Assembly (NCBI GenBank): GCA_036278595.1
Contig: DASUKS010000116.1
Coordinates: 1-44,639 of the forward strand
Source: Dehalococcoidia bacterium
GTDB lineage: Bacteria; Chloroflexota; Dehalococcoidia; DSTF01; JACRBR01
Reading direction: 5' to 3'
Length of the DNA: 44,639 bases
Shown here: in pieces, positions 1-44,639 of the stretch
Layout: each line of letters begins with the position of its first letter
Position numbering within the stretch: position 1 is the stretch's first letter
Translations under genes and position numbers: made by a program
Notes under the pieces: model-generated
What the model was told of the DNA's origin: nothing
The model's input: the letters and a program-made list of their open reading frames with translations, nothing else
Database searches by the model: none

Positions 1-168
1 CGCGACATGTACGGGATCGTCTTCGAAGGGCACCCCAACCTGGTGCCGCTGCTCCTGCCCGAAGATATGACCGACCACTTCCCGCTGCGGAAGGACAACC
101 CGCTGCAGGAGATCGACGAGTGGCAGGGCGAGAACCTGCGCCAGGGCGCGGGCGAGGGGGACGAGTAG
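1..168 (+). CDS. nuoC: NADH-quinone oxidoreductase subunit C, C-terminal fragment (5' end lies outside the window)
   Basis: Frame 1 is open from base 1 to TAG 166-168. It reads [41 protein letters not shown], which matches the conserved NuoC/Nqo5 C-terminal motif (GHP..R.L.P.D...HPLRKD). It sits directly upstream of nuoD. Confidence 0.8.
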
Positions 169-1292
169 TGGTCGCCGAGCACGAAGCGCCCGAGATCGTC
201 GATATCCCCATCAACATGGGCCCCCAGCACCCGAGCACGCACGGCGTCTTCCGCATGGTGCTCGTCATCACCGGCGAGAAGGTCATCGATGTCACCCCGC
301 ACATCGGCTACATGCACCGCGGCGGTGAGAAGCTCATGGAGGCGATGGACTTCCGCCAGGGCATCGGCTACGCCGACCGCACGGAGTACCTGGCGCAGTT
401 CAGCGCCGAGCTCGGCTACGTCATGGCGGTCGAGCGGCTGATGGACATCGAGGTGCCCGAGCGCGCGGAGTACATCCGCGTCATCCTCACCGAGCTCAAC
501 CGGCTCAGCAGCCATTTCATGTTCATGGGCGCCTTCGGCATCGACTCGGGCCTGTTTGGCACGAGCTTCACCTACGCCTTCCGCGAGCGCGAGTACATCC
601 AGGACCTGTTCGAGGAAGTCTCGGGCGACCGGCTGATGTACGCGTACTTCCGCGTCGGCGGACTCGCGTGGGAGGTCACCGACAATTTCGTCCAGCGCGT
701 CCACGAGGTGCTGAAGACATCGTCGAAGGGCATCCAGGACCTTGACGACCTGATGACGAAGAACGAGATCTTCATGGCGCGCTGCCAGAACATCGGCAAC
801 TTCACCGCCGACCAGGCGATCGCCAACGGCCTCAGCGGCCCGATGCTGCGCGCGTCCGGTGTGCCGTGGGACCTGCGCAAGGACGAGCCGTACAGCATCT
901 ACCCGAAGCTCAGCTTCGAGATCCCCGTCGGCCACTACGGCGACGTCTACGACCGCTACCTCGTGCGGCTCGAGGAGATGCGCCAGTCGGTGAAGATCGT
1001 CGAGCAGGCGCTCGAGCACCTGCCGCCGGAAGGGCCGATCGTCCCGGAGAAGATGCCGCGCCGCCTCCGCACGCCTCCCGGCGAGGTGTACTCGAAGGTC
1101 GAGTCGCCGCGCGGCGAGTGGGGCGTCTACCTGGTGTCTCGCGGCGGCGACAAGCCGTACCGCCTGAAGATGCGCTCACCGTCCTTCTGCAACCTCTCGG
1201 CGCTGCGCGAGATGACGATCGGCCAGTACCTGGCGGATGCGGTGGTGATCCTGGGCTCGATGGACATCGTGCTCTGCGACGTGGACAGGTAG
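168..1292 (+). CDS. nuoD: NADH-quinone oxidoreductase subunit D (49-kDa subunit)
   Basis: Translation contains INMGPQHPSTHGVFRMVL, HIGYMHRG.EK and a C-terminal SMDIVLCDVDR, all hallmark NuoD/Nqo4 motifs. The ORF track opens at GTG 120. In-frame GTG 168 overlaps the nuoC stop (TAGTG) and removes an Arg/Gly-rich read-through of the nuoC 3' end, so 168 is preferred. Confidence 0.93.
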   Translation: MVAEHEAPEIVDIPINMGPQHPSTHGVFRMVLVITGEKVIDVTPHIGYMHRGGEKLMEAMDFRQGIGYADRTEYLAQFSAELGYVMAVERLMDIEVPERAEYIRVILTELNRLSSHFMFMGAFGIDSGLFGTSFTYAFREREYIQDLFEEVSGDRLMYAYFRVGGLAWEVTDNFVQRVHEVLKTSSKGIQDLDDLMTKNEIFMARCQNIGNFTADQAIANGLSGPMLRASGVPWDLRKDEPYSIYPKLSFEIPVGHYGDVYDRYLVRLEEMRQSVKIVEQALEHLPPEGPIVPEKMPRRLRTPPGEVYSKVESPRGEWGVYLVSRGGDKPYRLKMRSPSFCNLSALREMTIGQYLADAVVILGSMDIVLCDVDR

Positions 1293-1301
1293 GAGACGCG
1301 G

Positions 1302-2441
1302 GTGGAGATCCTCTCGGCGCCGCACTTGAACATCGACCAGCCGGCGATCAGCGCCATCATCGCGGTGGTCGTGCTCACGCTCATCATGACGTTCGCGGTG
1401 ATGTTCGCCACCTGGTACGAGCGCAAGGCAGTGGCCCGCATCCAGCAGCGGCTCGGGCCCATGCGCGTCGGGCCCTGGGGGTTGCTGCAGGCCTTTGCCG
1501 ACACGGTGAAGCTCGTCGCGAAGGAAGACCTGCGCCCCGCCACCGCCGACCCCATCGCGTTCGAGATCGCGGTCTTCGCGATCTTCGTGCCCGCCTTCTT
1601 GGCCCTCGTCGCCATCCCGTTCACCGAGGACTGGATCGTCAGCCCCCTGCCGCTGAGCCTGCTCTACCTGCTCGCCGTCTCGGGCCTGTCGTTCATCGGC
1701 TTCCTGATGGCGGGTTGGGGGAGCGACAGCAAGTACGCCCTCCTCGGCGGCATGCGCGCCGCCGCGCAGCTCATCTCGTACGAGATCCCGCTGATCCTCG
1801 CGATGATCGGCATCGTCATGGTGACTGGTTCGCTGAACGTCTCCGACATCATCATCTTCCAGGACAAGGTGCCGCTCATCGTCTGGCAGCCGCTGGGCTT
1901 CGTTATCTTCCTCACCGCCTCGATCGCCGAGCTCGAGCGTCAGCCGTTCGACATCCCGACGGGCGAGTCCGAAGTCGCCGGCGGCGTCTTCATCGAGTAC
2001 AGCGGCATCCGCTGGTCGATGTTCCAGTTGACGTCCTACGTGAACATGTACGTCTTCGCGCTGCTCGGGGCATTCGTCTTCCTCGGCGGCTGGGAGTGGC
2101 CGTTCGGGCGCGATGTCGGCTGGGCCTACCAGCTGCTGCTGACGTTGGTGAAGATGACGGCCTTCATCGTCTTCTATCTTTGGGCCCGCTCGACGTTCCC
2201 CCGCCTCCGCGTCGACCAGCTGATGTCGTATGCGTGGAAGGTTCTCATCCCGTTTGCCCTGCTGCAGATCTTCCTGAACGGTCTGATCATCGTCTATGGT
2301 TTGCCGGACGTGCTGCTGCTCGTCACCTCGGGCGCTGCCACCGTGGCACTCGGCCTGCTGGTCTACCAGCAGGTGCGCGTGGAGCCGCGGCAGCCGCTCG
2401 AGATGGTGAGCAACGCGGTGCCGGCGAGGAGTATGGTCTGA
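1302..2441 (+). CDS. nuoH: NADH-quinone oxidoreductase subunit H
   Basis: GTG start 7 nt after AGGAG (1291-1295). Contains YERKAVARIQQRLGPMRVGPWGLLQAFADTVKLVAKED and multiple TM segments, typical of NuoH/ND1. Confidence 0.95.
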   Translation: MEILSAPHLNIDQPAISAIIAVVVLTLIMTFAVMFATWYERKAVARIQQRLGPMRVGPWGLLQAFADTVKLVAKEDLRPATADPIAFEIAVFAIFVPAFLALVAIPFTEDWIVSPLPLSLLYLLAVSGLSFIGFLMAGWGSDSKYALLGGMRAAAQLISYEIPLILAMIGIVMVTGSLNVSDIIIFQDKVPLIVWQPLGFVIFLTASIAELERQPFDIPTGESEVAGGVFIEYSGIRWSMFQLTSYVNMYVFALLGAFVFLGGWEWPFGRDVGWAYQLLLTLVKMTAFIVFYLWARSTFPRLRVDQLMSYAWKVLIPFALLQIFLNGLIIVYGLPDVLLLVTSGAATVALGLLVYQQVRVEPRQPLEMVSNAVPARSMV

Positions 2442-2905
2442 TGCTGGGCATCTTCAAGAGCCTCGGGATGACGGCGCGCGCTGCCTTCCGCAAGCCGGTC
2501 ACGATCGAGTACCCGGACACGCACCGCGAGATCGCGAACCGTGACCGTGCGTTCCCCATCCTCATCTGGGACGAAGAGCACGACGAACCGTTTTGCACCG
2601 GCTGTCACGCGTGCGAGCGCGCCTGTCCCGTCGAGTGCATGACGGTCGTCATGATGGACAACCCGAAGCACGCGTCCGGCGAAAGCAAGCGCCGCAAGAT
2701 CATCGATGAGTTCTGGATCGACTACGGGCGCTGCATGCGCTGCAACATCTGCGTCGAGGTCTGCAACTTCGAGGCGATCGGGATGAACAACACCTGGGCC
2801 GGTCACGAGTTGTCCCGCTACGACCGCAACGAGCTCGTGATGGACCTGGACATGCTGCTTTCGCAATCGAAGAAGAAGTTGGTGGAGCCGGGCCTGAGGG
2901 CATGA
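2441..2905 (+). CDS. nuoI: NADH-quinone oxidoreductase subunit I (2x[4Fe-4S] ferredoxin-type)
   Basis: ATG 2441 overlaps the nuoH stop (TGATG). Two CxxCxxCxxxCP-type motifs are present: CTGCHACERACP and CMRCNICVEVCN. Only the last 154 aa of ORF 866..2905 are used. Confidence 0.93.
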   Translation: MLGIFKSLGMTARAAFRKPVTIEYPDTHREIANRDRAFPILIWDEEHDEPFCTGCHACERACPVECMTVVMMDNPKHASGESKRRKIIDEFWIDYGRCMRCNICVEVCNFEAIGMNNTWAGHELSRYDRNELVMDLDMLLSQSKKKLVEPGLRA

Positions 2906-3399
2906 CACAAGGGTTCTTCGACCTGATGGCCGCAGTCGTCATCGTGGGTGCGCTCGGGGTAGTCCTCGTCCGCAGCGCGGTGTATGCGGCCCTCTTTCTC
3001 ATCGCGTCGCTAATGGGCGTCGCCGGGATCTACGTCCTGCTCTCGGTCGAGTTCCTGACGCTCGTGCAGATCCTGATCTATGGCGGCGCTGTCACCGTTC
3101 TGGTGCTCTTCGCGCTGATGCTGACGCGCGTGCGCGACCTGCGCGAGCGCGCGGCCGACCCGCCGCAGATGGCGGGCGCCGTGCTCGGCACGCTGGGTCT
3201 GCTCGCCGGGTTCGTAACCGTCATGTACGAGACGACCTGGCCGCGCGATAACGGCACCATCACGCCGATCGCGTTCAACGACATCGGGCAGGCGTTGTTC
3301 AACCGCTGGGCGGTGCCGTTCGAGATCGCGTCGGGCGTCCTGCTCGTCGCGCTCGTCGGCGCCATCGTCATCGCCATGCACGAAGAGGGGGAGCCGTAG
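2902..3399 (+). CDS. nuoJ: NADH-quinone oxidoreductase subunit J
   Basis: ATGA overlap with nuoI. 165 aa, five hydrophobic segments, operon position between nuoI and nuoK. Confidence 0.88.
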   Translation: MTQGFFDLMAAVVIVGALGVVLVRSAVYAALFLIASLMGVAGIYVLLSVEFLTLVQILIYGGAVTVLVLFALMLTRVRDLRERAADPPQMAGAVLGTLGLLAGFVTVMYETTWPRDNGTITPIAFNDIGQALFNRWAVPFEIASGVLLVALVGAIVIAMHEEGEP

Positions 3400-3726
3400 G
3401 TGCAGTCCGTCGCGCAGGGAGTGCCGCTCGAGCACTTCGTCATGCTCAGCATGGTGCTGTTCTCCATCGGCGTGTTCGGCGTGCTGTCGCGCCGCAACGC
3501 CGTGCTGGTGCTCATGTCCGTCGAGCTGATGCTGAACGCCGTGAGCATCAACCTGGTGGCCTTCGCGGTGTACACGTCGCCGTCGCTCTTCGTCGGCGTC
3601 ATCTTCGCCATCTTCGTCATCACCATCGCGGCGGCGGAAGTCGGCCTGGCGCTCGCGGTCATCCTTCGCGTGTTCCGCAATCGCGGCACCGCAAACATCG
3701 ACGAGATCGACAGCCTGAAGTGGTAA
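3400..3726 (+). CDS. nuoK: NADH-quinone oxidoreductase subunit K
   Basis: GTG immediately follows the nuoJ stop. 108 aa, three TM segments, contains SVELMLNAVSINLVAF typical of NuoK/ND4L. Confidence 0.9.
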   Translation: MQSVAQGVPLEHFVMLSMVLFSIGVFGVLSRRNAVLVLMSVELMLNAVSINLVAFAVYTSPSLFVGVIFAIFVITIAAAEVGLALAVILRVFRNRGTANIDEIDSLKW

Positions 3727-3763
3727 GCGGTAGCAGCGGGAGGGTACTGCCATCAGCTTTGGG

Positions 3764-5680
3764 ATGACTGACGCATGGGTGCTGCCCGTGTTGCCGGCCG
3801 CGGCCTTCGTCGCGCTGCTGCTCTTCAGCACCTGGCTGCCGCGGAAGGGCGACTGGCTCGCGATCCTCGCGATGGCGGCGTCGTTCGCGCTCGTCTTCCC
3901 GATCGGCAAGGACGTCGCCGACAGCATCGGCTCGTCGGCCGGCTTTCAGGCCGGGACGCGCAGCTGGGAGTGGGCCCACGTCGAAGCGGCGGGCCACACC
4001 TACCTCGACATCCGCATCGGCACCTATGTCGATCAGATCACGCTGGTCATGCTGTTCGTCGTCACGCTCGTCGCTCTGCTCGTCATGATCTACTCGACGG
4101 GCTACATGCGCGGCGACCGCCGCTACGGCTGGTTCTACGCCATCGTTTCGCTCTTCGTCGCGTCCATGCTGACGCTCGTCCTCGCCGACAACCTGCTGAT
4201 GCTCTACTTCGCCTGGGAACTCGTCGGCCTCTGTTCGATGCTGCTCATCGGCTACTACAACGACCGCCAGTCGGCCGCCGAGGCGTCGAAGAAGGCGTTT
4301 GTCACCACGCGCGTCGGCGACGTCGGCCTGCTCATCGGCATCATCATCCTGTTCACGCAGACGCACACCTTCAACATCCAGCAGATCCTGCACATGGCCG
4401 AGGCCGGCGAGATCTCGAAGAACTGGCTCACCGCCGCCGCCGTGCTGATCTTCGCCGGCGCCTGCGGTAAGTCGGCGCAATTCCCCCTGCATGTCTGGCT
4501 GCCTGACGCGATGGAGGGCCCGACACCCGTCTCGGCGCTCATCCACGCCGCCACGATGGTCGTCGCCGGCGTCTATCTCGTCGCCCGCATGCTGCCCCTC
4601 ATGGAAGTCGTCCGCGGCATGCCGGAGCTGATTACGGCGCTCGCCCTCACGACCGTCATCCTCTCGGCGCTCATCGGCCTCGCGCAGCGCGACATCAAGC
4701 GCGTCGTCGCCTACTCGACCCTGAACAGCCTCGGGCTGATGTTCGTCGCGCTCGGTTCCGGCGCCGTCGGCGCGGCGATGCTGTACCTGTTCGTGCACGC
4801 GTTCTTCAAGGCGCTCCTCTTCCTCACCTGCGGCTCGGTGATCCACGCGACCGAGGAGCAGGAGGTCGACAAGCTCGGTGGCCTCTGGGACAAGCTGCCC
4901 ATCACCGCGCCGGCGTTCATCGTCGGCGCGCTGGCGATGGCGGGCATGATCCCGTTCTCCGGCTTCTGGGCGAAGGACGAGATTCTCGTCGGCCTGCACA
5001 ACGGCAACATGACCTACATCGCCCTCATCACGACGCTGATCAGCCTGCCGATCACCGCCATCTACATGATGCGCGTCGTGATGCTCACGTTCTTCGGCAC
5101 CGTGAAGGACGAGCACGTCCACGAGCACGCGCACGAATCCGAGCCCGTGATGAGCTGGCCGCTCATCCTGCTCTCGGTGCTCGCGGTCGTTGCCGGCTTC
5201 GTCGTGTTCGAGGGCGTCGGCAAAGCGCTCGGCTTCCACAGCGGCTGGCTCGGCTTCATCTACAACCTGGGCGAGGGGCCCGAGAAGTACGCGACGAACT
5301 GGGGCCTGGCGACCGCGTCCGTGGTGCTCGTCGTGCTCGGCCTGCTCTTCGGCATGTGGATGTGGCGCGGCGAGGCGGAGCCATCGAAGCAGGCCGGCGC
5401 CTTCTCCCCGCTCACCTACAAGCTCTTCCTCAACCGCTTCTACATCGATGAGGTCTACCAGTTCGCGATCGACAAGATCGTGCTCGCCGCAGGACGCGTG
5501 ATCGCCGTCTTCGACCGGACGGTCGTCAACGACACGGGAGTGAACGGCACCGGCGACGCCACATGGGGTCTCGGGTGGACCGCGAAGTTCCAGGAGACGG
5601 GCAAGATCCCGAACTACGCGTTCGCGATCGTGGCGGGGATCGTGATCATCGTCGCGATCGCATTCGGATACAGGGCGTAG
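3764..5680 (+). CDS. nuoL: NADH-quinone oxidoreductase subunit L
   Basis: 638 aa antiporter-like subunit with GKSAQFPLHVWLPDAMEGPTPVSALIHAATMV and a long C-terminal extension (lateral helix region). Confidence 0.95.
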   Translation: MTDAWVLPVLPAAAFVALLLFSTWLPRKGDWLAILAMAASFALVFPIGKDVADSIGSSAGFQAGTRSWEWAHVEAAGHTYLDIRIGTYVDQITLVMLFVVTLVALLVMIYSTGYMRGDRRYGWFYAIVSLFVASMLTLVLADNLLMLYFAWELVGLCSMLLIGYYNDRQSAAEASKKAFVTTRVGDVGLLIGIIILFTQTHTFNIQQILHMAEAGEISKNWLTAAAVLIFAGACGKSAQFPLHVWLPDAMEGPTPVSALIHAATMVVAGVYLVARMLPLMEVVRGMPELITALALTTVILSALIGLAQRDIKRVVAYSTLNSLGLMFVALGSGAVGAAMLYLFVHAFFKALLFLTCGSVIHATEEQEVDKLGGLWDKLPITAPAFIVGALAMAGMIPFSGFWAKDEILVGLHNGNMTYIALITTLISLPITAIYMMRVVMLTFFGTVKDEHVHEHAHESEPVMSWPLILLSVLAVVAGFVVFEGVGKALGFHSGWLGFIYNLGEGPEKYATNWGLATASVVLVVLGLLFGMWMWRGEAEPSKQAGAFSPLTYKLFLNRFYIDEVYQFAIDKIVLAAGRVIAVFDRTVVNDTGVNGTGDATWGLGWTAKFQETGKIPNYAFAIVAGIVIIVAIAFGYRA

Positions 5681-5687
5681 GAGAGAG

Positions 5688-7193
5688 ATGCATTCCGGTT
5701 ACTGGCTGATCGCATCCGTCGGGATCCCGCTCGTCGCCGCGCTCGTGCTGCTCGCCGTGCCGGACGAGCGCCATGACATCGTACGCATCTTCAGCGTCGG
5801 CGTCGGCGCCGTGCTGTTCGCGATCTCCGTCTTCGTCTTCTTCGCCTACGAATTGAACCGCGGCGGCCAGTACGAGTTCTTCATCCGCTGGGACTGGCTC
5901 CAGAATATCGCCTTCCTCGGCCCCCACGGCATCTCGCTCGCCTTCGGCATCGACGGTATCGCCGCGCCGATGGTGCTGCTCACGGGGATCGTCGCCTTTG
6001 GCGGCGTACTGATCTCGTGGAAGATCGAGCACCATAACAAGGACTTCTTCATCCTCTTCTGGGTGCTCGTCGCCGGCGTCTACGGGACGTTCGAAGCGCT
6101 CGACCTCTTCTTTTTCTTCTTCTTCTACGAGGTCGCGGTGCTGCCGATGTACCTCCTGATCGCCGTCTGGGGCTCCAGCAGCGTATTCCCGACGTTCTCG
6201 CGCACCAAGGAATACAGCGCGATGAAGCTGACGATCATGCTGGTCGCAGCTTCCATCCTGATCTTCCTCGGCATCTTCGCCGTCTTCAAGGAAGCCGGCC
6301 AGGGCACCTTCGACCTGCAGACGCTCTACGCCTACCACTTCGACCCGCGGTTCCAGAAGATCGTCTTCCCGCTGTTCGTCATCGGCTGCGGCGTGCTCGC
6401 CGGACTCTGGCCCTTCCATACCTGGTCGCCGGACGGCCACGTATCGGCTCCGACCGCTGTGTCAATGCTGCACGCCGGCGTGCTGATGAAGCTCGGCGCC
6501 TTCGGCATCATCCGGCTGGGCATCCAGCTCCTCCCGGCCGGCGCGAGCTTCTGGATGCCGGGCCTCATGGTGCTCGCGACGATCAACGTCGTCTACGGCG
6601 CCTTCGCGGCGACGGCGCAGCGCGATTTCAAGTACATGATCGGGTATTCGTCCGTGAGTCACATGGGCCTCGTGCTCATGGGCCTCGCGACGATGAGCGT
6701 GATCGGAATCCAGGGCGCCGTCCTGCAGATGTTCTCGCACGGCGTCATGACGGCCACCTTCTTCGCCATGGTCGGATCCGTCTACGACCAGGCGCACACC
6801 CGCGACATGACCCTGTTCGGCGGGCTCGTGCACAAGATGCCGCTCTTCGTGTTCTTCTTCGGCATCGCCGGCCTCGCCTCGCTCGGGCTGCCCGGGCTCT
6901 CCGGCTTCATCGCCGAATTCAACGTGTTCGTCGGCACGTTCCAGACGTACCCGTGGGCGGCGGCGCTCGGCATCTTCGCCGCGATGGTGACGGCCATCTA
7001 CATCCTGCGGATGATGGCGCTCGCGCTCTTCGGCCCGCTCAACGAGCGCTGGTCCGGCCTGAACGAGATGACGATCCTCGAGCGAGGCACCGCCTCGCTC
7101 ATGCTGGTGTTCATCCTGTTCATGGGTCTCTGGCCGGCGCCCTTCATCGACCGGATCAGCGAAACCGTGCTGCGGCTGCCGGGAGTGTCCTAG
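5688..7193 (+). CDS. nuoM: NADH-quinone oxidoreductase subunit M
   Basis: 501 aa with FFFFFFYEVAVLPMY and HTWSPDGHVSAPTAVSMLHAGVLMKLG, typical of NuoM/ND4. Confidence 0.95.
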   Translation: MHSGYWLIASVGIPLVAALVLLAVPDERHDIVRIFSVGVGAVLFAISVFVFFAYELNRGGQYEFFIRWDWLQNIAFLGPHGISLAFGIDGIAAPMVLLTGIVAFGGVLISWKIEHHNKDFFILFWVLVAGVYGTFEALDLFFFFFFYEVAVLPMYLLIAVWGSSSVFPTFSRTKEYSAMKLTIMLVAASILIFLGIFAVFKEAGQGTFDLQTLYAYHFDPRFQKIVFPLFVIGCGVLAGLWPFHTWSPDGHVSAPTAVSMLHAGVLMKLGAFGIIRLGIQLLPAGASFWMPGLMVLATINVVYGAFAATAQRDFKYMIGYSSVSHMGLVLMGLATMSVIGIQGAVLQMFSHGVMTATFFAMVGSVYDQAHTRDMTLFGGLVHKMPLFVFFFGIAGLASLGLPGLSGFIAEFNVFVGTFQTYPWAAALGIFAAMVTAIYILRMMALALFGPLNERWSGLNEMTILERGTASLMLVFILFMGLWPAPFIDRISETVLRLPGVS

Positions 7194-7194
7194 C

Positions 7195-8634
7195 GTGAAT
7201 TTCGACTACACCCTGTTCATCCCGGAGTACCTGCTCGCCGCCCTCGCGGCCTCGATCGTCGCGCTCGACCTCTTCGTGCCGAACTTCCGCAAGTCCTGGC
7301 TGTCGTACATCGCGGCGGCGGGACTGGCCGTCATCGCCGGCGTCTCGCTCGCCTGGGTCAACAAGCAGACCAACTTCGCCGGCATCATCGCCATCGACAA
7401 CTACACGACGTACTTCCGCGTGTTCTTCATCGGCATCGCGGCGGTGATCTGCCTGGCGTCTGGCCGCCTTGTCGAGGATCAGCTCCAGCACCCGGGCGAG
7501 TACTACGGCTTCATCATCATCTCGACCATCGGCGCCATCGGCATGGCCGCCGCGCGCGAGCTGATGACCGCGTACCTCTCGCTGGAGCTCCTCAGCTTCA
7601 GCCTGTACATCCTCGTCTCATTCGCGAAGTTCGATTCGCGCTCGAACGAGGCCGGCCTGAAGTACCTGCTCCTCGGCGCGTTCTCGTCCGCGATGTTCCT
7701 CTACGGCCTCAGCCTCATCTACGGCCTCGCCGGCTCGACGTACTACAGCGACATCTCGGCGTTCCTCTCCAACGGCACGTCGAACTTCAGCTTCGCGCTG
7801 CTCATGGCGCTCGTGCTCATCATCGCCGGCCTCGGCTTCAAGGTCGCCGCCGTCCCCTTCCACATGTGGACGCCCGACGCCTACGAGGGCGCGCCGATGG
7901 CGATCACCGCCTACCTCTCGACGACCTCGAAGGCCGCCGGCTTCGCGCTCCTGCTGCGCCTCTTCGGCGGCGCGTTCCAGGTCGTGCAGCACGACTGGAG
8001 CTGGATGATCGCCGGCCTCGCCGCCGCGTCGATGATCCTCGGCAACCTCGTCGCCCTGCAGCAGCACAACATCAAGCGCCTGATGGCGTACTCGTCGATC
8101 GGTCAGATCGGCTACCTGCTGATGGGCGTCGCCGGCCTCTCGCACGACACCGCGTCCGCGGTGGTACTGCACCTCACCGGCTACATGGTCACGAACCTCG
8201 CGCTCTTCGTCGTCATCATCGCCTGGTACAACATGACTGGTTCGGAGGAGATCGCGGATTTTCGCGGCATGCGCGAACGGGCGCCGCTGCTCGCGGGTGC
8301 GCTTGCCGGCGCGCTGTTCTCGCTCGCCGGCCTGCCGCTGTTCGCCGGCTTCGTCACGAAGTTCATCCTCTTCCAGGCCGCGACCGATCAGGGCTACTAC
8401 TGGCTCGCCGCGATCGGCGTCGTCACCAGCGTCATCTCGCTCTACTACTACCTGCAGGTGATGCGCGAGGCGTTCGTCAGCAAGCCGGAGGAGGGCCAGG
8501 AGTTCCGCCTGCAGATCCCGTACGTCATGCAGGGCCTCACGGTCGCGCTGATGGCCGGCGTCTTCTATGTCGGCCTCTACCCCGCGCAGCTCTTCTCCGC
8601 CGTAGACAACGCCACCCGCTTCCTCTTCGTCTGA
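7195..8634 (+). CDS. nuoN: NADH-quinone oxidoreductase subunit N
   Basis: GTG start 1 nt after the nuoM stop. 479 aa with PFHMWTPDAYEGAPMAITAYLSTTSKAAGF, typical of NuoN/ND2. Confidence 0.94.
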   Translation: MNFDYTLFIPEYLLAALAASIVALDLFVPNFRKSWLSYIAAAGLAVIAGVSLAWVNKQTNFAGIIAIDNYTTYFRVFFIGIAAVICLASGRLVEDQLQHPGEYYGFIIISTIGAIGMAAARELMTAYLSLELLSFSLYILVSFAKFDSRSNEAGLKYLLLGAFSSAMFLYGLSLIYGLAGSTYYSDISAFLSNGTSNFSFALLMALVLIIAGLGFKVAAVPFHMWTPDAYEGAPMAITAYLSTTSKAAGFALLLRLFGGAFQVVQHDWSWMIAGLAAASMILGNLVALQQHNIKRLMAYSSIGQIGYLLMGVAGLSHDTASAVVLHLTGYMVTNLALFVVIIAWYNMTGSEEIADFRGMRERAPLLAGALAGALFSLAGLPLFAGFVTKFILFQAATDQGYYWLAAIGVVTSVISLYYYLQVMREAFVSKPEEGQEFRLQIPYVMQGLTVALMAGVFYVGLYPAQLFSAVDNATRFLFV

Positions 8635-8646
8635 CCATCTGACGAT

Positions 8647-8887
8647 CCACAGATGACCGCAGATGATTACAGATAGGGTGCCGTGGCGGCTCTCGTCTTG
8701 ACCGCGAGACGCTGTCATCCTGAGCGAAGCGAAGGATCCCTCCGGCCGGCCCGTTCTGCCTTCGCTCGGCGCACGCCCAACGCCAGTGAACGCACCACAA
8801 TCCGCGCCGTATCGAGCGACGCCGAATCGTTCGAGCTCAGCACTGATCGCCGTTACGCACCATTTGTGTCGTCTGTGACATCTGTGG
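8647..8887. repeat. MITE-like intergenic element with imperfect terminal inverted repeats made of CAGATG-type oligomers
   Basis: The left end is CCACAGATGaccGCAGATGattaCAGATag (8647-8676). The right end is its imperfect reverse complement, tcGTCTGTGaCATCTGTGG (8869-8887). The interior carries GTCATCCTGAGCGAAGCGAAGGATCC (8714-8739). It fills almost the whole nuoN-GNAT spacer. Confidence 0.45.
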
Positions 8888-8901
8888 TTAATGGTTAACC
8901 C

Positions 8902-9390
8902 ATGATCAGGCCCGCGACCGAAGCCGACATCCCCGTGATCGCCAACCTCATTCGTGCGCTCGCCGAATACGAACGGCTCGCCGTCGAGGTCGTGCTCGAC
9001 GAAGCGCGCCTGCGCGAGCACCTCTTCGGCGAACGACGCTACGCCGAGGTGCTGCTCGCCGAGGACGCCGGCGATGTCGCCGGCTTCGCGCTCTTCTTCC
9101 ACAACTACTCGACCTTCCTCACGAAGCCCGGCATCTGGCTCGAAGACCTGTTCGTCCGCCCGGCGCATCGCGGCCGGGGCCACGGCCGCGCGCTGCTCGC
9201 CGCCCTCGCGCGCATCGCCGTCGAGCGCGGCTGCGGCCGCCTCGAGTGGGCCGTCCTCGACTGGAACGAACCCTCGATCGCCTTCTACCGCGCCCTCGGC
9301 GCCACCCCGATGGCCGACTGGACGACGTATCGCGTCACCGGCGAAGCCCTGCACACGCTAGGCCGCGAAACGGAGACGGCTGACAGATGA
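8902..9390 (+). CDS. GNAT-family N-acetyltransferase (diamine/SSAT-like)
   Basis: 162 aa with the acetyl-CoA binding region LEDLFVRPAHRGRGHGRALLAALA and a C-terminal WAVLDWNEPSIAFYRALGA, as in bacterial spermidine/spermine-type GNATs. Confidence 0.85.
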   Translation: MIRPATEADIPVIANLIRALAEYERLAVEVVLDEARLREHLFGERRYAEVLLAEDAGDVAGFALFFHNYSTFLTKPGIWLEDLFVRPAHRGRGHGRALLAALARIAVERGCGRLEWAVLDWNEPSIAFYRALGATPMADWTTYRVTGEALHTLGRETETADR

Positions 9391-9576
9391 TCCGAAATGC
9401 GCAGCCGTGATCGGCTTCGGCGCCGATGAGCGCCGCTGCCCATTGTCCAGCGTCGATGCGGTGGCAGCGCGTCGTTCTTCACCGGCTGGTAACATCTCCC
9501 CCGCGAGCCCTCGCGTACAATAGTTGAAATCCCCAATCGTGCGCGGCCGTGCTTCGCCGCGCCCCGAAGGTGTCCC

Positions 9577-10326
9577 GTGAGTCGTCGTCTCCTCATCGCG
9601 CTGCCGCTCGTTGTCGTCGCGCTCCTCGTCGTGGCGGCCGGTAGTTGGTGGTTCTTCATCCGCGAATCCAACAGCCTGGCGACGAGCGCGCCGGCGATCC
9701 CCACCGAGCTCGTGGCGTCGACACCGGGCGCCGGCTCGACGCCGGATGCCGACGCGACGTCGGGCAGCGGCGCCCCGCGCGACGACCTGACGTTCGCGAT
9801 CCTGCCCGACCGATCTGACGCCTCGTACTTCGTCGGCGAGAAGCTCGCCGCCCTCCCGCTGCCATCGACCGCGAAGGGCTCGACGAGCGCCATCGCCGGC
9901 GCGTTCCGCCTGACGCCCTCCGGTGATCTCGACCCGTCGCAGCCGGCGACCTTCACCGTGGACCTGACGCAGCTCCGAAGCGACAAGGACATGCGCGATG
10001 CCCGCGTGCAGTCGCAGGGCCTGCAGACGCAGACCTTCCCGAAGGCCACCTTCACCGCGACGAAGGTGACCGGATGGGACGCGAGCGCGCCCGCCGGCCA
10101 GGAGCAGGACGTGCAGCTCACCGGCACGCTCGACCTGCACGGTGTGCAGAAGGAAGTGACGTGGGACGTCAAGGCGCGCCACGACGGCAACGTCATCACC
10201 GCGCTCGCCACCACCAACTTCAAGTTCGCCGACTTCGGCATCCCGATCCTGAACATCGCCGGCTTCGTCTCCATCCAGGACAACGTCACGCTCCAGATCC
10301 AGGTCGTCGCACAGAGTTCACAGTAG
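9577..10326 (+). CDS. YceI-like (polyisoprenoid-binding) domain protein with N-terminal membrane anchor
   Basis: GTG start after GAAGG. N-terminal TM segment LLIALPLVVVALLVVAAGSWWFFI. The C-terminal half, with VDLTQLRSDKDMRDARV, TGTLDLHGVQKEVTWDV and NFKFADFGI, follows the YceI lipocalin-like pattern. Confidence 0.8.
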   Translation: MSRRLLIALPLVVVALLVVAAGSWWFFIRESNSLATSAPAIPTELVASTPGAGSTPDADATSGSGAPRDDLTFAILPDRSDASYFVGEKLAALPLPSTAKGSTSAIAGAFRLTPSGDLDPSQPATFTVDLTQLRSDKDMRDARVQSQGLQTQTFPKATFTATKVTGWDASAPAGQEQDVQLTGTLDLHGVQKEVTWDVKARHDGNVITALATTNFKFADFGIPILNIAGFVSIQDNVTLQIQVVAQSSQ

Positions 10327-10483
10327 AGAGCGCACGCAGCCCGTAGCTCAGTTCAGAGTGAGTGGTGAATAGTTCATAGTAGTTCGCCCGGCCTGAAGAA
10401 CTGCACGCCTGGCGCCGCGCAGGCGAACGAATCCGCATCACCAACGACCCCCGCTCAAAACGCCAACCTCCGTCCATCGCACG

Positions 10484-10535
10484 CTCCCCTCTCCAGTCGT
10501 TGGAGAGGGGCGGGGGTGAGGTAGCGCGCAGCGCC
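10484..10535 (+). repeat. REP-like hairpin repeat, copy 1
   Basis: CCCCTCTCCA gtcgt TGGAGAGGGG (10-bp perfect stem, 10486-10510) followed by CGGGGGTGAGGTAGCGCGCAGCGCC. Near-identical to copy 2 at 12596-12651. Confidence 0.7.
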
Positions 10536-10640
10536 GGCACCGGCGTTTGAACCGGCAACCGTAGTGCCACCCGCCCCTCTGTGCTCCATCCGCCCTCGTC
10601 GCACAATGGCCGCAAACATCACCGACAGGAGGTGCGAGCG

Positions 10641-10934
10641 ATGCCGCGAGGAGGCCGCCGGCCGGGCGCGGGCGCGCGCAGAGGGAACTTCAACGCCCTC
10701 AAGTCCGGTAACAATTCGGAGAGGATGGCGCTCGTCTACGCGCGCTTGCTCATCGAGCCCGACAGACTCACCGTCGGCCGCGCCCTCGCCGAAGCCGGCA
10801 TGATCAAGCCGCCCCCGTGGCAGTTCCAGCGCAGCGACATCCCTCGCCTCATCGAGTTCCTCTGGCTCTACTGGTTTGATCGTTCCGAAGAAAACAATCA
10901 GAAACAATCGAAAACGATCAAGGACAATCAATGA
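10641..10934 (+). CDS. Small hypothetical protein (97 aa) with Arg/Gly-rich N-terminus
   Basis: ATG lies 8 nt after AGGAGG (10627-10632). Begins MPRGGRRPGAGARRGNFNALKSGNNSERM. It ends in an Asn/Gln/Lys-rich tail encoded by AACAATC-type oligomer repeats. The coding call is plausible but rests only on the strong SD and the ORF. Confidence 0.5.
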   Translation: MPRGGRRPGAGARRGNFNALKSGNNSERMALVYARLLIEPDRLTVGRALAEAGMIKPPPWQFQRSDIPRLIEFLWLYWFDRSEENNQKQSKTIKDNQ

Positions 10935-11132
10935 TCCAGCACCGCGCCGCCCCGCGCAGACGCTCCGCCAGATTCAGATCCTGCCCGTCACGCCCATCGA
11001 TCGCCCCACGAAGCGAAAAAAACGCGAAAAACCGAATATCGATCAAAACGCCAAAACGCCGCTGTCCACTGTGAACTGTGAACTGCGCACTGTGAACTGC
11101 CCACCGTGAACTGTGAACTCGCCGTGAACTCG

Positions 11133-12461
11133 CTACAGCACCGCCAGGTAACGGTCCAGCTCGAAGTCGCTCACGTGCTTCCGGTACGCGTCCCACTCGA
11201 TCGTCTTGTTCCGGATCAGGCTCTCGAACACGTGCGCGCCGAGCGCCTCCCGCGCGAAGTCGCTCGCCCCGAACGCCTCGATCGCCTCCTTCAGGCTGCC
11301 CGGGAGCGTGTCGATGCCGCGCGCCCGGCGCTCGGCGTCGCTCAACTCGAACGCGTTCTCCTCCGTCGGCTGCGCCAGCGGGTACTCGTTCTCGATGCCC
11401 TTCAACCCCGCCGCGAGCATCAGCGCGAACGCGAGGTACGGGTTGCACGCCGCGTCCGGCGCCCGGTACTCGAGGCGCGTCGCGACTTCCTTGCCGGGCT
11501 TGTATTCCGGCACGCGGACCAGGTCCGACCGGTTGCGCCGCGCCCACGTGATGTACACCGGCGCTTCGTAGCCGGGCATCAGCCGCTTATAGCTGTTCAC
11601 CCACTGGTTCGTCACGAGCGTGAACTCGGGCGCGTGCCGCAGCAGCCCCGCCATGTACGATTTCGCGATGGCCGACAGGTGATACTGGTCTTCGGCGTCG
11701 AAGAAGGCGTTGCGGTCGCCGTTGAACAGCGACTGGTGCGTGTGCATCCCGGAGCCGTTCTCGTCCGCGAGCGGCTTCGGCATGAACGTGGCGTAGACGC
11801 CGGACGCGAGCGCGACCTCCTTCACGACGAGCCGGTACGTCATCGCGCTGTCGGCCATCGTCAAGGCATCGGTGTAGCGCAGATCGATCTCGTGCTGGCT
11901 CGGCGCGACCTCGTGGTGGCTGTACTCGACGCCGATGCCCATCTCCTCGAGCGTGAGCACGGTCTGGCGGCGCAGGTCGCTCGCGACGTCGAGCGGCGTC
12001 AGGTCGAAGTAGCCGCCCTTGTCGAGCCCCTCCGGCCGGTCGCTCGTCTTGAAGTAGAAGAACTCCAGCTCCGGACCGACGTAGAACGTGTAGCCGAGGT
12101 CGGCGGCGCGCTTGAGCTGCCGCTTCAGCACGAAGCGCGGGTCGCCCTCGAACGGCGTGCCGTCGGGCATCTGGATGTCGCAGAACATGCGGGCGACGCC
12201 GCGCTCGCGGGGGCGCCACGGCAGCACCTGGAACGTCGTCGGGTCCGGCATCGCGACCATGTCCGACTCGTCGATGCGCGCGAAGCCTTCGATGCTGGAG
12301 CCGTCGAAGCCCTGCCCCTCCTCCATCGCCTGCTCGAGCTCCTCGACGGTGATCGCGAAGCTCTTGAGCGAGCCGAGGATGTCCGTGAACCACAGCCGGA
12401 TGAACTTGATGTCCTGGTCACGGCAGGCCTGCAGTACGTAGAGTTTGGGGTCATCAATCAT
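11133..12461 (-). CDS. glnA: Glutamine synthetase, type I (GSI-alpha-like)
   Basis: 442 aa with FIRLWFTDILG, GFDGSSIEGF, MPKP..DENGSGMHTHQSLF and NRSDLVRVP, canonical GSI motifs. The position corresponding to the adenylylated Tyr of GSI-beta (NLYDL) appears to read NAFEL here, by eye. GGAG lies 8 nt before the ATG. Confidence 0.95.
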   Translation of the reverse strand: MIDDPKLYVLQACRDQDIKFIRLWFTDILGSLKSFAITVEELEQAMEEGQGFDGSSIEGFARIDESDMVAMPDPTTFQVLPWRPRERGVARMFCDIQMPDGTPFEGDPRFVLKRQLKRAADLGYTFYVGPELEFFYFKTSDRPEGLDKGGYFDLTPLDVASDLRRQTVLTLEEMGIGVEYSHHEVAPSQHEIDLRYTDALTMADSAMTYRLVVKEVALASGVYATFMPKPLADENGSGMHTHQSLFNGDRNAFFDAEDQYHLSAIAKSYMAGLLRHAPEFTLVTNQWVNSYKRLMPGYEAPVYITWARRNRSDLVRVPEYKPGKEVATRLEYRAPDAACNPYLAFALMLAAGLKGIENEYPLAQPTEENAFELSDAERRARGIDTLPGSLKEAIEAFGASDFAREALGAHVFESLIRNKTIEWDAYRKHVSDFELDRYLAVL

Positions 12462-12595
12462 TGGTCGCGCTCCGTCATCCGCCGCACATTGTATCGATGC
12501 AATCGTGCGTGCGGAGCCGCGCGTAAGCCTGCGACGTGGGACGTAACACGAAGTTCACGTACAACCGTCCGCCCACCCGATTGCCGATCTGAGAC

Positions 12596-12651
12596 TCCCC
12601 CTCTCCAAAAATTTGGAGAGGGGGGCTGGGGGTGAGGTGGCGCGCAGCGCC
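12596..12651 (+). repeat. REP-like hairpin repeat, copy 2
   Basis: CCCCCTCTCCAAA aa TTTGGAGAGGGGG (13-bp stem) followed by GCTGGGGGTGAGGTGGCGCGCAGCGCC. Same orientation as copy 1. Lies in the glnA-hxlR divergent spacer. Confidence 0.7.
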
Positions 12652-12689
12652 CGTGCGCGCGTGAGTGCATGATCGCCTCAGCTTTGGGA

Positions 12690-12727
12690 GTCACTTGCAA
12701 TCCGCAATCGACCGGCCGTAGAGTGAC
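12690..12727 (+). promoter_or_regulatory. Candidate hxlR promoter with overlapping inverted repeat
   Basis: TTGCAA (12695-12700), 18-nt spacer, TAGAGT (12719-12724). The inverted repeat GTCACT (12690-12695) / AGTGAC (12722-12727) brackets both hexamers. GGGAGG and ATG 12742 follow. Confidence 0.45.
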
Positions 12728-12741
12728 GGCGGGAGGCTGGT

Positions 12742-13203
12742 ATGGCGAAGGAGTACGGGCTGCCGTGCCCGGTGGCGAAGACGCTCGACATCATCGGCGA
12801 CCGCTGGACGCTACTCATCGTGCGGGACCTGCTCACGCTGGGCCCGAGGAAGTACGTCGAGCTGTCGCAGTCGCTGCAGGGCATCGCCCCGAACGTGCTG
12901 TCCGACCGGCTGAAGCAGCTCGAGGCGCACGGCATCATTGAGCGCGAGTTCTACGAAGAGCACCCGCCCCGCGCGCGCTACCGCCTGACGCGCAAGGGCG
13001 TCGACTTGCGTACGGTGATGCTGGCGCTGATGCAGTGGGGGAACCGCCACCTGTACGACGGCGTCACGGCGGTCCACGAGCCCTGCGGCCATGAGCTACG
13101 CCTCGAAGCATCGTGCCCTGAGTGCGATGTCCCGGTCCCCGGCCGCGAGGTGCGGATGAAGTACCGCCGCCGCGAAGCCGCGCGCGCGGTCGGGCTCGAA
13201 TAA
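12742..13203 (+). CDS. HxlR-family winged-helix transcriptional regulator with Cys/His C-terminal extension
   Basis: CPVAKTLDIIGDRWTLLIVRDL, PRKYVELSQSL.GIAPNVLSDRLKQLE.HGII.R and RY.LT.KG form the canonical HxlR signature. The extra C-terminal roughly 45 aa contains CGH-x7-CPEC. Confidence 0.88.
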   Translation: MAKEYGLPCPVAKTLDIIGDRWTLLIVRDLLTLGPRKYVELSQSLQGIAPNVLSDRLKQLEAHGIIEREFYEEHPPRARYRLTRKGVDLRTVMLALMQWGNRHLYDGVTAVHEPCGHELRLEASCPECDVPVPGREVRMKYRRREAARAVGLE

Positions 13204-13257
13204 CGCGAAGCGCCGCTCAATCAGACGCCACGCTGAACGCCAGCATCGCTTCGGTGG

Positions 13258-13314
13258 TTGACAAACAGCCGCTGCGTCATGCAGAATCGTAGTCACTATG
13301 AAATACATAGCGAC
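13258..13314 (+). promoter_or_regulatory. Candidate promoter plus AT-rich palindromic operator
   Basis: TTGACA (13258-13263), 18-nt spacer, CAGAAT (13282-13287). Immediately downstream is the palindrome GTCA-CTATG-aaata-CATAG-CGAC (13292-13314). This is conspicuously AT-rich in a GC-rich genome. Confidence 0.45.
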
Positions 13315-13323
13315 CGGAGATGC

Positions 13324-13539
13324 ATGATGGACATCGACCTGATGCTGGAAGCGGTGCAGGCGGAGCGCGACATGGTGGCAAACAGGCTGCAGGAGGCGAA
13401 GCGCGTGCGGTCGGTGCTCAATGCCGGCTTCTCGACGCGGGGCCGAAGTCGGCACGCGGCATCCGGCCTGCGACACGCTGTCGCGCACGCGCTCTCCCTC
13501 GGTCACGCACGCGTCATCCACGAGCACCCGGCGTACTGA
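13324..13539 (+). CDS. Small hypothetical protein (71 aa)
   Basis: ATG lies after GGAG (13316-13319). This frame has a strong G/C third-position bias, unlike the overlapping frame 13320..13604. No recognisable motif (MMDIDLMLEAVQAERDMVANRLQEAKRV...). Confidence 0.45.
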   Translation: MMDIDLMLEAVQAERDMVANRLQEAKRVRSVLNAGFSTRGRSRHAASGLRHAVAHALSLGHARVIHEHPAY

Positions 13540-13670
13540 GCCCGGTGCCGCTCACTTCGGTCAGCCAACCGCGGAGCCAGCGCAAAGTTGGGACTCCGCG
13601 CTGACCCACGGCACGCGACTCCATCTTCCAGCCTCGCGTAAATGCCCGCGCGAGCGGTCATACCACCCGC

Positions 13671-13699
13671 TTGCTAGACCCAAACTACGCGCTTATGTA
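13671..13699 (+). promoter_or_regulatory. Candidate sigma-70-type promoter of etfBA
   Basis: TTGCTA (13671-13676), 17-nt spacer, TATGTA (13694-13699), about 95 nt upstream of the etfB start. Confidence 0.4.
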
Positions 13700-13794
13700 C
13701 CTTGTAGCGGCCTCTGAGGCCTCGGTCTGACGCCTCATGGCGCCCCCGGACCAATCGTGGCATTCGCACATTCTGCCCAAAGGGAGGGACGAAG

Positions 13795-14589
13795 TTGCAT
13801 ATTGTCGTCTGCGTCAAGCAGGTCCCCGACTGGGATATCCCGCCCGCGAGCTTCAAGGTCGACGAAGCCGCGAAGAAGGTCGTGCCGCCCCCCGGCGTCG
13901 CGCCCGTCCCGAGCCAATTCGACGCTATCGCCGTCGAGGCGGCGATGAAGATCAAAGACGCCGTCGCCGACACGAAGATCACTGTCATGAGCCTCGGCGC
14001 CGCCACTGCGCGCGACGTCATCAAGCACGGCCTGGCAATGGGCGGCGACGAGGGCGTGCTATTGGTCGATGACGCGTTCAACGACCTCGACAGCACGGGA
14101 ACGGCGAAGGTGCTCTCGTCGGCGATCAAGAAGCTGGGCGACGTCGACCTCGTGCTCACCGGGCGCCAGGCCGTCGACTGGGACCTTGGCGTCACGGGCA
14201 CGCTCATCGCCGAGATGCTCGGCGCGCCGGTGATCACGTTCGCGAAGTCAGTGAACGTCGCGAACGGCAACGTGACGGTCGAGCGCGTGCTGCCGGACGC
14301 CTTCGAGACGGTCGAGGCGCCGCTGCCGGCGGTCGTCACGGTCAGCAACGAACTGGGCGAGCCGCGCTATCCGAAGCTGCAGCAGATCATGCAGGCAGCG
14401 CGCAAGCAGGTGAACCAGTGGGGCGCCGCGGACATCGGGCTGTCGAAGGACGACCTCGCCCCGCGCCTGACGCTCGAGCAACTGTTCGTGCCGGTCGTCG
14501 ACACGAAGGTCGAGCTGATGGAGGGCGACTCGCCGGAGGACCAGGCGATGGCGCTCGCCCGCCGGCTCAAGGAAGCGAAGCTGATCTAG
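13795..14589 (+). CDS. etfB: Electron transfer flavoprotein beta subunit
   Basis: TTG start 6 nt after AGGGAGGGA. The MHIVVCVKQVPD N-terminus is diagnostic of EtfB/FixA. 264 aa. Confidence 0.92.
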   Translation: MHIVVCVKQVPDWDIPPASFKVDEAAKKVVPPPGVAPVPSQFDAIAVEAAMKIKDAVADTKITVMSLGAATARDVIKHGLAMGGDEGVLLVDDAFNDLDSTGTAKVLSSAIKKLGDVDLVLTGRQAVDWDLGVTGTLIAEMLGAPVITFAKSVNVANGNVTVERVLPDAFETVEAPLPAVVTVSNELGEPRYPKLQQIMQAARKQVNQWGAADIGLSKDDLAPRLTLEQLFVPVVDTKVELMEGDSPEDQAMALARRLKEAKLI

Positions 14590-14630
14590 CGCGCGGCCGG
14601 ATCCCGGCGCGAAGGACGGAGAGAACGAAT

Positions 14631-15593
14631 ATGCCAAACGGAGTGCTCATCCTGGCGGAGCTCGTCGATGGCGAGCTGGCGCCGATCACGCAGGAGCTCG
14701 TCGGCGCGGCGCAGCGCCTGAACGCCGGCCCGGTCTCGGCGATGCTGCTCGGTTCGGGGATCGAAGCCAGCGCTTCGAAGATCAGCGGTGTCGAGAAGGT
14801 GTACGTCGTCGACAACCCGGGGCTCGCCGAGTACACAAACGAGGCGTACACCGAAGCGGCCGCCGCCGTCGCGAAGCAGGCAGACCCGGCGATCATCCTG
14901 CTCGGCCAGACGAACATCGGTCGAGACCTGGGCCCGGCGCTCGCGTACAAGCTCGACACCGCGGTCGCCATGGACACGATCGCGCTGGAGATGAAGGACG
15001 GCAAGCTCCATACCACGCGGCCGGCGTACGGCGGCAACGCGCGCGCGGTAAACAGCTTCTCCGGCACGCCCGCGGTCGCGACGGTGCGGCCGAAGTCGCA
15101 GGACACGGCAGAAGGCGGTGCGGCCGGGGAGGTCGTGAAGGTCGACTTCACGCCAGCGGGCGTGCGGGCGAAGGTCATCGATCGCAAGGTCGCGACGGCC
15201 GAAGGCGTGCGGCTCGAGGACGCGGACGTCGTCGTAACCGGCGGCCGCGGGCTCGGCGGCCCGGAGGGCTTCGAGGGCATCGAGGAGCTCGCGCACATCC
15301 TCGGCGGCGCAGTCGGCGCGAGCCGTGCCGTGGCCGACCTCGGCTGGCGGCCGGTCGCCGAGCAGGTAGGCCTGACCGGCAAGGTGGTGAGTCCGACGAT
15401 CTACATCGCGGTCGCGGTGTCGGGCGCGAGCCAGCACATGGCGGGCTGCAGCGGCTCGAAGAACATTGTCGCGATCAACAAGGACCCGGATGCCAACATC
15501 TTCAAGGCGGCGCGGTTCGGTATCGTGGGCGACTACAAGCAGGTGCTGCCGGCGTTCATCGAGGCGGTGAAGAAGGTGAAGGCCGAAGGGTAG
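14631..15593 (+). CDS. etfA: Electron transfer flavoprotein alpha subunit
   Basis: Internal ATG of ORF 14418..15593, preceded by GAAGGACGGAGAG. Contains [47 protein letters not shown] and [13 protein letters not shown], the EtfA FAD-binding signature. Confidence 0.92.
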
Positions 15594-15633
15594 GGCGCTG
15601 CTCGCCGCGCGCCCGGGTTCTCGCCAGGATGGT

Positions 15634-15664
15634 GGAGGCGGGCGTATTGCCCGCCTCTTTCTTC
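15634..15664 (+). terminator. Intrinsic terminator after etfA
   Basis: GGAGGCGGGC gtatt GCCCGCCTC stem-loop followed by TTTCTTC, 40 nt after the etfA stop. Confidence 0.7.
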
Positions 15665-15734
15665 GCTGCGCGGTACCGCTCCCCCGCTCCTCGTCGAGAG
15701 GGATCGGCGAGATGGCTCGCAGGCATGAGGGCGT

Positions 15735-16118
15735 ATGGAGCCGGTAGAAGTCGACATCGCTGGCGACGTCGTCGAGCGGCAAGAGCTGCTGAACGGCATG
15801 CAGATCCTCACCCTCGAGGGAGCGAGCGACGACGGAGCCTGGACGCTGGTCGGCGGGCTCTCCTGGAACATCGGCCTGCGCGCGCTGCCGCCGGAGGGCG
15901 ACATCACCCTCTCGCACGAGAGCAGCGGTGAGCTGTTCGGGACGCTCGCGAGCGGTGAGGTACGCCAAGCGGAGGCGGCAGACGAGGCGGACTACGCGCT
16001 CGCGCTCGAGTACGAGGTCGACGGCGGCGAAGGCGTCTACGCAGGAGCGAGCGGACGCCTGCGCGTCGAGGGCGTGCTGTTCGGCGATGCGTTCCGCGTG
16101 AGCGTGCGGTTGGGTTGA
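15735..16118 (+). CDS. Hypothetical acidic protein (127 aa)
   Basis: Strong G/C third-position bias consistent with real coding. No signal peptide, TM segment or recognisable motif. Confidence 0.5.
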   Translation: MEPVEVDIAGDVVERQELLNGMQILTLEGASDDGAWTLVGGLSWNIGLRALPPEGDITLSHESSGELFGTLASGEVRQAEAADEADYALALEYEVDGGEGVYAGASGRLRVEGVLFGDAFRVSVRLG

Positions 16119-16186
16119 TCAGCAGACTACGCTGACGCTTCCGAGCATCGCGGGGTGCCATCGCGTGCGGTTGTTACGCTTATCGA

Positions 16187-17365
16187 ATGGGACACCATGA
16201 CCTGCTCGTAGACCTGGTGGTCGCGGTCGCACTGGCGATGGTCGGGGGCTGGATCGCCGCGCGCATCGGGCTGAGTTCGATCATCGGCTACATCGTCGCG
16301 GGGTTGGTGATCAGTCCGTTCACGCCGGGCTTCGCCGGCAACCTCGACCAGTTGCGGCTCGTCGCGGAGATCGGCGTGGTGCTGCTGCTGTTCAGCATCG
16401 GCGTCCACTTCTCGTTCGAGGACCTGCGCAGCGTGCGGCCGGCGATCGCGGCCGCGGCCGTCGTCCAGGTGACGAGCGTGGCCGCCGCCGGGTTCGCGAT
16501 CGGGGCGGTGGCAGGCTGGGGGCGCGATCAGTCATTGTTCGCGGGCGCCGCCATTGCAATCAGCAGCAGCGCCGTCATCGTCAAGCTTCTGTCGGACCGG
16601 AATGACATCGAGAGCGAGCGCGGCCAACTCGCGGTTGCGTGGTCGATCGTCGAAGACCTGTGCGCCGTCGTGGCCGTCGCCGTGCTGGTGGCCGTCACGG
16701 GCGAAGGCGGGGTGGCGGCGTCGGTTGGCATCGCGAGCGCGAAGGCGATCGGATTCGTGGCGGTCGCGCTGGTCCTTGGCATTCGCGTCATCCCGTGGGT
16801 GCTCGAGCGGATGGCCGAGGTCGCGCCTTCGGAGGTGTTCATCCTGGGCATCACCGTGCTCGCGCTAGGGATGGCGCTCGGATCGGAGCGCGTCGGGCTG
16901 TCGATCGCGTTCGGCGCCTTCCTCGCCGGGATGATGGTGAGCGAGAGCAACGTCTCCCATGAGATCCTCGAGAAGCTGCTGCCGGCCCGTGATGTCTTCG
17001 CGGCGCTGTTCTTCGTGTCGGTCGGGATGCTTATCGACCCTTCGGTGATCCGGGACAACATCGCCATCGCGGTGGGGTTGCTCGCCGCGATGGTCGTGCT
17101 CAAGGGCGTCGTGACGTGGGTGTTGCTTCGGCTCGTTGGATATCAGTCGGACTCCGCGGCGCGGATCGCAGCGCTGCTGTCCCAGGCAGGCGAATTCTCC
17201 TTCGTTGTCGCCGGTATCGGCCTCGATCGGCGGGTGGTCGATAGTGACATCTTCTCGCTGGTCGTCGCGGCCACCGCGATCAGCATGGCGCTGACGCCGG
17301 GTCTCACGCTGCTCGTCAACCGGCGGACGGGCCTGGACTCTCAGGTGCTCGCCCGCTCCGCGTGA
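16187..17365 (+). CDS. Cation:proton antiporter, CPA2 (Kef-type membrane domain, no RCK/TrkA-N domain)
   Basis: 392 aa polytopic protein. LSSIIGYIVAGLVISPFTPG and EIGVVLLLFSIGVHFS match the Na+/H+ exchanger family N-terminal signature. Confidence 0.85.
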   Translation: MGHHDLLVDLVVAVALAMVGGWIAARIGLSSIIGYIVAGLVISPFTPGFAGNLDQLRLVAEIGVVLLLFSIGVHFSFEDLRSVRPAIAAAAVVQVTSVAAAGFAIGAVAGWGRDQSLFAGAAIAISSSAVIVKLLSDRNDIESERGQLAVAWSIVEDLCAVVAVAVLVAVTGEGGVAASVGIASAKAIGFVAVALVLGIRVIPWVLERMAEVAPSEVFILGITVLALGMALGSERVGLSIAFGAFLAGMMVSESNVSHEILEKLLPARDVFAALFFVSVGMLIDPSVIRDNIAIAVGLLAAMVVLKGVVTWVLLRLVGYQSDSAARIAALLSQAGEFSFVVAGIGLDRRVVDSDIFSLVVAATAISMALTPGLTLLVNRRTGLDSQVLARSA

Positions 17366-17447
17366 ACCGCCGGCTGGCGGCGCGTCCCGGGCGCGTCAAT
17401 TTCGTGCGATTGTTGCCGGCGGGCCGCGGCGGCGACAATGAAGGGAG

Positions 17448-20345
17448 ATGCCGACGAAGACGAAGCGCGTGCCCGAGCGGGGGCGCGCGGACCGAACGGA
17501 AACGCGCGAGAAGCCGAAGCGGACGCCGGCGAAGGACCGAAGGCCGGCGCCCGATCTCGACGCGCTGCTCAAGTACACGCAGAAGCGCGACCTCGACAAG
17601 ACGCCGGAGCCCGGCGGCGGGCAAGCGCCTGTCACCGGCGACCTGACGTTTGTCGTGCAGCAGCACCGCGCGACGCGCGTGCACTGGGACTTCCGGCTCG
17701 AGGTAGACGGCGTGCTCGCGTCGTGGGCCGTGCCGAAGGGACCTTCGTACAACACGAAGGACAAGCGCATGGCGGCGCAGGTCGAGGACCACCCGTACGA
17801 CTATGGCGACTTCGAGGGCATCATCCCCGACGGCAACTACGGCGCCGGTGAGGTCATCGTCTGGGATAACGGCACGTACACGCCGGACGAAGGCGGGGAG
17901 CTCTCGTGGGGCGACAAGGCCGAGGGCAACCGCCGCATGCGCGAAGGTCTTCGCGATGGGAAGATCTCGATCACCATGCGCGGCAAGAAGCTCCATGGCT
18001 CGTGGACGCTCGTGCGGATGGGCGGCAAGCGCAACCTCGATGGCAGGGACTGGCTGCTGATCAAGCATCGCGACGAGTTCGCGTCGACGCGTGATGTGCT
18101 CGAAGAAGACCGCTCGGTGATCTCGGGCCTTTCGATCAGGGATTTGCAGGAAGGGAAGATGCCGCGCGTCGGCGCGCGAAGCGGTGCGCCGCATCCGGAC
18201 GCGAAGGAAGCCGGCTTCCCGGATGCGAAGAAGCTCCTCCCGATGCTGCCGACGCTCATCGCTGAGCCGTTCTCGCGCAGTGGCTGGATCTTCGAGCCGA
18301 AGCTGGACGGCGTGCGCACGCTCGCCTTCCTGCGCGACGGCAACGTAGAGCTTCGGAGCCGGCGCGGGAACGTCGTGACGGCGCAGTACCCCGAGGCGGT
18401 GGAGGGCGTGAAGGCGCAGCGCGCGAAGACGGCGGTGATCGACGGCGAGATCTGCGCGCTCAACGAGCAGGGTGCGCCCGACTTCCAGGTCCTGCAGGCG
18501 CGCATCAACCTGTCGAAGCCGGGCGAGGTGCAGCGGGCGGCTGCGGAGACACCGGCGATCTTCTACGCGTTCGACCTGCTGTACGTCGACGGGTACGACC
18601 TGACGCGCGTGCCGTGCATCGAAAGGAAGGCGCTGCTCCGCGAGCTGCTGCGCGAAGACGACCACATCAAGTACGTCGATCACGTCGAGACGGACGGGCA
18701 GGCGCTGTACGACTCGGCAGTGGATCTCGGGTTCGAGGGCATCGTCGCGAAGCGCGCAACAAGCGCGTACGAAGCCGGCGTGCGCAGCCGCTCGTGGTTG
18801 AAGTCGAAGTCGACGCTCGAGCAGGAGTTCGTCGTCGGCGGCTACAGCGAAGGCGAGGGCTCCCGGAGCAAGACGTTCGGCGGACTGCTCGTCGGGTACT
18901 ACGAGGGCGACGACCTGCGGTTCGCGGCAAGCGTGGGATCGGGGCTGCGCGACCGCGACCTTGATGCGATCTCGAAGAAGCTGCACGAGCTGAAGGCGGA
19001 CCGATCGCCCTTCGCGAACCCGCCGACGGTGATCGGCGGGCGCTGGTCGGGCGGGAAGTCATCGAAGTGCTTCTGGGTGAAGCCGAAGCTCGTCGCGCGC
19101 GTCGAGTTCCGGCAATGGACGCGCGATGGCAACCTGCGGGCGCCGGTGTTCAAGGGGCTGCGCGACGACATCGACCCGCGCAGCATCACGCGCGAGAGCT
19201 CGGCGCCGCAGGCGATCGACGTCATCACGGAGGAACCTCACAGCGATGGGCGGGCGCCGGCCGGCGAGCTGGACGCGATCGTATCGTCGATACTGGAGCA
19301 GCTGGATGCGCACGATGGGGATGATTTCTGGCTCGACGTCGGCGAAGCGCGTATTAAGCTGTCGAACCTGAACAAGGTGTTCTGGCCTGAGACCGAAGAC
19401 CACGCCGCGCGCACCAAGCGCGAGTTGATCCGCTACTACGCGCGTGTCGCCCCGTACATCGTCCCGCACCTGCGCGACCGGCCACTGACGCTGAATCGCT
19501 ATCCCAACGGGATCCACGGCAAGAACTTCTATCAGAAGCACTGGCCGCAGGCCTTCCCGAAGGAGTTCCGGGTCGAGCGCATCCTGGTGTACTCGTCGCA
19601 GAACGACAGCGACGGCGAATACATCCTGCCGAACAACATCCAGACGCTGCTCTGGCTGGCGCAGCTCGCCGATATCGAGATGCACCCGTGGATGGCGCGG
19701 GTGAACCCCGCCGGCGATGGCGACGACCTAGCGACCGTGTTCTCCGGGTCCGAGGAGAACATCGAGCGCAGCATCCTGAACTACCCGGACTTCATGGTGT
19801 TCGACCTCGATCCATACATCTACTCCGGCAAGGAGAAGAAGGGCGACGAGCCGGAGCTGAACCGCCACGCCTTCGAGAAGACGCGCGAGATCGCGTTCTC
19901 GCTGAAGGAGCTGCTGCAACAATTGCGGCTGTCGTCGTTCGTGAAGACGACGGGGAAGACGGGGCTGCACATCTTCGTGCCAGTGCTGCGTCAGTACACG
20001 TACGACGAGATCCGCGCGGCGACCCAGACCGTCGGGCAGTTCCTGATGCAGCAGCATCCGAGGGATCTGACCATGGACTGGTCCGTGCCGAAGCGGACTG
20101 GGAAGATCTTCTTCGACCACAACCAGAACGCGCGCGGGAAGACGCTGGCATCGCAGTACTCGGTGCGCCCCAGCCCGCAGGCGGCGGTGTCGGCGCCCGT
20201 CACATGGGACGAGCTGGCGAAGGTCTACCCGACCGACTTCGACATGGACACCGTGCCGGAGCGGCTGGCGAAGCGCGGCGACGTCTGGGCGGACATCCTC
20301 GACGCGAAGCAGGATCTGCGCGCGCTGCTCGAAGCGACGGCATGA
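17448..20345 (+). CDS. ligD: Multifunctional NHEJ DNA ligase D (phosphoesterase-ligase-polymerase)
   Basis: 965 aa. N-terminal 3'-phosphoesterase motif FVVQQHRATRVHWDFRLE...WAVPKGPS. Central ATP-ligase domain with adenylation motif FEPKLDGVR. C-terminal primase-polymerase domain with FMVFDLDP, TGKTGLHIFVP and YSVRP. Confidence 0.93.
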   Translation: MPTKTKRVPERGRADRTETREKPKRTPAKDRRPAPDLDALLKYTQKRDLDKTPEPGGGQAPVTGDLTFVVQQHRATRVHWDFRLEVDGVLASWAVPKGPSYNTKDKRMAAQVEDHPYDYGDFEGIIPDGNYGAGEVIVWDNGTYTPDEGGELSWGDKAEGNRRMREGLRDGKISITMRGKKLHGSWTLVRMGGKRNLDGRDWLLIKHRDEFASTRDVLEEDRSVISGLSIRDLQEGKMPRVGARSGAPHPDAKEAGFPDAKKLLPMLPTLIAEPFSRSGWIFEPKLDGVRTLAFLRDGNVELRSRRGNVVTAQYPEAVEGVKAQRAKTAVIDGEICALNEQGAPDFQVLQARINLSKPGEVQRAAAETPAIFYAFDLLYVDGYDLTRVPCIERKALLRELLREDDHIKYVDHVETDGQALYDSAVDLGFEGIVAKRATSAYEAGVRSRSWLKSKSTLEQEFVVGGYSEGEGSRSKTFGGLLVGYYEGDDLRFAASVGSGLRDRDLDAISKKLHELKADRSPFANPPTVIGGRWSGGKSSKCFWVKPKLVARVEFRQWTRDGNLRAPVFKGLRDDIDPRSITRESSAPQAIDVITEEPHSDGRAPAGELDAIVSSILEQLDAHDGDDFWLDVGEARIKLSNLNKVFWPETEDHAARTKRELIRYYARVAPYIVPHLRDRPLTLNRYPNGIHGKNFYQKHWPQAFPKEFRVERILVYSSQNDSDGEYILPNNIQTLLWLAQLADIEMHPWMARVNPAGDGDDLATVFSGSEENIERSILNYPDFMVFDLDPYIYSGKEKKGDEPELNRHAFEKTREIAFSLKELLQQLRLSSFVKTTGKTGLHIFVPVLRQYTYDEIRAATQTVGQFLMQQHPRDLTMDWSVPKRTGKIFFDHNQNARGKTLASQYSVRPSPQAAVSAPVTWDELAKVYPTDFDMDTVPERLAKRGDVWADILDAKQDLRALLEATA

Positions 20346-21340
20346 GCGCGGCCGATGATACGCTGAGTACGATGGCGCACGAACACACGCGCGGCGGCGC
20401 CAAGCACTGGCGGCGGCTGGCCGTCGTCCTCGCACTGACGGCGACGTTCATGGTCGTCGAGGCGGTCGTCGGCGTGCTGACGAATAGCCTCGTGCTGGTC
20501 GCCGACGCCGCGCACATGCTGACCGACGCGGCGGCCCTGTCGCTGGCGCTGCTCGCGATCTGGTTCGCGCGGCGGCCTGGTGGGGCGCAGCGGACCTACG
20601 GCTACTACCGCGCGGAGATCCTCGCCGCGCTGGCGAACGCACTGCTGCTGTTCGCGGTGTCCGGGTATGTGATCATCGCCGCCGCGATGCGACTCGCGAG
20701 CCCGGAGCACGTCGCCAGCGTGCCGCTGCTCGTCGTCGCCTCGGCCGGGCTCGTCGTGAACCTTGCGAGCGCGCGGCTGCTGTTCGGCGGGGCGCAGGAG
20801 AGCCTCAACGTGCGCGGCGCGTTCATCGAGGTGCTGGGCGACCTGCTCGGGTCGGCGGGCGCGCTCGCAGCGGGAATCATCCTTATCACGACCGGATGGC
20901 GGTACGCCGATCCGCTGTTCGCCATGCTCGTTGGCCTGCTGATCCTGCCGCGGACGTGGGGGCTGCTGCGCGGGGCGCTGAATGTGCTGCTCGAGAGCGC
21001 GCCGCACCACATCCGCATGCCGGACGTGCAGGCAGAGATCCTCGACGCGGATGGGGTGCTGTCCGTGCACGACCTGCACGTGTGGACGGTCACGAGCGGC
21101 TTTGTGGCGCTGAGCGGGCATGTGCTCGTCACTGAGCGGGCGGACCGCGACCGGGTGCTGGTCGACCTGAGCCGGCGCCTCGAGCGGCGGTTCGGCATCG
21201 ATCACGTGACGATCCAGGTGGAGAACGAGGCGCTGTCCGAGCTGCTCGAGCAGCCGTGCCTGCCCGACGGGCTGGAGCCGGGAAGCGAGCGGCGCGCGGC
21301 GGGATCTGGCGTTCGGTCGCTCGACGTCCGGGCGAAGTGA
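20342..21340 (+). CDS. czcD: Cation diffusion facilitator (Zn/Co/Cd efflux)
   Basis: ATG 20342 overlaps the ligD stop (ATGA). Contains ADAAHMLTDAAAL, GYYRAEILAAL, FIEVLGDLLGS and HDLHVWTVTSG, CDF signatures. Only the last 332 aa of ORF 19688..21340 are used. Confidence 0.9.
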   Translation: MSAADDTLSTMAHEHTRGGAKHWRRLAVVLALTATFMVVEAVVGVLTNSLVLVADAAHMLTDAAALSLALLAIWFARRPGGAQRTYGYYRAEILAALANALLLFAVSGYVIIAAAMRLASPEHVASVPLLVVASAGLVVNLASARLLFGGAQESLNVRGAFIEVLGDLLGSAGALAAGIILITTGWRYADPLFAMLVGLLILPRTWGLLRGALNVLLESAPHHIRMPDVQAEILDADGVLSVHDLHVWTVTSGFVALSGHVLVTERADRDRVLVDLSRRLERRFGIDHVTIQVENEALSELLEQPCLPDGLEPGSERRAAGSGVRSLDVRAK

Positions 21341-21413
21341 GATCGGTTGCCCGGGGATCGCTCGTATTCTAGGGTGAATGGCGAACTGATTTCCCCCAGG
21401 GAGGGTCCTACCC

Positions 21414-22445
21414 TTGGTTGACGAGCGAAACGACGCCGGGCGGCTGCTCACGCGGCTCGACCGAAGAGGGTTCCTGCGCGCGGCGCTGGCCGCCTCGGCC
21501 GGCGGTGCCGCGCTGTACACGGTCGGCTGCGGCTCCGGGTCATCGAAGAGCGGTACGCCCACAAACGCGAGCGCCATGGTGTCGCCGAGTGCGCGTGCGG
21601 GGACGCCTTCGACCACCAACCCGTCCGGCATCACGCCTTCGATGCTGACGAGCGAGTTCGTCGCCAACCACGACAATCGCTTCGCGGTCGGACTGGTGAC
21701 GGCGCAGAAGAAGCTCGTGAAGGACGCCGCCGTCCACCTGCGGTTCTTCACGCTCGGCAGCGACGGCAAGACCGGCACGCTGCGCGGCGAGGGCGACGCC
21801 ACGTACATCGAGCTGGACGTCGCGGGCGCGCACGTCCACGACAGCAGCGGCAAGGACGACATCTCCGACAACAGCGTCTCCTTCTACGAGGTCAACACGC
21901 CCTTCGACGTCGCCGGGAAGTGGGCTGTCGAAATCACGGCGACGCCGAACGACGGCAGCAAGCCGTCGCAGGTCCAGGCGCCGTTCGACGTCGTGCAGAA
22001 GACGGCGACGCCGTGGTACGGCGAGGTGCCGCCGGCGAGCCAGAACGACACGGCGGCGACCAATCCACCGGGGTCGACGATCTGCTCACGCCAGCCGCCG
22101 TGCCCGCTGCACGACAGGGTGATCGCCGACGTACTGGGGAAGGGGAAGCCGCTCGTCGTGCAGTTCAGCACGCCGGCCTTCTGCCAGACACGCTTCTGCG
22201 GGCCGGTGCTCGAAGTCCTGCTCAAGCAGGTGCCGTCGTACGAGGACAAGATTGACTTTGTGCACATCGAGGTGTGGCAGGACTTCCAGCTGCAGAAGGA
22301 GCGCCCGGCGATGGGCGAGTGGCACCTGACGACGGAGCCGTGGACGTTCTTCATGGGCAGCGACGGCAAGGTCGTCGAGCGGTTCGAGTCGATCTTCAGC
22401 GAGGCGGAGCTGACGGCGGCGCTGGACAAGACGGCGGCGGCGTAG
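21414..22445 (+). CDS. Tat-signal lipoprotein with C-terminal thioredoxin-fold domain
   Basis: TTG start after AGGGAGGG. Twin-arginine motif DRRGFLRAA followed by lipobox YTVGC. The C-terminal part, LVVQFSTPAFCQTRFCGP...FVHIEVW, resembles TlpA/redoxin-like proteins but with a C-x4-C pair. Confidence 0.7.
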   Translation: MVDERNDAGRLLTRLDRRGFLRAALAASAGGAALYTVGCGSGSSKSGTPTNASAMVSPSARAGTPSTTNPSGITPSMLTSEFVANHDNRFAVGLVTAQKKLVKDAAVHLRFFTLGSDGKTGTLRGEGDATYIELDVAGAHVHDSSGKDDISDNSVSFYEVNTPFDVAGKWAVEITATPNDGSKPSQVQAPFDVVQKTATPWYGEVPPASQNDTAATNPPGSTICSRQPPCPLHDRVIADVLGKGKPLVVQFSTPAFCQTRFCGPVLEVLLKQVPSYEDKIDFVHIEVWQDFQLQKERPAMGEWHLTTEPWTFFMGSDGKVVERFESIFSEAELTAALDKTAAA

Positions 22446-22583
22446 TTCGGCGACGTGTTCGCTGCGATACGGCCGCTGGAATCTGGGCGCTCCGCACACG
22501 CGCTCGCGAGTTTGTCAACGGCGCGGCGGTTCCGGCCGATGATACTCCTGTAGGATGAACCCCAATCAGCGGGAGTGTCTTCC

Positions 22584-23447
22584 ATGCGCCGGTTCGCTGT
22601 GCTCCTGGTTATCGTTGCGCTGCCGGTGGGCGTGGCCTGTGGTTCGGGCAAGAGCGCTCCGAGCGCGCCTGCGCATGACATAACTCCGACGACTGCGGCG
22701 GCTATCGCGACGTCGGCGGCAGCGAGCGCGACCGAAACCGGCTCGGGGTCCAGCATCGTGCCGCTGTTCCTGCAGGACGCGCTTTCGGGCGTGTCCTCTT
22801 CGCCGGGATCGTCGATCGCCGGCCTCGGGCAGGGCGACCCGACGTTGGAGCAGTACCTGCTGACGCAGGCAGACCTGCCGTCTGGGTATACCGCCGGCGA
22901 GACATTCAACGCGCGGGCGCCGGACGGCATCTCGAAGACCGGCGGCGGTGATATGGCGGCCGCCGTCGCGATGAAGGGCACCCCTGACAGTGGCGACGGC
23001 GACATGCTGATGTCGATGGTCATGCGGTTCAACGATCTGCAGGACCTCGACACCGCGTTTGGGAGCCTGAGTGCGGACCAGGTGCAGTCCCAGCTCGGGC
23101 AGCTGCAGGACGTGCCCGGCGGGCTCTTCACGGACGTCCACGCGCTCGACACAACCGGTCTCGGCGACCAGGCGGCGGGATTCAGCATGACGATGGACAT
23201 GGGCGTCCTGCTGCAATCGATCATCGGCTCGTTCGCGGACGCGTTCGGTCAGGCTGGGACGCCGGTGGCGATCCCGACCGGCGTCCCAACCAAGATTGAG
23301 ATGCACATGTACTTCTTCGGCCGGGGCTCATACGCCGGGGCGCTGATGCATATGTCGTTCGGCGACGCCGACGGCGGCGTCAACGAATTGGGACTCGCGA
23401 AGGTGATCGACCAGCGCCTCGCGTCGGCTGCCGGGAGCGGGACGTAG
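22584..23447 (+). CDS. Hypothetical lipoprotein
   Basis: ATG 22584 lies 9 nt after GGGAG. Signal peptide MRRFAVLLVIVALPVGVAC with lipobox, then a Ser/Ala/Thr-rich linker. No recognisable domain. The ORF track start at 22575 (GTG) is also possible. Confidence 0.65.
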   Translation: MRRFAVLLVIVALPVGVACGSGKSAPSAPAHDITPTTAAAIATSAAASATETGSGSSIVPLFLQDALSGVSSSPGSSIAGLGQGDPTLEQYLLTQADLPSGYTAGETFNARAPDGISKTGGGDMAAAVAMKGTPDSGDGDMLMSMVMRFNDLQDLDTAFGSLSADQVQSQLGQLQDVPGGLFTDVHALDTTGLGDQAAGFSMTMDMGVLLQSIIGSFADAFGQAGTPVAIPTGVPTKIEMHMYFFGRGSYAGALMHMSFGDADGGVNELGLAKVIDQRLASAAGSGT

Positions 23448-23469
23448 CTTGCACGACTGGGCCACGACG

Positions 23470-23780
23470 GGTTAGCGGCCGCCCGGTTGATTGTTCTTTG
23501 TTTTCCGCGTATTTGCTCGTTGTTGCGGCGCCAGCCGGCGCTCGGATTGCCTCGCTGAATCTGCCATCGGCTGGCTCGACCGCGGCGCTCTGCGATCGGT
23601 TGATTGCCTTTGATCGTCTTTGATTGTTCGGCGCCGGGACGATCAAACCGCGTCCGGGCAGGCCTTTCCCGAGCACCGCGGACCGGCCGCCGAGCCTCCG
23701 GACGGCGTTGGCGCTCATGGCCTGAGATTCCGCCTCATTGTGCGCCTTGGGGGCGCGCAGCGCCGAGCGGGCGGTGGCAT
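23470..23780 (-). pseudogene. Decayed second copy of the 10641-10934 small gene and its oligomer-repeat tail
   Basis: On the minus strand, ATGCCACCGCCCGCTCGG (start at 23780) aligns with ATGCCGCGAGGAGGCCGCCGG of the first copy. GGTTTGATCGTCCC...GAACAATCAAAGACGATCAAAGGCAATCAA aligns with GGTTTGATCGTTCC...AAACAATCAGAAACAATCGAAAACGATCAAGGACAATCAA (10873-10930). A shared CAGATTCAG follows. The frame is broken and one Gly-Asn repeat appears deleted. Confidence 0.45.
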
Positions 23781-23802
23781 CACGTCGGGATAGCCCATTT
23801 GG

Positions 23803-23862
23803 ATGCAAAAGTGCATTTAAAGTCTGTTTTTGCTTGATACGGGGCGGATTCGGGGGTAGGAT
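23803..23862 (+). promoter_or_regulatory. Candidate sufR promoter and operator (leaderless geometry)
   Basis: Palindrome ATGCA-aaag-TGCAT (23803-23816) lies in an AT-rich patch. TTGATA (23834-23839), 17-nt spacer, TAGGAT (23857-23862). Only 6 nt separate the -10 from ATG 23869 and there is no SD. Confidence 0.5.
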
Positions 23863-23868
23863 CGAGGT

Positions 23869-24531
23869 ATGAGATCGACCCGCGAGGCGCTTCGGGAGCT
23901 GCTGGCGGCGCATGGGGAGTGCACGGTGGCGCAGGCCGCCGCCGAACTAGGCCTCAACCATGCGAACATCCGCCGCCACTTCGAAGTGATGCGCGCGGAG
24001 GGTCTCGTGGACGTGAGCATCCAGCGGCATGTGGTCGGGCGGCCCTCGTACGTCTACCGGCTCACAGAACGGGGGGAGGAGCTGAACGCGCACTATCCGC
24101 GGCTCGTGCGCCGGATGTTCAATCGCCTCTCGACACTGACGCCGGAGAGCGTTGCGACGGACGGGCGCCCGCTCGTCGAGCAGGTGCTCGACGGGGTAGC
24201 CGACGACCTGGCCGGCGCCTACCGTCCGGTTGTGACGGGGGTGACACTGGAACAGCGGGTGGCCGAGACGAGCGACGCGCTCAAGGCCGAGGGCATCGTC
24301 GACCGCTGGCGCAAGGAAGACGACGGCTACCACCTGACCAACACCATCTGCCCGTACCGGAAGGCGGCCGAGGCCTCGGATGCGCCGTGCCACGCCGACC
24401 TGCGGACGGTCGAGTTGCTGGTGCAGGCGCCGGTCGCCCAAGTGCACCGGATGGTTGATGGCAGCCTGCAGTGCGAGTACGTGGTGCAGGAGATCCGCGA
24501 GCGCATGGGAGGAGAGAGGGAAGAGGAGTGA
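23869..24531 (+). CDS. sufR: SufR-type transcriptional repressor of the suf operon (HTH plus Cys-rich C-terminus)
   Basis: N-terminal winged HTH (CTVAQAAAELGLNHANIRRHFEVMRAEGLV...GRPSYVYRLT). C-terminal Cys ligand pattern C-x12-C (ICPYRKAAEASDAPCH) plus a third Cys (LQCEY). First gene of the suf cluster. Confidence 0.8.
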   Translation: MRSTREALRELLAAHGECTVAQAAAELGLNHANIRRHFEVMRAEGLVDVSIQRHVVGRPSYVYRLTERGEELNAHYPRLVRRMFNRLSTLTPESVATDGRPLVEQVLDGVADDLAGAYRPVVTGVTLEQRVAETSDALKAEGIVDRWRKEDDGYHLTNTICPYRKAAEASDAPCHADLRTVELLVQAPVAQVHRMVDGSLQCEYVVQEIRERMGGEREEE

Positions 24532-24591
24532 GGAGCGAGATTGGGCGGCCGGTCCGCCCGACCCGCTCCGTACTCGTCTTCGCTTCCTCCA

Positions 24592-24627
24592 CAGAGGACA
24601 CGACGAGAGCAGAGGACGCGACGAGAG
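24592..24627 (+). repeat. 18-bp tandem direct repeat directly upstream of sufC
   Basis: CAGAGGACACGACGAGAG (24592-24609) and CAGAGGACGCGACGAGAG (24610-24627), one mismatch. It runs into the sufC ribosome-binding region. Confidence 0.8.
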
Positions 24628-24634
24628 AGGATGC

Positions 24635-25420
24635 ATGGCTGAGGAACTACTGAAGATCGAAGGGCTTACGGTCAGCGTAGAGGGGAAGCAGATCCTCAAT
24701 GGCGTGGACCTGACCGTGAACCGCGGCGAGGTGCACGCGATCATGGGGCCGAACGGCTCCGGGAAGAGCACGCTCGCGAACGCGCTGATGGGACACCCGC
24801 GGTACACCATCACGGGTGGCACCGTGCGCTTCAAGGGTCAGGACATCGCCGGGCTGACGCCGGACAAACGGGCGCAGATGGGCCTGTTCCTCGCGTTCCA
24901 GTACCCGACGAGCATCGCGGGCGTGACGATGGTGAACTTCCTGCGGCAGGCGATGAAGGCCGTGCGCGGGGAGGACGTGCCGGTGCGCGAGTTCCGCGAG
25001 AAGCTGTTTAGCACGATGAAGCTGTTGCGCATGGACCAGGAGTTCGCGCGGCGCTACGTGAATGAGGGGTTCTCGGGCGGCGAGAAGAAGCGGGCGGAGA
25101 TCCTGCAGATGGGCATCCTGGACCCCGACCTGGCGATCATGGACGAGACCGACTCCGGCCTCGACATCGACGCGCTGCGGACGGTGGCGGAAGGGGTGAA
25201 CGCGCTGACGACACCGAAGCTCGGCGTGGTGCTCATCACGCACTACCAGCGGCTGCTGAACTACATCAAGCCGCAGTTCGTGCACATCCTGTACCGCGGC
25301 AGGATCATCGAATCGGGCGGGGCGGAGCTGGCGCTGCGGTTGGAGGCGGAAGGATACGACCCGGTGATCGCGAAGTTCGAGCCGGAGCTCGCGGGCACGG
25401 CGTCGGGAGAGAGGGCATAA
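24635..25420 (+). CDS. sufC: Fe-S cluster assembly ATPase SufC
   Basis: Internal ATG of ORF 24380..25420. Walker A GPNGSGKST, signature FSGGEKKR, Walker B LAIMDETDSGLD, ITHYQRLL. Confidence 0.95.
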   Translation: MAEELLKIEGLTVSVEGKQILNGVDLTVNRGEVHAIMGPNGSGKSTLANALMGHPRYTITGGTVRFKGQDIAGLTPDKRAQMGLFLAFQYPTSIAGVTMVNFLRQAMKAVRGEDVPVREFREKLFSTMKLLRMDQEFARRYVNEGFSGGEKKRAEILQMGILDPDLAIMDETDSGLDIDALRTVAEGVNALTTPKLGVVLITHYQRLLNYIKPQFVHILYRGRIIESGGAELALRLEAEGYDPVIAKFEPELAGTASGERA

Positions 25421-25422
25421 CC

Positions 25423-26853
25423 ATGGTCACGAAGATTACGCCGGAGATCGCCAACTCCGAGGGCTACAAGTTCGGGTTCAACGACAACGACCGCGCGACG
25501 TACACGTACCGGACCGAGAAGGGCCTGAACGAAGACGTCGTCCGCGAGATCTCGAAGGCCAAGAGCGAGCCGCAGTGGATGACGGACTTCCGTGTGAAGG
25601 CCTACCACCACTTCCTCGAGCGGCCGATGCCGACGGGATTCTGGGGCGGAAACATCCAGAACTACAAACTGGACTTCGATGACATCTACTACTTCGCGCG
25701 CGCGTCCGAACGCGCCGAGGGCGACTGGTCCGACGTGCCGTCGTACATCAAGGACACGTTCGACAAGCTCGGCATCCCTGAGGCCGAGAAGAACAAACTG
25801 ATCGCCGGTGTCGGGGCCCAGTACGACTCCGAGGTCGTGTACCACAGCATCCGCGAGGACCTCGAGAAGCTGGGCGTCATCTTCGTGGACACGGACACGG
25901 CGGTGCGCGACTACCCGGACATCGTCAAGCAGTACTTCGGGACAATCATTCCGCCGAACGACAACAAGTTCGCGGCGCTGAACAGCGCGGTCTGGTCCGG
26001 CGGCAGCTTCGTGTACGTGCCGGCGGGCGTGAAGGTCGACATTCCGCTGCAGGCCTACTTCCGGATCAACAAGGAGAACATGGGCCAGTTCGAGCGGACG
26101 CTGATCATCGCCGAGGAGGGCAGCTACGTCCACTACGTCGAGGGCTGCACGGCGCCGTCCTATTCGACGAACGCGCTGCACAGCGCCGTCGTCGAGATCG
26201 TCGTGAAGAAGGGCGCGCGCGTCCGCTACACGACGATCCAGAACTGGTCGACCAACGTCTTCAACCTGGTGACGAAGCGCGCCGCGGCGTACCAGGACGC
26301 GGTGATGGAGTGGGTCGACGGCAACCTCGGCTCGCGGCTCACGATGAAGTACCCGAGCGTGTACCTGATGGAGCCGGGAGCGCACGGCGAGGTCCTCTCG
26401 CTCGCGATGGCTTCGGATGGGCAGCACCAGGACGCGGGCGCGAAGATCGTGCACGCGGCGCCGGACACCACCTCGACGATCATCTCGAAGTCGGTCTCGC
26501 GCGGCAGCGGGCGGACGAGCTACCGCGGTGCGCTGAAGGTTTATCCGGGCGCCGAGCGCTCGAAGGCAACGGTGCGCTGCGACGCCCTGCTGCTCGACGA
26601 GAAGTCACGGTCGGACACGTACCCGCTGATGGAGATCGAGGAAGAGCGCGTGAACATCGGGCACGAAGCGTCGGTCTCGCGCGTCGGTGAGGAGCAGCTG
26701 TTCTATCTGCAGAGCCGCGGGCTCAGCGAGGTCGACGCGACGAAGATGATCGTCAACGGCTTCGTGGAGCCGATCGTGAAGGAACTGCCGATGGAATACG
26801 CGGTCGAGCTGAACCGACTCATCGAGCTCCAGATGGAGGGGGCGGTCGGCTAG
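25423..26853 (+). CDS. sufB: Fe-S cluster assembly scaffold SufB
   Basis: 476 aa with the conserved SufB core WSGGSFVYVP.GV, LIIAEEGS.V.Y.EGCTAP, HEASVSRVGEEQLFYLQSRGL. No intein-sized insertion. Confidence 0.95.
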   Translation: MVTKITPEIANSEGYKFGFNDNDRATYTYRTEKGLNEDVVREISKAKSEPQWMTDFRVKAYHHFLERPMPTGFWGGNIQNYKLDFDDIYYFARASERAEGDWSDVPSYIKDTFDKLGIPEAEKNKLIAGVGAQYDSEVVYHSIREDLEKLGVIFVDTDTAVRDYPDIVKQYFGTIIPPNDNKFAALNSAVWSGGSFVYVPAGVKVDIPLQAYFRINKENMGQFERTLIIAEEGSYVHYVEGCTAPSYSTNALHSAVVEIVVKKGARVRYTTIQNWSTNVFNLVTKRAAAYQDAVMEWVDGNLGSRLTMKYPSVYLMEPGAHGEVLSLAMASDGQHQDAGAKIVHAAPDTTSTIISKSVSRGSGRTSYRGALKVYPGAERSKATVRCDALLLDEKSRSDTYPLMEIEEERVNIGHEASVSRVGEEQLFYLQSRGLSEVDATKMIVNGFVEPIVKELPMEYAVELNRLIELQMEGAVG

Positions 26854-26935
26854 CGCGCCGGGCGCGCAGAACCTAAGACCAAGAACCGGTGCGACGGCCG
26901 CGGTGCGGTGCGACGCCGGATGAAGGACTGAGACA

Positions 26936-28318
26936 GTGACGCAGGACGTACTTACGGCGCCGGGGTTCACGCAGATCAGTGAACGGTCGGTCGAGGAGAT
27001 CGCGGCTCGTCGCGACGAGCCGGCGTGGCTGCGCGAGCAGCGGACGGCGGCGTGGCGGGCGTACGCGGCGATGGACTTCCCCGCGCTGACCGACGAGGAG
27101 TGGCGGCGCACCGACGTGCGCGCGATGACGTTCGAGGGCGTGCGCGCGCTGAGCGCATCGGCGCCCATCAGCGGGCCGGACCAGTTGCCGGAGACGCTGC
27201 GCGGCGCGTGGGAGCCCAGCGAGCGCTTCGCCGGCCGGCTCGTCCAGCACGATTCGGACGTTGTCTTCACGCAGCTGGCAGACGGCCTGCGGGCGAAGGG
27301 CGTCATCCTCAGCGACCTGCACACGGCGGCGCGCGAGCATCCGGACCTGGTGCGGAAGTACCTGTCGGTCGCGGTACCGGCGGACGAGTGGAAGTACCTG
27401 GCGTTGAACGCGGCCCTGTGGAGCGGCGGTTGCTTCCTGTACGTGCCGCGCGGCGTGCAGATCGAAGAGCCCGTGCAGCTTTCGACGCTTGTGGGCGCCG
27501 AGTCGCTCGGCGTGTTCCCGCACACGGTCATCATCGCCGAGGACGGGAGTCGCGTGGCGTTCATCGATGAGACGCTGTCGCCGGACCGGGAGCAGCGGAC
27601 ATTCGTCAGCGGCGCTGTCGAGATCTACGCGGGCGGCGGCGCCACCGTTGAGTACTACGCGGTGAACCGCTGGGGACGCGGCGTCTACAACTTCAACACC
27701 GTGCGCGCGCGCCTGGGGCGTGACGCGCAGTTCACCGCGATGGCGGTCGGCCTCGGTGCAACGATGACGAAGATGCGCATCGACACCGGCATGCCCGAGC
27801 CCGGCGCATCGGCGAAGCTGCTCGGGATCACGTTCGGCGACGGCGACCAGCACTTCGACTACAACACGCTGCAGGACCATGCCGGCGCGCACACGACGAG
27901 CGACCTGCAGTTCAAGTCGGCGATGACGGACAGCTCGTCGCTCGTGTGGTACGGGATCACGCGCATCGAGCCGACGGCGAGCGCGAGCGAGGCGAACCAG
28001 ACGTCGCGCAACCTGCTGCTCAGCGAGCACGCGAAGGCGGCGCCGATCCCGATCCTCGAGATCGAGGCATGGGACGTCACGAAGTGCAGCCACGGCGCCA
28101 CGGCGGGGCCGGTCGACGAGAACGAGTTGTTTTACCTGGAGGCGCGCGCGATCCCGCACGACGTCGCCGAGCGGATGCTCGTCGAGGGATTCTTCCGTGA
28201 CGTATTAGACCGCGTGCCCAGCGAACCGATGCGCGCGCGCCTGCTGCAGGCCGTGCTCGCGAAGGCGGGCGGCGGCACGGAGAGCCTCACGTACGACGAG
28301 TTGGTGGCGGCGGGCTAG
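26936..28318 (+). CDS. sufD: Fe-S cluster assembly protein SufD
   Basis: GTG start 8 nt after GAAGGA. 460 aa SufB/SufD-family beta-helix protein (LWSGGCFLYVPRGV, HGATAGPVDENELFYLEARAI) lacking the SufB Cys-rich N-terminus. Confidence 0.9.
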   Translation: MTQDVLTAPGFTQISERSVEEIAARRDEPAWLREQRTAAWRAYAAMDFPALTDEEWRRTDVRAMTFEGVRALSASAPISGPDQLPETLRGAWEPSERFAGRLVQHDSDVVFTQLADGLRAKGVILSDLHTAAREHPDLVRKYLSVAVPADEWKYLALNAALWSGGCFLYVPRGVQIEEPVQLSTLVGAESLGVFPHTVIIAEDGSRVAFIDETLSPDREQRTFVSGAVEIYAGGGATVEYYAVNRWGRGVYNFNTVRARLGRDAQFTAMAVGLGATMTKMRIDTGMPEPGASAKLLGITFGDGDQHFDYNTLQDHAGAHTTSDLQFKSAMTDSSSLVWYGITRIEPTASASEANQTSRNLLLSEHAKAAPIPILEIEAWDVTKCSHGATAGPVDENELFYLEARAIPHDVAERMLVEGFFRDVLDRVPSEPMRARLLQAVLAKAGGGTESLTYDELVAAG

Positions 28319-28330
28319 AGATCCGAGGCA

Positions 28331-28672
28331 ATGGCGATGAGCGAAGGGACGCAGAGCGACGTGGCGAACTTCGTACCGGTAGCGAAGACGAGCGAGATCC
28401 CGCCGGGACGGATCAACGTGTACGAGGTCGACGGCATTCGGATCGCGCTGTGCAACGTCAACGGGCGCTTCTATGCGATCGACGACGTGTGCACGCACGA
28501 CGGCGGGCCGCTGGACCAGGGCGTGCTCGAAGACAACCTCGTCGAGTGCCCGCGGCACGGTGCGAAGTTCGACGTGATCACCGGACGCGCGGTCGTGTTA
28601 CCCGCGGTGCGGCCCGTGCGCACGTACCCGCTCGAGATCGAGGGGGACGACGTGAAGGTGAGCGTCGACTGA
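28331..28672 (+). CDS. Rieske-type [2Fe-2S] ferredoxin
   Basis: 113 aa with CTHDGGPL and CPRHGAKF, the two Rieske ligand boxes (CxH...CxxH). Confidence 0.9.
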   Translation: MAMSEGTQSDVANFVPVAKTSEIPPGRINVYEVDGIRIALCNVNGRFYAIDDVCTHDGGPLDQGVLEDNLVECPRHGAKFDVITGRAVVLPAVRPVRTYPLEIEGDDVKVSVD

Positions 28673-29931
28673 TGACCTACGACATCGATCGGGTGCGGGC
28701 GGACTTCCCGATCCTCGAGCGGAAGGTGCACGGCAAGCCGCTCGTGTACCTGGACAACGCGGCGACGACGCAGAAGCCGCGGCAGGTGATCAACGCGCTC
28801 GTGCACTACTACGAGCACTACAACGCGAACATCCATCGCGGGCTGCACACGCTCGCGGAGGAAGCGACGGCGGCGTACGAGGCTTCGCGCGTGAAGGTCG
28901 GGCGCTTCATCGACGCGCCGCACCCCGAGCAGGAGATCATCTTCACCAGGAACACGACCGAGTCGATCAACCTCGTCGCGAACGCGTGGGGGCGGAAGTT
29001 CCTGCGGCCCGGCGATGAGATCCTGTTCTCGGCCATGGAGCATCACAGCAACCTGCTGCCGTGGCAGCTCATCGCGGCGGCGACCGGCGCGAAGCTGCGC
29101 TACATCGAGCTGGACGAGACCGGGCACCTGCTGTGGGACGATGCGGTCGCCAAGATCAACGAGCGCACGAAGGTCGTCGCCGTCACGCAGATGTCGAACG
29201 TGCTCGGCACGATCAACCCGGTGAAGGAGCTGGCCGCGCTCGCCCATCGCGCCGGGGCTGTCATGCTCGTCGATGGCGCGCAGAGCGTGCCGCATATGCC
29301 GGTCGACGTTCGGGACCTCGACTGCGACTTCCTGGCGTTTTCGGCGCACAAGATGCTCGGGCCGACCGGCGTCGGCGTGCTGTACGGCAAGCGCCACTTG
29401 CTCGACGCGATGGACCCGTTCCTGGGGGGCGGCGAGATGATCAGCCGCGTGACGTACGAGTCGAGCACGTACGCGGACTTGCCGCACAAGTTTGAAGCGG
29501 GGACGCCGAACATCGCCGACGTTATCGCCTTCGCGCCCGCTATCGACTACCTGGAGACGCTGGGGATGGGCGCCGTGCGCGAGCACGAGCGCGAGCTCAC
29601 CCAGTACGCGATCGATGCGCTGCGCGCGGTCGAGGGTGTGACGCTCTACGGGCCGCTGGACGCGACCGAGCGCGGCGGCGCCGTGACGTTCAACTACGGC
29701 GACCTGCACCCGCACGACCTGAGCCAGGTGCTCGACGCGGAAGGCATCGCGATCCGGGCGGGTCACCACTGCGCGCAGCCGCTGATGCGGGAGTTGGGCG
29801 TGGTCGCGACGGCCCGGGCCAGCTTCTATCTGTACAATCGAAGTGACGAAGTCGATGCGCTGACGAACGCGCTCGGCGCAGCGGACAGGATTTTCGGGAA
29901 TGCCAGCACAGCCAGAGCCGGTGCTCGATGA
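28672..29931 (+). CDS. sufS: Cysteine desulfurase SufS (group II)
   Basis: ATG 28672 overlaps the Rieske stop (TGATG). Contains YLDNAATTQKP, NIHRG.H.LA, FSAHKMLGPTGVGVLYG (PLP lysine) and RAGHHCAQPLM (catalytic Cys). Confidence 0.95.
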   Translation: MTYDIDRVRADFPILERKVHGKPLVYLDNAATTQKPRQVINALVHYYEHYNANIHRGLHTLAEEATAAYEASRVKVGRFIDAPHPEQEIIFTRNTTESINLVANAWGRKFLRPGDEILFSAMEHHSNLLPWQLIAAATGAKLRYIELDETGHLLWDDAVAKINERTKVVAVTQMSNVLGTINPVKELAALAHRAGAVMLVDGAQSVPHMPVDVRDLDCDFLAFSAHKMLGPTGVGVLYGKRHLLDAMDPFLGGGEMISRVTYESSTYADLPHKFEAGTPNIADVIAFAPAIDYLETLGMGAVREHERELTQYAIDALRAVEGVTLYGPLDATERGGAVTFNYGDLHPHDLSQVLDAEGIAIRAGHHCAQPLMRELGVVATARASFYLYNRSDEVDALTNALGAADRIFGNASTARAGAR

Positions 29932-30376
29932 GCTCTATCGAGAGCTGATCCTCGACCACTACAAGAACCCGCGGCACCACAAAACGCTGCCTTCGCCCGA
30001 CGTCACGGCCGAGGGCTACAACCCCGTCTGTGGCGACGAAGTGGCGATGCAGCTCGACTTCGAGGGCGACACGCTCGAGGACATCGGCCTGAACGGGCGC
30101 GGGTGCTCGATCAGCCAGGCATCCGGTTCGATGATGTCGGAGCTGGTGACGGGCAAGAGCATCGACGAGATCCGGCGGCTGAGCGCGGAGTTCACCGATA
30201 TGCTGCGCGAGCCGGACGCGCAGACGCCGGAGGATCTCGGCGACCTTGAGGCGCTGCAGGGCGTCGCGAAGTTCGCGGTGCGGGTGAAGTGTGCGACGTT
30301 GCCGTGGCGCACGCTGGAGGACGGGATCGCGCAGCACGAGCGCGGCGACGGCGACGTGCAGCACGAAGAGCTGTAG
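29900..30376 (+). CDS. sufU: SufU-type sulfur-transfer protein (IscU-like, Zn-dependent)
   Basis: Contains LYRELILDHYKNPRH, NPVCGDEV, GRGCSISQAS and VKCATLPW. ATG 29900 overlaps the sufS 3' end by 32 nt. An alternative GTG at 29921 would overlap by 11 nt. Confidence 0.9.
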   Translation: MPAQPEPVLDELYRELILDHYKNPRHHKTLPSPDVTAEGYNPVCGDEVAMQLDFEGDTLEDIGLNGRGCSISQASGSMMSELVTGKSIDEIRRLSAEFTDMLREPDAQTPEDLGDLEALQGVAKFAVRVKCATLPWRTLEDGIAQHERGDGDVQHEEL

Positions 30377-30488
30377 GCGGGGGAAGCGCCGGGAACCGAA
30401 AACTGCGGCAGCGCAACGAGCAGACACCAAGGGGCGCAGGAACGGCCGGGTGCCAAGTGAACAGACACCAGTACCAGGAGAGCAGGAC

Positions 30489-30809
30489 ATGAGTGTGCAG
30501 GGGTTGCTTTCAGACGAGTTGATCATGGAGCGGTTGAAGGATGTCTTCGACCCGGAGATCCACATGAGCATCGTCGAGCTCGGCCTCGTCTACGACGTGT
30601 CGGTCGAGGACGACGGCACGGTGGAGGTCCTCTACACGCTCACCAGCCCCGGTTGCCCGCTTGGGCCGATTATCGACGGACAGATCCAGGACGTGCTGGT
30701 GGACCTGCCGGGGGTGAAGCGCGTGAACGCGAAGCTCACGTTCTCGCCGCCGTGGGACCCGCGGACGATGGCGTCGGACGACGTGAAGATGCAGCTCGGG
30801 ATCTGGTAG
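30489..30809 (+). CDS. sufT: SufT / DUF59 (MIP18-family) Fe-S assembly protein
   Basis: Internal ATG of ORF 30291..30809. 106 aa with VFDPEIHMSIVELGLVY, TLTSPGCPL and WDP, typical of DUF59/PaaD-like proteins. Last gene of the suf cluster. Confidence 0.88.
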   Translation: MSVQGLLSDELIMERLKDVFDPEIHMSIVELGLVYDVSVEDDGTVEVLYTLTSPGCPLGPIIDGQIQDVLVDLPGVKRVNAKLTFSPPWDPRTMASDDVKMQLGIW

Positions 30810-30850
30810 GGCGCGCGCGGCCGCGAAGAACGCGCCGGGCCTGGTGTCGG

Positions 30851-30951
30851 GCAGACAGCAGATAGCAGACCGCAGAGCGGCGCTTCGCGCGAGGGGCGAC
30901 GAGCGCGCGGGCGAGGGGGACGTCGAACGCCGCGGCGCTTCGCCATCTGTG
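30851..30951. repeat. Short CAGA-oligomer element in the sufT / LuxR-A convergent spacer
   Basis: GCAGACAGCAGATAGCAGACCGCAGAG (30851-30877) faces the inverted CATCTGTG (30944-30951). An internal 12-nt direct repeat GCGGCGCTTCGC occurs at 30877 and 30932. Same oligomer style as the 8647-8887 element. Confidence 0.35.
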
Positions 30952-30962
30952 CGCCATCCCGG

Positions 30963-32369
30963 CTAGCCGGACGCGATGAATTCCTCGCCGCTCGGTACCT
31001 GCACAATTGGTGCGAGCAGGTCGCCGGAGTCGAGGTCGAGGATACGGATCTCGCCGGGCCGCAGCAGCGCGACGGTGTTCGCCGTGAGCGGCGTGACGTC
31101 TGACCAGGTGCCGTCGACCGGGATCTTCCTGAAGTGCGACGGGTCGCGCTCGTCGTACACGATGACCCCGTTGACCTGGCCGGCGCCGATCGAGGTCGAG
31201 TAGGGGAGGAGGCGGTCGCCGCCGGACATGAGTTGCGCGTCGGTCACCGAGATGCGGTCGTCGCCGCCGAACGATGCCTCCGGATGGGTCGCCTCGCTGG
31301 TGCGCACGACTGCGTCCATGAACACGACGTAGTACTTGCCCGCGGCGTCGCGTCCCGCGTCGACTTCGCGCACGGTGCGCGGGCCACTTGGTCCGTCTTC
31401 GAGCGGCAGCTTTGCGACGGGCGACAAGACGTCGGTCGTGACGGTGCTGAGCTTTACCGTCTCCGATCCCTCGATCGCGCACATCGCAAGCACACCGCCG
31501 TCACTCGTCTTGAGCAACGACGGATAGGTGCAGGCGGACGGGAGTGGCAGAGTTCTCACCAGCACGCGTTGTTCGAGGTCGATCACGCCGACTGAGGCGT
31601 GCTGGCACATGACTCCATCACCCACACAGCCGGGTTCTGCCGGCACGATCCGGCCGTAGAAGAGGTAGCGCCCGTCGTCGCTGAGCTCGATCGATGGCGC
31701 GTACAGCGTCTCGACCGCGCGGTCGGGCATCGCGATGGTGCTCGGCGCCGCAGAGAGGTCATCGAGGTCGTAGATGCGGAGCGTCGGCGAAGTTACGGCC
31801 GGCCCGGGCCCGAACGCCTGCGCGACGAGCAACTGATGCGCGGACTGGCGTACGGCGACCCACGGCCGATAGCCGGCCTGTATCTCACCGAGCGTCGCGA
31901 GCGTCGATGGATCGAGCACCGTGATCTCACCCGAGTCCTGATTGATGGCGACGAGCGCGGCGGCATCACGTGCGGCATCGGCGATTGTGCGCGGCGGGCT
32001 GTCCGCGCGGCCGCTCGTGCGGAGCACACCCCATGCGAGCAGCGCGATGCCAATCGCCGCGAGCGCGAGCATGCTGCCGGCGGCCACGCGCGCGGGTGCG
32101 CCGAAGCCTTCGACGCGCCGGAGCAGGCCGAGCGGCGCGACAAGCCATGTGCGGCGCTCGGCCGTCGGCTGCCATGCGGCGGCTTCCTCTCGCGATGAGA
32201 CGCCGAGCTTGCCGAGGATCTGCGAGACGTGGAAGCGCGCCGTGGTGAACGATATCCCGAGCGCCTGCGCGATCTCGTCGTTCGTACGATGATCACGAAG
32301 CAGCGCGAGGACCTCCCATTCGCGTGGTGTCAGGATATCGGGGTGCTTCGGGCGTCCGCGTCCTCGCAT
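30963..32369 (-). CDS. Membrane-tethered LuxR/GerE-HTH regulator with propeller-like ectodomain, paralogue A
   Basis: 468 aa. HTH LTPREWEVLALLRDHRTNDEIAQALGISFTTARFHVSQILGKLGV. Single TM segment MLALAAIGIALLAWGVL. C-terminal 350 aa has repeated beta-strand motifs (SDDGRYLFY, TSDGGVLAM). Confidence 0.85.
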   Translation of the reverse strand: MRGRGRPKHPDILTPREWEVLALLRDHRTNDEIAQALGISFTTARFHVSQILGKLGVSSREEAAAWQPTAERRTWLVAPLGLLRRVEGFGAPARVAAGSMLALAAIGIALLAWGVLRTSGRADSPPRTIADAARDAAALVAINQDSGEITVLDPSTLATLGEIQAGYRPWVAVRQSAHQLLVAQAFGPGPAVTSPTLRIYDLDDLSAAPSTIAMPDRAVETLYAPSIELSDDGRYLFYGRIVPAEPGCVGDGVMCQHASVGVIDLEQRVLVRTLPLPSACTYPSLLKTSDGGVLAMCAIEGSETVKLSTVTTDVLSPVAKLPLEDGPSGPRTVREVDAGRDAAGKYYVVFMDAVVRTSEATHPEASFGGDDRISVTDAQLMSGGDRLLPYSTSIGAGQVNGVIVYDERDPSHFRKIPVDGTWSDVTPLTANTVALLRPGEIRILDLDSGDLLAPIVQVPSGEEFIASG

Positions 32370-32405
32370 GGACTCGATCGTACGCCAACGGTGGCGGAAT
32401 TACAC
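32370..32405 (-). promoter_or_regulatory. Candidate leaderless promoter of paralogue A
   Basis: Minus strand reads GTGTAA, 17 nt, TACGAT, 7 nt, ATG, with no SD. The same geometry and hexamers occur upstream of paralogue C. Confidence 0.4.
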
Positions 32406-32452
32406 CGGACGGTCGCCGAGCAGATACGTCACGACTTGAGCGCGATCGGCAG

Positions 32453-33943
32453 CTAGCGCTGAGCGCTGGTGGGCGCGGCGCTCGACGACACGATGACCAT
32501 GCTGCCGTCCGGCGTCCATTCGGCGTGCGAGCAGAAGCCGAACGCCGTGTTGAAGTCGCCGGCAGCCGGACGGATCGATGCGAGCTCGGTCCAGGTGAAG
32601 CCCGGCGCCTTGTTGGTGTTCGGTGTCGAGGGCGGCGTCTGCATGTCGAACAGCGCGCACCGCTGGCCGTTGTCCGCCCCGGTATACGCGATGGCGTAGC
32701 GTCCATTCGGTGAGATCGACACGACCGGACAGCACGATGAGCGGACGATCGATGGGACCGGCGCCGGTTGCCCGCCGAACAGCGGGACGAAGGTCTGGCT
32801 CGTATTGAACTGCGGGTCGACGTGACCGGCGCTGAACGTGACGAGCAGGCGGTTGGCGCCGGCCCACTGCGCCGACGACAGCTCGCCCTTGTAGCCGCTC
32901 CAGACGCGGTCGAACGACGCGCCCGGCACGGCGTACACCTCGAAGTCCGGCGGGTTATCGCAGCTCGCGACGGTGGGGGCGCACGGCGCCCGCCGCTCGA
33001 CCAGCAGGTACTTGCCGTCCGGCGACCACGGGTTCGGCGCCAGATCGATCAGGCTCTGGTCGTTGAAGTCCTGCTCGACCGCGGTGCCGCCTCCCGCGAA
33101 TCCGATCAGCCGTCCGACGGCGTGGTTGACGTAGATGACGCGCCCCGGATGGACGTTACCGCCCTTGTCGTATGTACCGAACGCGAGCCAGGCGATGGCG
33201 AGCCCGTCCGGGGCGAAGGCGAGGTGGCGGGCTCCGGTGAGAAACGTGCCTCCGCCGCCGTCAGGAAGCGCCGACACGATGTACTGATCGTCGGTGCGGC
33301 CGACGAGGACCGCCGAGCCATCGGGCACGGGCACGACGTCGCTCGTGAGGTTGCCCTGCGTCATCGGCGACTCGACGCGCTGTCCATCGAGACCGTACAC
33401 GCCGTAGCTTGCACCATCACCGCCCGCAAGAAACGTCTCGCCGGCCTTGAACCAGCGTGCATCCGGTGCGTCCCAGTCCACGGGCAGGCGCCGTGCGACG
33501 TGCGCGTTCAGGTCGAATAGCATCACGCTCGGGTGCGTGGTCTTCGCGTCTTCGACGCGCCAGGCGCCCGCGCCCGACGCGCCGCCGTCCGTCGTGAACA
33601 CGCCCCACGCGAGCAACGCGACGCCGACCGCGGCGAGCGCGACGACGCCGCCCGCGGCCACGCGCGCGGGCGCGCCGAAGCCTTCGATGCGGCGCAGCAG
33701 CCCGAGCGGCGCGAGGAGCCACGAGCGGCGTTCGGGCGGCGGCTGCCACGCGGCGGCGTCTTCCCGCGAGGTGACGTCGAGGCGCGCGAACAGCTCGGAG
33801 ATGTGGAACTTCACGCCGGCAAGGCTGAGGCCCAGGCGGGCGGCGATCTCGTCGTTGGTCAGCCCCTCGCGGACAAGATCCAGCACCTCCCACTGGCGTG
33901 GCGTCAGGATGTCGGGATGGCGTCGTCTGCCGCGCGATTTCAT
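32453..33943 (-). CDS. Membrane-tethered LuxR/GerE-HTH regulator with PD40/TolB-like ectodomain, paralogue B
   Basis: 496 aa. HTH LTPRQWEVLDLVREGLTNDEIAARLGLSLAGVKFHISELFARL. TM segment VVALAAVGVALLAWGVF. Ectodomain carries WSPDGKYLLV, SISPNGRYAIAY and EWTPDGSMVIV. Confidence 0.85.
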   Translation of the reverse strand: MKSRGRRRHPDILTPRQWEVLDLVREGLTNDEIAARLGLSLAGVKFHISELFARLDVTSREDAAAWQPPPERRSWLLAPLGLLRRIEGFGAPARVAAGGVVALAAVGVALLAWGVFTTDGGASGAGAWRVEDAKTTHPSVMLFDLNAHVARRLPVDWDAPDARWFKAGETFLAGGDGASYGVYGLDGQRVESPMTQGNLTSDVVPVPDGSAVLVGRTDDQYIVSALPDGGGGTFLTGARHLAFAPDGLAIAWLAFGTYDKGGNVHPGRVIYVNHAVGRLIGFAGGGTAVEQDFNDQSLIDLAPNPWSPDGKYLLVERRAPCAPTVASCDNPPDFEVYAVPGASFDRVWSGYKGELSSAQWAGANRLLVTFSAGHVDPQFNTSQTFVPLFGGQPAPVPSIVRSSCCPVVSISPNGRYAIAYTGADNGQRCALFDMQTPPSTPNTNKAPGFTWTELASIRPAAGDFNTAFGFCSHAEWTPDGSMVIVSSSAAPTSAQR

Positions 33944-34052
33944 GTGGCCTCGCGGCCTATCGTATCGCCTGCCGCGCAGCTATTGACCTAGCCGATACCT
34001 GTGCAATTCCTTCAGGTTTCAGGTGTGGCTGCCGGACGGAAGGCGGCGGCGA

Positions 34053-35960
34053 TCAATTTCCGCCGAACGAGAGCACGACTTCGCTGCTGTCCGCCGTCCA
34101 GTCGGCCATGTACGAAGCGGGATAGGCCAGCACCTGCACAGTGGCGCTCGTCGACAGGCTGACCAGTTGATTTCCGTTGACCGAGAACTCGCCGTCGGGT
34201 GAGATGCTGCCCAGCGGCGAGCGCGCCGGGTTGGAAACGAATGCTCTCAGTGCGGAGTTCAGGCTCCCGGGCGCGGCGGCACCGCCCGGGATGTCGATCA
34301 GCAGGCCTCTCGCGGGCGACGGCGTACCGTGTTCGTCGGTTCGCTCGACCTCGCTCAGCGCGAGGCGTCGCGCGCCCACCCACGCTGCGGCGTTTCCCGG
34401 CGCAGCGACCAAGTGTCCGGTCGAGAACACCGGAGCAGTGCCCGCGCTGGCCCCGGCGGCGAACACTTCGAACCGCAGCGAGCCGAACGGCGGGCAACTG
34501 GTGTTCGGTGCAGGGCCGCAGGAGGGGGGCAGCGTGCCGGTCGTCACGAGCAGGTAGTTCCCGTCGGAAGACCACGATAGCGGTTCGATATCGGACGCCC
34601 CTGTGCCGGCCGTGTTCTGCACGAGTACATAGCGTCCATCGGTAACCGGCGTCGTTGCGATGACGAGCGACTGCCGGCCGTTGTTCGTGTTGATGTACGC
34701 CGCGTGCTTGCCATCGGGCGAGAACGACGGCTGGCCGTTCACGCCGGGCGGCTGCGGGAAGTCGTGATCCTGGCCGGTCGCGACGTCGCGCACGAGGAAG
34801 CTGTAGATTCCGGCGGAAGGGATCTCGCGATCAACGAGGATCGTCCGTCCAGCGGGCGCCGGCGCCACGGCGCCGCCGATCGTACCGTCCTCCGGCGTCT
34901 TGAGGTCGATGGGCTGCAGCGCGGTTCCGTCGATATCGAAGATGACGAACGACTTGAGGTCGGTATCGTAGGCGACGAACGTCTTGCCGTCCTCGACCCA
35001 TTGCGCCTGCATGATGCGGTCCGCGGTGGGGATGATGCGGCAGTCGCCGGTCGCGCGGTCGACGATGACCGCGGCCATCGCCGGGCCGCCGCCGGCGGGC
35101 TGCGGCGGCGCACACGGCGGCCGCGGGCCACCGGCGAGCGCGGGGACATCCGGACCGCCGATGCGGACGGTCTGCGTCGAGAAGTCGCTGTCGAAACGTA
35201 CCTGCAGCCGCCACTCGCCGGCGGATGGCAGCTCGAAGCCGGTCACGAGGTAGACGCCGGGCAAGTCGACGCCGGGGCAGGCCGCCCCGGGACAGGTGAC
35301 GCACGTCACCGGTGCGGACAGGTGCTCGCCCGTGTCGACGTTGCCAGCCTGTACGACGTCCGGAAACTGCTGGACGGAAGGGAAGCCGGCGACGCAGCTG
35401 GTGGGCTCCGTGACGCGGAAGACGATTTTCAGGTTGCGGTCGCACAGTTGACCCGACGTGAGGTAGTCCTGCGAGAGGCCGAATCGCCAGAAGATCGGTG
35501 CCTCGCCGAGCTCGCGGGTCGACTCCCCGGCGCTCGCCGGTGCGCACGCGACCGGCGTGTTCGACACCGCCGCGCCGGCGTCCTGCGCGTCGGACCGCGG
35601 GCTGCCGGTCGTGAAGACGCCCCACGCGAGGAGGGCGATGCCGACCGCCGCGAGCGCGACGACGCCGCCGGCGGCCACGCGCGCAGGCGCGCCGACGCCT
35701 TCAATGCGGCGCAGCAGCCCGAGCGGCGCGAGGAGCCACGTGCGGCGTTCGGGCGGGGGCTGCCACGCGGCCGCCTCCTCGCGCGAGGTGACGGCGAGCT
35801 TGCCGAGGATCTCCGACACATGGAAGCGGGCGGTGGCCAGCGAGACGCCGAGCGCCGCCGCGATCTGCTCGTTGGTGCGCCGCTCGCGCAGGAGCGCCAG
35901 CACCTCCCACTCGCGCGGGGTGAGGATATCGGGGTGCTTCGGGCGGCCGCGGCCTGGCAT
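34053..35960 (-). CDS. Membrane-tethered LuxR/GerE-HTH regulator with Cys-rich plus PD40/TolB-like ectodomain, paralogue C
   Basis: 635 aa. HTH LTPREWEVLALLRERRTNEQIAAALGVSLATARFHVSEILGKL. TM segment VVALAAVGIALLAWGVF. A Cys-rich insert of about 170 aa is followed by FSPDGKHAAYI, WSSDGNYLLV and ISPDGEFSV. Confidence 0.85.
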   Translation of the reverse strand: MPGRGRPKHPDILTPREWEVLALLRERRTNEQIAAALGVSLATARFHVSEILGKLAVTSREEAAAWQPPPERRTWLLAPLGLLRRIEGVGAPARVAAGGVVALAAVGIALLAWGVFTTGSPRSDAQDAGAAVSNTPVACAPASAGESTRELGEAPIFWRFGLSQDYLTSGQLCDRNLKIVFRVTEPTSCVAGFPSVQQFPDVVQAGNVDTGEHLSAPVTCVTCPGAACPGVDLPGVYLVTGFELPSAGEWRLQVRFDSDFSTQTVRIGGPDVPALAGGPRPPCAPPQPAGGGPAMAAVIVDRATGDCRIIPTADRIMQAQWVEDGKTFVAYDTDLKSFVIFDIDGTALQPIDLKTPEDGTIGGAVAPAPAGRTILVDREIPSAGIYSFLVRDVATGQDHDFPQPPGVNGQPSFSPDGKHAAYINTNNGRQSLVIATTPVTDGRYVLVQNTAGTGASDIEPLSWSSDGNYLLVTTGTLPPSCGPAPNTSCPPFGSLRFEVFAAGASAGTAPVFSTGHLVAAPGNAAAWVGARRLALSEVERTDEHGTPSPARGLLIDIPGGAAAPGSLNSALRAFVSNPARSPLGSISPDGEFSVNGNQLVSLSTSATVQVLAYPASYMADWTADSSEVVLSFGGN

Positions 35961-35996
35961 GGGCCCGATCGTACGCGAAAGATCGCCGAATTACAC
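35961..35996 (-). promoter_or_regulatory. Candidate leaderless promoter of paralogue C
   Basis: Minus strand reads GTGTAA, 17 nt, TACGAT, 7 nt, ATG, with no SD. Conserved with 32370-32405. Confidence 0.4.
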
Positions 35997-36069
35997 TAGC
36001 CGCGGGCCGGAGGGGCGAGGAGGTAGGAGCGAGGAGCGTGAGGGGGCGTCAGATTCGGCCCCCGGCGCG

Positions 36070-36792
36070 CTACGAGCGCGGGTCCGAGGACATCATCGAC
36101 GCCGGCTCCCGCTCTTCGAGGTGGCCGTCTTCGAGCCAGACGATGCGGTCCGCGTACTTCAGCACGCGGTGGTCGTGGCTCACCATCAGCACCGCTGTGC
36201 CCATGTCGTGCGCGATCATCTGGAGCATCGACATCACCTCCGCGCCGCGGATGCCATCGAGACTCGCCGTCGGCTCATCGGCGAGGATGACGGCCGGGTT
36301 GTTGACGACCGCGCGGGCGATGGCGACGCGCTGACGTTCGCCGCCGCTCAGCGTCTTGATGCGCGCGTCCTTGCGGTGCGACAGGCCGAGGATCGAGAGC
36401 AGCTCCGTCGCGCGGGCGCTGGCTGACCTGCCGGGCATGCGGGCCTTGCGCAGCACGAGCTCGAGGTTCTGCAGCACCGTGAGCGACGACAGCAGGTTGA
36501 ACTCCTGGAAGACGAAGCCGATCGTGCGGAGCCGCACCTCCGCGAGCCGGCGCTCGCTCAGCGACGAAAGCGGCGTGCCGGCGACGATCACCTCACCCGA
36601 GGTGGGCTTGCGCAGCGCGCCGGCAATCGTCAGGAGCGTCGATTTGCCCGCGCCGGACGGCCCCATGATGATGACGACCTGGCGCGCCGGGATCTGGAGC
36701 GAGACGGACTTCATCGCGTGCGTCGGGTTGTCCTTCGCGCCGAACGTCTGGCTGACGTCGACGAGCTCGAGGACGGCGTCGCTGGTCGCCAT
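36070..36792 (-). CDS. ABC transporter ATP-binding protein (MacB/LolD-type)
   Basis: Walker A GPSGAGKST, Q-loop FVFQEFNLL, signature LSGGERQRVAIARA, Walker B ILADEPTASLD, H-loop VSHD. Starts 3 nt after the permease stop. Confidence 0.93.
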   Translation of the reverse strand: MATSDAVLELVDVSQTFGAKDNPTHAMKSVSLQIPARQVVIIMGPSGAGKSTLLTIAGALRKPTSGEVIVAGTPLSSLSERRLAEVRLRTIGFVFQEFNLLSSLTVLQNLELVLRKARMPGRSASARATELLSILGLSHRKDARIKTLSGGERQRVAIARAVVNNPAVILADEPTASLDGIRGAEVMSMLQMIAHDMGTAVLMVSHDHRVLKYADRIVWLEDGHLEEREPASMMSSDPRS

Positions 36793-36795
36793 GGC

Positions 36796-37905
36796 CTACC
36801 CCTTGAACGCGATCGCAGGATCGACGGAGCCGACGCGACGCGCCGGGACGATCGCCGCGCCCGCGGCCATGACGACGGTGGTGATGAGCACGAAGAGCAC
36901 GTCCTTCGCGCGGGTGTACACAATGAGTTGCGGGACGAGGCGCTGGGCGAACGGGCTGACCGCGAGCGTGAGTGCGACGCCGAAGACGAAGCCGACGACG
37001 CCGGTGATCATGCTCTGCACCAGCACCAGGCGGTAGAGGTCGAAGTTGTTGAATCCGATCGCCTTCATGACCCCGAACTCGCGCGCGCGCTCGATCGTCG
37101 CGGTGTAGATCGTCAGGCTGGTGATCGCGATGCCGACGATGAAGGCCAGCCCGACGATGAGGCCGATGATCGGGATGACGCTATCGAGGATCCGATGCCG
37201 TGTCGCCTGTGCGAACTCGTGTGAGCTGAAGACGGTGACGCCGGGGAGCGTGTCCTGCAGATCAGACCGCAGATGCGCCTGTGAGCCGCCGGGCTTCGTG
37301 CTGTACGTCCAGAACGTGACGAAGCCGGGCATATCCAGCAGGCTGCGCGCTGAGTCGAGGCTCACGAACGACGCCTGCGTGAAGGCGAAGTTGCCACCGC
37401 TGGTAATGCCGGTGACCTTGAACGACGTCTTGCCGCTCGTCAGCGTGTCGCCGATGCCGAGACCGGCGATGCGGGCGAGCGTCGAGTCGAGCACGATCTC
37501 TCCCGGCCCCGGATTCCCCTTGCCCTTCGTGATCTTCGGCGGCCCGCCGACGCCGGTCGTCTCGTCGTACCCGACGAGCTGGATATCGACGTTCTTTCCG
37601 TCGTGCTGGAACTGCATCGGCCGCACGATGAGCGGCGAGACGCTCTGCACGTCCGGGTGGTTGGCGATCTGCTGCCCCATCGAGTCGGGGAGGATCGATG
37701 CGGCTGCGATGAAGTCGTTCGTGCCCTGGCGGACGACCCATCCGTCGGCGTTGACGTCCTCGACGAAGCTGCCGACCTTCTGGTTCCACCCCTGGTACAT
37801 CCCGATGAGGATCGTGATGAGGAACACCGCGAAGCCGATGCCCGCCGCGGAGAACGCGAAGCGTGTGCGTTCGGTGATGAGGTTGCGCAGCGCGAGCTCG
37901 ATCAC
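36796..37905 (-). CDS. ABC transporter permease, FtsX/MacB family (DevC-like)
   Basis: 369 aa. TM1, then an extracytoplasmic domain of about 200 aa, then three C-terminal TM segments with the FtsX-type motif ERAREFGVMKAIGF. The GTG start overlaps the patatin stop (GTGA). Confidence 0.88.
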   Translation of the reverse strand: MIELALRNLITERTRFAFSAAGIGFAVFLITILIGMYQGWNQKVGSFVEDVNADGWVVRQGTNDFIAAASILPDSMGQQIANHPDVQSVSPLIVRPMQFQHDGKNVDIQLVGYDETTGVGGPPKITKGKGNPGPGEIVLDSTLARIAGLGIGDTLTSGKTSFKVTGITSGGNFAFTQASFVSLDSARSLLDMPGFVTFWTYSTKPGGSQAHLRSDLQDTLPGVTVFSSHEFAQATRHRILDSVIPIIGLIVGLAFIVGIAITSLTIYTATIERAREFGVMKAIGFNNFDLYRLVLVQSMITGVVGFVFGVALTLAVSPFAQRLVPQLIVYTRAKDVLFVLITTVVMAAGAAIVPARRVGSVDPAIAFKG

Positions 37906-39635
37906 GCGGTCCTCGCGTAGGGCATGACGGCCGCGAACCGCTCGCGCGCGGCGAGGATGGCACGCTCGCCCTCGATGGCAATCGCCTCGCCATGACGGAA
38001 GTCGCGAATGCCGCCACGGTCGATCGACACCTCAACCGTGACGTCGGCCTGTTCGTTGCTCATCTCGGAGATGCGGTTGTTCATGATCTCGAACGTCCTC
38101 GAAATGGTCTCGACGGCGAACGGGCGCGACGGCCGCACGTCGAGCTGCTCGCGCGGGGAGGTGTGCTTGCCGGTGAGCCGCACGCCGATGACGACGCCCG
38201 CGCCGAGCTCGCGGCACTGCGCGACGGGCACGGGGTTGAGCACCGCGCCATCGACCAGGTAGCTGCCGTTCGCGGGGACGGGCGGATACACGCCGGGGAG
38301 CGCCATGCTGGCCATGATACAGGGCCAGAGCACGCCGGAGGTGAAGGTCACCGCGGATCTCCGGAAGAGGTCGGTGGCGACGAGCGCCAGCGGTATGTCG
38401 AGATCCTCGAACCGGCGTTCGCCGGCGATCTGCTTGAGCGCGTCGCGTATGCCGCGGTTGCTCAGGAACGAGCGGAGCGGGAGCGTCGGCCGGACGGCGC
38501 GCGAGCTGACGCGCTCGACCGCCTCGGTCAGTTCCTGGACGGACAGGCCGGCCGCGCGCCCGGCGGCGATCGCGGAGCCGATGCTGCAGCCCGTGATGAC
38601 ATCGATCGGCAGCCGGAGCTCGTCGAGCGCGCGCAGGACGCCGAGATGGGCGAGACCCTTCGCCGCACCGGCGCCGAGCGCGACGCCGACCGTGCGGTGC
38701 GTCATGGTGCGGGCAAGCCTCGCGACGGGAGCGTTCGGTCCTCCTGCGCCGGCATCGGGCGGCAGGACGGCGATGACCGGGCTGCCCCAGATGGAGGTGA
38801 GCTGTCGCAGCTCCGGCTGCGTCCACGGGCGGTAGGCGACGACAGCCACGCGAAGCCCTTCCGCCGCGCGGAGTTCGCCGGGTGTGCGCGCGACCTGCAG
38901 CAGCTCGGCGCCCGCCGCCTCGATGTCGCTGAGTGGGGCGTCGGTGAGCACCAGCGCATGCGCGTACTCGTGGCCGAAGCCAACGAGCATCGCGGGGAGC
39001 TCGACGAGTTCCGGTTGCTCGATGCGGCGGACGGTGACCCGCCGATCTTCGACGAGGTGCGCACGGGCGGCGGCGGCGAGCGCTTCGCCGACGACGAGCA
39101 CGAGGACGCGCCCGACTCCGGTGGCCGCGATCTCCTTGGGCAGCGCAGCGATCGCCGGGATGTCTTCGCTGCGGCAGAAGATGACGTGCGAGGCGACGCC
39201 GTGGCGTGCCATCAGCCGCTCGTTCGCCCGCTTGAGCCGCCCCGCGAGGATGCTGGAGAGCGCTTCGACGAGCCGTATCCGCAGGTCGCCGACACCCACG
39301 AGCGCATCGCGGTCGATGGCGTGCGAGCGGACGGGGGTGAGCGCCACCACGCTGGCCGAAGCCGGTTCGCCCGTGAGCAGGGACATCTCGCCGATACACT
39401 CGCCGCTGCCCAGACGGCCCAGCTCGCGGCGCTCGCCCGATGGCGTGGTCGCGACCACGGTCGCAACGCCCTCGGAGATCACCTGAAACGGCGGCTCGAT
39501 CGTGCCCTGCGCGACCAGCACCTCCCCGGGGGCGAACGCGCGCTCGGTCATGAATGTGCGGAGGTCTGCCCACTCGCGCTGCGAGAGGAGTTGGGGGAGC
39601 GTACTGGCCGGTGCCCAGGGCTTGATGTCCTGCAA
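37902..39635 (-). CDS. Cyclic-nucleotide-binding domain / patatin-like phospholipase fusion protein
   Basis: 577 aa, TTG start. N-terminal CAP_ED-type motif FAPGEVLVAQG...LGSGECIGEMSLLTGEPASASVVA. C-terminal patatin motifs are the oxyanion GAGAAKG, the nucleophile GCSIG (GxSxG) and DGAVLNPVP (catalytic Asp). Confidence 0.88.
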   Translation of the reverse strand: MQDIKPWAPASTLPQLLSQREWADLRTFMTERAFAPGEVLVAQGTIEPPFQVISEGVATVVATTPSGERRELGRLGSGECIGEMSLLTGEPASASVVALTPVRSHAIDRDALVGVGDLRIRLVEALSSILAGRLKRANERLMARHGVASHVIFCRSEDIPAIAALPKEIAATGVGRVLVLVVGEALAAAARAHLVEDRRVTVRRIEQPELVELPAMLVGFGHEYAHALVLTDAPLSDIEAAGAELLQVARTPGELRAAEGLRVAVVAYRPWTQPELRQLTSIWGSPVIAVLPPDAGAGGPNAPVARLARTMTHRTVGVALGAGAAKGLAHLGVLRALDELRLPIDVITGCSIGSAIAAGRAAGLSVQELTEAVERVSSRAVRPTLPLRSFLSNRGIRDALKQIAGERRFEDLDIPLALVATDLFRRSAVTFTSGVLWPCIMASMALPGVYPPVPANGSYLVDGAVLNPVPVAQCRELGAGVVIGVRLTGKHTSPREQLDVRPSRPFAVETISRTFEIMNNRISEMSNEQADVTVEVSIDRGGIRDFRHGEAIAIEGERAILAARERFAAVMPYARTA

Positions 39636-39931
39636 AGGGGCTGCTCTCTAGCCAGAAGATGATAGTCCGCCAATACGTCGTCGCCGGATGGTACACGACC
39701 GGAGCGATTGGCGGGGAACGAACGTCGGCGCGCCTCACCAGCTACCTCGCGGCATCCACGGGGAGGTTTCCGTCGAAAGGCGGAGGCGTGATTCCGCCGC
39801 GCGCGCGATACGGCGGACGGCCGCGAGCGCGACAGTGACCACGAGGCGCCAGCGCCGCGAATTTGAGTCGCGGGCTGGGCAACCGGGCGCCGGGCGGAAG
39901 CGAGCCGGCGCCGGACCGAGAGGAGGAAGCA

Positions 39932-42151
39932 ATGTTCACATGGCTATCACCGGACAAGCTGGCGGCACGGAGCACCCGGCACCCGTGGTGGGTCCTGGGC
40001 GCCTGGGTCGTGCTGCTCGCCGTCGCGCTGTTCGCGGCGTCGAGCGTGAAGGTAGATGAGGAGCAGCGGCTCCCGGGGACGGACTCCGCGCGCGCGGAGC
40101 AGCTGCTCGAGCAGCTGCGGGGCCCGGACATCCCGCAGGAGGCGGTCGTCGTGCAGTCGACCCACGGCGCTTCGGTCGACTCGCCGGCGTTCCGCGCATA
40201 CGTGACCGCGCTGACATCGAAGCTGCGGGCGCTCGACGGCACCGTGAAGGCGGCGTCGAACGTCTACGAGACGGGCGACGCCTCGCTCGTCTCGGTCGAC
40301 AAGACGGAGACATTGATTCCGGTCGAGCTCACAGGCAAGAAGGTCGACGCAGCTGACACGGTCGATCCGTTGCTCGACACGATCAAGGCGGAGAGCAATG
40401 GCGACTTCCGCGTGATCACCGCTGGCGATGGCAGTATCGCGAAGGACATCAGCGGGGTGGCGAAGAGCGACCTGAAGAGCGCAGAGCTCATCGGCATCCC
40501 GGCGGCGCTGGTGGTGCTGGTGCTGGTGTTCGGCGCGGCCGCGGCCGCCGGCGTGCCGATCGTGCTGGCGCTGCTCGCGATCGTGTTCGCGGCCGGGCTG
40601 ACGGCGCTGATCAGCCAGTTCACGCCGGTGAACAGCATCACGACGAACATGATCACGATGATCGGGCTCGCCGTGGGGATCGACTACACGCTGTTCATCG
40701 TCGAGCGGTTCCGCGAGGAGCGCGGCCGCGGCGCCGAGAAGGTGCAGTCGATCGTGACGGCGGGCGCGACGGCGAGCCGGGCGGTGCTGTTCTCGGGGAT
40801 CACGGTGATGATCGCGCTGGCGGGGCTCTTCATCGTCCCTTCGAGCACCTTCCACGCGCTGGCGATCGGCGCGCTGACCGTCGTGCTGGGCGCTGTGCTC
40901 GCGGCGTTGACGCTGTTGCCGGCCGTGCTGGCGCTGCTCGACAGGAAGATCAACTGGCTGCACCTGCCGGGGCGGAGCCGCGTGCAGACCCACGAAGGCA
41001 GCGGCGGCTTCTTCGGACGCGCGACGGAGCTCGTGATGCGGCACCCGGTGGTGTCGATCGTGGCCTCGGTGGCGCTGCTGCTGGCCGCGGCTGCTCCGGT
41101 CGTGCAGATGAACATCGGAAACGCGCCGGTGGACGCGATGCCGGCGGACCTCGCGTCGGTGAAGGCGTTCAAGGTGCTCGACCGCGACTTCTCGGCCGGG
41201 CGGATCGCGCCGGCGGACGTCGTCATCAAGGGCGACCTGAACTCACCGAAGGTGCAGGGTTCTATCAGCGAGCTGCGCGACCTCCTCCGTGCGGACCCGG
41301 CCGTGAACCACGTCGGGGACCTGGAGACCAACGCCGATGGCACGCTGGGCACGATGCCCGTCGTCCTGAAGGGCGACCCGAGCAGCTCAGAGGCGGCGGA
41401 TGCCGTGCGGCACATCCGGTCGGACATCGTGCCGTCAGCGTTCGACGGCACGCAGGCCGAAGTCGTGCTCGGCGGCATGCCCGCGAGCACGACGGACTAC
41501 ATCGACACGATGCAGTCGTACCTGCCGATCGTGATGGCGTTCGTGCTGACGTTGAGCTTCGTGCTGCTCATGGTCGTCTTCCGTTCGATCGTCATCCCCG
41601 TGAAGGCGATCATCATGAACCTGCTGTCGGTCGGGGCGGCGTACGGGCTGCTGGTGCTGGTCTTCCAGCACGGCGTCGGTGCGGACCTGTTCGGCTTCAC
41701 GCAGGTCGATGTCATCGCCGCGTGGTTGCCGGTGTTCCTGTTCACGGTGCTGTTTGGCCTGTCGATGGACTATCACGTGTTCCTGCTGAGCAGGATCCAG
41801 GAGCGGTTCATCAAGACGCGCGACAACCGGGCATCGGTGGCGTACGGCCTGCGCAGCACGGCGCACATCATTACGGGCGCCGCGGCGATCATGGTGGCGG
41901 TGTTCACGGGCTTCGCGCTGGGCGACGTCGTCGAGATCCAGCAGATGGGCTTCGGGCTCGCCGTGGCGGTCTTCCTCGACGCGACGATCGTGCGGTCGGT
42001 GCTGGTGCCGGCGAGCATGGAGATGCTTGGGGAGTGGAACTGGTACCTGCCGTCGTGGCTGGGCTGGCTGCCGCGGATCAACGTCGAAGGCCCGCGGCCC
42101 GTGTTGGCGCGCGCGCCAATCGAGGACGTGCCCGGGGTGGCTGCCGGCTAA
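39932..42151 (+). CDS. MMPL-family (RND superfamily) membrane transporter
   Basis: ATG 39932 lies 4 nt after GAGGAGGA. About 740 aa with a duplicated organisation of TM1, soluble loop and 5 TM segments, and MMPL-type motifs (GIDYTLFIVERFREE, GLSMDYHVFLLSRIQE). The ORF-track start 39863 adds 23 unlikely residues. Confidence 0.9.
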   Translation: MFTWLSPDKLAARSTRHPWWVLGAWVVLLAVALFAASSVKVDEEQRLPGTDSARAEQLLEQLRGPDIPQEAVVVQSTHGASVDSPAFRAYVTALTSKLRALDGTVKAASNVYETGDASLVSVDKTETLIPVELTGKKVDAADTVDPLLDTIKAESNGDFRVITAGDGSIAKDISGVAKSDLKSAELIGIPAALVVLVLVFGAAAAAGVPIVLALLAIVFAAGLTALISQFTPVNSITTNMITMIGLAVGIDYTLFIVERFREERGRGAEKVQSIVTAGATASRAVLFSGITVMIALAGLFIVPSSTFHALAIGALTVVLGAVLAALTLLPAVLALLDRKINWLHLPGRSRVQTHEGSGGFFGRATELVMRHPVVSIVASVALLLAAAAPVVQMNIGNAPVDAMPADLASVKAFKVLDRDFSAGRIAPADVVIKGDLNSPKVQGSISELRDLLRADPAVNHVGDLETNADGTLGTMPVVLKGDPSSSEAADAVRHIRSDIVPSAFDGTQAEVVLGGMPASTTDYIDTMQSYLPIVMAFVLTLSFVLLMVVFRSIVIPVKAIIMNLLSVGAAYGLLVLVFQHGVGADLFGFTQVDVIAAWLPVFLFTVLFGLSMDYHVFLLSRIQERFIKTRDNRASVAYGLRSTAHIITGAAAIMVAVFTGFALGDVVEIQQMGFGLAVAVFLDATIVRSVLVPASMEMLGEWNWYLPSWLGWLPRINVEGPRPVLARAPIEDVPGVAAG

Positions 42152-42174
42152 GGCGTGAGGCGACGATACGACGC

Positions 42175-42208
42175 GAAGGGGCGTCTCCCATACGGGAGGC
42201 GTCCCTTC
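42175..42208 (+). terminator. Strong hairpin after the MMPL gene (terminator candidate without a U-tract)
   Basis: GAAGGGGCGTCTCCC atac GGGAGGCGTCCCTTC forms a 15-bp stem (two G-U pairs), 24 nt after the stop. Followed by TGCGTGCGG rather than a T-run. Confidence 0.5.
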
Positions 42209-42379
42209 TGCGTGCGGATTCGTGCCAGGTGGTTACGCCGAGACCGGAGCGTGTTTCGGTCGTCGTGGTGCAGATCCGGGAAGATCTCTGTGGCTCGTGG
42301 GAGTCGTACCACCGTCGTAACCGACGCGGGACGCCGCGAATTGGCGCCTGAGGGCGCGAGCGGGCATGGTTAGCGACGA

Positions 42380-43144
42380 ATGTGGCACGGATTCGTCTAT
42401 TTCGGGCTCTCTGTGGCCGCCTTTGTCGCCGGCGCGATCAATGCCGTCGCGGGGGGCGGATCGCTCGTCAGCTTCCCGGCGCTGATCACGGCGGGATACG
42501 CCGCGAAGACGGCGAACGTGACGAACACCGTGGCGCTCTGGCCTGGACACGCGGGCGGCTCATACGGCTACCGCGAGGAGCTGCTGCGGCAGCGGCGACG
42601 GGTGGTCGCACTTCTGCCCGCGAGCATCGGCGGGGCGCTGCTCGGGTCGTTCATCCTGCTTGCGACGCCGTCGTCGGCGTTCGATGTGCTGGTGCCGTAC
42701 CTGCTGATCTTCGCCTGCGCCGTGCTCGCGTTCCAGGACCAACTCGCACACTTCGCACACCAGCACCAGTTGCATCGGGCAGAAGGCGAAGGGGTGCCGC
42801 CGCTGCTGCACGTGATCGTCTTCACGCTGGCGATCTACGGCGCGTACTTCGGCGCCGGACTTGGGATCATCATGCTGGCGGTGCTGGGCATCCTGCTCCC
42901 GGATGACATCCAGCACTCGAACGCGCTCAAGGTGATGCTGTCACTTGTGATCAACGCCGTCGCGGTGATCTACTTCGCGTTCTTCGGGCCCGTGCGCTGG
43001 CTGGCCGCGGCGGTCATGGCCGCAGGCGCGATCATCGGCGGCTACCTGGGTGTGGGCGTCGCGCGCCGGCTCGGCCGGACGTGGCTACGGATTGTGGTGA
43101 TCGCGTACGGGCTGATCGTCGCCGGCGTGCTGCTCGCCGGCTGA
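42380..43144 (+). CDS. TauE/SafE-family anion (sulfite/sulfonate-type) exporter
   Basis: 254 aa, about 8 TM segments. GAINAVAGGGSLVSFPAL and a second-half repeat G.YFGAGLGI are typical of the TauE/SafE (DUF81) family. Confidence 0.85.
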   Translation: MWHGFVYFGLSVAAFVAGAINAVAGGGSLVSFPALITAGYAAKTANVTNTVALWPGHAGGSYGYREELLRQRRRVVALLPASIGGALLGSFILLATPSSAFDVLVPYLLIFACAVLAFQDQLAHFAHQHQLHRAEGEGVPPLLHVIVFTLAIYGAYFGAGLGIIMLAVLGILLPDDIQHSNALKVMLSLVINAVAVIYFAFFGPVRWLAAAVMAAGAIIGGYLGVGVARRLGRTWLRIVVIAYGLIVAGVLLAG

Positions 43145-43145
43145 G

Positions 43146-44501
43146 CTACTTGCGTCCGATCTTGTAGAGGGCGCCGGAGAAGCCGACGAGATACAGCTCG
43201 CCGTCGTTGCCCTGCAGAAGCGACGAGACCGACAGTCCCGTGTTCGCCAGCCCGACGGGCTCACTGGTCGCGTCGGCGGTGTCGAACGCCCAGATCCTGC
43301 CCGAGCAGAAGTCGCTGTAGACGAACCAGCCTTCGAGCTCCGGCATCGCAGCGCCGCGATAGACGTAGCCGCCCGTGATCGAGCATCCCTCGCTGTGGCT
43401 GTACTCGGCGCGCGGGAGGGTAAGGCCGCCCATGTCGCAGCCGCTTGACGGGTTGTAGCAGTGGGATGCCTCCATGATGCTCCAGCCGTAGTTCTTGCCG
43501 AGCTCGACGTGGTCGACCTCCTCGTACTTGTCCTGGCCGACGTCGCCGGCCCAGAGCTGGCCGGTCTTCGTATCGAAGGAGAAGCGCCAGGGGTTGCGGA
43601 AGCCTGTCGCGTAGATCTCGGGCGACCCGTCTCCGTGTGCGAACGGATTGTCCGCCGGTACGGCGTACTTCGGTCCGGAGCCGGAGACATCGATGCGCAG
43701 GATCTTGCCGAGGAGCGTGTGCGTGTTCTGTCCGTTGCGCTGCGGGTCGCCCTCGGAGCCACCGTCGCCGACACCGATGTAGAGGTCGCCGTCGGGGCCG
43801 AAGGCGAGCTGACCGCCGTTGTGGTTGGCGAAGGGCTCGGGGATCTCGAGCAGCACCTGCTCGGAGTTCGGGTCACCCTTGCCGCTGGACGCGTGGAATC
43901 GCGAGAGCACCGCGCGCCGCGGGCCGCCGGCGCTGTAATAGAGGTAGAAGTTTCCGCTGGTGGCGTAGTCCGGCGCGAGCGCGATCCCCAGCAGGCCTTC
44001 CTCCAGTCCGGGGTTCGGGATGAGGCGGCCGGTGATGTCCATGAACAGCGATGGCGCGGTGCCGGGTTTGGCGAGGTCGAGCCGGTCGATCACGCCGCGC
44101 TTCGCGAGCACCAGGACCGTGCTGGCACCCGGCTCCGGTACAGCCGAGGTCGCCTGGTTGAGCTCGGACGACTCGAGGAGCTTCGTAGCCGTATACGCGT
44201 CGGGCTTCGGAGGCGTGGCGGGCGGCTGCGGCGTGCTCGACGCGGGCGTGGTCGTCGTCTGTGCGGCCGGCGATGCGTTCGGCGACGCCGACCCGGGTGC
44301 GGCCGACGACGCGCGGGGCGAAGGCGTCGCCGAAGAGCCGTTGTTCGAGCACGCGCCGAGGATGACGACGGCGACCGCCAGCGCAAGCCACCTCACGCTA
44401 CGAGCCTCGCCGCGTACGGCTCGCCGCGGACGAGGCGGGTCGCTGAGAGGATCGGCGGCGGTCGGGCGCATCAGGCACTTCCGTTCTCGTGCTTCCGACA
44501 T
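43146..44501 (-). CDS. PQQ-dependent (soluble glucose/sorbosone-type) sugar dehydrogenase lipoprotein
   Basis: Contains GLLGIALAPDY, NHNGGQLAFGPDGDLYIGVGDGG, GKILRIDV, GFRNPWRFSFD, GDVGQDKYEEV and YGW, the six-bladed GSDH propeller signature. Lipobox ILGAC near the N-terminus. The exact start is uncertain (44501 or ATG 44471). Confidence 0.85.
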   Translation of the reverse strand: MSEARERKCLMRPTAADPLSDPPRPRRAVRGEARSVRWLALAVAVVILGACSNNGSSATPSPRASSAAPGSASPNASPAAQTTTTPASSTPQPPATPPKPDAYTATKLLESSELNQATSAVPEPGASTVLVLAKRGVIDRLDLAKPGTAPSLFMDITGRLIPNPGLEEGLLGIALAPDYATSGNFYLYYSAGGPRRAVLSRFHASSGKGDPNSEQVLLEIPEPFANHNGGQLAFGPDGDLYIGVGDGGSEGDPQRNGQNTHTLLGKILRIDVSGSGPKYAVPADNPFAHGDGSPEIYATGFRNPWRFSFDTKTGQLWAGDVGQDKYEEVDHVELGKNYGWSIMEASHCYNPSSGCDMGGLTLPRAEYSHSEGCSITGGYVYRGAAMPELEGWFVYSDFCSGRIWAFDTADATSEPVGLANTGLSVSSLLQGNDGELYLVGFSGALYKIGRK

Positions 44502-44639
44502 GCTACTGGCGCGGCCGTCTCGGCGTAACCCGAGCAGGGCCAGACGAATCCTACGGGGCCAGTCGCCACAGGCACCTGGACGGAGTTAACCGCCCGATCG
44601 CGGCGTTAAAGCGGCGTTAACGTGTTCTCGTTACGATCT

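What the first reader, a model, noticed from the sequence alone, without database searches (positions are those of the whole stretch)
30963..35960. Three tandem paralogues of a membrane-tethered LuxR/GerE regulator with divergent propeller-like ectodomains
Three co-directional genes (468, 496 and 635 aa) share one plan. Each has an N-terminal LuxR/GerE-type HTH of about 65 aa (LTPREWEVLALL..TN..IA..LG.S..T.RFHVS.ILGKL), a Pro/Arg-rich linker and one strongly hydrophobic helix (VAAGGVVALAAVGIALLAWGV). This is followed by 350-520 aa that are mutually divergent. These C-terminal regions carry repeated strand motifs of the PD40/TolB-propeller type: SPDGKYLLV, SPDGKHAAYI, SSDGNYLLV, SPNGRYAIAY, TPDGSMVIV, SDDGRYLFY. 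With the HTH at the extreme N-terminus, the only sensible topology is HTH in the cytoplasm and propeller outside. That makes it a ToxR/CadC-like transmembrane one-component regulator built on a GerE output domain. I am not aware of a characterised member with this architecture. A constant output module fused to three different sensors suggests three extracytoplasmic cues converging on one DNA-binding specificity.
Basis: partly seen in the sequence, partly recalled or inferred. Interest (0 to 1): 0.72.

Follow-up and report, generated by a model that had tools for sequence, protein, structure and literature searches.

The report
Membrane-tethered LuxR-type regulators with propeller sensors
Three neighbouring genes in an uncultured Chloroflexota (Dehalococcoidia) genome encode DNA-binding proteins anchored in the membrane with an outward-facing propeller "antenna"; they belong to a large, uncharacterised family whose genes nearly all carry the same 11-base promoter motif, which hints that the proteins control their own genes.

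Summary
Three minus-strand genes (468, 496 and 635 aa) each encode an N-terminal GerE/NarL-type HTH, a short conserved linker, one transmembrane helix and a large all-beta C-terminal region.

The predicted structures are beta-propellers. C635 is TolB/PD40-like and follows an unassigned beta-sandwich. A468 is a YVTN/amine-dehydrogenase-like propeller, not PD40. B496 is a distant PD40-type relative of C635.

These are not isolated genes.
- The N-terminal module defines a Chloroflexota family with about 800 clusters at 50% identity.
- A scan of species-representative genomes found 245 loci, with many paralogues per genome and frequent tandem arrays.
- Propellers are the commonest ectodomain type.
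- Topology (HTH inside, sensor outside) is supported by the positive-inside rule and by even cysteine counts in 72 of 84 ectodomains.

New here: almost every family gene has a leaderless-type promoter with the box TAGTGTAATTC, 14 nt upstream of a TAnnnT -10 element. The box is nearly exclusive to the family. A468 and C635 have it. B496 has lost it, together with its RGRP arm and canonical recognition helix.

My best reading is signal-controlled, probably autoregulated, transmembrane one-component regulators. A published census already counts GerE-type transmembrane regulators, but I found no characterised member. I rate this a new variant of a known kind, of moderate interest.

The parts
34053..35960 (-). 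C635: gene for GerE-HTH + TM + beta-sandwich + TolB/PD40-like propeller (635 aa)
   Evidence: ORF. GerE E 2.8e-13 and PD40 21.0 bits. AlphaFold2 plus Foldseek give TolB, E 2e-8. Orthologues P0122 (49%) and P0123 (52%).
32453..33943 (-). B496: gene for GerE-HTH (diverged arm and recognition helix) + TM + PD40-type propeller (496 aa)
   Evidence: ORF. GerE E 1.1e-14; PD40 21.8-23.4 bits. 26% identical to C's propeller, E 7e-7. Orthologues P0148 (54%) and L021 (43%) keep the canonical HTH. No structure was predicted for B.
30963..32369 (-). A468: gene for GerE-HTH + TM + YVTN/amine-dehydrogenase-like propeller (468 aa)
   Evidence: ORF. GerE E 1.8e-14; weak TIGR02276 YVTN repeat at aa 142-170. 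AlphaFold2 pLDDT 68.5, pTM 0.70; Foldseek finds the aromatic amine dehydrogenase heavy chain, E 5e-9, TM 0.52. Identical to NCBI protein P0137, named 'helix-turn-helix transcriptional regulator [Dehalococcoidia bacterium]'.
35763..35960 (-). C635 cytoplasmic DNA-binding module (aa 1-66): RGRP arm + four-helix GerE/NarL-type HTH
   Evidence: Pfam GerE aa 12-65. Closest solved structures are the LiaR, VraR and NarL DNA-binding domains. R4, G5, R6 and P7 are at least 90% conserved in 83 family members.
33746..33943 (-). B496 DNA-binding module (aa 1-66), derived: RGRR arm, recognition helix GVKFHISELFARLD
32172..32369 (-). A468 DNA-binding module (aa 1-66), canonical
35616..35684 (-). C635 transmembrane helix (about aa 93-115, VAAGGVVALAAVGIALLAWGV)
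   Evidence: Kyte-Doolittle 19-residue mean 2.27; it is the only peak above 1.6.
33599..33667 (-). B496 transmembrane helix (about aa 93-115)
   Evidence: Kyte-Doolittle 19-residue mean 2.26.
32025..32093 (-). A468 transmembrane helix (about aa 93-115)
   Evidence: Kyte-Doolittle 19-residue mean 2.13.
35160..35435 (-). C635 membrane-proximal cysteine-containing all-beta domain (about aa 176-267; the conserved 'FWRFGL' block lies just N-terminal to this range, in the region AlphaFold2 modelled at low confidence); no known family
   Evidence: Beta-strands at model residues 58-149. Conserved in P0122, P0123, P0124 and in the A-type orthologue P0139. No Pfam or PDB sequence match.
34056..35075 (-). 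C635 six-bladed TolB/PD40-like propeller (about aa 296-635)
   Evidence: 24 strands in the model. Top Foldseek hits are TolB. TIGR02800 TolB E 1.4e-5.
32456..33589 (-). B496 extracytoplasmic region (aa 119-496), PD40-type propeller by homology to C
30966..32015 (-). A468 extracytoplasmic region (aa 119-468), 6-7-bladed propeller with four invariant cysteines
35988..35998 (-). Family promoter box TAGTGTAATTC upstream of C635 (perfect match)
35968..35973 (-). Putative -10 hexamer TACGAT of C635, 14 nt after the box and 7 nt before the ATG (leaderless-type)
32397..32407 (-). Family promoter box variant CGGTGTAATTC upstream of A468 (2 mismatches)
32377..32382 (-). Putative -10 hexamer TACGAT of A468, 14 nt after the box and 7 nt before the ATG
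33944..34052 (-). C-B intergenic region: no family box; contains GGTCAA-N18-TACGAT and a GAGG Shine-Dalgarno-like element 4 nt before B's ATG
   Evidence: No canonical promoter or terminator was detected.

Best explanation
The three genes are paralogous members of a large family specific to Chloroflexota (mostly Dehalococcoidia). The family consists of single-pass transmembrane one-component transcription regulators.

Each protein has these parts, in order:
- a cytoplasmic DNA-binding head of about 66 aa, made of an invariant AT-hook-like RGRP arm and a NarL/GerE-type four-helix HTH;
- a conserved juxtamembrane linker of about 27 aa;
- one Gly/Ala-rich TM helix;
- a probably disulfide-bonded extracytoplasmic beta-propeller that acts as the sensor. 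A has a YVTN/amine-dehydrogenase-like propeller. B has a PD40-type propeller. C has a beta-sandwich followed by a TolB/PD40-like propeller.

Shown in silico: the architecture, the topology indicators, the folds, and the size and spread of the family. Also shown: family genes are standalone units transcribed from a leaderless-type promoter. Its -35 region is replaced by a highly conserved asymmetric box, G-N2-TAGTGTAATTC, followed by N14 and TAnnnT.

Inferred: the box is the operator read by the family's own HTH, with the RGRP arm lying in the AATT minor groove. This would make the genes autoregulated. Binding of an extracellular ligand to the propeller would change the activity of the head. 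That could happen through TM or juxtamembrane-driven oligomerisation at the membrane, as in ToxR/CadC. It could also happen through proteolytic release of the head.

The sign of regulation, the ligands and the wider regulon are unknown. In this window A468 and C635 keep the box and the canonical head. B496 has lost the box, the RGRP arm and the canonical recognition helix together. B may be expressed by read-through from C or from its own Shine-Dalgarno-containing transcript.
For: Architecture. GerE lies above the Pfam cut-off in all three proteins. Each has a single TM helix. The nearest solved HTH domains are LiaR, VraR and NarL. The ectodomains fold as propellers.

Topology. Across 84 members, K+R is 2.13 on the N-terminal side versus 1.10 on the C-terminal side (p 2e-9). 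Ectodomain cysteine counts are even in 72 of 84. Four cysteines are invariant in the A-type ectodomain.

Family.
- About 800 clusters at 50% identity match the HTH+linker+TM profile at E <= 1e-30, with the module at residues 1 to about 130 of proteins of 150-860 aa.
- 245 loci were found in species-representative genomes; the 80 listed are almost all Chloroflexota MAGs. One MAG has at least 7 loci, and tandem arrays occur in 9 other loci.
- Of 83 full-length members, 82 have GerE, 32 PD40, 18 DPPIV_N, 6 BNR/Ycf48-like and 6 WD40.

Promoter box.
- The position matrix from 74 genes has 1.4-2.0 bits at 11 consecutive positions. The spacing to TAnnnT is 14 nt in 62 of 74 genes, and the -10 element ends 6-11 nt before the start codon. 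No other conserved element lies within 60 nt upstream.
- In 917 kb of fetched loci, 72-74 of 78 box hits lie directly upstream of family genes.
- In a motif-first scan of metagenomes, 17 of 18 hits on contigs with GC >= 0.62 start a family gene.
- The window holds only two hits, one at C and one at A.

Link between the box and the protein's own head.
- Box mismatches correlate with deviations in the arm residues RGRP..PD (Spearman 0.51, p 1e-6) but not with other conserved residues.
- A subfamily with a one-residue-shorter arm carries the box variant TAGGGTAATTC and coexists with the canonical type in the same MAGs.
- B496 lost the box, the arm and the canonical helix together. Its orthologues P0148 and L021 keep the canonical head, and L021 keeps the box.
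Against: No experiment or protein-DNA model links the HTH to the box. The covariation evidence is not corrected for shared descent, because promoter and coding region are duplicated together.

The box is centred near -34. That position is more typical of a -35 element or a repressor site than of a classical class II activator. A dedicated sigma factor or a separate master regulator could therefore read it.

GerE-type domains usually bind inverted repeats as dimers, whereas this box is asymmetric and single.

Very few non-family genes carry the box: L143 (PhzF-like) and a secreted protein in L015. The family therefore has no visible regulon. No conserved partner or target gene lies next to family genes.

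Model confidence is modest (pLDDT 61 and 68). B's ectodomain was not modelled. The leaderless transcription starts are inferred from spacing only.
Confidence: 0.6

Rival explanations
1. The proteins are membrane-tethered GerE regulators as described, but their HTH is not what reads the conserved box. In this rival, the box is the -35 element of a dedicated alternative sigma factor, or the site of a separate soluble master regulator that switches the whole receptor family on or off. The family's own HTH would bind different, still unknown targets.
For: The box sits exactly where a -35 element sits (about -37 to -27, 17 nt from the -10 if GTGTAA is taken as the hexamer). It is asymmetric, as sigma-region-4 sites are. 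TM-less, Arg-rich-tailed soluble paralogues carrying the same box exist in several MAGs (L052, L064, L078). These could be such a master factor. No regulon of non-family genes with the box is visible.
Against: The -10 element is the housekeeping TAnnnT type, not an ECF-type CGT motif. Box variants follow paralogue subfamilies within a single genome rather than following genomes. Box decay goes with decay of the same gene's arm or helix, most clearly in B496. The box is 11-14 bp long, longer than a usual -35 element.
Confidence: 0.25
2. The primary role of the proteins is extracytoplasmic: a membrane-anchored binding protein or enzyme built on a propeller. In this rival, the N-terminal HTH serves only as a negative autoregulator and membrane anchor that keeps the protein's own synthesis in check. 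No external signal is passed to other genes.
For: The box is almost exclusive to family genes, and its position over the -35 region suits repression. Propellers of these types (TolB, DPP-IV N-terminal domain, amine dehydrogenase, lactonase, Ycf48) often act as binding or catalytic scaffolds. No target genes are conserved nearby.
Against: No catalytic domain accompanies the propellers in A, B or C. Complete members with only HTH+TM and almost no ectodomain exist (L030, 141 aa; L054, 118 aa; L081, 115 aa), as do soluble forms. Both argue that the head is the conserved functional core. Similar propellers are fused to Ser/Thr kinases and to OmpR-type transmembrane regulators, which are signalling contexts. 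At least two non-family genes sit behind box promoters.
Confidence: 0.12
3. The ORFs are annotation artefacts or decaying pseudogenes in a high-GC MAG contig.
For: High-GC DNA yields many long spurious ORFs. One related locus, L003, is visibly frameshifted.
Against: Codon-position GC pattern is typical of coding DNA (GC3 0.83-0.88 versus GC2 0.51-0.56). Every paralogue has full-length orthologues at 43-66% identity. The N-module is under strong purifying selection, with 96% identity at second codon positions versus 60% at third positions for A against C. The predicted folds are confident enough to be recognised as propellers.
Confidence: 0.02

Closest known systems
ToxR / TcpP / CadC-type transmembrane one-component regulators
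   Same: Bitopic topology: an N-terminal cytoplasmic DNA-binding domain, one TM helix and a C-terminal extracytoplasmic sensor, with no phosphorelay. This class is defined and counted in the census of transmembrane transcription regulators (TTRs) (PMC10269533).
   Different: Their DNA-binding domain is the OmpR-type winged helix (Trans_reg_C), whereas here it is a GerE/NarL-type four-helix HTH with no Trans_reg_C match. The linker is much shorter, about 27 aa; from my own knowledge, the ToxR and CadC linkers are about 50-70 aa. The sensor is a beta-propeller. The genes carry a family-wide promoter box.
Uncharacterised Trans_reg_C + TM + PD40/TolB-propeller regulators (for example IL1819, 665 aa, in the TTR census; P0130 and P0136 here)
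   Same: The same sensor type (PD40/TolB propeller) is fused through one TM helix to an N-terminal DNA-binding domain.
   Different: They use a different DNA-binding superfamily and occur in different phyla. I found no evidence there of a shared promoter box or of large tandem expansions.
NarL/FixJ/LiaR/VraR response-regulator output domains and GerE
   Same: These are the closest sequence relatives of the HTH (E 5e-8 to 1e-5 against the LiaR, VraR, NarL, ComA and GerE structures).
   Different: There is no receiver domain. The HTH is at the N-terminus, not the C-terminus. It is preceded by an RGRP arm and followed by a TM helix.
Membrane-spanning LuxR-type regulators expanded in Coriobacteriia (for example Eggerthella) - recalled from memory, apart from the census statement that Coriobacteriia are enriched in TTRs
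   Same: A lineage-specific expansion of LuxR/GerE regulators that sit in the membrane.
   Different: As I recall, those have a multi-pass N-terminal membrane sensor and a C-terminal HTH. Here the HTH is N-terminal, there is one TM helix and the sensor is a large soluble ectodomain. This was not tested here.
ECF sigma / anti-sigma modules
   Same: Many paralogues per genome, an extracytoplasmic sensor domain beyond one TM helix, promoters with a conserved -35-region motif and (inferred) autoregulation. The HTH is related to sigma region 4 (Sigma70_r4_2 hits in 60 of 83 members, best E 1.5e-8).
   Different: It is one polypeptide rather than two. There is no sigma region 2 and no anti-sigma domain. 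GerE scores far better than sigma region 4. The -10 element is of the housekeeping type.
Ser/Thr kinases with extracellular beta-propeller sensors (PD40 or NHL type)
   Same: The nearest non-family relatives of the C635 propeller are PD40 propellers fused through a TM helix to Pkinase domains (P0127, P0129, P0134, P0135).
   Different: The output is a kinase rather than a DNA-binding domain.

Membership tests
LuxR/GerE HTH superfamily (Pfam PF00196) | Four-helix HTH matching the GerE model above the gathering threshold | tested here: met
   49.7-54.2 bits against a 23.5-bit cut-off in A, B and C; 82 of 83 family members match.
Transmembrane transcription regulators (TTRs, as defined in PMC10269533) | A DNA-binding domain plus at least one transmembrane region in one protein | tested here: met
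   GerE domain plus one hydrophobic helix (Kyte-Doolittle 19-residue mean 2.1-2.3). TM prediction is by hydropathy only; no dedicated predictor was available.
Transmembrane transcription regulators (TTRs) | DNA-binding domain in the cytoplasm and sensor outside; regulates transcription from the membrane | not testable with these tools
   Indirect support only: the positive-inside bias and even cysteine counts. It needs PhoA/LacZ fusions and DNA-binding assays.
ToxR/CadC family | OmpR-type winged-helix DNA-binding domain (Trans_reg_C, PF00486) at the N-terminus | tested here: not met
   No Trans_reg_C hit at E <= 1 in any of the three proteins. They resemble ToxR/CadC in topology but are not members.
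NarL/FixJ response regulators | N-terminal receiver (Response_reg) domain with a phospho-acceptor Asp | tested here: not met
   No Response_reg hit. NCBIfam response-regulator models match only their C-terminal approximately 55 residues and score far below their cut-offs.
PD40 / TolB-type beta-propeller | PD40 repeats (PF07676) and a six-bladed TolB-like fold | tested here: inconclusive
   B scores 21.8-23.4 bits and C 21.0 bits against a 20.9-bit cut-off. The C model (pLDDT 61) best matches TolB, but with low TM-scores of 0.27-0.37. A has no PD40 hit and has a different propeller type. No model was made for B.
ECF sigma factors | Sigma region 2 plus region 4 | tested here: not met
   Only sub-threshold region-4 hits (20-24 bits, below the cut-offs) and no region 2.
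Anti-sigma factors (single-pass, ectodomain-bearing) | N-terminal anti-sigma domain (zf-HC2 or RskA type) | tested here: not met
   No such Pfam or NCBIfam hit. The N-terminus is a GerE HTH.
The Chloroflexota 'RGRP-HTH-TM' family delineated here (unnamed) | N-terminal M-x(1-2)-RGRP-x-HPDILTPREWEVL ... (K/R)(Y/F)HVSEIL-x-KLGV ... AAAW module followed by a TM helix at about aa 85-110 | tested here: met
   A and C match fully. B matches with a derived arm and helix.
The Chloroflexota 'RGRP-HTH-TM' family delineated here (unnamed) | Promoter box TAGTGTAATTC-N14-TAnnnT ending 6-11 nt before the start codon | tested here: met
   C has a perfect box and A a box with 2 mismatches. B does not meet this feature (8 mismatches).

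The most novel reading that the evidence does not exclude
The family is a self-contained receptor system peculiar to Chloroflexota. Dozens of divergent extracellular propeller 'antennae' per genome would all be wired to one monomeric DNA-reading head, made of an AT-hook arm plus a GerE HTH related to sigma region 4. That head would occupy the -35 position of a dedicated leaderless promoter class, in place of (or together with) sigma region 4. In function this would be an ECF sigma/anti-sigma pair collapsed into a single membrane protein. It would have subfamily-specific arm/box pairs that insulate parallel channels.
Probability: 0.15. Interest if true: 0.75.

Novelty: new variant of a known kind. 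Interest (0 to 1): 0.5.

Why it matters
Transmembrane one-component regulators are understood almost entirely from a few OmpR-type examples (ToxR, TcpP, CadC). GerE-type members are the third largest class in the census, yet I found none that has been characterised.

This family offers an unusually tractable entry point.
- It has a compact head of about 66 aa.
- It has a candidate operator of about 14 bp that is conserved across about 80 loci and can be tested directly.
- It has natural variants of arm and box.
- It has a menu of propeller sensors.

It also bears on how little-studied, mostly uncultured Dehalococcoidia sense their surroundings, and on leaderless promoter architecture in that phylum. 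If autoregulation by a monomeric HTH-plus-arm at the -35 position is confirmed, that would be a new way for a LuxR-type domain to engage a promoter.

Tried and rejected
Searches that returned nothing useful:
- Exact-sequence look-ups of C635 and of the neighbouring ABC ATPase found nothing on record. The look-up of A468 returned only a 3-kb Logan contig. The window's own annotation was therefore not retrievable.
- The first N-module word-based search returned only short metagenomic fragments of 214 aa or less, which wrongly suggested a family of mini-proteins. The genome scan and the exhaustive profile search corrected this.
- The TTR census supplements could not be searched for the exact 'GerE,PD40' architecture, because commas are not searchable and the phrase found nothing. 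I cannot say whether that exact combination is listed there.
- The C635 membrane-proximal domain has no Pfam or PDB sequence relative. The best match is an Ig domain at E 1.1, which is not significant.
- The sigma-70 promoter and terminator consensus scan of the locus was uninformative.

Ideas rejected:
- A conserved partner or target gene next to family genes. The best non-family neighbour cluster occurs in only 9 of about 80 loci and is a generic ABC transporter.
- A site-2 protease or other signalling partner in the window. None was found.
- A second half-site or inverted repeat near the box. None lies within 60 nt upstream.
- Recent gene conversion as the reason for N-module similarity. 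Third-codon positions are only 56-65% identical, and the box-to-(-10) spacers are unconserved.

Chance or irrelevant hits:
- The PDB hit to a designed Kelch protein (7onh) is a chance repeat match.
- The three top hits of the profile search (P0140-P0142, 2854-7703 aa) are multi-HTH giant proteins and not family members.

Full report
**1. The observation**

ORF listing shows three co-directional minus-strand ORFs at 30963-32369 (A468), 32453-33943 (B496) and 34053-35960 (C635). They have the codon-position GC pattern of real genes in this DNA of about 67% GC.

Pfam places a GerE/LuxR HTH at aa 12-65 of all three, at 50-54 bits against a 23.5-bit cut-off. NCBIfam gives only partial, sub-threshold matches to the C-terminal output domains of NarL-type response regulators. 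It finds no receiver domain.

Each protein has exactly one strongly hydrophobic segment, at aa 95-113, with a 19-residue Kyte-Doolittle mean of 2.1-2.3.

The first 118 aa are 67-81% identical between paralogues, while third-codon positions are only 56-65% identical. The resemblance therefore reflects purifying selection on an old duplication, not recent conversion.

The C-terminal regions have diverged. B and C align at 26% identity (E 7e-7). A matches neither.

**2. The ectodomains**

AlphaFold2 with shallow alignments gave all-beta models. C635 scored pLDDT 60.8. A468 scored pLDDT 68.5 and pTM 0.70.

- C635. Foldseek against the PDB returns TolB proteins first (E 2e-8). This agrees with borderline PD40 hits and a TIGR02800 TolB hit.
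- A468. Foldseek returns the seven-bladed aromatic amine dehydrogenase heavy chain, the lactonase PpgL, NirF and hydrazine synthase beta (E 5e-9, TM about 0.52). This agrees with a weak YVTN-repeat hit. A is therefore a propeller, but not a PD40 propeller.
- C635 also carries a membrane-proximal, cysteine-containing beta-sandwich of about 110 aa, associated with a conserved 'FWRFGL' block. It has no Pfam or PDB sequence relative. The same domain precedes the A-type propeller in the orthologue P0139. Ectodomain modules have therefore been shuffled or lost.
- B496 was not modelled. Its assignment rests on PD40 hits and on homology to C.

**3. Topology**

No topology predictor was available, so I used family statistics on 84 full-length members.

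- The 15 residues before the TM helix carry 2.13 K+R on average, against 1.10 after it (59 proteins versus 8; Wilcoxon p 2e-9).
- The number of ectodomain cysteines is even in 72 of 84 members.
- Four cysteines are invariant among the A-type orthologues.

These are the signatures of an N-in protein with a disulfide-bonded external domain. This is indirect evidence.

**4. The family**

The window is an NCBI MAG contig labelled Dehalococcoidia bacterium. A468 is deposited there as a generic 'helix-turn-helix transcriptional regulator'.

A profile of the HTH+linker+TM module was run against 1.84 billion cluster representatives. It finds about 800 clusters at E <= 1e-30. The module lies at residues 1 to about 130 of proteins with a median length of about 420 aa.

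A scan of one genome per species finds 245 loci. The 80 listed are almost all Chloroflexota/Dehalococcoidia MAGs, with several to many paralogues per genome and tandem arrays in nine further loci.

Of 83 full-length members, 82 have GerE. Propellers of several kinds are the commonest ectodomains: PD40 in 32, DPPIV_N in 18, BNR/Ycf48-like in 6 and WD40 in 6.

Each window paralogue has its own orthologues elsewhere:
- A: P0138 (66%) and P0139 (49%);
- B: P0148 (54%) and L021 (43%);
- C: P0122 (49%) and P0123 (52%).

The three ectodomain types are therefore old and individually conserved.

In three related contigs a family gene lies convergent to the end of the SUF operon, as in the window. Across the family there is no conserved neighbour. 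The window itself holds no obvious signalling partner.

**5. A family-specific promoter box (not part of the original finding)**

Upstream of A468, C635 and their orthologues I noticed GTGTAATTC about 14 nt before a TACGAT hexamer, which itself ends 7 nt before the ATG. Across the fetched loci the pattern is general:
- G-N2-TAGTGTAATTC, with 1.4-2.0 bits at each of 11 positions;
- then 14 nt (62 of 74 genes) of unconserved spacer;
- then TAnnnT;
- then 6-11 nt to the start codon.

This is a leaderless-type promoter whose -35 region, roughly -40 to -27, is occupied by the box. Nothing else is conserved within 60 nt upstream.

The box is nearly exclusive to the family.
- In 917 kb of loci, 72-74 of 78 hits with at most one substitution sit directly before family genes. 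By my own rough estimate for this base composition, about four hits would be expected by chance, which accounts for most of the rest.
- In the 44.6-kb window the only two hits are those at C and A.
- In a motif-first scan of metagenome contigs, 17 of the 18 hits on high-GC contigs start a family gene. The low-GC hits are chance matches followed by short ORFs.
- Two non-family genes do sit behind well-formed box promoters: a PhzF-like gene (L143) and a secreted protein with a normal leader (L015).

**6. What reads the box?**

The family head has an invariant RGRP motif immediately before the HTH. From general knowledge, RGRP is the AT-hook core, and an arm of this kind (GRPR) precedes the HTH of Hin recombinase and lies in the minor groove. 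The box has an invariant AATT core. The match between the two is inference, not a test.

Three observations tie the box to the protein encoded just downstream.
- Box mismatches correlate with deviations in the arm residues (Spearman 0.51, p 1e-6). The correlation is weak for the recognition helix (0.20) and absent for other conserved residues.
- A subfamily with a one-residue-shorter arm (M-x-RGRP, LLTPREQEV) carries TAGGGTAATTC. It coexists in the same MAGs with the canonical arm/box pair. Variants therefore follow the paralogue, not the genome.
- B496 has lost the box and at the same time changed RGRP to RGRR and HVSEILGKLA to HISELFARLD. Its orthologues keep the canonical head, and L021 keeps the box.

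All three observations are confounded by shared descent, because promoter and coding region duplicate together. I therefore treat autoregulation as the leading hypothesis, at roughly even odds, and not as a result.

The position of the box suits a repressor site or a replacement for the -35 element as well as it suits activation. The sign of regulation is open. The main rival is a dedicated sigma factor or a soluble master regulator. TM-less, Arg-rich-tailed paralogues with the same box exist and could play that role.

**7. Comparison with what is known**

In topology the proteins work like ToxR/CadC. They are not members of that family, because the winged-helix domain is absent.

They meet the census definition of transmembrane transcription regulators. 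In that census GerE is the third most frequent DNA-binding domain and PD40 is a recurrent sensor, mostly fused to Trans_reg_C (PMC10269533).

The closest sequence relatives of the HTH are response-regulator output domains (LiaR, VraR, NarL). Here the domain is N-terminal and there is no receiver.

The nearest non-family relatives of the C635 propeller are fused to Ser/Thr kinases and to OmpR-type regulators, which are signalling contexts.

Five literature searches found no characterised member and no description of the box. The library is incomplete, so this is absence of evidence.

**8. Verdict**

The novelty claim should be tempered. This is a new variant of a known, catalogued kind (a GerE-type TTR), and it belongs to a large lineage-specific family rather than being a one-off.

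The added value lies in three things: the delineation of the family, its propeller repertoire, and the strikingly conserved promoter box with its possible arm/box recognition code. The box hypothesis is directly testable with a 70-aa peptide and a 20-bp oligonucleotide.

Noticed in passing
window 35988-35998(-) and 32397-32407(-); loci L001-L086 upstream of family genes: There is a family-specific promoter box, TAGTGTAATTC-N14-TAnnnT, ending 6-11 nt before the start codon (leaderless-type). It is conserved at about 74 of 84 family genes and is almost absent elsewhere.
   Followed up: yes
window 33944-34052 and B496 aa 1-66 (33746-33943): B496 alone lacks the box and has a Shine-Dalgarno-like GAGG. 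Its arm (RGRR) and recognition helix (HISELFARLD) have diverged, while its orthologues stay canonical. This suggests that promoter and head are lost or changed together.
   Followed up: partly
L143:278-320 (+) and L015:11437-11560 (+): Two non-family genes lie behind well-formed box promoters: a leaderless PhzF-like isomerase, and a signal-peptide-bearing secreted protein with a leader of about 60 nt and a Shine-Dalgarno sequence. They are possibly the first regulon members.
   Followed up: partly
L052:6001-6402, L064:6001-6342, L078:6001-6333 (also P0102, P0103): These are short TM-less paralogues (110-133 aa) with the same head and box and a conserved Arg-rich tail ('APSAS...RRIAA'). They could be soluble family members or master regulators. 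A conserved frameshift is not excluded.
   Followed up: partly
window 24380-30809 (+); L002, L003, L005: A SUF Fe-S assembly operon (SufC, SufB/D, Rieske, SufS, SufU, SufT-like) ends convergently against the family gene(s). This holds in the window and in three related contigs that carry different paralogue types. It may be shared ancestry or a functional link; which one is unknown.
   Followed up: partly
C635 aa ~150-270 (window ~35150-35510); P0122, P0123, P0124, P0139: This membrane-proximal, cysteine-containing beta-sandwich domain, associated with the 'FWRFGL' block, has no Pfam or PDB relative. It precedes a PD40 propeller in C-type proteins and a YVTN-type propeller in the A-type orthologue P0139, but it is absent from A468 and B496. 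That pattern indicates domain shuffling or loss.
   Followed up: partly
window 36070-39635 (-): Directly upstream of C635, on the same strand, lie a MacB-type ABC transporter (ATPase plus MacB_PCD/FtsX permease) and a cNMP-binding patatin-like phospholipase. This arrangement is not conserved next to the orthologues.
   Followed up: partly
P0140, P0141, P0142 (profile search hits): These giant proteins (2854-7703 aa) contain 10-20 GerE-like HTH repeats. They topped the profile search through summed scores and are unrelated to the family.
   Followed up: no
window 17448-20345 (+) and 43146-44501 (-): The window also holds a full three-domain LigD (phosphoesterase, ligase and primase-polymerase) and a GSDH-type glucose/sorbosone dehydrogenase, which is another beta-propeller protein.
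   Followed up: no
L003 (ERZ25039574 contig_100499): This related contig has many fragmented genes, including the family gene (split into 356 + 173 aa) and the SUF genes. That pattern is typical of an error-rich assembly rather than of real pseudogenes.
   Followed up: no

What the first reader, a model, noticed from the sequence alone, without database searches (positions are those of the whole stretch)
35607..35783. The juxtamembrane linker and TM helix are better conserved among the paralogues than the DNA-binding domain
By eye, the segment AAAWQP(P/T)(P/A)ERR(T/S)WL(L/V)APLGLLRR(I/V)EG(F/V)GAPARVAAG plus the TM helix is nearly invariant in all three proteins. It lies at aa ~60-118, encoded at about 32016-32192, 33590-33766 and 35607-35783. 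In contrast, the HTH of paralogue B differs from A and C at roughly a third of positions. Conservation extends to the nucleotide level. The supplied plus-strand shadow ORFs 31942..32292, 33447..33986 and 35557..36426 all translate to near-identical peptides (PAATRAGAP.PS.RRS.PSGA.SH.RRS...CHAAASSR). A linker/TM under stronger constraint than the output domain points to one of three explanations. It could be a shared interaction partner, a regulated-proteolysis (site-1/site-2 protease-type) release site, or ongoing gene conversion between the three direct repeats.
Basis: seen in the sequence. Interest (0 to 1): 0.6.

Follow-up and report, generated by a model that had tools for sequence, protein, structure and literature searches.

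The report
Gene conversion between tandem membrane regulators
Three neighbouring genes for membrane-anchored LuxR-type regulators in a soil Dehalococcoidia genome share an unusually similar tether and membrane helix because DNA was copied between the gene copies, not because that segment is specially constrained, so the pattern is ordinary.

Summary
The coordinates are exact and the pattern is real, but it is carried by gene B. Linker/TM (aa 60-118) beats the HTH in A-B (46/59 vs 33/59, p=0.018) and B-C (55/59 vs 37/59, p=1e-4). It does not in A-C (48/59 vs 47/59).

Across species the reverse holds. Orthologues (assigned by ectodomain) are 61-78% identical in the HTH but 35-65% in the linker. 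Of 1,176 family pairs, only B-C and A-B have linker/TM above HTH.

B is a chimera:
- its promoter and HTH belong to another paralogue lineage (its promoter aligns with the copy on contig C189);
- codons ~55-118 are C-type (92% nt identity, silent sites unsaturated);
- its ectodomain is its own.

Breakpoints fall at codons 56-65 (max-chi2 p about 0.001). Segment trees disagree. A tandem pair in a relative shows clear 5' conversion (dS 0, then 0.15, then above 1).

A shared partner or a regulated-proteolysis site is not needed and not supported, though neither is excluded. The proteins are uncharacterised single-pass transmembrane transcription regulators. This is an ordinary mechanism in a little-known family.

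The parts
30963..32369 (-). Gene A (468 aa): GerE/LuxR HTH + tether + one TM helix + ectodomain with no detectable family
   Evidence: ORF. Pfam GerE E=1.8e-14 at aa 12-65. Ectodomain is 48-49% identical to the distal domain of the syntenic same-genus gene L022. No PDB sequence match.
32453..33943 (-). Gene B (496 aa): chimeric copy made of a C189-type promoter and HTH, a C-type linker/TM, and a B-type ectodomain
   Evidence: ORF. Pfam GerE E=1.1e-14 and weak PD40. Ectodomain orthologues are P0002 (54%) and L032 (44-46%). Chimera evidence.
34053..35960 (-). Gene C (635 aa): GerE/LuxR HTH + tether + TM + proximal domain + TolB-like beta-propeller
   Evidence: ORF. Pfam GerE E=2.8e-13 and weak PD40. 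TolB 7mx5 E=3.4e-8. Full-length orthologue L021 at 51%.
35760..35933 (-). GerE-type four-helix DNA-binding domain of C (aa 10-67). Equivalent in A: 32169-32342; in B: 33743-33916
   Evidence: Pfam. AF2 helices 15-25, 30-37, 41-55 and 60-64 with pLDDT 90-97. Family column conservation 0.77.
35670..35759 (-). Cytoplasmic tether of C (aa 68-97). Equivalent in A: 32079-32168; in B: 33653-33742
   Evidence: Net charge +3. AF2 pLDDT 44-52. Family conservation 0.39. 83-93% identical among A, B and C, but 35-65% between orthologues.
35607..35669 (-). Transmembrane helix of C (aa 98-118). Equivalent in A: 32016-32078; in B: 33590-33652
   Evidence: Kyte-Doolittle maximum 2.1-2.3 at aa 95-113. AF2 helix 98-117. 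The outer end LLAWGV is moderately conserved family-wide.
33587..33781 (-). Inferred conversion tract in B (gene nt ~163-357), C-type sequence
   Evidence: B-C differences fall from 59 in nt 1-167 to 17 in nt 168-354. Max-chi2 breakpoint at nt 195, p=0.001. Window identity 0.83-1.0 from nt 166 to 360, then about 0.45. Identical codons at identical residues 40/52 against a 0.52 baseline, p=0.0002.
35604..35798 (-). The matching stretch in C (the likely donor), covering the finding's coordinates 35607-35783
   Evidence: Same analyses as for the tract in B. A's linker/TM is also of this type, and A-C are related over the whole module, so this sequence is native to the A/C module.
35961..36000 (-). 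Promoter of C: box TAGTGTAATTC (35988-35998), 14 nt, TACGAT (35968-35973), 7 nt, ATG. This is leaderless geometry
   Evidence: Sequence. Exact box hit. The box is present upstream of 57/72 family genes at a fixed distance.
32370..32409 (-). Promoter of A: cgGTGTAATTC (32397-32407), 14 nt, TACGAT (32377-32382), 7 nt, ATG. Homologous to C's promoter
   Evidence: A-C upstream local alignment of 31 nt, score 37. Identity 0.77-0.83 from -29 to +15.
33955..34001 (-). Promoter of B: degenerate box TAGGTCAATAG and GATACGAT, with a 15-nt leader. Homologous to the promoter of the unlinked paralogue on contig C189, not to those of A or C
   Evidence: Local alignment of B against C189 upstream DNA spans about 47 nt, score 38. 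Scores against A and C are 15 and 14.
35557..36426 (+). Plus-strand 'shadow ORF' (also 31942-32292 and 33447-33986): antisense artefacts, not genes
   Evidence: No Pfam match. GC2 > GC1. Third positions coincide with the sense gene's third positions. This one crosses C's start and enters the ABC ATPase gene.

Best explanation
What the genes are. A, B and C encode single-pass transmembrane transcription regulators. Each has a cytoplasmic N-terminal GerE/LuxR-type HTH, a basic flexible tether, one TM helix and a divergent extracytoplasmic sensor domain (a TolB-like propeller in C).

Why the tether and TM look alike. The near-identity among the three copies is a product of recombination between paralogues (gene conversion, or exchange of the 5' module). 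It is not the result of special functional constraint.

Gene B is a three-part chimera:
- its promoter and HTH (up to about codon 55-65) belong to a different paralogue lineage, related to the unlinked copies on contigs C189 and C104;
- about 190 bp (gene nt ~163-357, window 33587-33781) were copied from a C-type gene, at least as recently as the split from the congeneric species;
- its ectodomain has its own orthologues elsewhere.

A and C share the whole 5' cassette, from promoter position -37 to the end of the TM at +350, at a uniform ~82% nucleotide identity. This comes from an older duplication or conversion that silent sites can no longer date.

Homology ends at the end of the TM, so exchange tracts end there too. 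This is why the conserved block stops at aa ~118.

Shown versus inferred. Shown: the mosaic structure, its breakpoints, its absence in orthologues, and recurrent 5' conversion in the family. Inferred: the direction (C to B), the membrane topology and the regulatory function.
For: 1. Paralogues compared with orthologues. Orthology was assigned from the ectodomains: A~L022, B~P0002/L032, C~L021/L025 (44-54% identity), against 26% or less among A, B and C. Orthologue pairs are 0.61-0.78 identical in the HTH, 0.35-0.65 in the tether and 0.33-0.62 in the TM. A, B and C are 0.83-0.93 in the tether and 0.67-0.95 in the TM.

2. Family norm. In 1,176 pairs from more than 20 genomes, mean identity is 0.65 for the HTH and 0.32 for linker+TM. 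Only B-C (+0.23) and A-B (+0.15) have linker above HTH. Column conservation is HTH 0.77, tether 0.39, TM 0.47.

3. Breakpoint. The odd-one-out counts for A/B/C are 19/43/7 in codons 1-59 and 24/6/9 in codons 60-118 (chi2 p=1.6e-5). Max-chi2 breakpoints are at nt 167 and 195, permutation p=0.0005 and 0.001.

4. Trees. On the HTH, A+C are sisters (96/87) inside a clade with L021, L022, L025 and P0002 (93/90), and B lies elsewhere. On the linker/TM, {A,B,C} form a clade (94/90) with B on a zero-length branch. Imposing the HTH topology is rejected, p-AU 0.032.

5. Silent sites. The baseline for identical codons at identical residues is 0.52 +/- 0.10. B-C codons 60-118 give 40/52 = 0.77 (p=0.0002, top 0.5% of pairs). 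B-C HTH gives 0.61 (not significant). SufS and SufD between this genome and its congener G003 give 0.72.

6. Non-coding evidence. B's promoter aligns with that of own-genome paralogue C189 (score 38) and not with A or C (15, 14). B's HTH DNA is closest to C104 and C189 (0.72, 0.70).

7. Recurrence. A G028 tandem pair has dS 0 in codons 1-60, 0.15 in 61-120 and 1.0-1.4 in the ectodomain. P0002 couples a B-type ectodomain to a C-type promoter and an A/C-type HTH.

8. A-C uniformity. A-C have dN about 0.11 and dN/dS about 0.16 in both segments.

9. Structure. AF2 gives a confident GerE fold, a low-confidence tether (pLDDT 44-52) and a TM helix at 98-117.
Against: - The AU test on the 64-column HTH alone does not reject {A,B,C} monophyly (p=0.135).
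- The topology switch restricted to silent sites of codons invariant in all three is only suggestive (p=0.09).
- B's HTH sits on a long terminal branch (0.47 against a median of 0.18). So it has also evolved fast, or its true donor is unsampled. The genome is about 85% complete.
- For A-C, silent sites are at saturation (0.58 vs 0.52). Conversion cannot be separated from an old duplication. Keeping 81% identity in the tether/TM at that depth needs purifying selection (dN/dS about 0.16).
- The direction of transfer is inferred by parsimony only.
Confidence: 0.78

Rival explanations
1. No recombination inside the 5' module. A, B and C share one history, ((B,C),A). B's HTH and promoter simply diverged fast after duplication (new DNA specificity or relaxed selection), while the linker/TM kept evolving at the normal rate.
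For: - The ratio of A-odd to C-odd sites is the same in both halves (19:7 and 24:9), as one tree with a long B branch would predict.
- The AU test on the HTH does not reject ABC monophyly (p=0.135).
- B's HTH terminal branch is long (0.47).
- The silent-site pattern switch is weak (p=0.09).
Against: - B's non-coding promoter is homologous to that of another paralogue lineage (C189), not a decayed A/C promoter.
- B's HTH carries family-consensus states (G27, L28, R36, K45) where A and C share derived states with genes in other genomes.
- B-C silent identity is 0.77 in codons 60-118 but at background (0.61) in the HTH.
- A recombination point at the TM/ectodomain border is needed in any case, because B's and C's ectodomains each have separate orthologues.
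Confidence: 0.09
2. Selection for a common tether/TM. The three co-resident regulators contact the same membrane partner, or form hetero-oligomers through this segment. Selection therefore keeps it, or fixes converted copies of it, identical within the genome.
For: - A-C keep 81% identity in codons 60-118 although silent sites are saturated (dN/dS about 0.16).
- At matched HTH identity (0.8-0.9), within-genome pairs have a more similar linker/TM than between-genome pairs (median 0.74 vs 0.43, p=0.004; without the trio p=0.011).
- A sparse family-wide motif exists: W66, P68, W75, APL, R84, LLAWGV.
Against: - Other co-resident paralogues (C189, C104) share only 26-42% of the tether with A, B and C.
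- The tether is predicted to be flexible (pLDDT 44-52).
- dN/dS is no lower than in the HTH.
- The within-genome excess is what recent duplication or conversion produces on its own, and the pairs are not independent.
- No candidate partner gene is conserved next to the family.
Confidence: 0.07
3. The conserved segment is a regulated-intramembrane-proteolysis site. A site-1 cut followed by an M50 site-2 protease releases the HTH from the membrane.
For: - The genome has four M50 (site-2 protease family) loci. One lies about 1 kb from the family paralogue on contig C189, separated from it by a dehydrogenase gene.
- The TM is rich in Gly and Ala, which destabilise helices.
- Some transmembrane regulators such as TcpP are known to be cleaved this way (PMC10269533).
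Against: - M50 proteases are found in all 14 control genomes, so their presence says nothing.
- The segment's sequence is not conserved between orthologues, so a specific recognition site is not indicated.
- No protease gene is linked to A, B or C, or to their orthologues.
- The hypothesis does not explain why the similarity holds only within the genome.
Confidence: 0.04
4. Assembly artefact. The metagenome assembler joined reads from different copies or strains across the repeated 5' modules and so created a false chimera.
For: The genome is a fragmented MAG (293 contigs, 85% complete). The copies are 80-92% identical over about 190-390 bp.
Against: - The longest exact run shared by B and C is 37 nt, and by A and C 23 nt.
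- Two crossovers within about 190 bp would be needed.
- The three genes lie inside a 44.6-kb contig with intact frames.
- Comparable mosaics occur in independent assemblies (G028, P0002).
Confidence: 0.02

Closest known systems
Transmembrane transcription regulators (TTRs) such as ToxR, TcpP, CadC and VtrA, surveyed in PMC10269533
   Same: One polypeptide with a cytoplasmic N-terminal DNA-binding domain, a single TM helix and an extracytoplasmic sensor domain. Lineage-specific expansion is reported for the class, which is also seen here (up to 24 copies in G039).
   Different: The DNA-binding domain is a GerE/LuxR-type four-helix HTH, not an OmpR/PhoB-type winged helix. The sensor domains are TolB-like propellers or unknown folds. 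No co-component gene (ToxS, TcpH or VtrC type) is adjacent. GerE and LuxR are not mentioned in that paper's main text.
Concerted evolution by gene conversion among tandem bacterial paralogues (for example PE_PGRS pairs in mycobacteria, PMC1762029; M. tuberculosis repeats, PMC12046097)
   Same: Paralogues are more alike than orthologues over a bounded tract. There is a mosaic structure with statistically supported breakpoints. Tracts are tens to hundreds of bp long.
   Different: Here the exchanged unit is a regulatory 5' cassette (promoter, HTH, tether, TM) joined to non-homologous sensor domains. One copy received only the internal tether/TM part.
LuxR/FixJ/GerE C-terminal effector domain family (Pfam PF00196)
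   Same: The four-helix HTH is recognised at E about 1e-14 and predicted with high confidence.
   Different: The domain is N-terminal and membrane-tethered, not C-terminal to a receiver or autoinducer-binding domain.
Membrane-anchored anti-sigma factors released by site-1/site-2 proteolysis (RseA, RsiW type)
   Same: Same topology: cytoplasmic N-terminal domain, one TM helix, extracytoplasmic sensor.
   Different: The cytoplasmic domain is a DNA-binding HTH with weak resemblance to sigma-70 region 4, not an anti-sigma domain. No evidence of cleavage. The segment is not conserved between species.

Membership tests
GerE/LuxR-type HTH (PF00196) | Profile match above the curated threshold | tested here: met
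   A, B and C score 49.7-54.2 bits against a cut-off of 23.5, at aa 12-65.
GerE/LuxR-type HTH (PF00196) | Four-helix bundle fold | tested here: met
   AF2 helices at 15-25, 30-37, 41-55 and 60-64 with pLDDT 90-97.
Transmembrane transcription regulators (TTR class, PMC10269533) | Predicted DNA-binding domain plus at least one predicted TM region in one protein | tested here: met
   GerE domain. Hydrophobic helix at aa 95-118 with KD(19) of 2.1-2.3, and basic residues on the N-terminal side. AF2 helix 98-117. Membrane insertion itself is predicted, not shown.
ToxR-like receptors | OmpR/PhoB-type winged-helix DNA-binding domain | tested here: not met
   No Trans_reg_C match. The domain is GerE-type.
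ToxR-like receptors | Adjacent co-component gene (ToxS, TcpH or VtrC type) | tested here: not met
   The neighbours are an ABC ATPase, a MacB-type permease, a patatin-like protein and suf genes. Orthologous loci share only the suf genes.
TolB/PD40 beta-propeller sensor domain | Sequence match to TolB propeller blades | tested here: inconclusive
   C matches TolB 7mx5 at E=3.4e-8, and Pfam PD40 is just above the cut-off for B and C. A matches nothing. B has no PDB match. No ectodomain was folded.
Gene conversion / concerted evolution | The tract is more similar between paralogues in one genome than between orthologues | tested here: met
   Tether 0.83-0.93 against 0.35-0.65, and TM 0.67-0.95 against 0.33-0.62.
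Gene conversion / concerted evolution | Statistically supported breakpoints or phylogenetic incongruence along the gene | tested here: met
   Max-chi2 p=0.0005-0.001. Site-pattern chi2 p=1.6e-5. AU p=0.032 on the linker/TM. But AU p=0.135 on the HTH.
Gene conversion / concerted evolution | Reduced synonymous divergence inside the tract | tested here: met
   For B-C: 40/52 identical codons against a 0.52 baseline, p=0.0002, and NG86 dS 0.28 against 0.73-0.80 in the HTH. Not met for A-C, which is saturated in both segments.
Regulated intramembrane proteolysis substrates | Demonstrated or conserved site-1/site-2 cleavage determinants and a dedicated protease | not testable with these tools
   M50 proteases are present but are universal. 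The segment is not conserved across species. Cleavage needs experiment.

The most novel reading that the evidence does not exclude
The 5' cassette (box-type leaderless promoter, HTH, tether and TM) may be an exchangeable module. Recurrent conversion would keep several different extracytoplasmic sensors in one cell wired to a common output, and possibly to a common membrane partner or hetero-oligomer. The strictly conserved TAGTGTAATTC box would then be the operator recognised by the family's own HTH. On this reading, B's co-varying box (TAGGTCAATAG) and divergent HTH would define a second specificity class that was grafted onto a C-type tether/TM.
Probability: 0.15. Interest if true: 0.55.

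Novelty: new member of a known kind. Interest (0 to 1): 0.27.

Why it matters
The result removes a tempting but wrong inference: that the tether and TM of these regulators are a specially constrained interaction or cleavage site. It also shows how within-genome similarity can mimic functional conservation. Comparison with orthologues is the decisive control.

The positive outcome is modest:
- It documents a widespread, uncharacterised family of GerE-type transmembrane regulators in Dehalococcoidia.
- The family evolves by shuffling a 5' regulatory cassette against varied sensor domains.
- Family members carry a highly conserved leaderless promoter box, which gives a concrete handle for testing autoregulation.

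Tried and rejected
- NG86, LWL85 and YN00 dS by segment. These were informative for B-C, but values of about 0.6-1.2 proved to be at or near the plateau for this GC3-rich genome. I replaced them with the fraction of identical codons at identical residues, calibrated on 2,211 family pairs. My early reading that A-C is 'as old as the genus split' was dropped, because A-C silent sites are simply saturated.
- AU test of {A,B,C} monophyly on the HTH: not significant (p=0.135).
- Silent-site-only pattern switch: p=0.09.
- GENECONV-like longest concordant run: only marginal (A-C p=0.014, B-C p=0.045).
- Site-2 protease search: M50 is present at four loci but also in 14/14 control genomes, so it does not discriminate. 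The C189 co-location is separated by an unrelated dehydrogenase gene.
- Rfam scan of 30800-36200 at E<=0.1: nothing, so there is no known RNA element to explain nucleotide conservation.
- PDB sequence search for the A and B ectodomains: nothing useful.
- Synteny search for a conserved tandem trio in relatives: none. G003 and G008 have a single gene at the suf-adjacent site.
Full report
**1. What is there.** The window is contig C116 of a fragmented Dehalococcoidia (Chloroflexota) MAG: 2.89 Mb, 293 contigs, about 85% complete.

Three co-directional minus-strand genes lie between a patatin/MacB-type ABC operon and the convergent suf operon:
- A: 30963-32369, 468 aa
- B: 32453-33943, 496 aa
- C: 34053-35960, 635 aa

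Each protein has the same plan:
- an N-terminal GerE/LuxR HTH (Pfam E about 1e-14, aa 12-65);
- a basic tether (aa 68-97, net charge +3);
- one hydrophobic helix (aa 95-118);
- an ectodomain unrelated to those of the other two copies.

C's ectodomain contains a TolB-like propeller (PDB 7mx5, E=3.4e-8). B has marginal PD40 signals. A matches nothing.

AlphaFold2 on the N-terminal 125 residues gives a confident four-helix GerE fold (pLDDT 90-97), a low-confidence tether (44-52) and a TM helix at 98-117.

These are single-pass transmembrane transcription regulators. That class is known (PMC10269533), but GerE and LuxR do not appear in that survey's main text.

**2. The observation.** Residues 1-118 align without gaps, and aa 60-118 map exactly to the stated coordinates.

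| Pair | Identity, aa 1-59 | Identity, aa 60-118 | Fisher p |
|---|---|---|---|
| A-B | 33/59 | 46/59 | 0.018 |
| B-C | 37/59 | 55/59 | 1e-4 |
| A-C | 47/59 | 48/59 | 1.0 |
| Invariant in all three | 31/59 | 45/59 | 0.012 |

 The pattern is therefore real but comes from B alone.

Two details are overstated in the finding. The TM helix has only 14/21 positions shared by all three. And aa 60-67 are the last helix of the GerE domain, not linker.

The plus-strand 'shadow ORFs' are antisense read-throughs. They sit in the register whose third codon position coincides with the GC-rich third position of the real genes. They have GC2 > GC1 and no Pfam match, and one crosses a gene boundary.

**3. The decisive control: orthologues.** The family is expanded across the order. 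It is present in 28 of 41 relatives, with up to 24 copies in one genome. The own genome has further copies on C189, C104 and C47.

Ectodomains assign orthology:
- A with L022 (G003, same genus, syntenic next to sufT)
- B with P0002 and L032
- C with L021 and L025

These pairs are 44-54% identical, against 26% or less among A, B and C.

| Comparison | HTH | Tether | TM |
|---|---|---|---|
| Between orthologues | 0.61-0.78 | 0.35-0.65 | 0.33-0.62 |
| Among A, B, C | 0.56-0.80 | 0.83-0.93 | 0.67-0.95 |

Column conservation over 58 family members is HTH 0.77, aa 60-67 0.72, tether 0.39, TM 0.47. The only shared features in the tether/TM are a sparse motif: W66, P68, W75, APL, R84 and LLAWGV.

Among 1,176 pairs of family members, mean identity is 0.65 for the HTH and 0.32 for linker+TM. 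B-C and A-B are the only pairs with linker/TM above HTH. A-C (0.81/0.75) resembles ordinary young paralogue pairs elsewhere, such as G028 L073-L076 (0.83/0.77).

The segment is therefore not conserved across species.

**4. B is a chimera.**
- Nucleotide profile. A-C identity is uniform (about 0.8-0.9) from -37 to +350, then collapses to about 0.4. B-C identity is low to moderate up to +165, is 0.83-1.0 from +166 to +360, then collapses.
- Site patterns. They switch from B as the odd one out (A/B/C = 19/43/7, codons 1-59) to A as the odd one out (24/6/9, codons 60-118), chi2 p=1.6e-5.
- Breakpoints. Max-chi2 places them at nt 167 and 195, permutation p=0.0005 and 0.001.
- HTH tree. A+C are sisters (96/87) inside a clade with L021, L022, L025 and P0002 (93/90). 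B is placed elsewhere, on a long branch.
- Linker/TM tree. {A,B,C} form a clade (94/90) with B on a zero-length branch. Forcing the HTH topology is rejected, p-AU 0.032.
- Caveat. The reciprocal AU test on the 64-column HTH is not significant (p=0.135).

A single-tree model with a fast-evolving B HTH is not excluded by the three sequences alone. The A-odd to C-odd ratio is the same in both halves, and the silent-site switch gives only p=0.09.

What tips the balance is non-coding and outgroup evidence:
- B's promoter (degenerate box, GATACGAT, 15-nt leader) aligns over about 47 nt with the promoter of the unlinked paralogue on C189. The score is 38, equal to the A-C promoter alignment at 37. 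It does not align with A or C (15, 14).
- B's HTH DNA is closest to C104 and C189 (0.72, 0.70).

**5. Timing.** NG86 dS values plateau in this GC3-rich genome. I therefore used the fraction of identical codons at identical residues, calibrated on 2,211 family pairs. The baseline is 0.52 +/- 0.10.

| Comparison | Identical-codon fraction | Significance vs baseline |
|---|---|---|
| B-C, codons 60-118 | 0.77 | p=0.0002, top 0.5% |
| A-B, codons 60-118 | 0.67 | p=0.03 |
| B-C, HTH | 0.61 | not significant |
| A-C, both segments | 0.58 | not significant |
| SufS and SufD, this genome vs congener G003 | 0.72 | calibration |

The B-C tract is thus at least as young as the genus-level split. The A-C module is too old to date. 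It may be an old tandem duplication or an old whole-module conversion. Its dN/dS is about 0.16 in the HTH and in the linker/TM alike, which means ordinary purifying selection on both.

**6. The process is recurrent in the family.**
- A tandem pair in G028 has 100% nucleotide identity over codons 1-60 (dS 0), dS 0.15 over 61-120 and dS 1.0-1.4 in the ectodomain, with a near-identical proximal promoter.
- P0002 joins a B-type ectodomain to a promoter almost identical to C's and to an A/C-type HTH.
- The syntenic G003 gene L022 combines a C-like proximal ectodomain with an A-like distal one.
- At matched HTH identity (0.8-0.9), co-resident pairs have a more similar linker/TM than cross-genome pairs (median 0.74 vs 0.43, p=0.004; without the trio p=0.011). 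This is the expected footprint of 5' homogenisation, although the pairs are not independent.

Homology ends at the end of the TM, which explains why tracts, and the conserved block, stop near aa 118.

**7. Most parsimonious history.** One internal conversion tract of about 190 bp (gene nt ~163-357; B 33587-33781, C 35604-35798) passed from a C-type donor into B. This explains both junctions with a single event. The alternative is that a C-type B later received a foreign promoter and HTH, which needs an unsampled donor. The direction is inferred, not shown.

**8. Rivals.**
- Shared partner or hetero-oligomer constraint. It is not needed. It is weakened because C189 and C104, in the same cell, share only 26-42% of the tether, and because the tether is predicted to be flexible. 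It could still explain why converted tracts persist.
- Regulated proteolysis. It has no positive support. M50 proteases are present, but they are universal. The C189 co-location is interrupted by an unrelated gene. The segment is not conserved between species.
- Assembly chimera. It is unlikely, because the longest exact B-C run is 37 nt.
- Structured RNA. No Rfam family matches the region.

**9. Verdict.** Of the three interpretations offered, gene conversion is supported. The phenomenon is a known one (concerted evolution and mosaicism among tandem paralogues), seen here in an uncharacterised family of a known class of regulators. Interest is modest. The by-products worth recording are the family-wide promoter box and the modular shuffling of sensor domains.

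Noticed in passing
window 35988-35998 (C) and 32397-32407 (A); loci L021-L114 upstream of family genes: A strongly conserved box, TAGTGTAATTC, lies upstream of 57 of 72 distinct family genes from more than 20 genomes (about 0.3 expected by chance). In 54 of them it ends 26-31 nt before the start codon. It is followed about 14 nt later by a TAnnnT hexamer about 7 nt before the ATG, which is leaderless geometry. In the own genome the box (<=1 mismatch) occurs only upstream of family members. It could be an autoregulatory operator or a dedicated -35 element.
   Followed up: partly
G000 contigs C185:10914-11141 and C58:3255-3446; short ORFs in L036-L038, L040, L046 and others: Most relatives also carry one short (about 110-190 aa), apparently soluble HTH-only member of the family, with the same promoter box (variant TAGTGTAAATC) but no TM helix. 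In the own genome this copy sits at the ends of two contigs (C185 and C58). Their sequences are identical through the HTH and then diverge, which suggests a frameshift, a strain variant or an assembly break.
   Followed up: no
L065 (G003:C1) 9494-11311 and L068 (G008:C1) 9157 onward, versus window 30291-32369: The family gene convergent to sufT is syntenic in the same-genus genome G003 and in G008, but there it is a single gene. G003's gene combines a C-like proximal ectodomain with an A-like distal domain. This suggests that the window's trio arose by local duplication plus domain loss or shuffling.
   Followed up: partly
G000 contig C189: 2-655 (-), 659-1411 (-), ~1400-2167 (+): A family paralogue, a short-chain dehydrogenase and a small M50 (site-2 protease family, HExxH ... 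NLLPIHPLDG) gene lie within about 2 kb. This is probably coincidental, but it is the only protease linkage seen.
   Followed up: partly
G039 contigs C51, C61, C71: One relative has 24 family copies, many clustered within a few kb on three contigs. This is an extreme lineage-specific expansion of these transmembrane regulators.
   Followed up: no
P0032: One family member fuses the same HTH-tether-TM module to a signal-peptidase-like (Peptidase_S26, PF10502) ectodomain. This shows how varied the attached extracytoplasmic domains can be.
   Followed up: no
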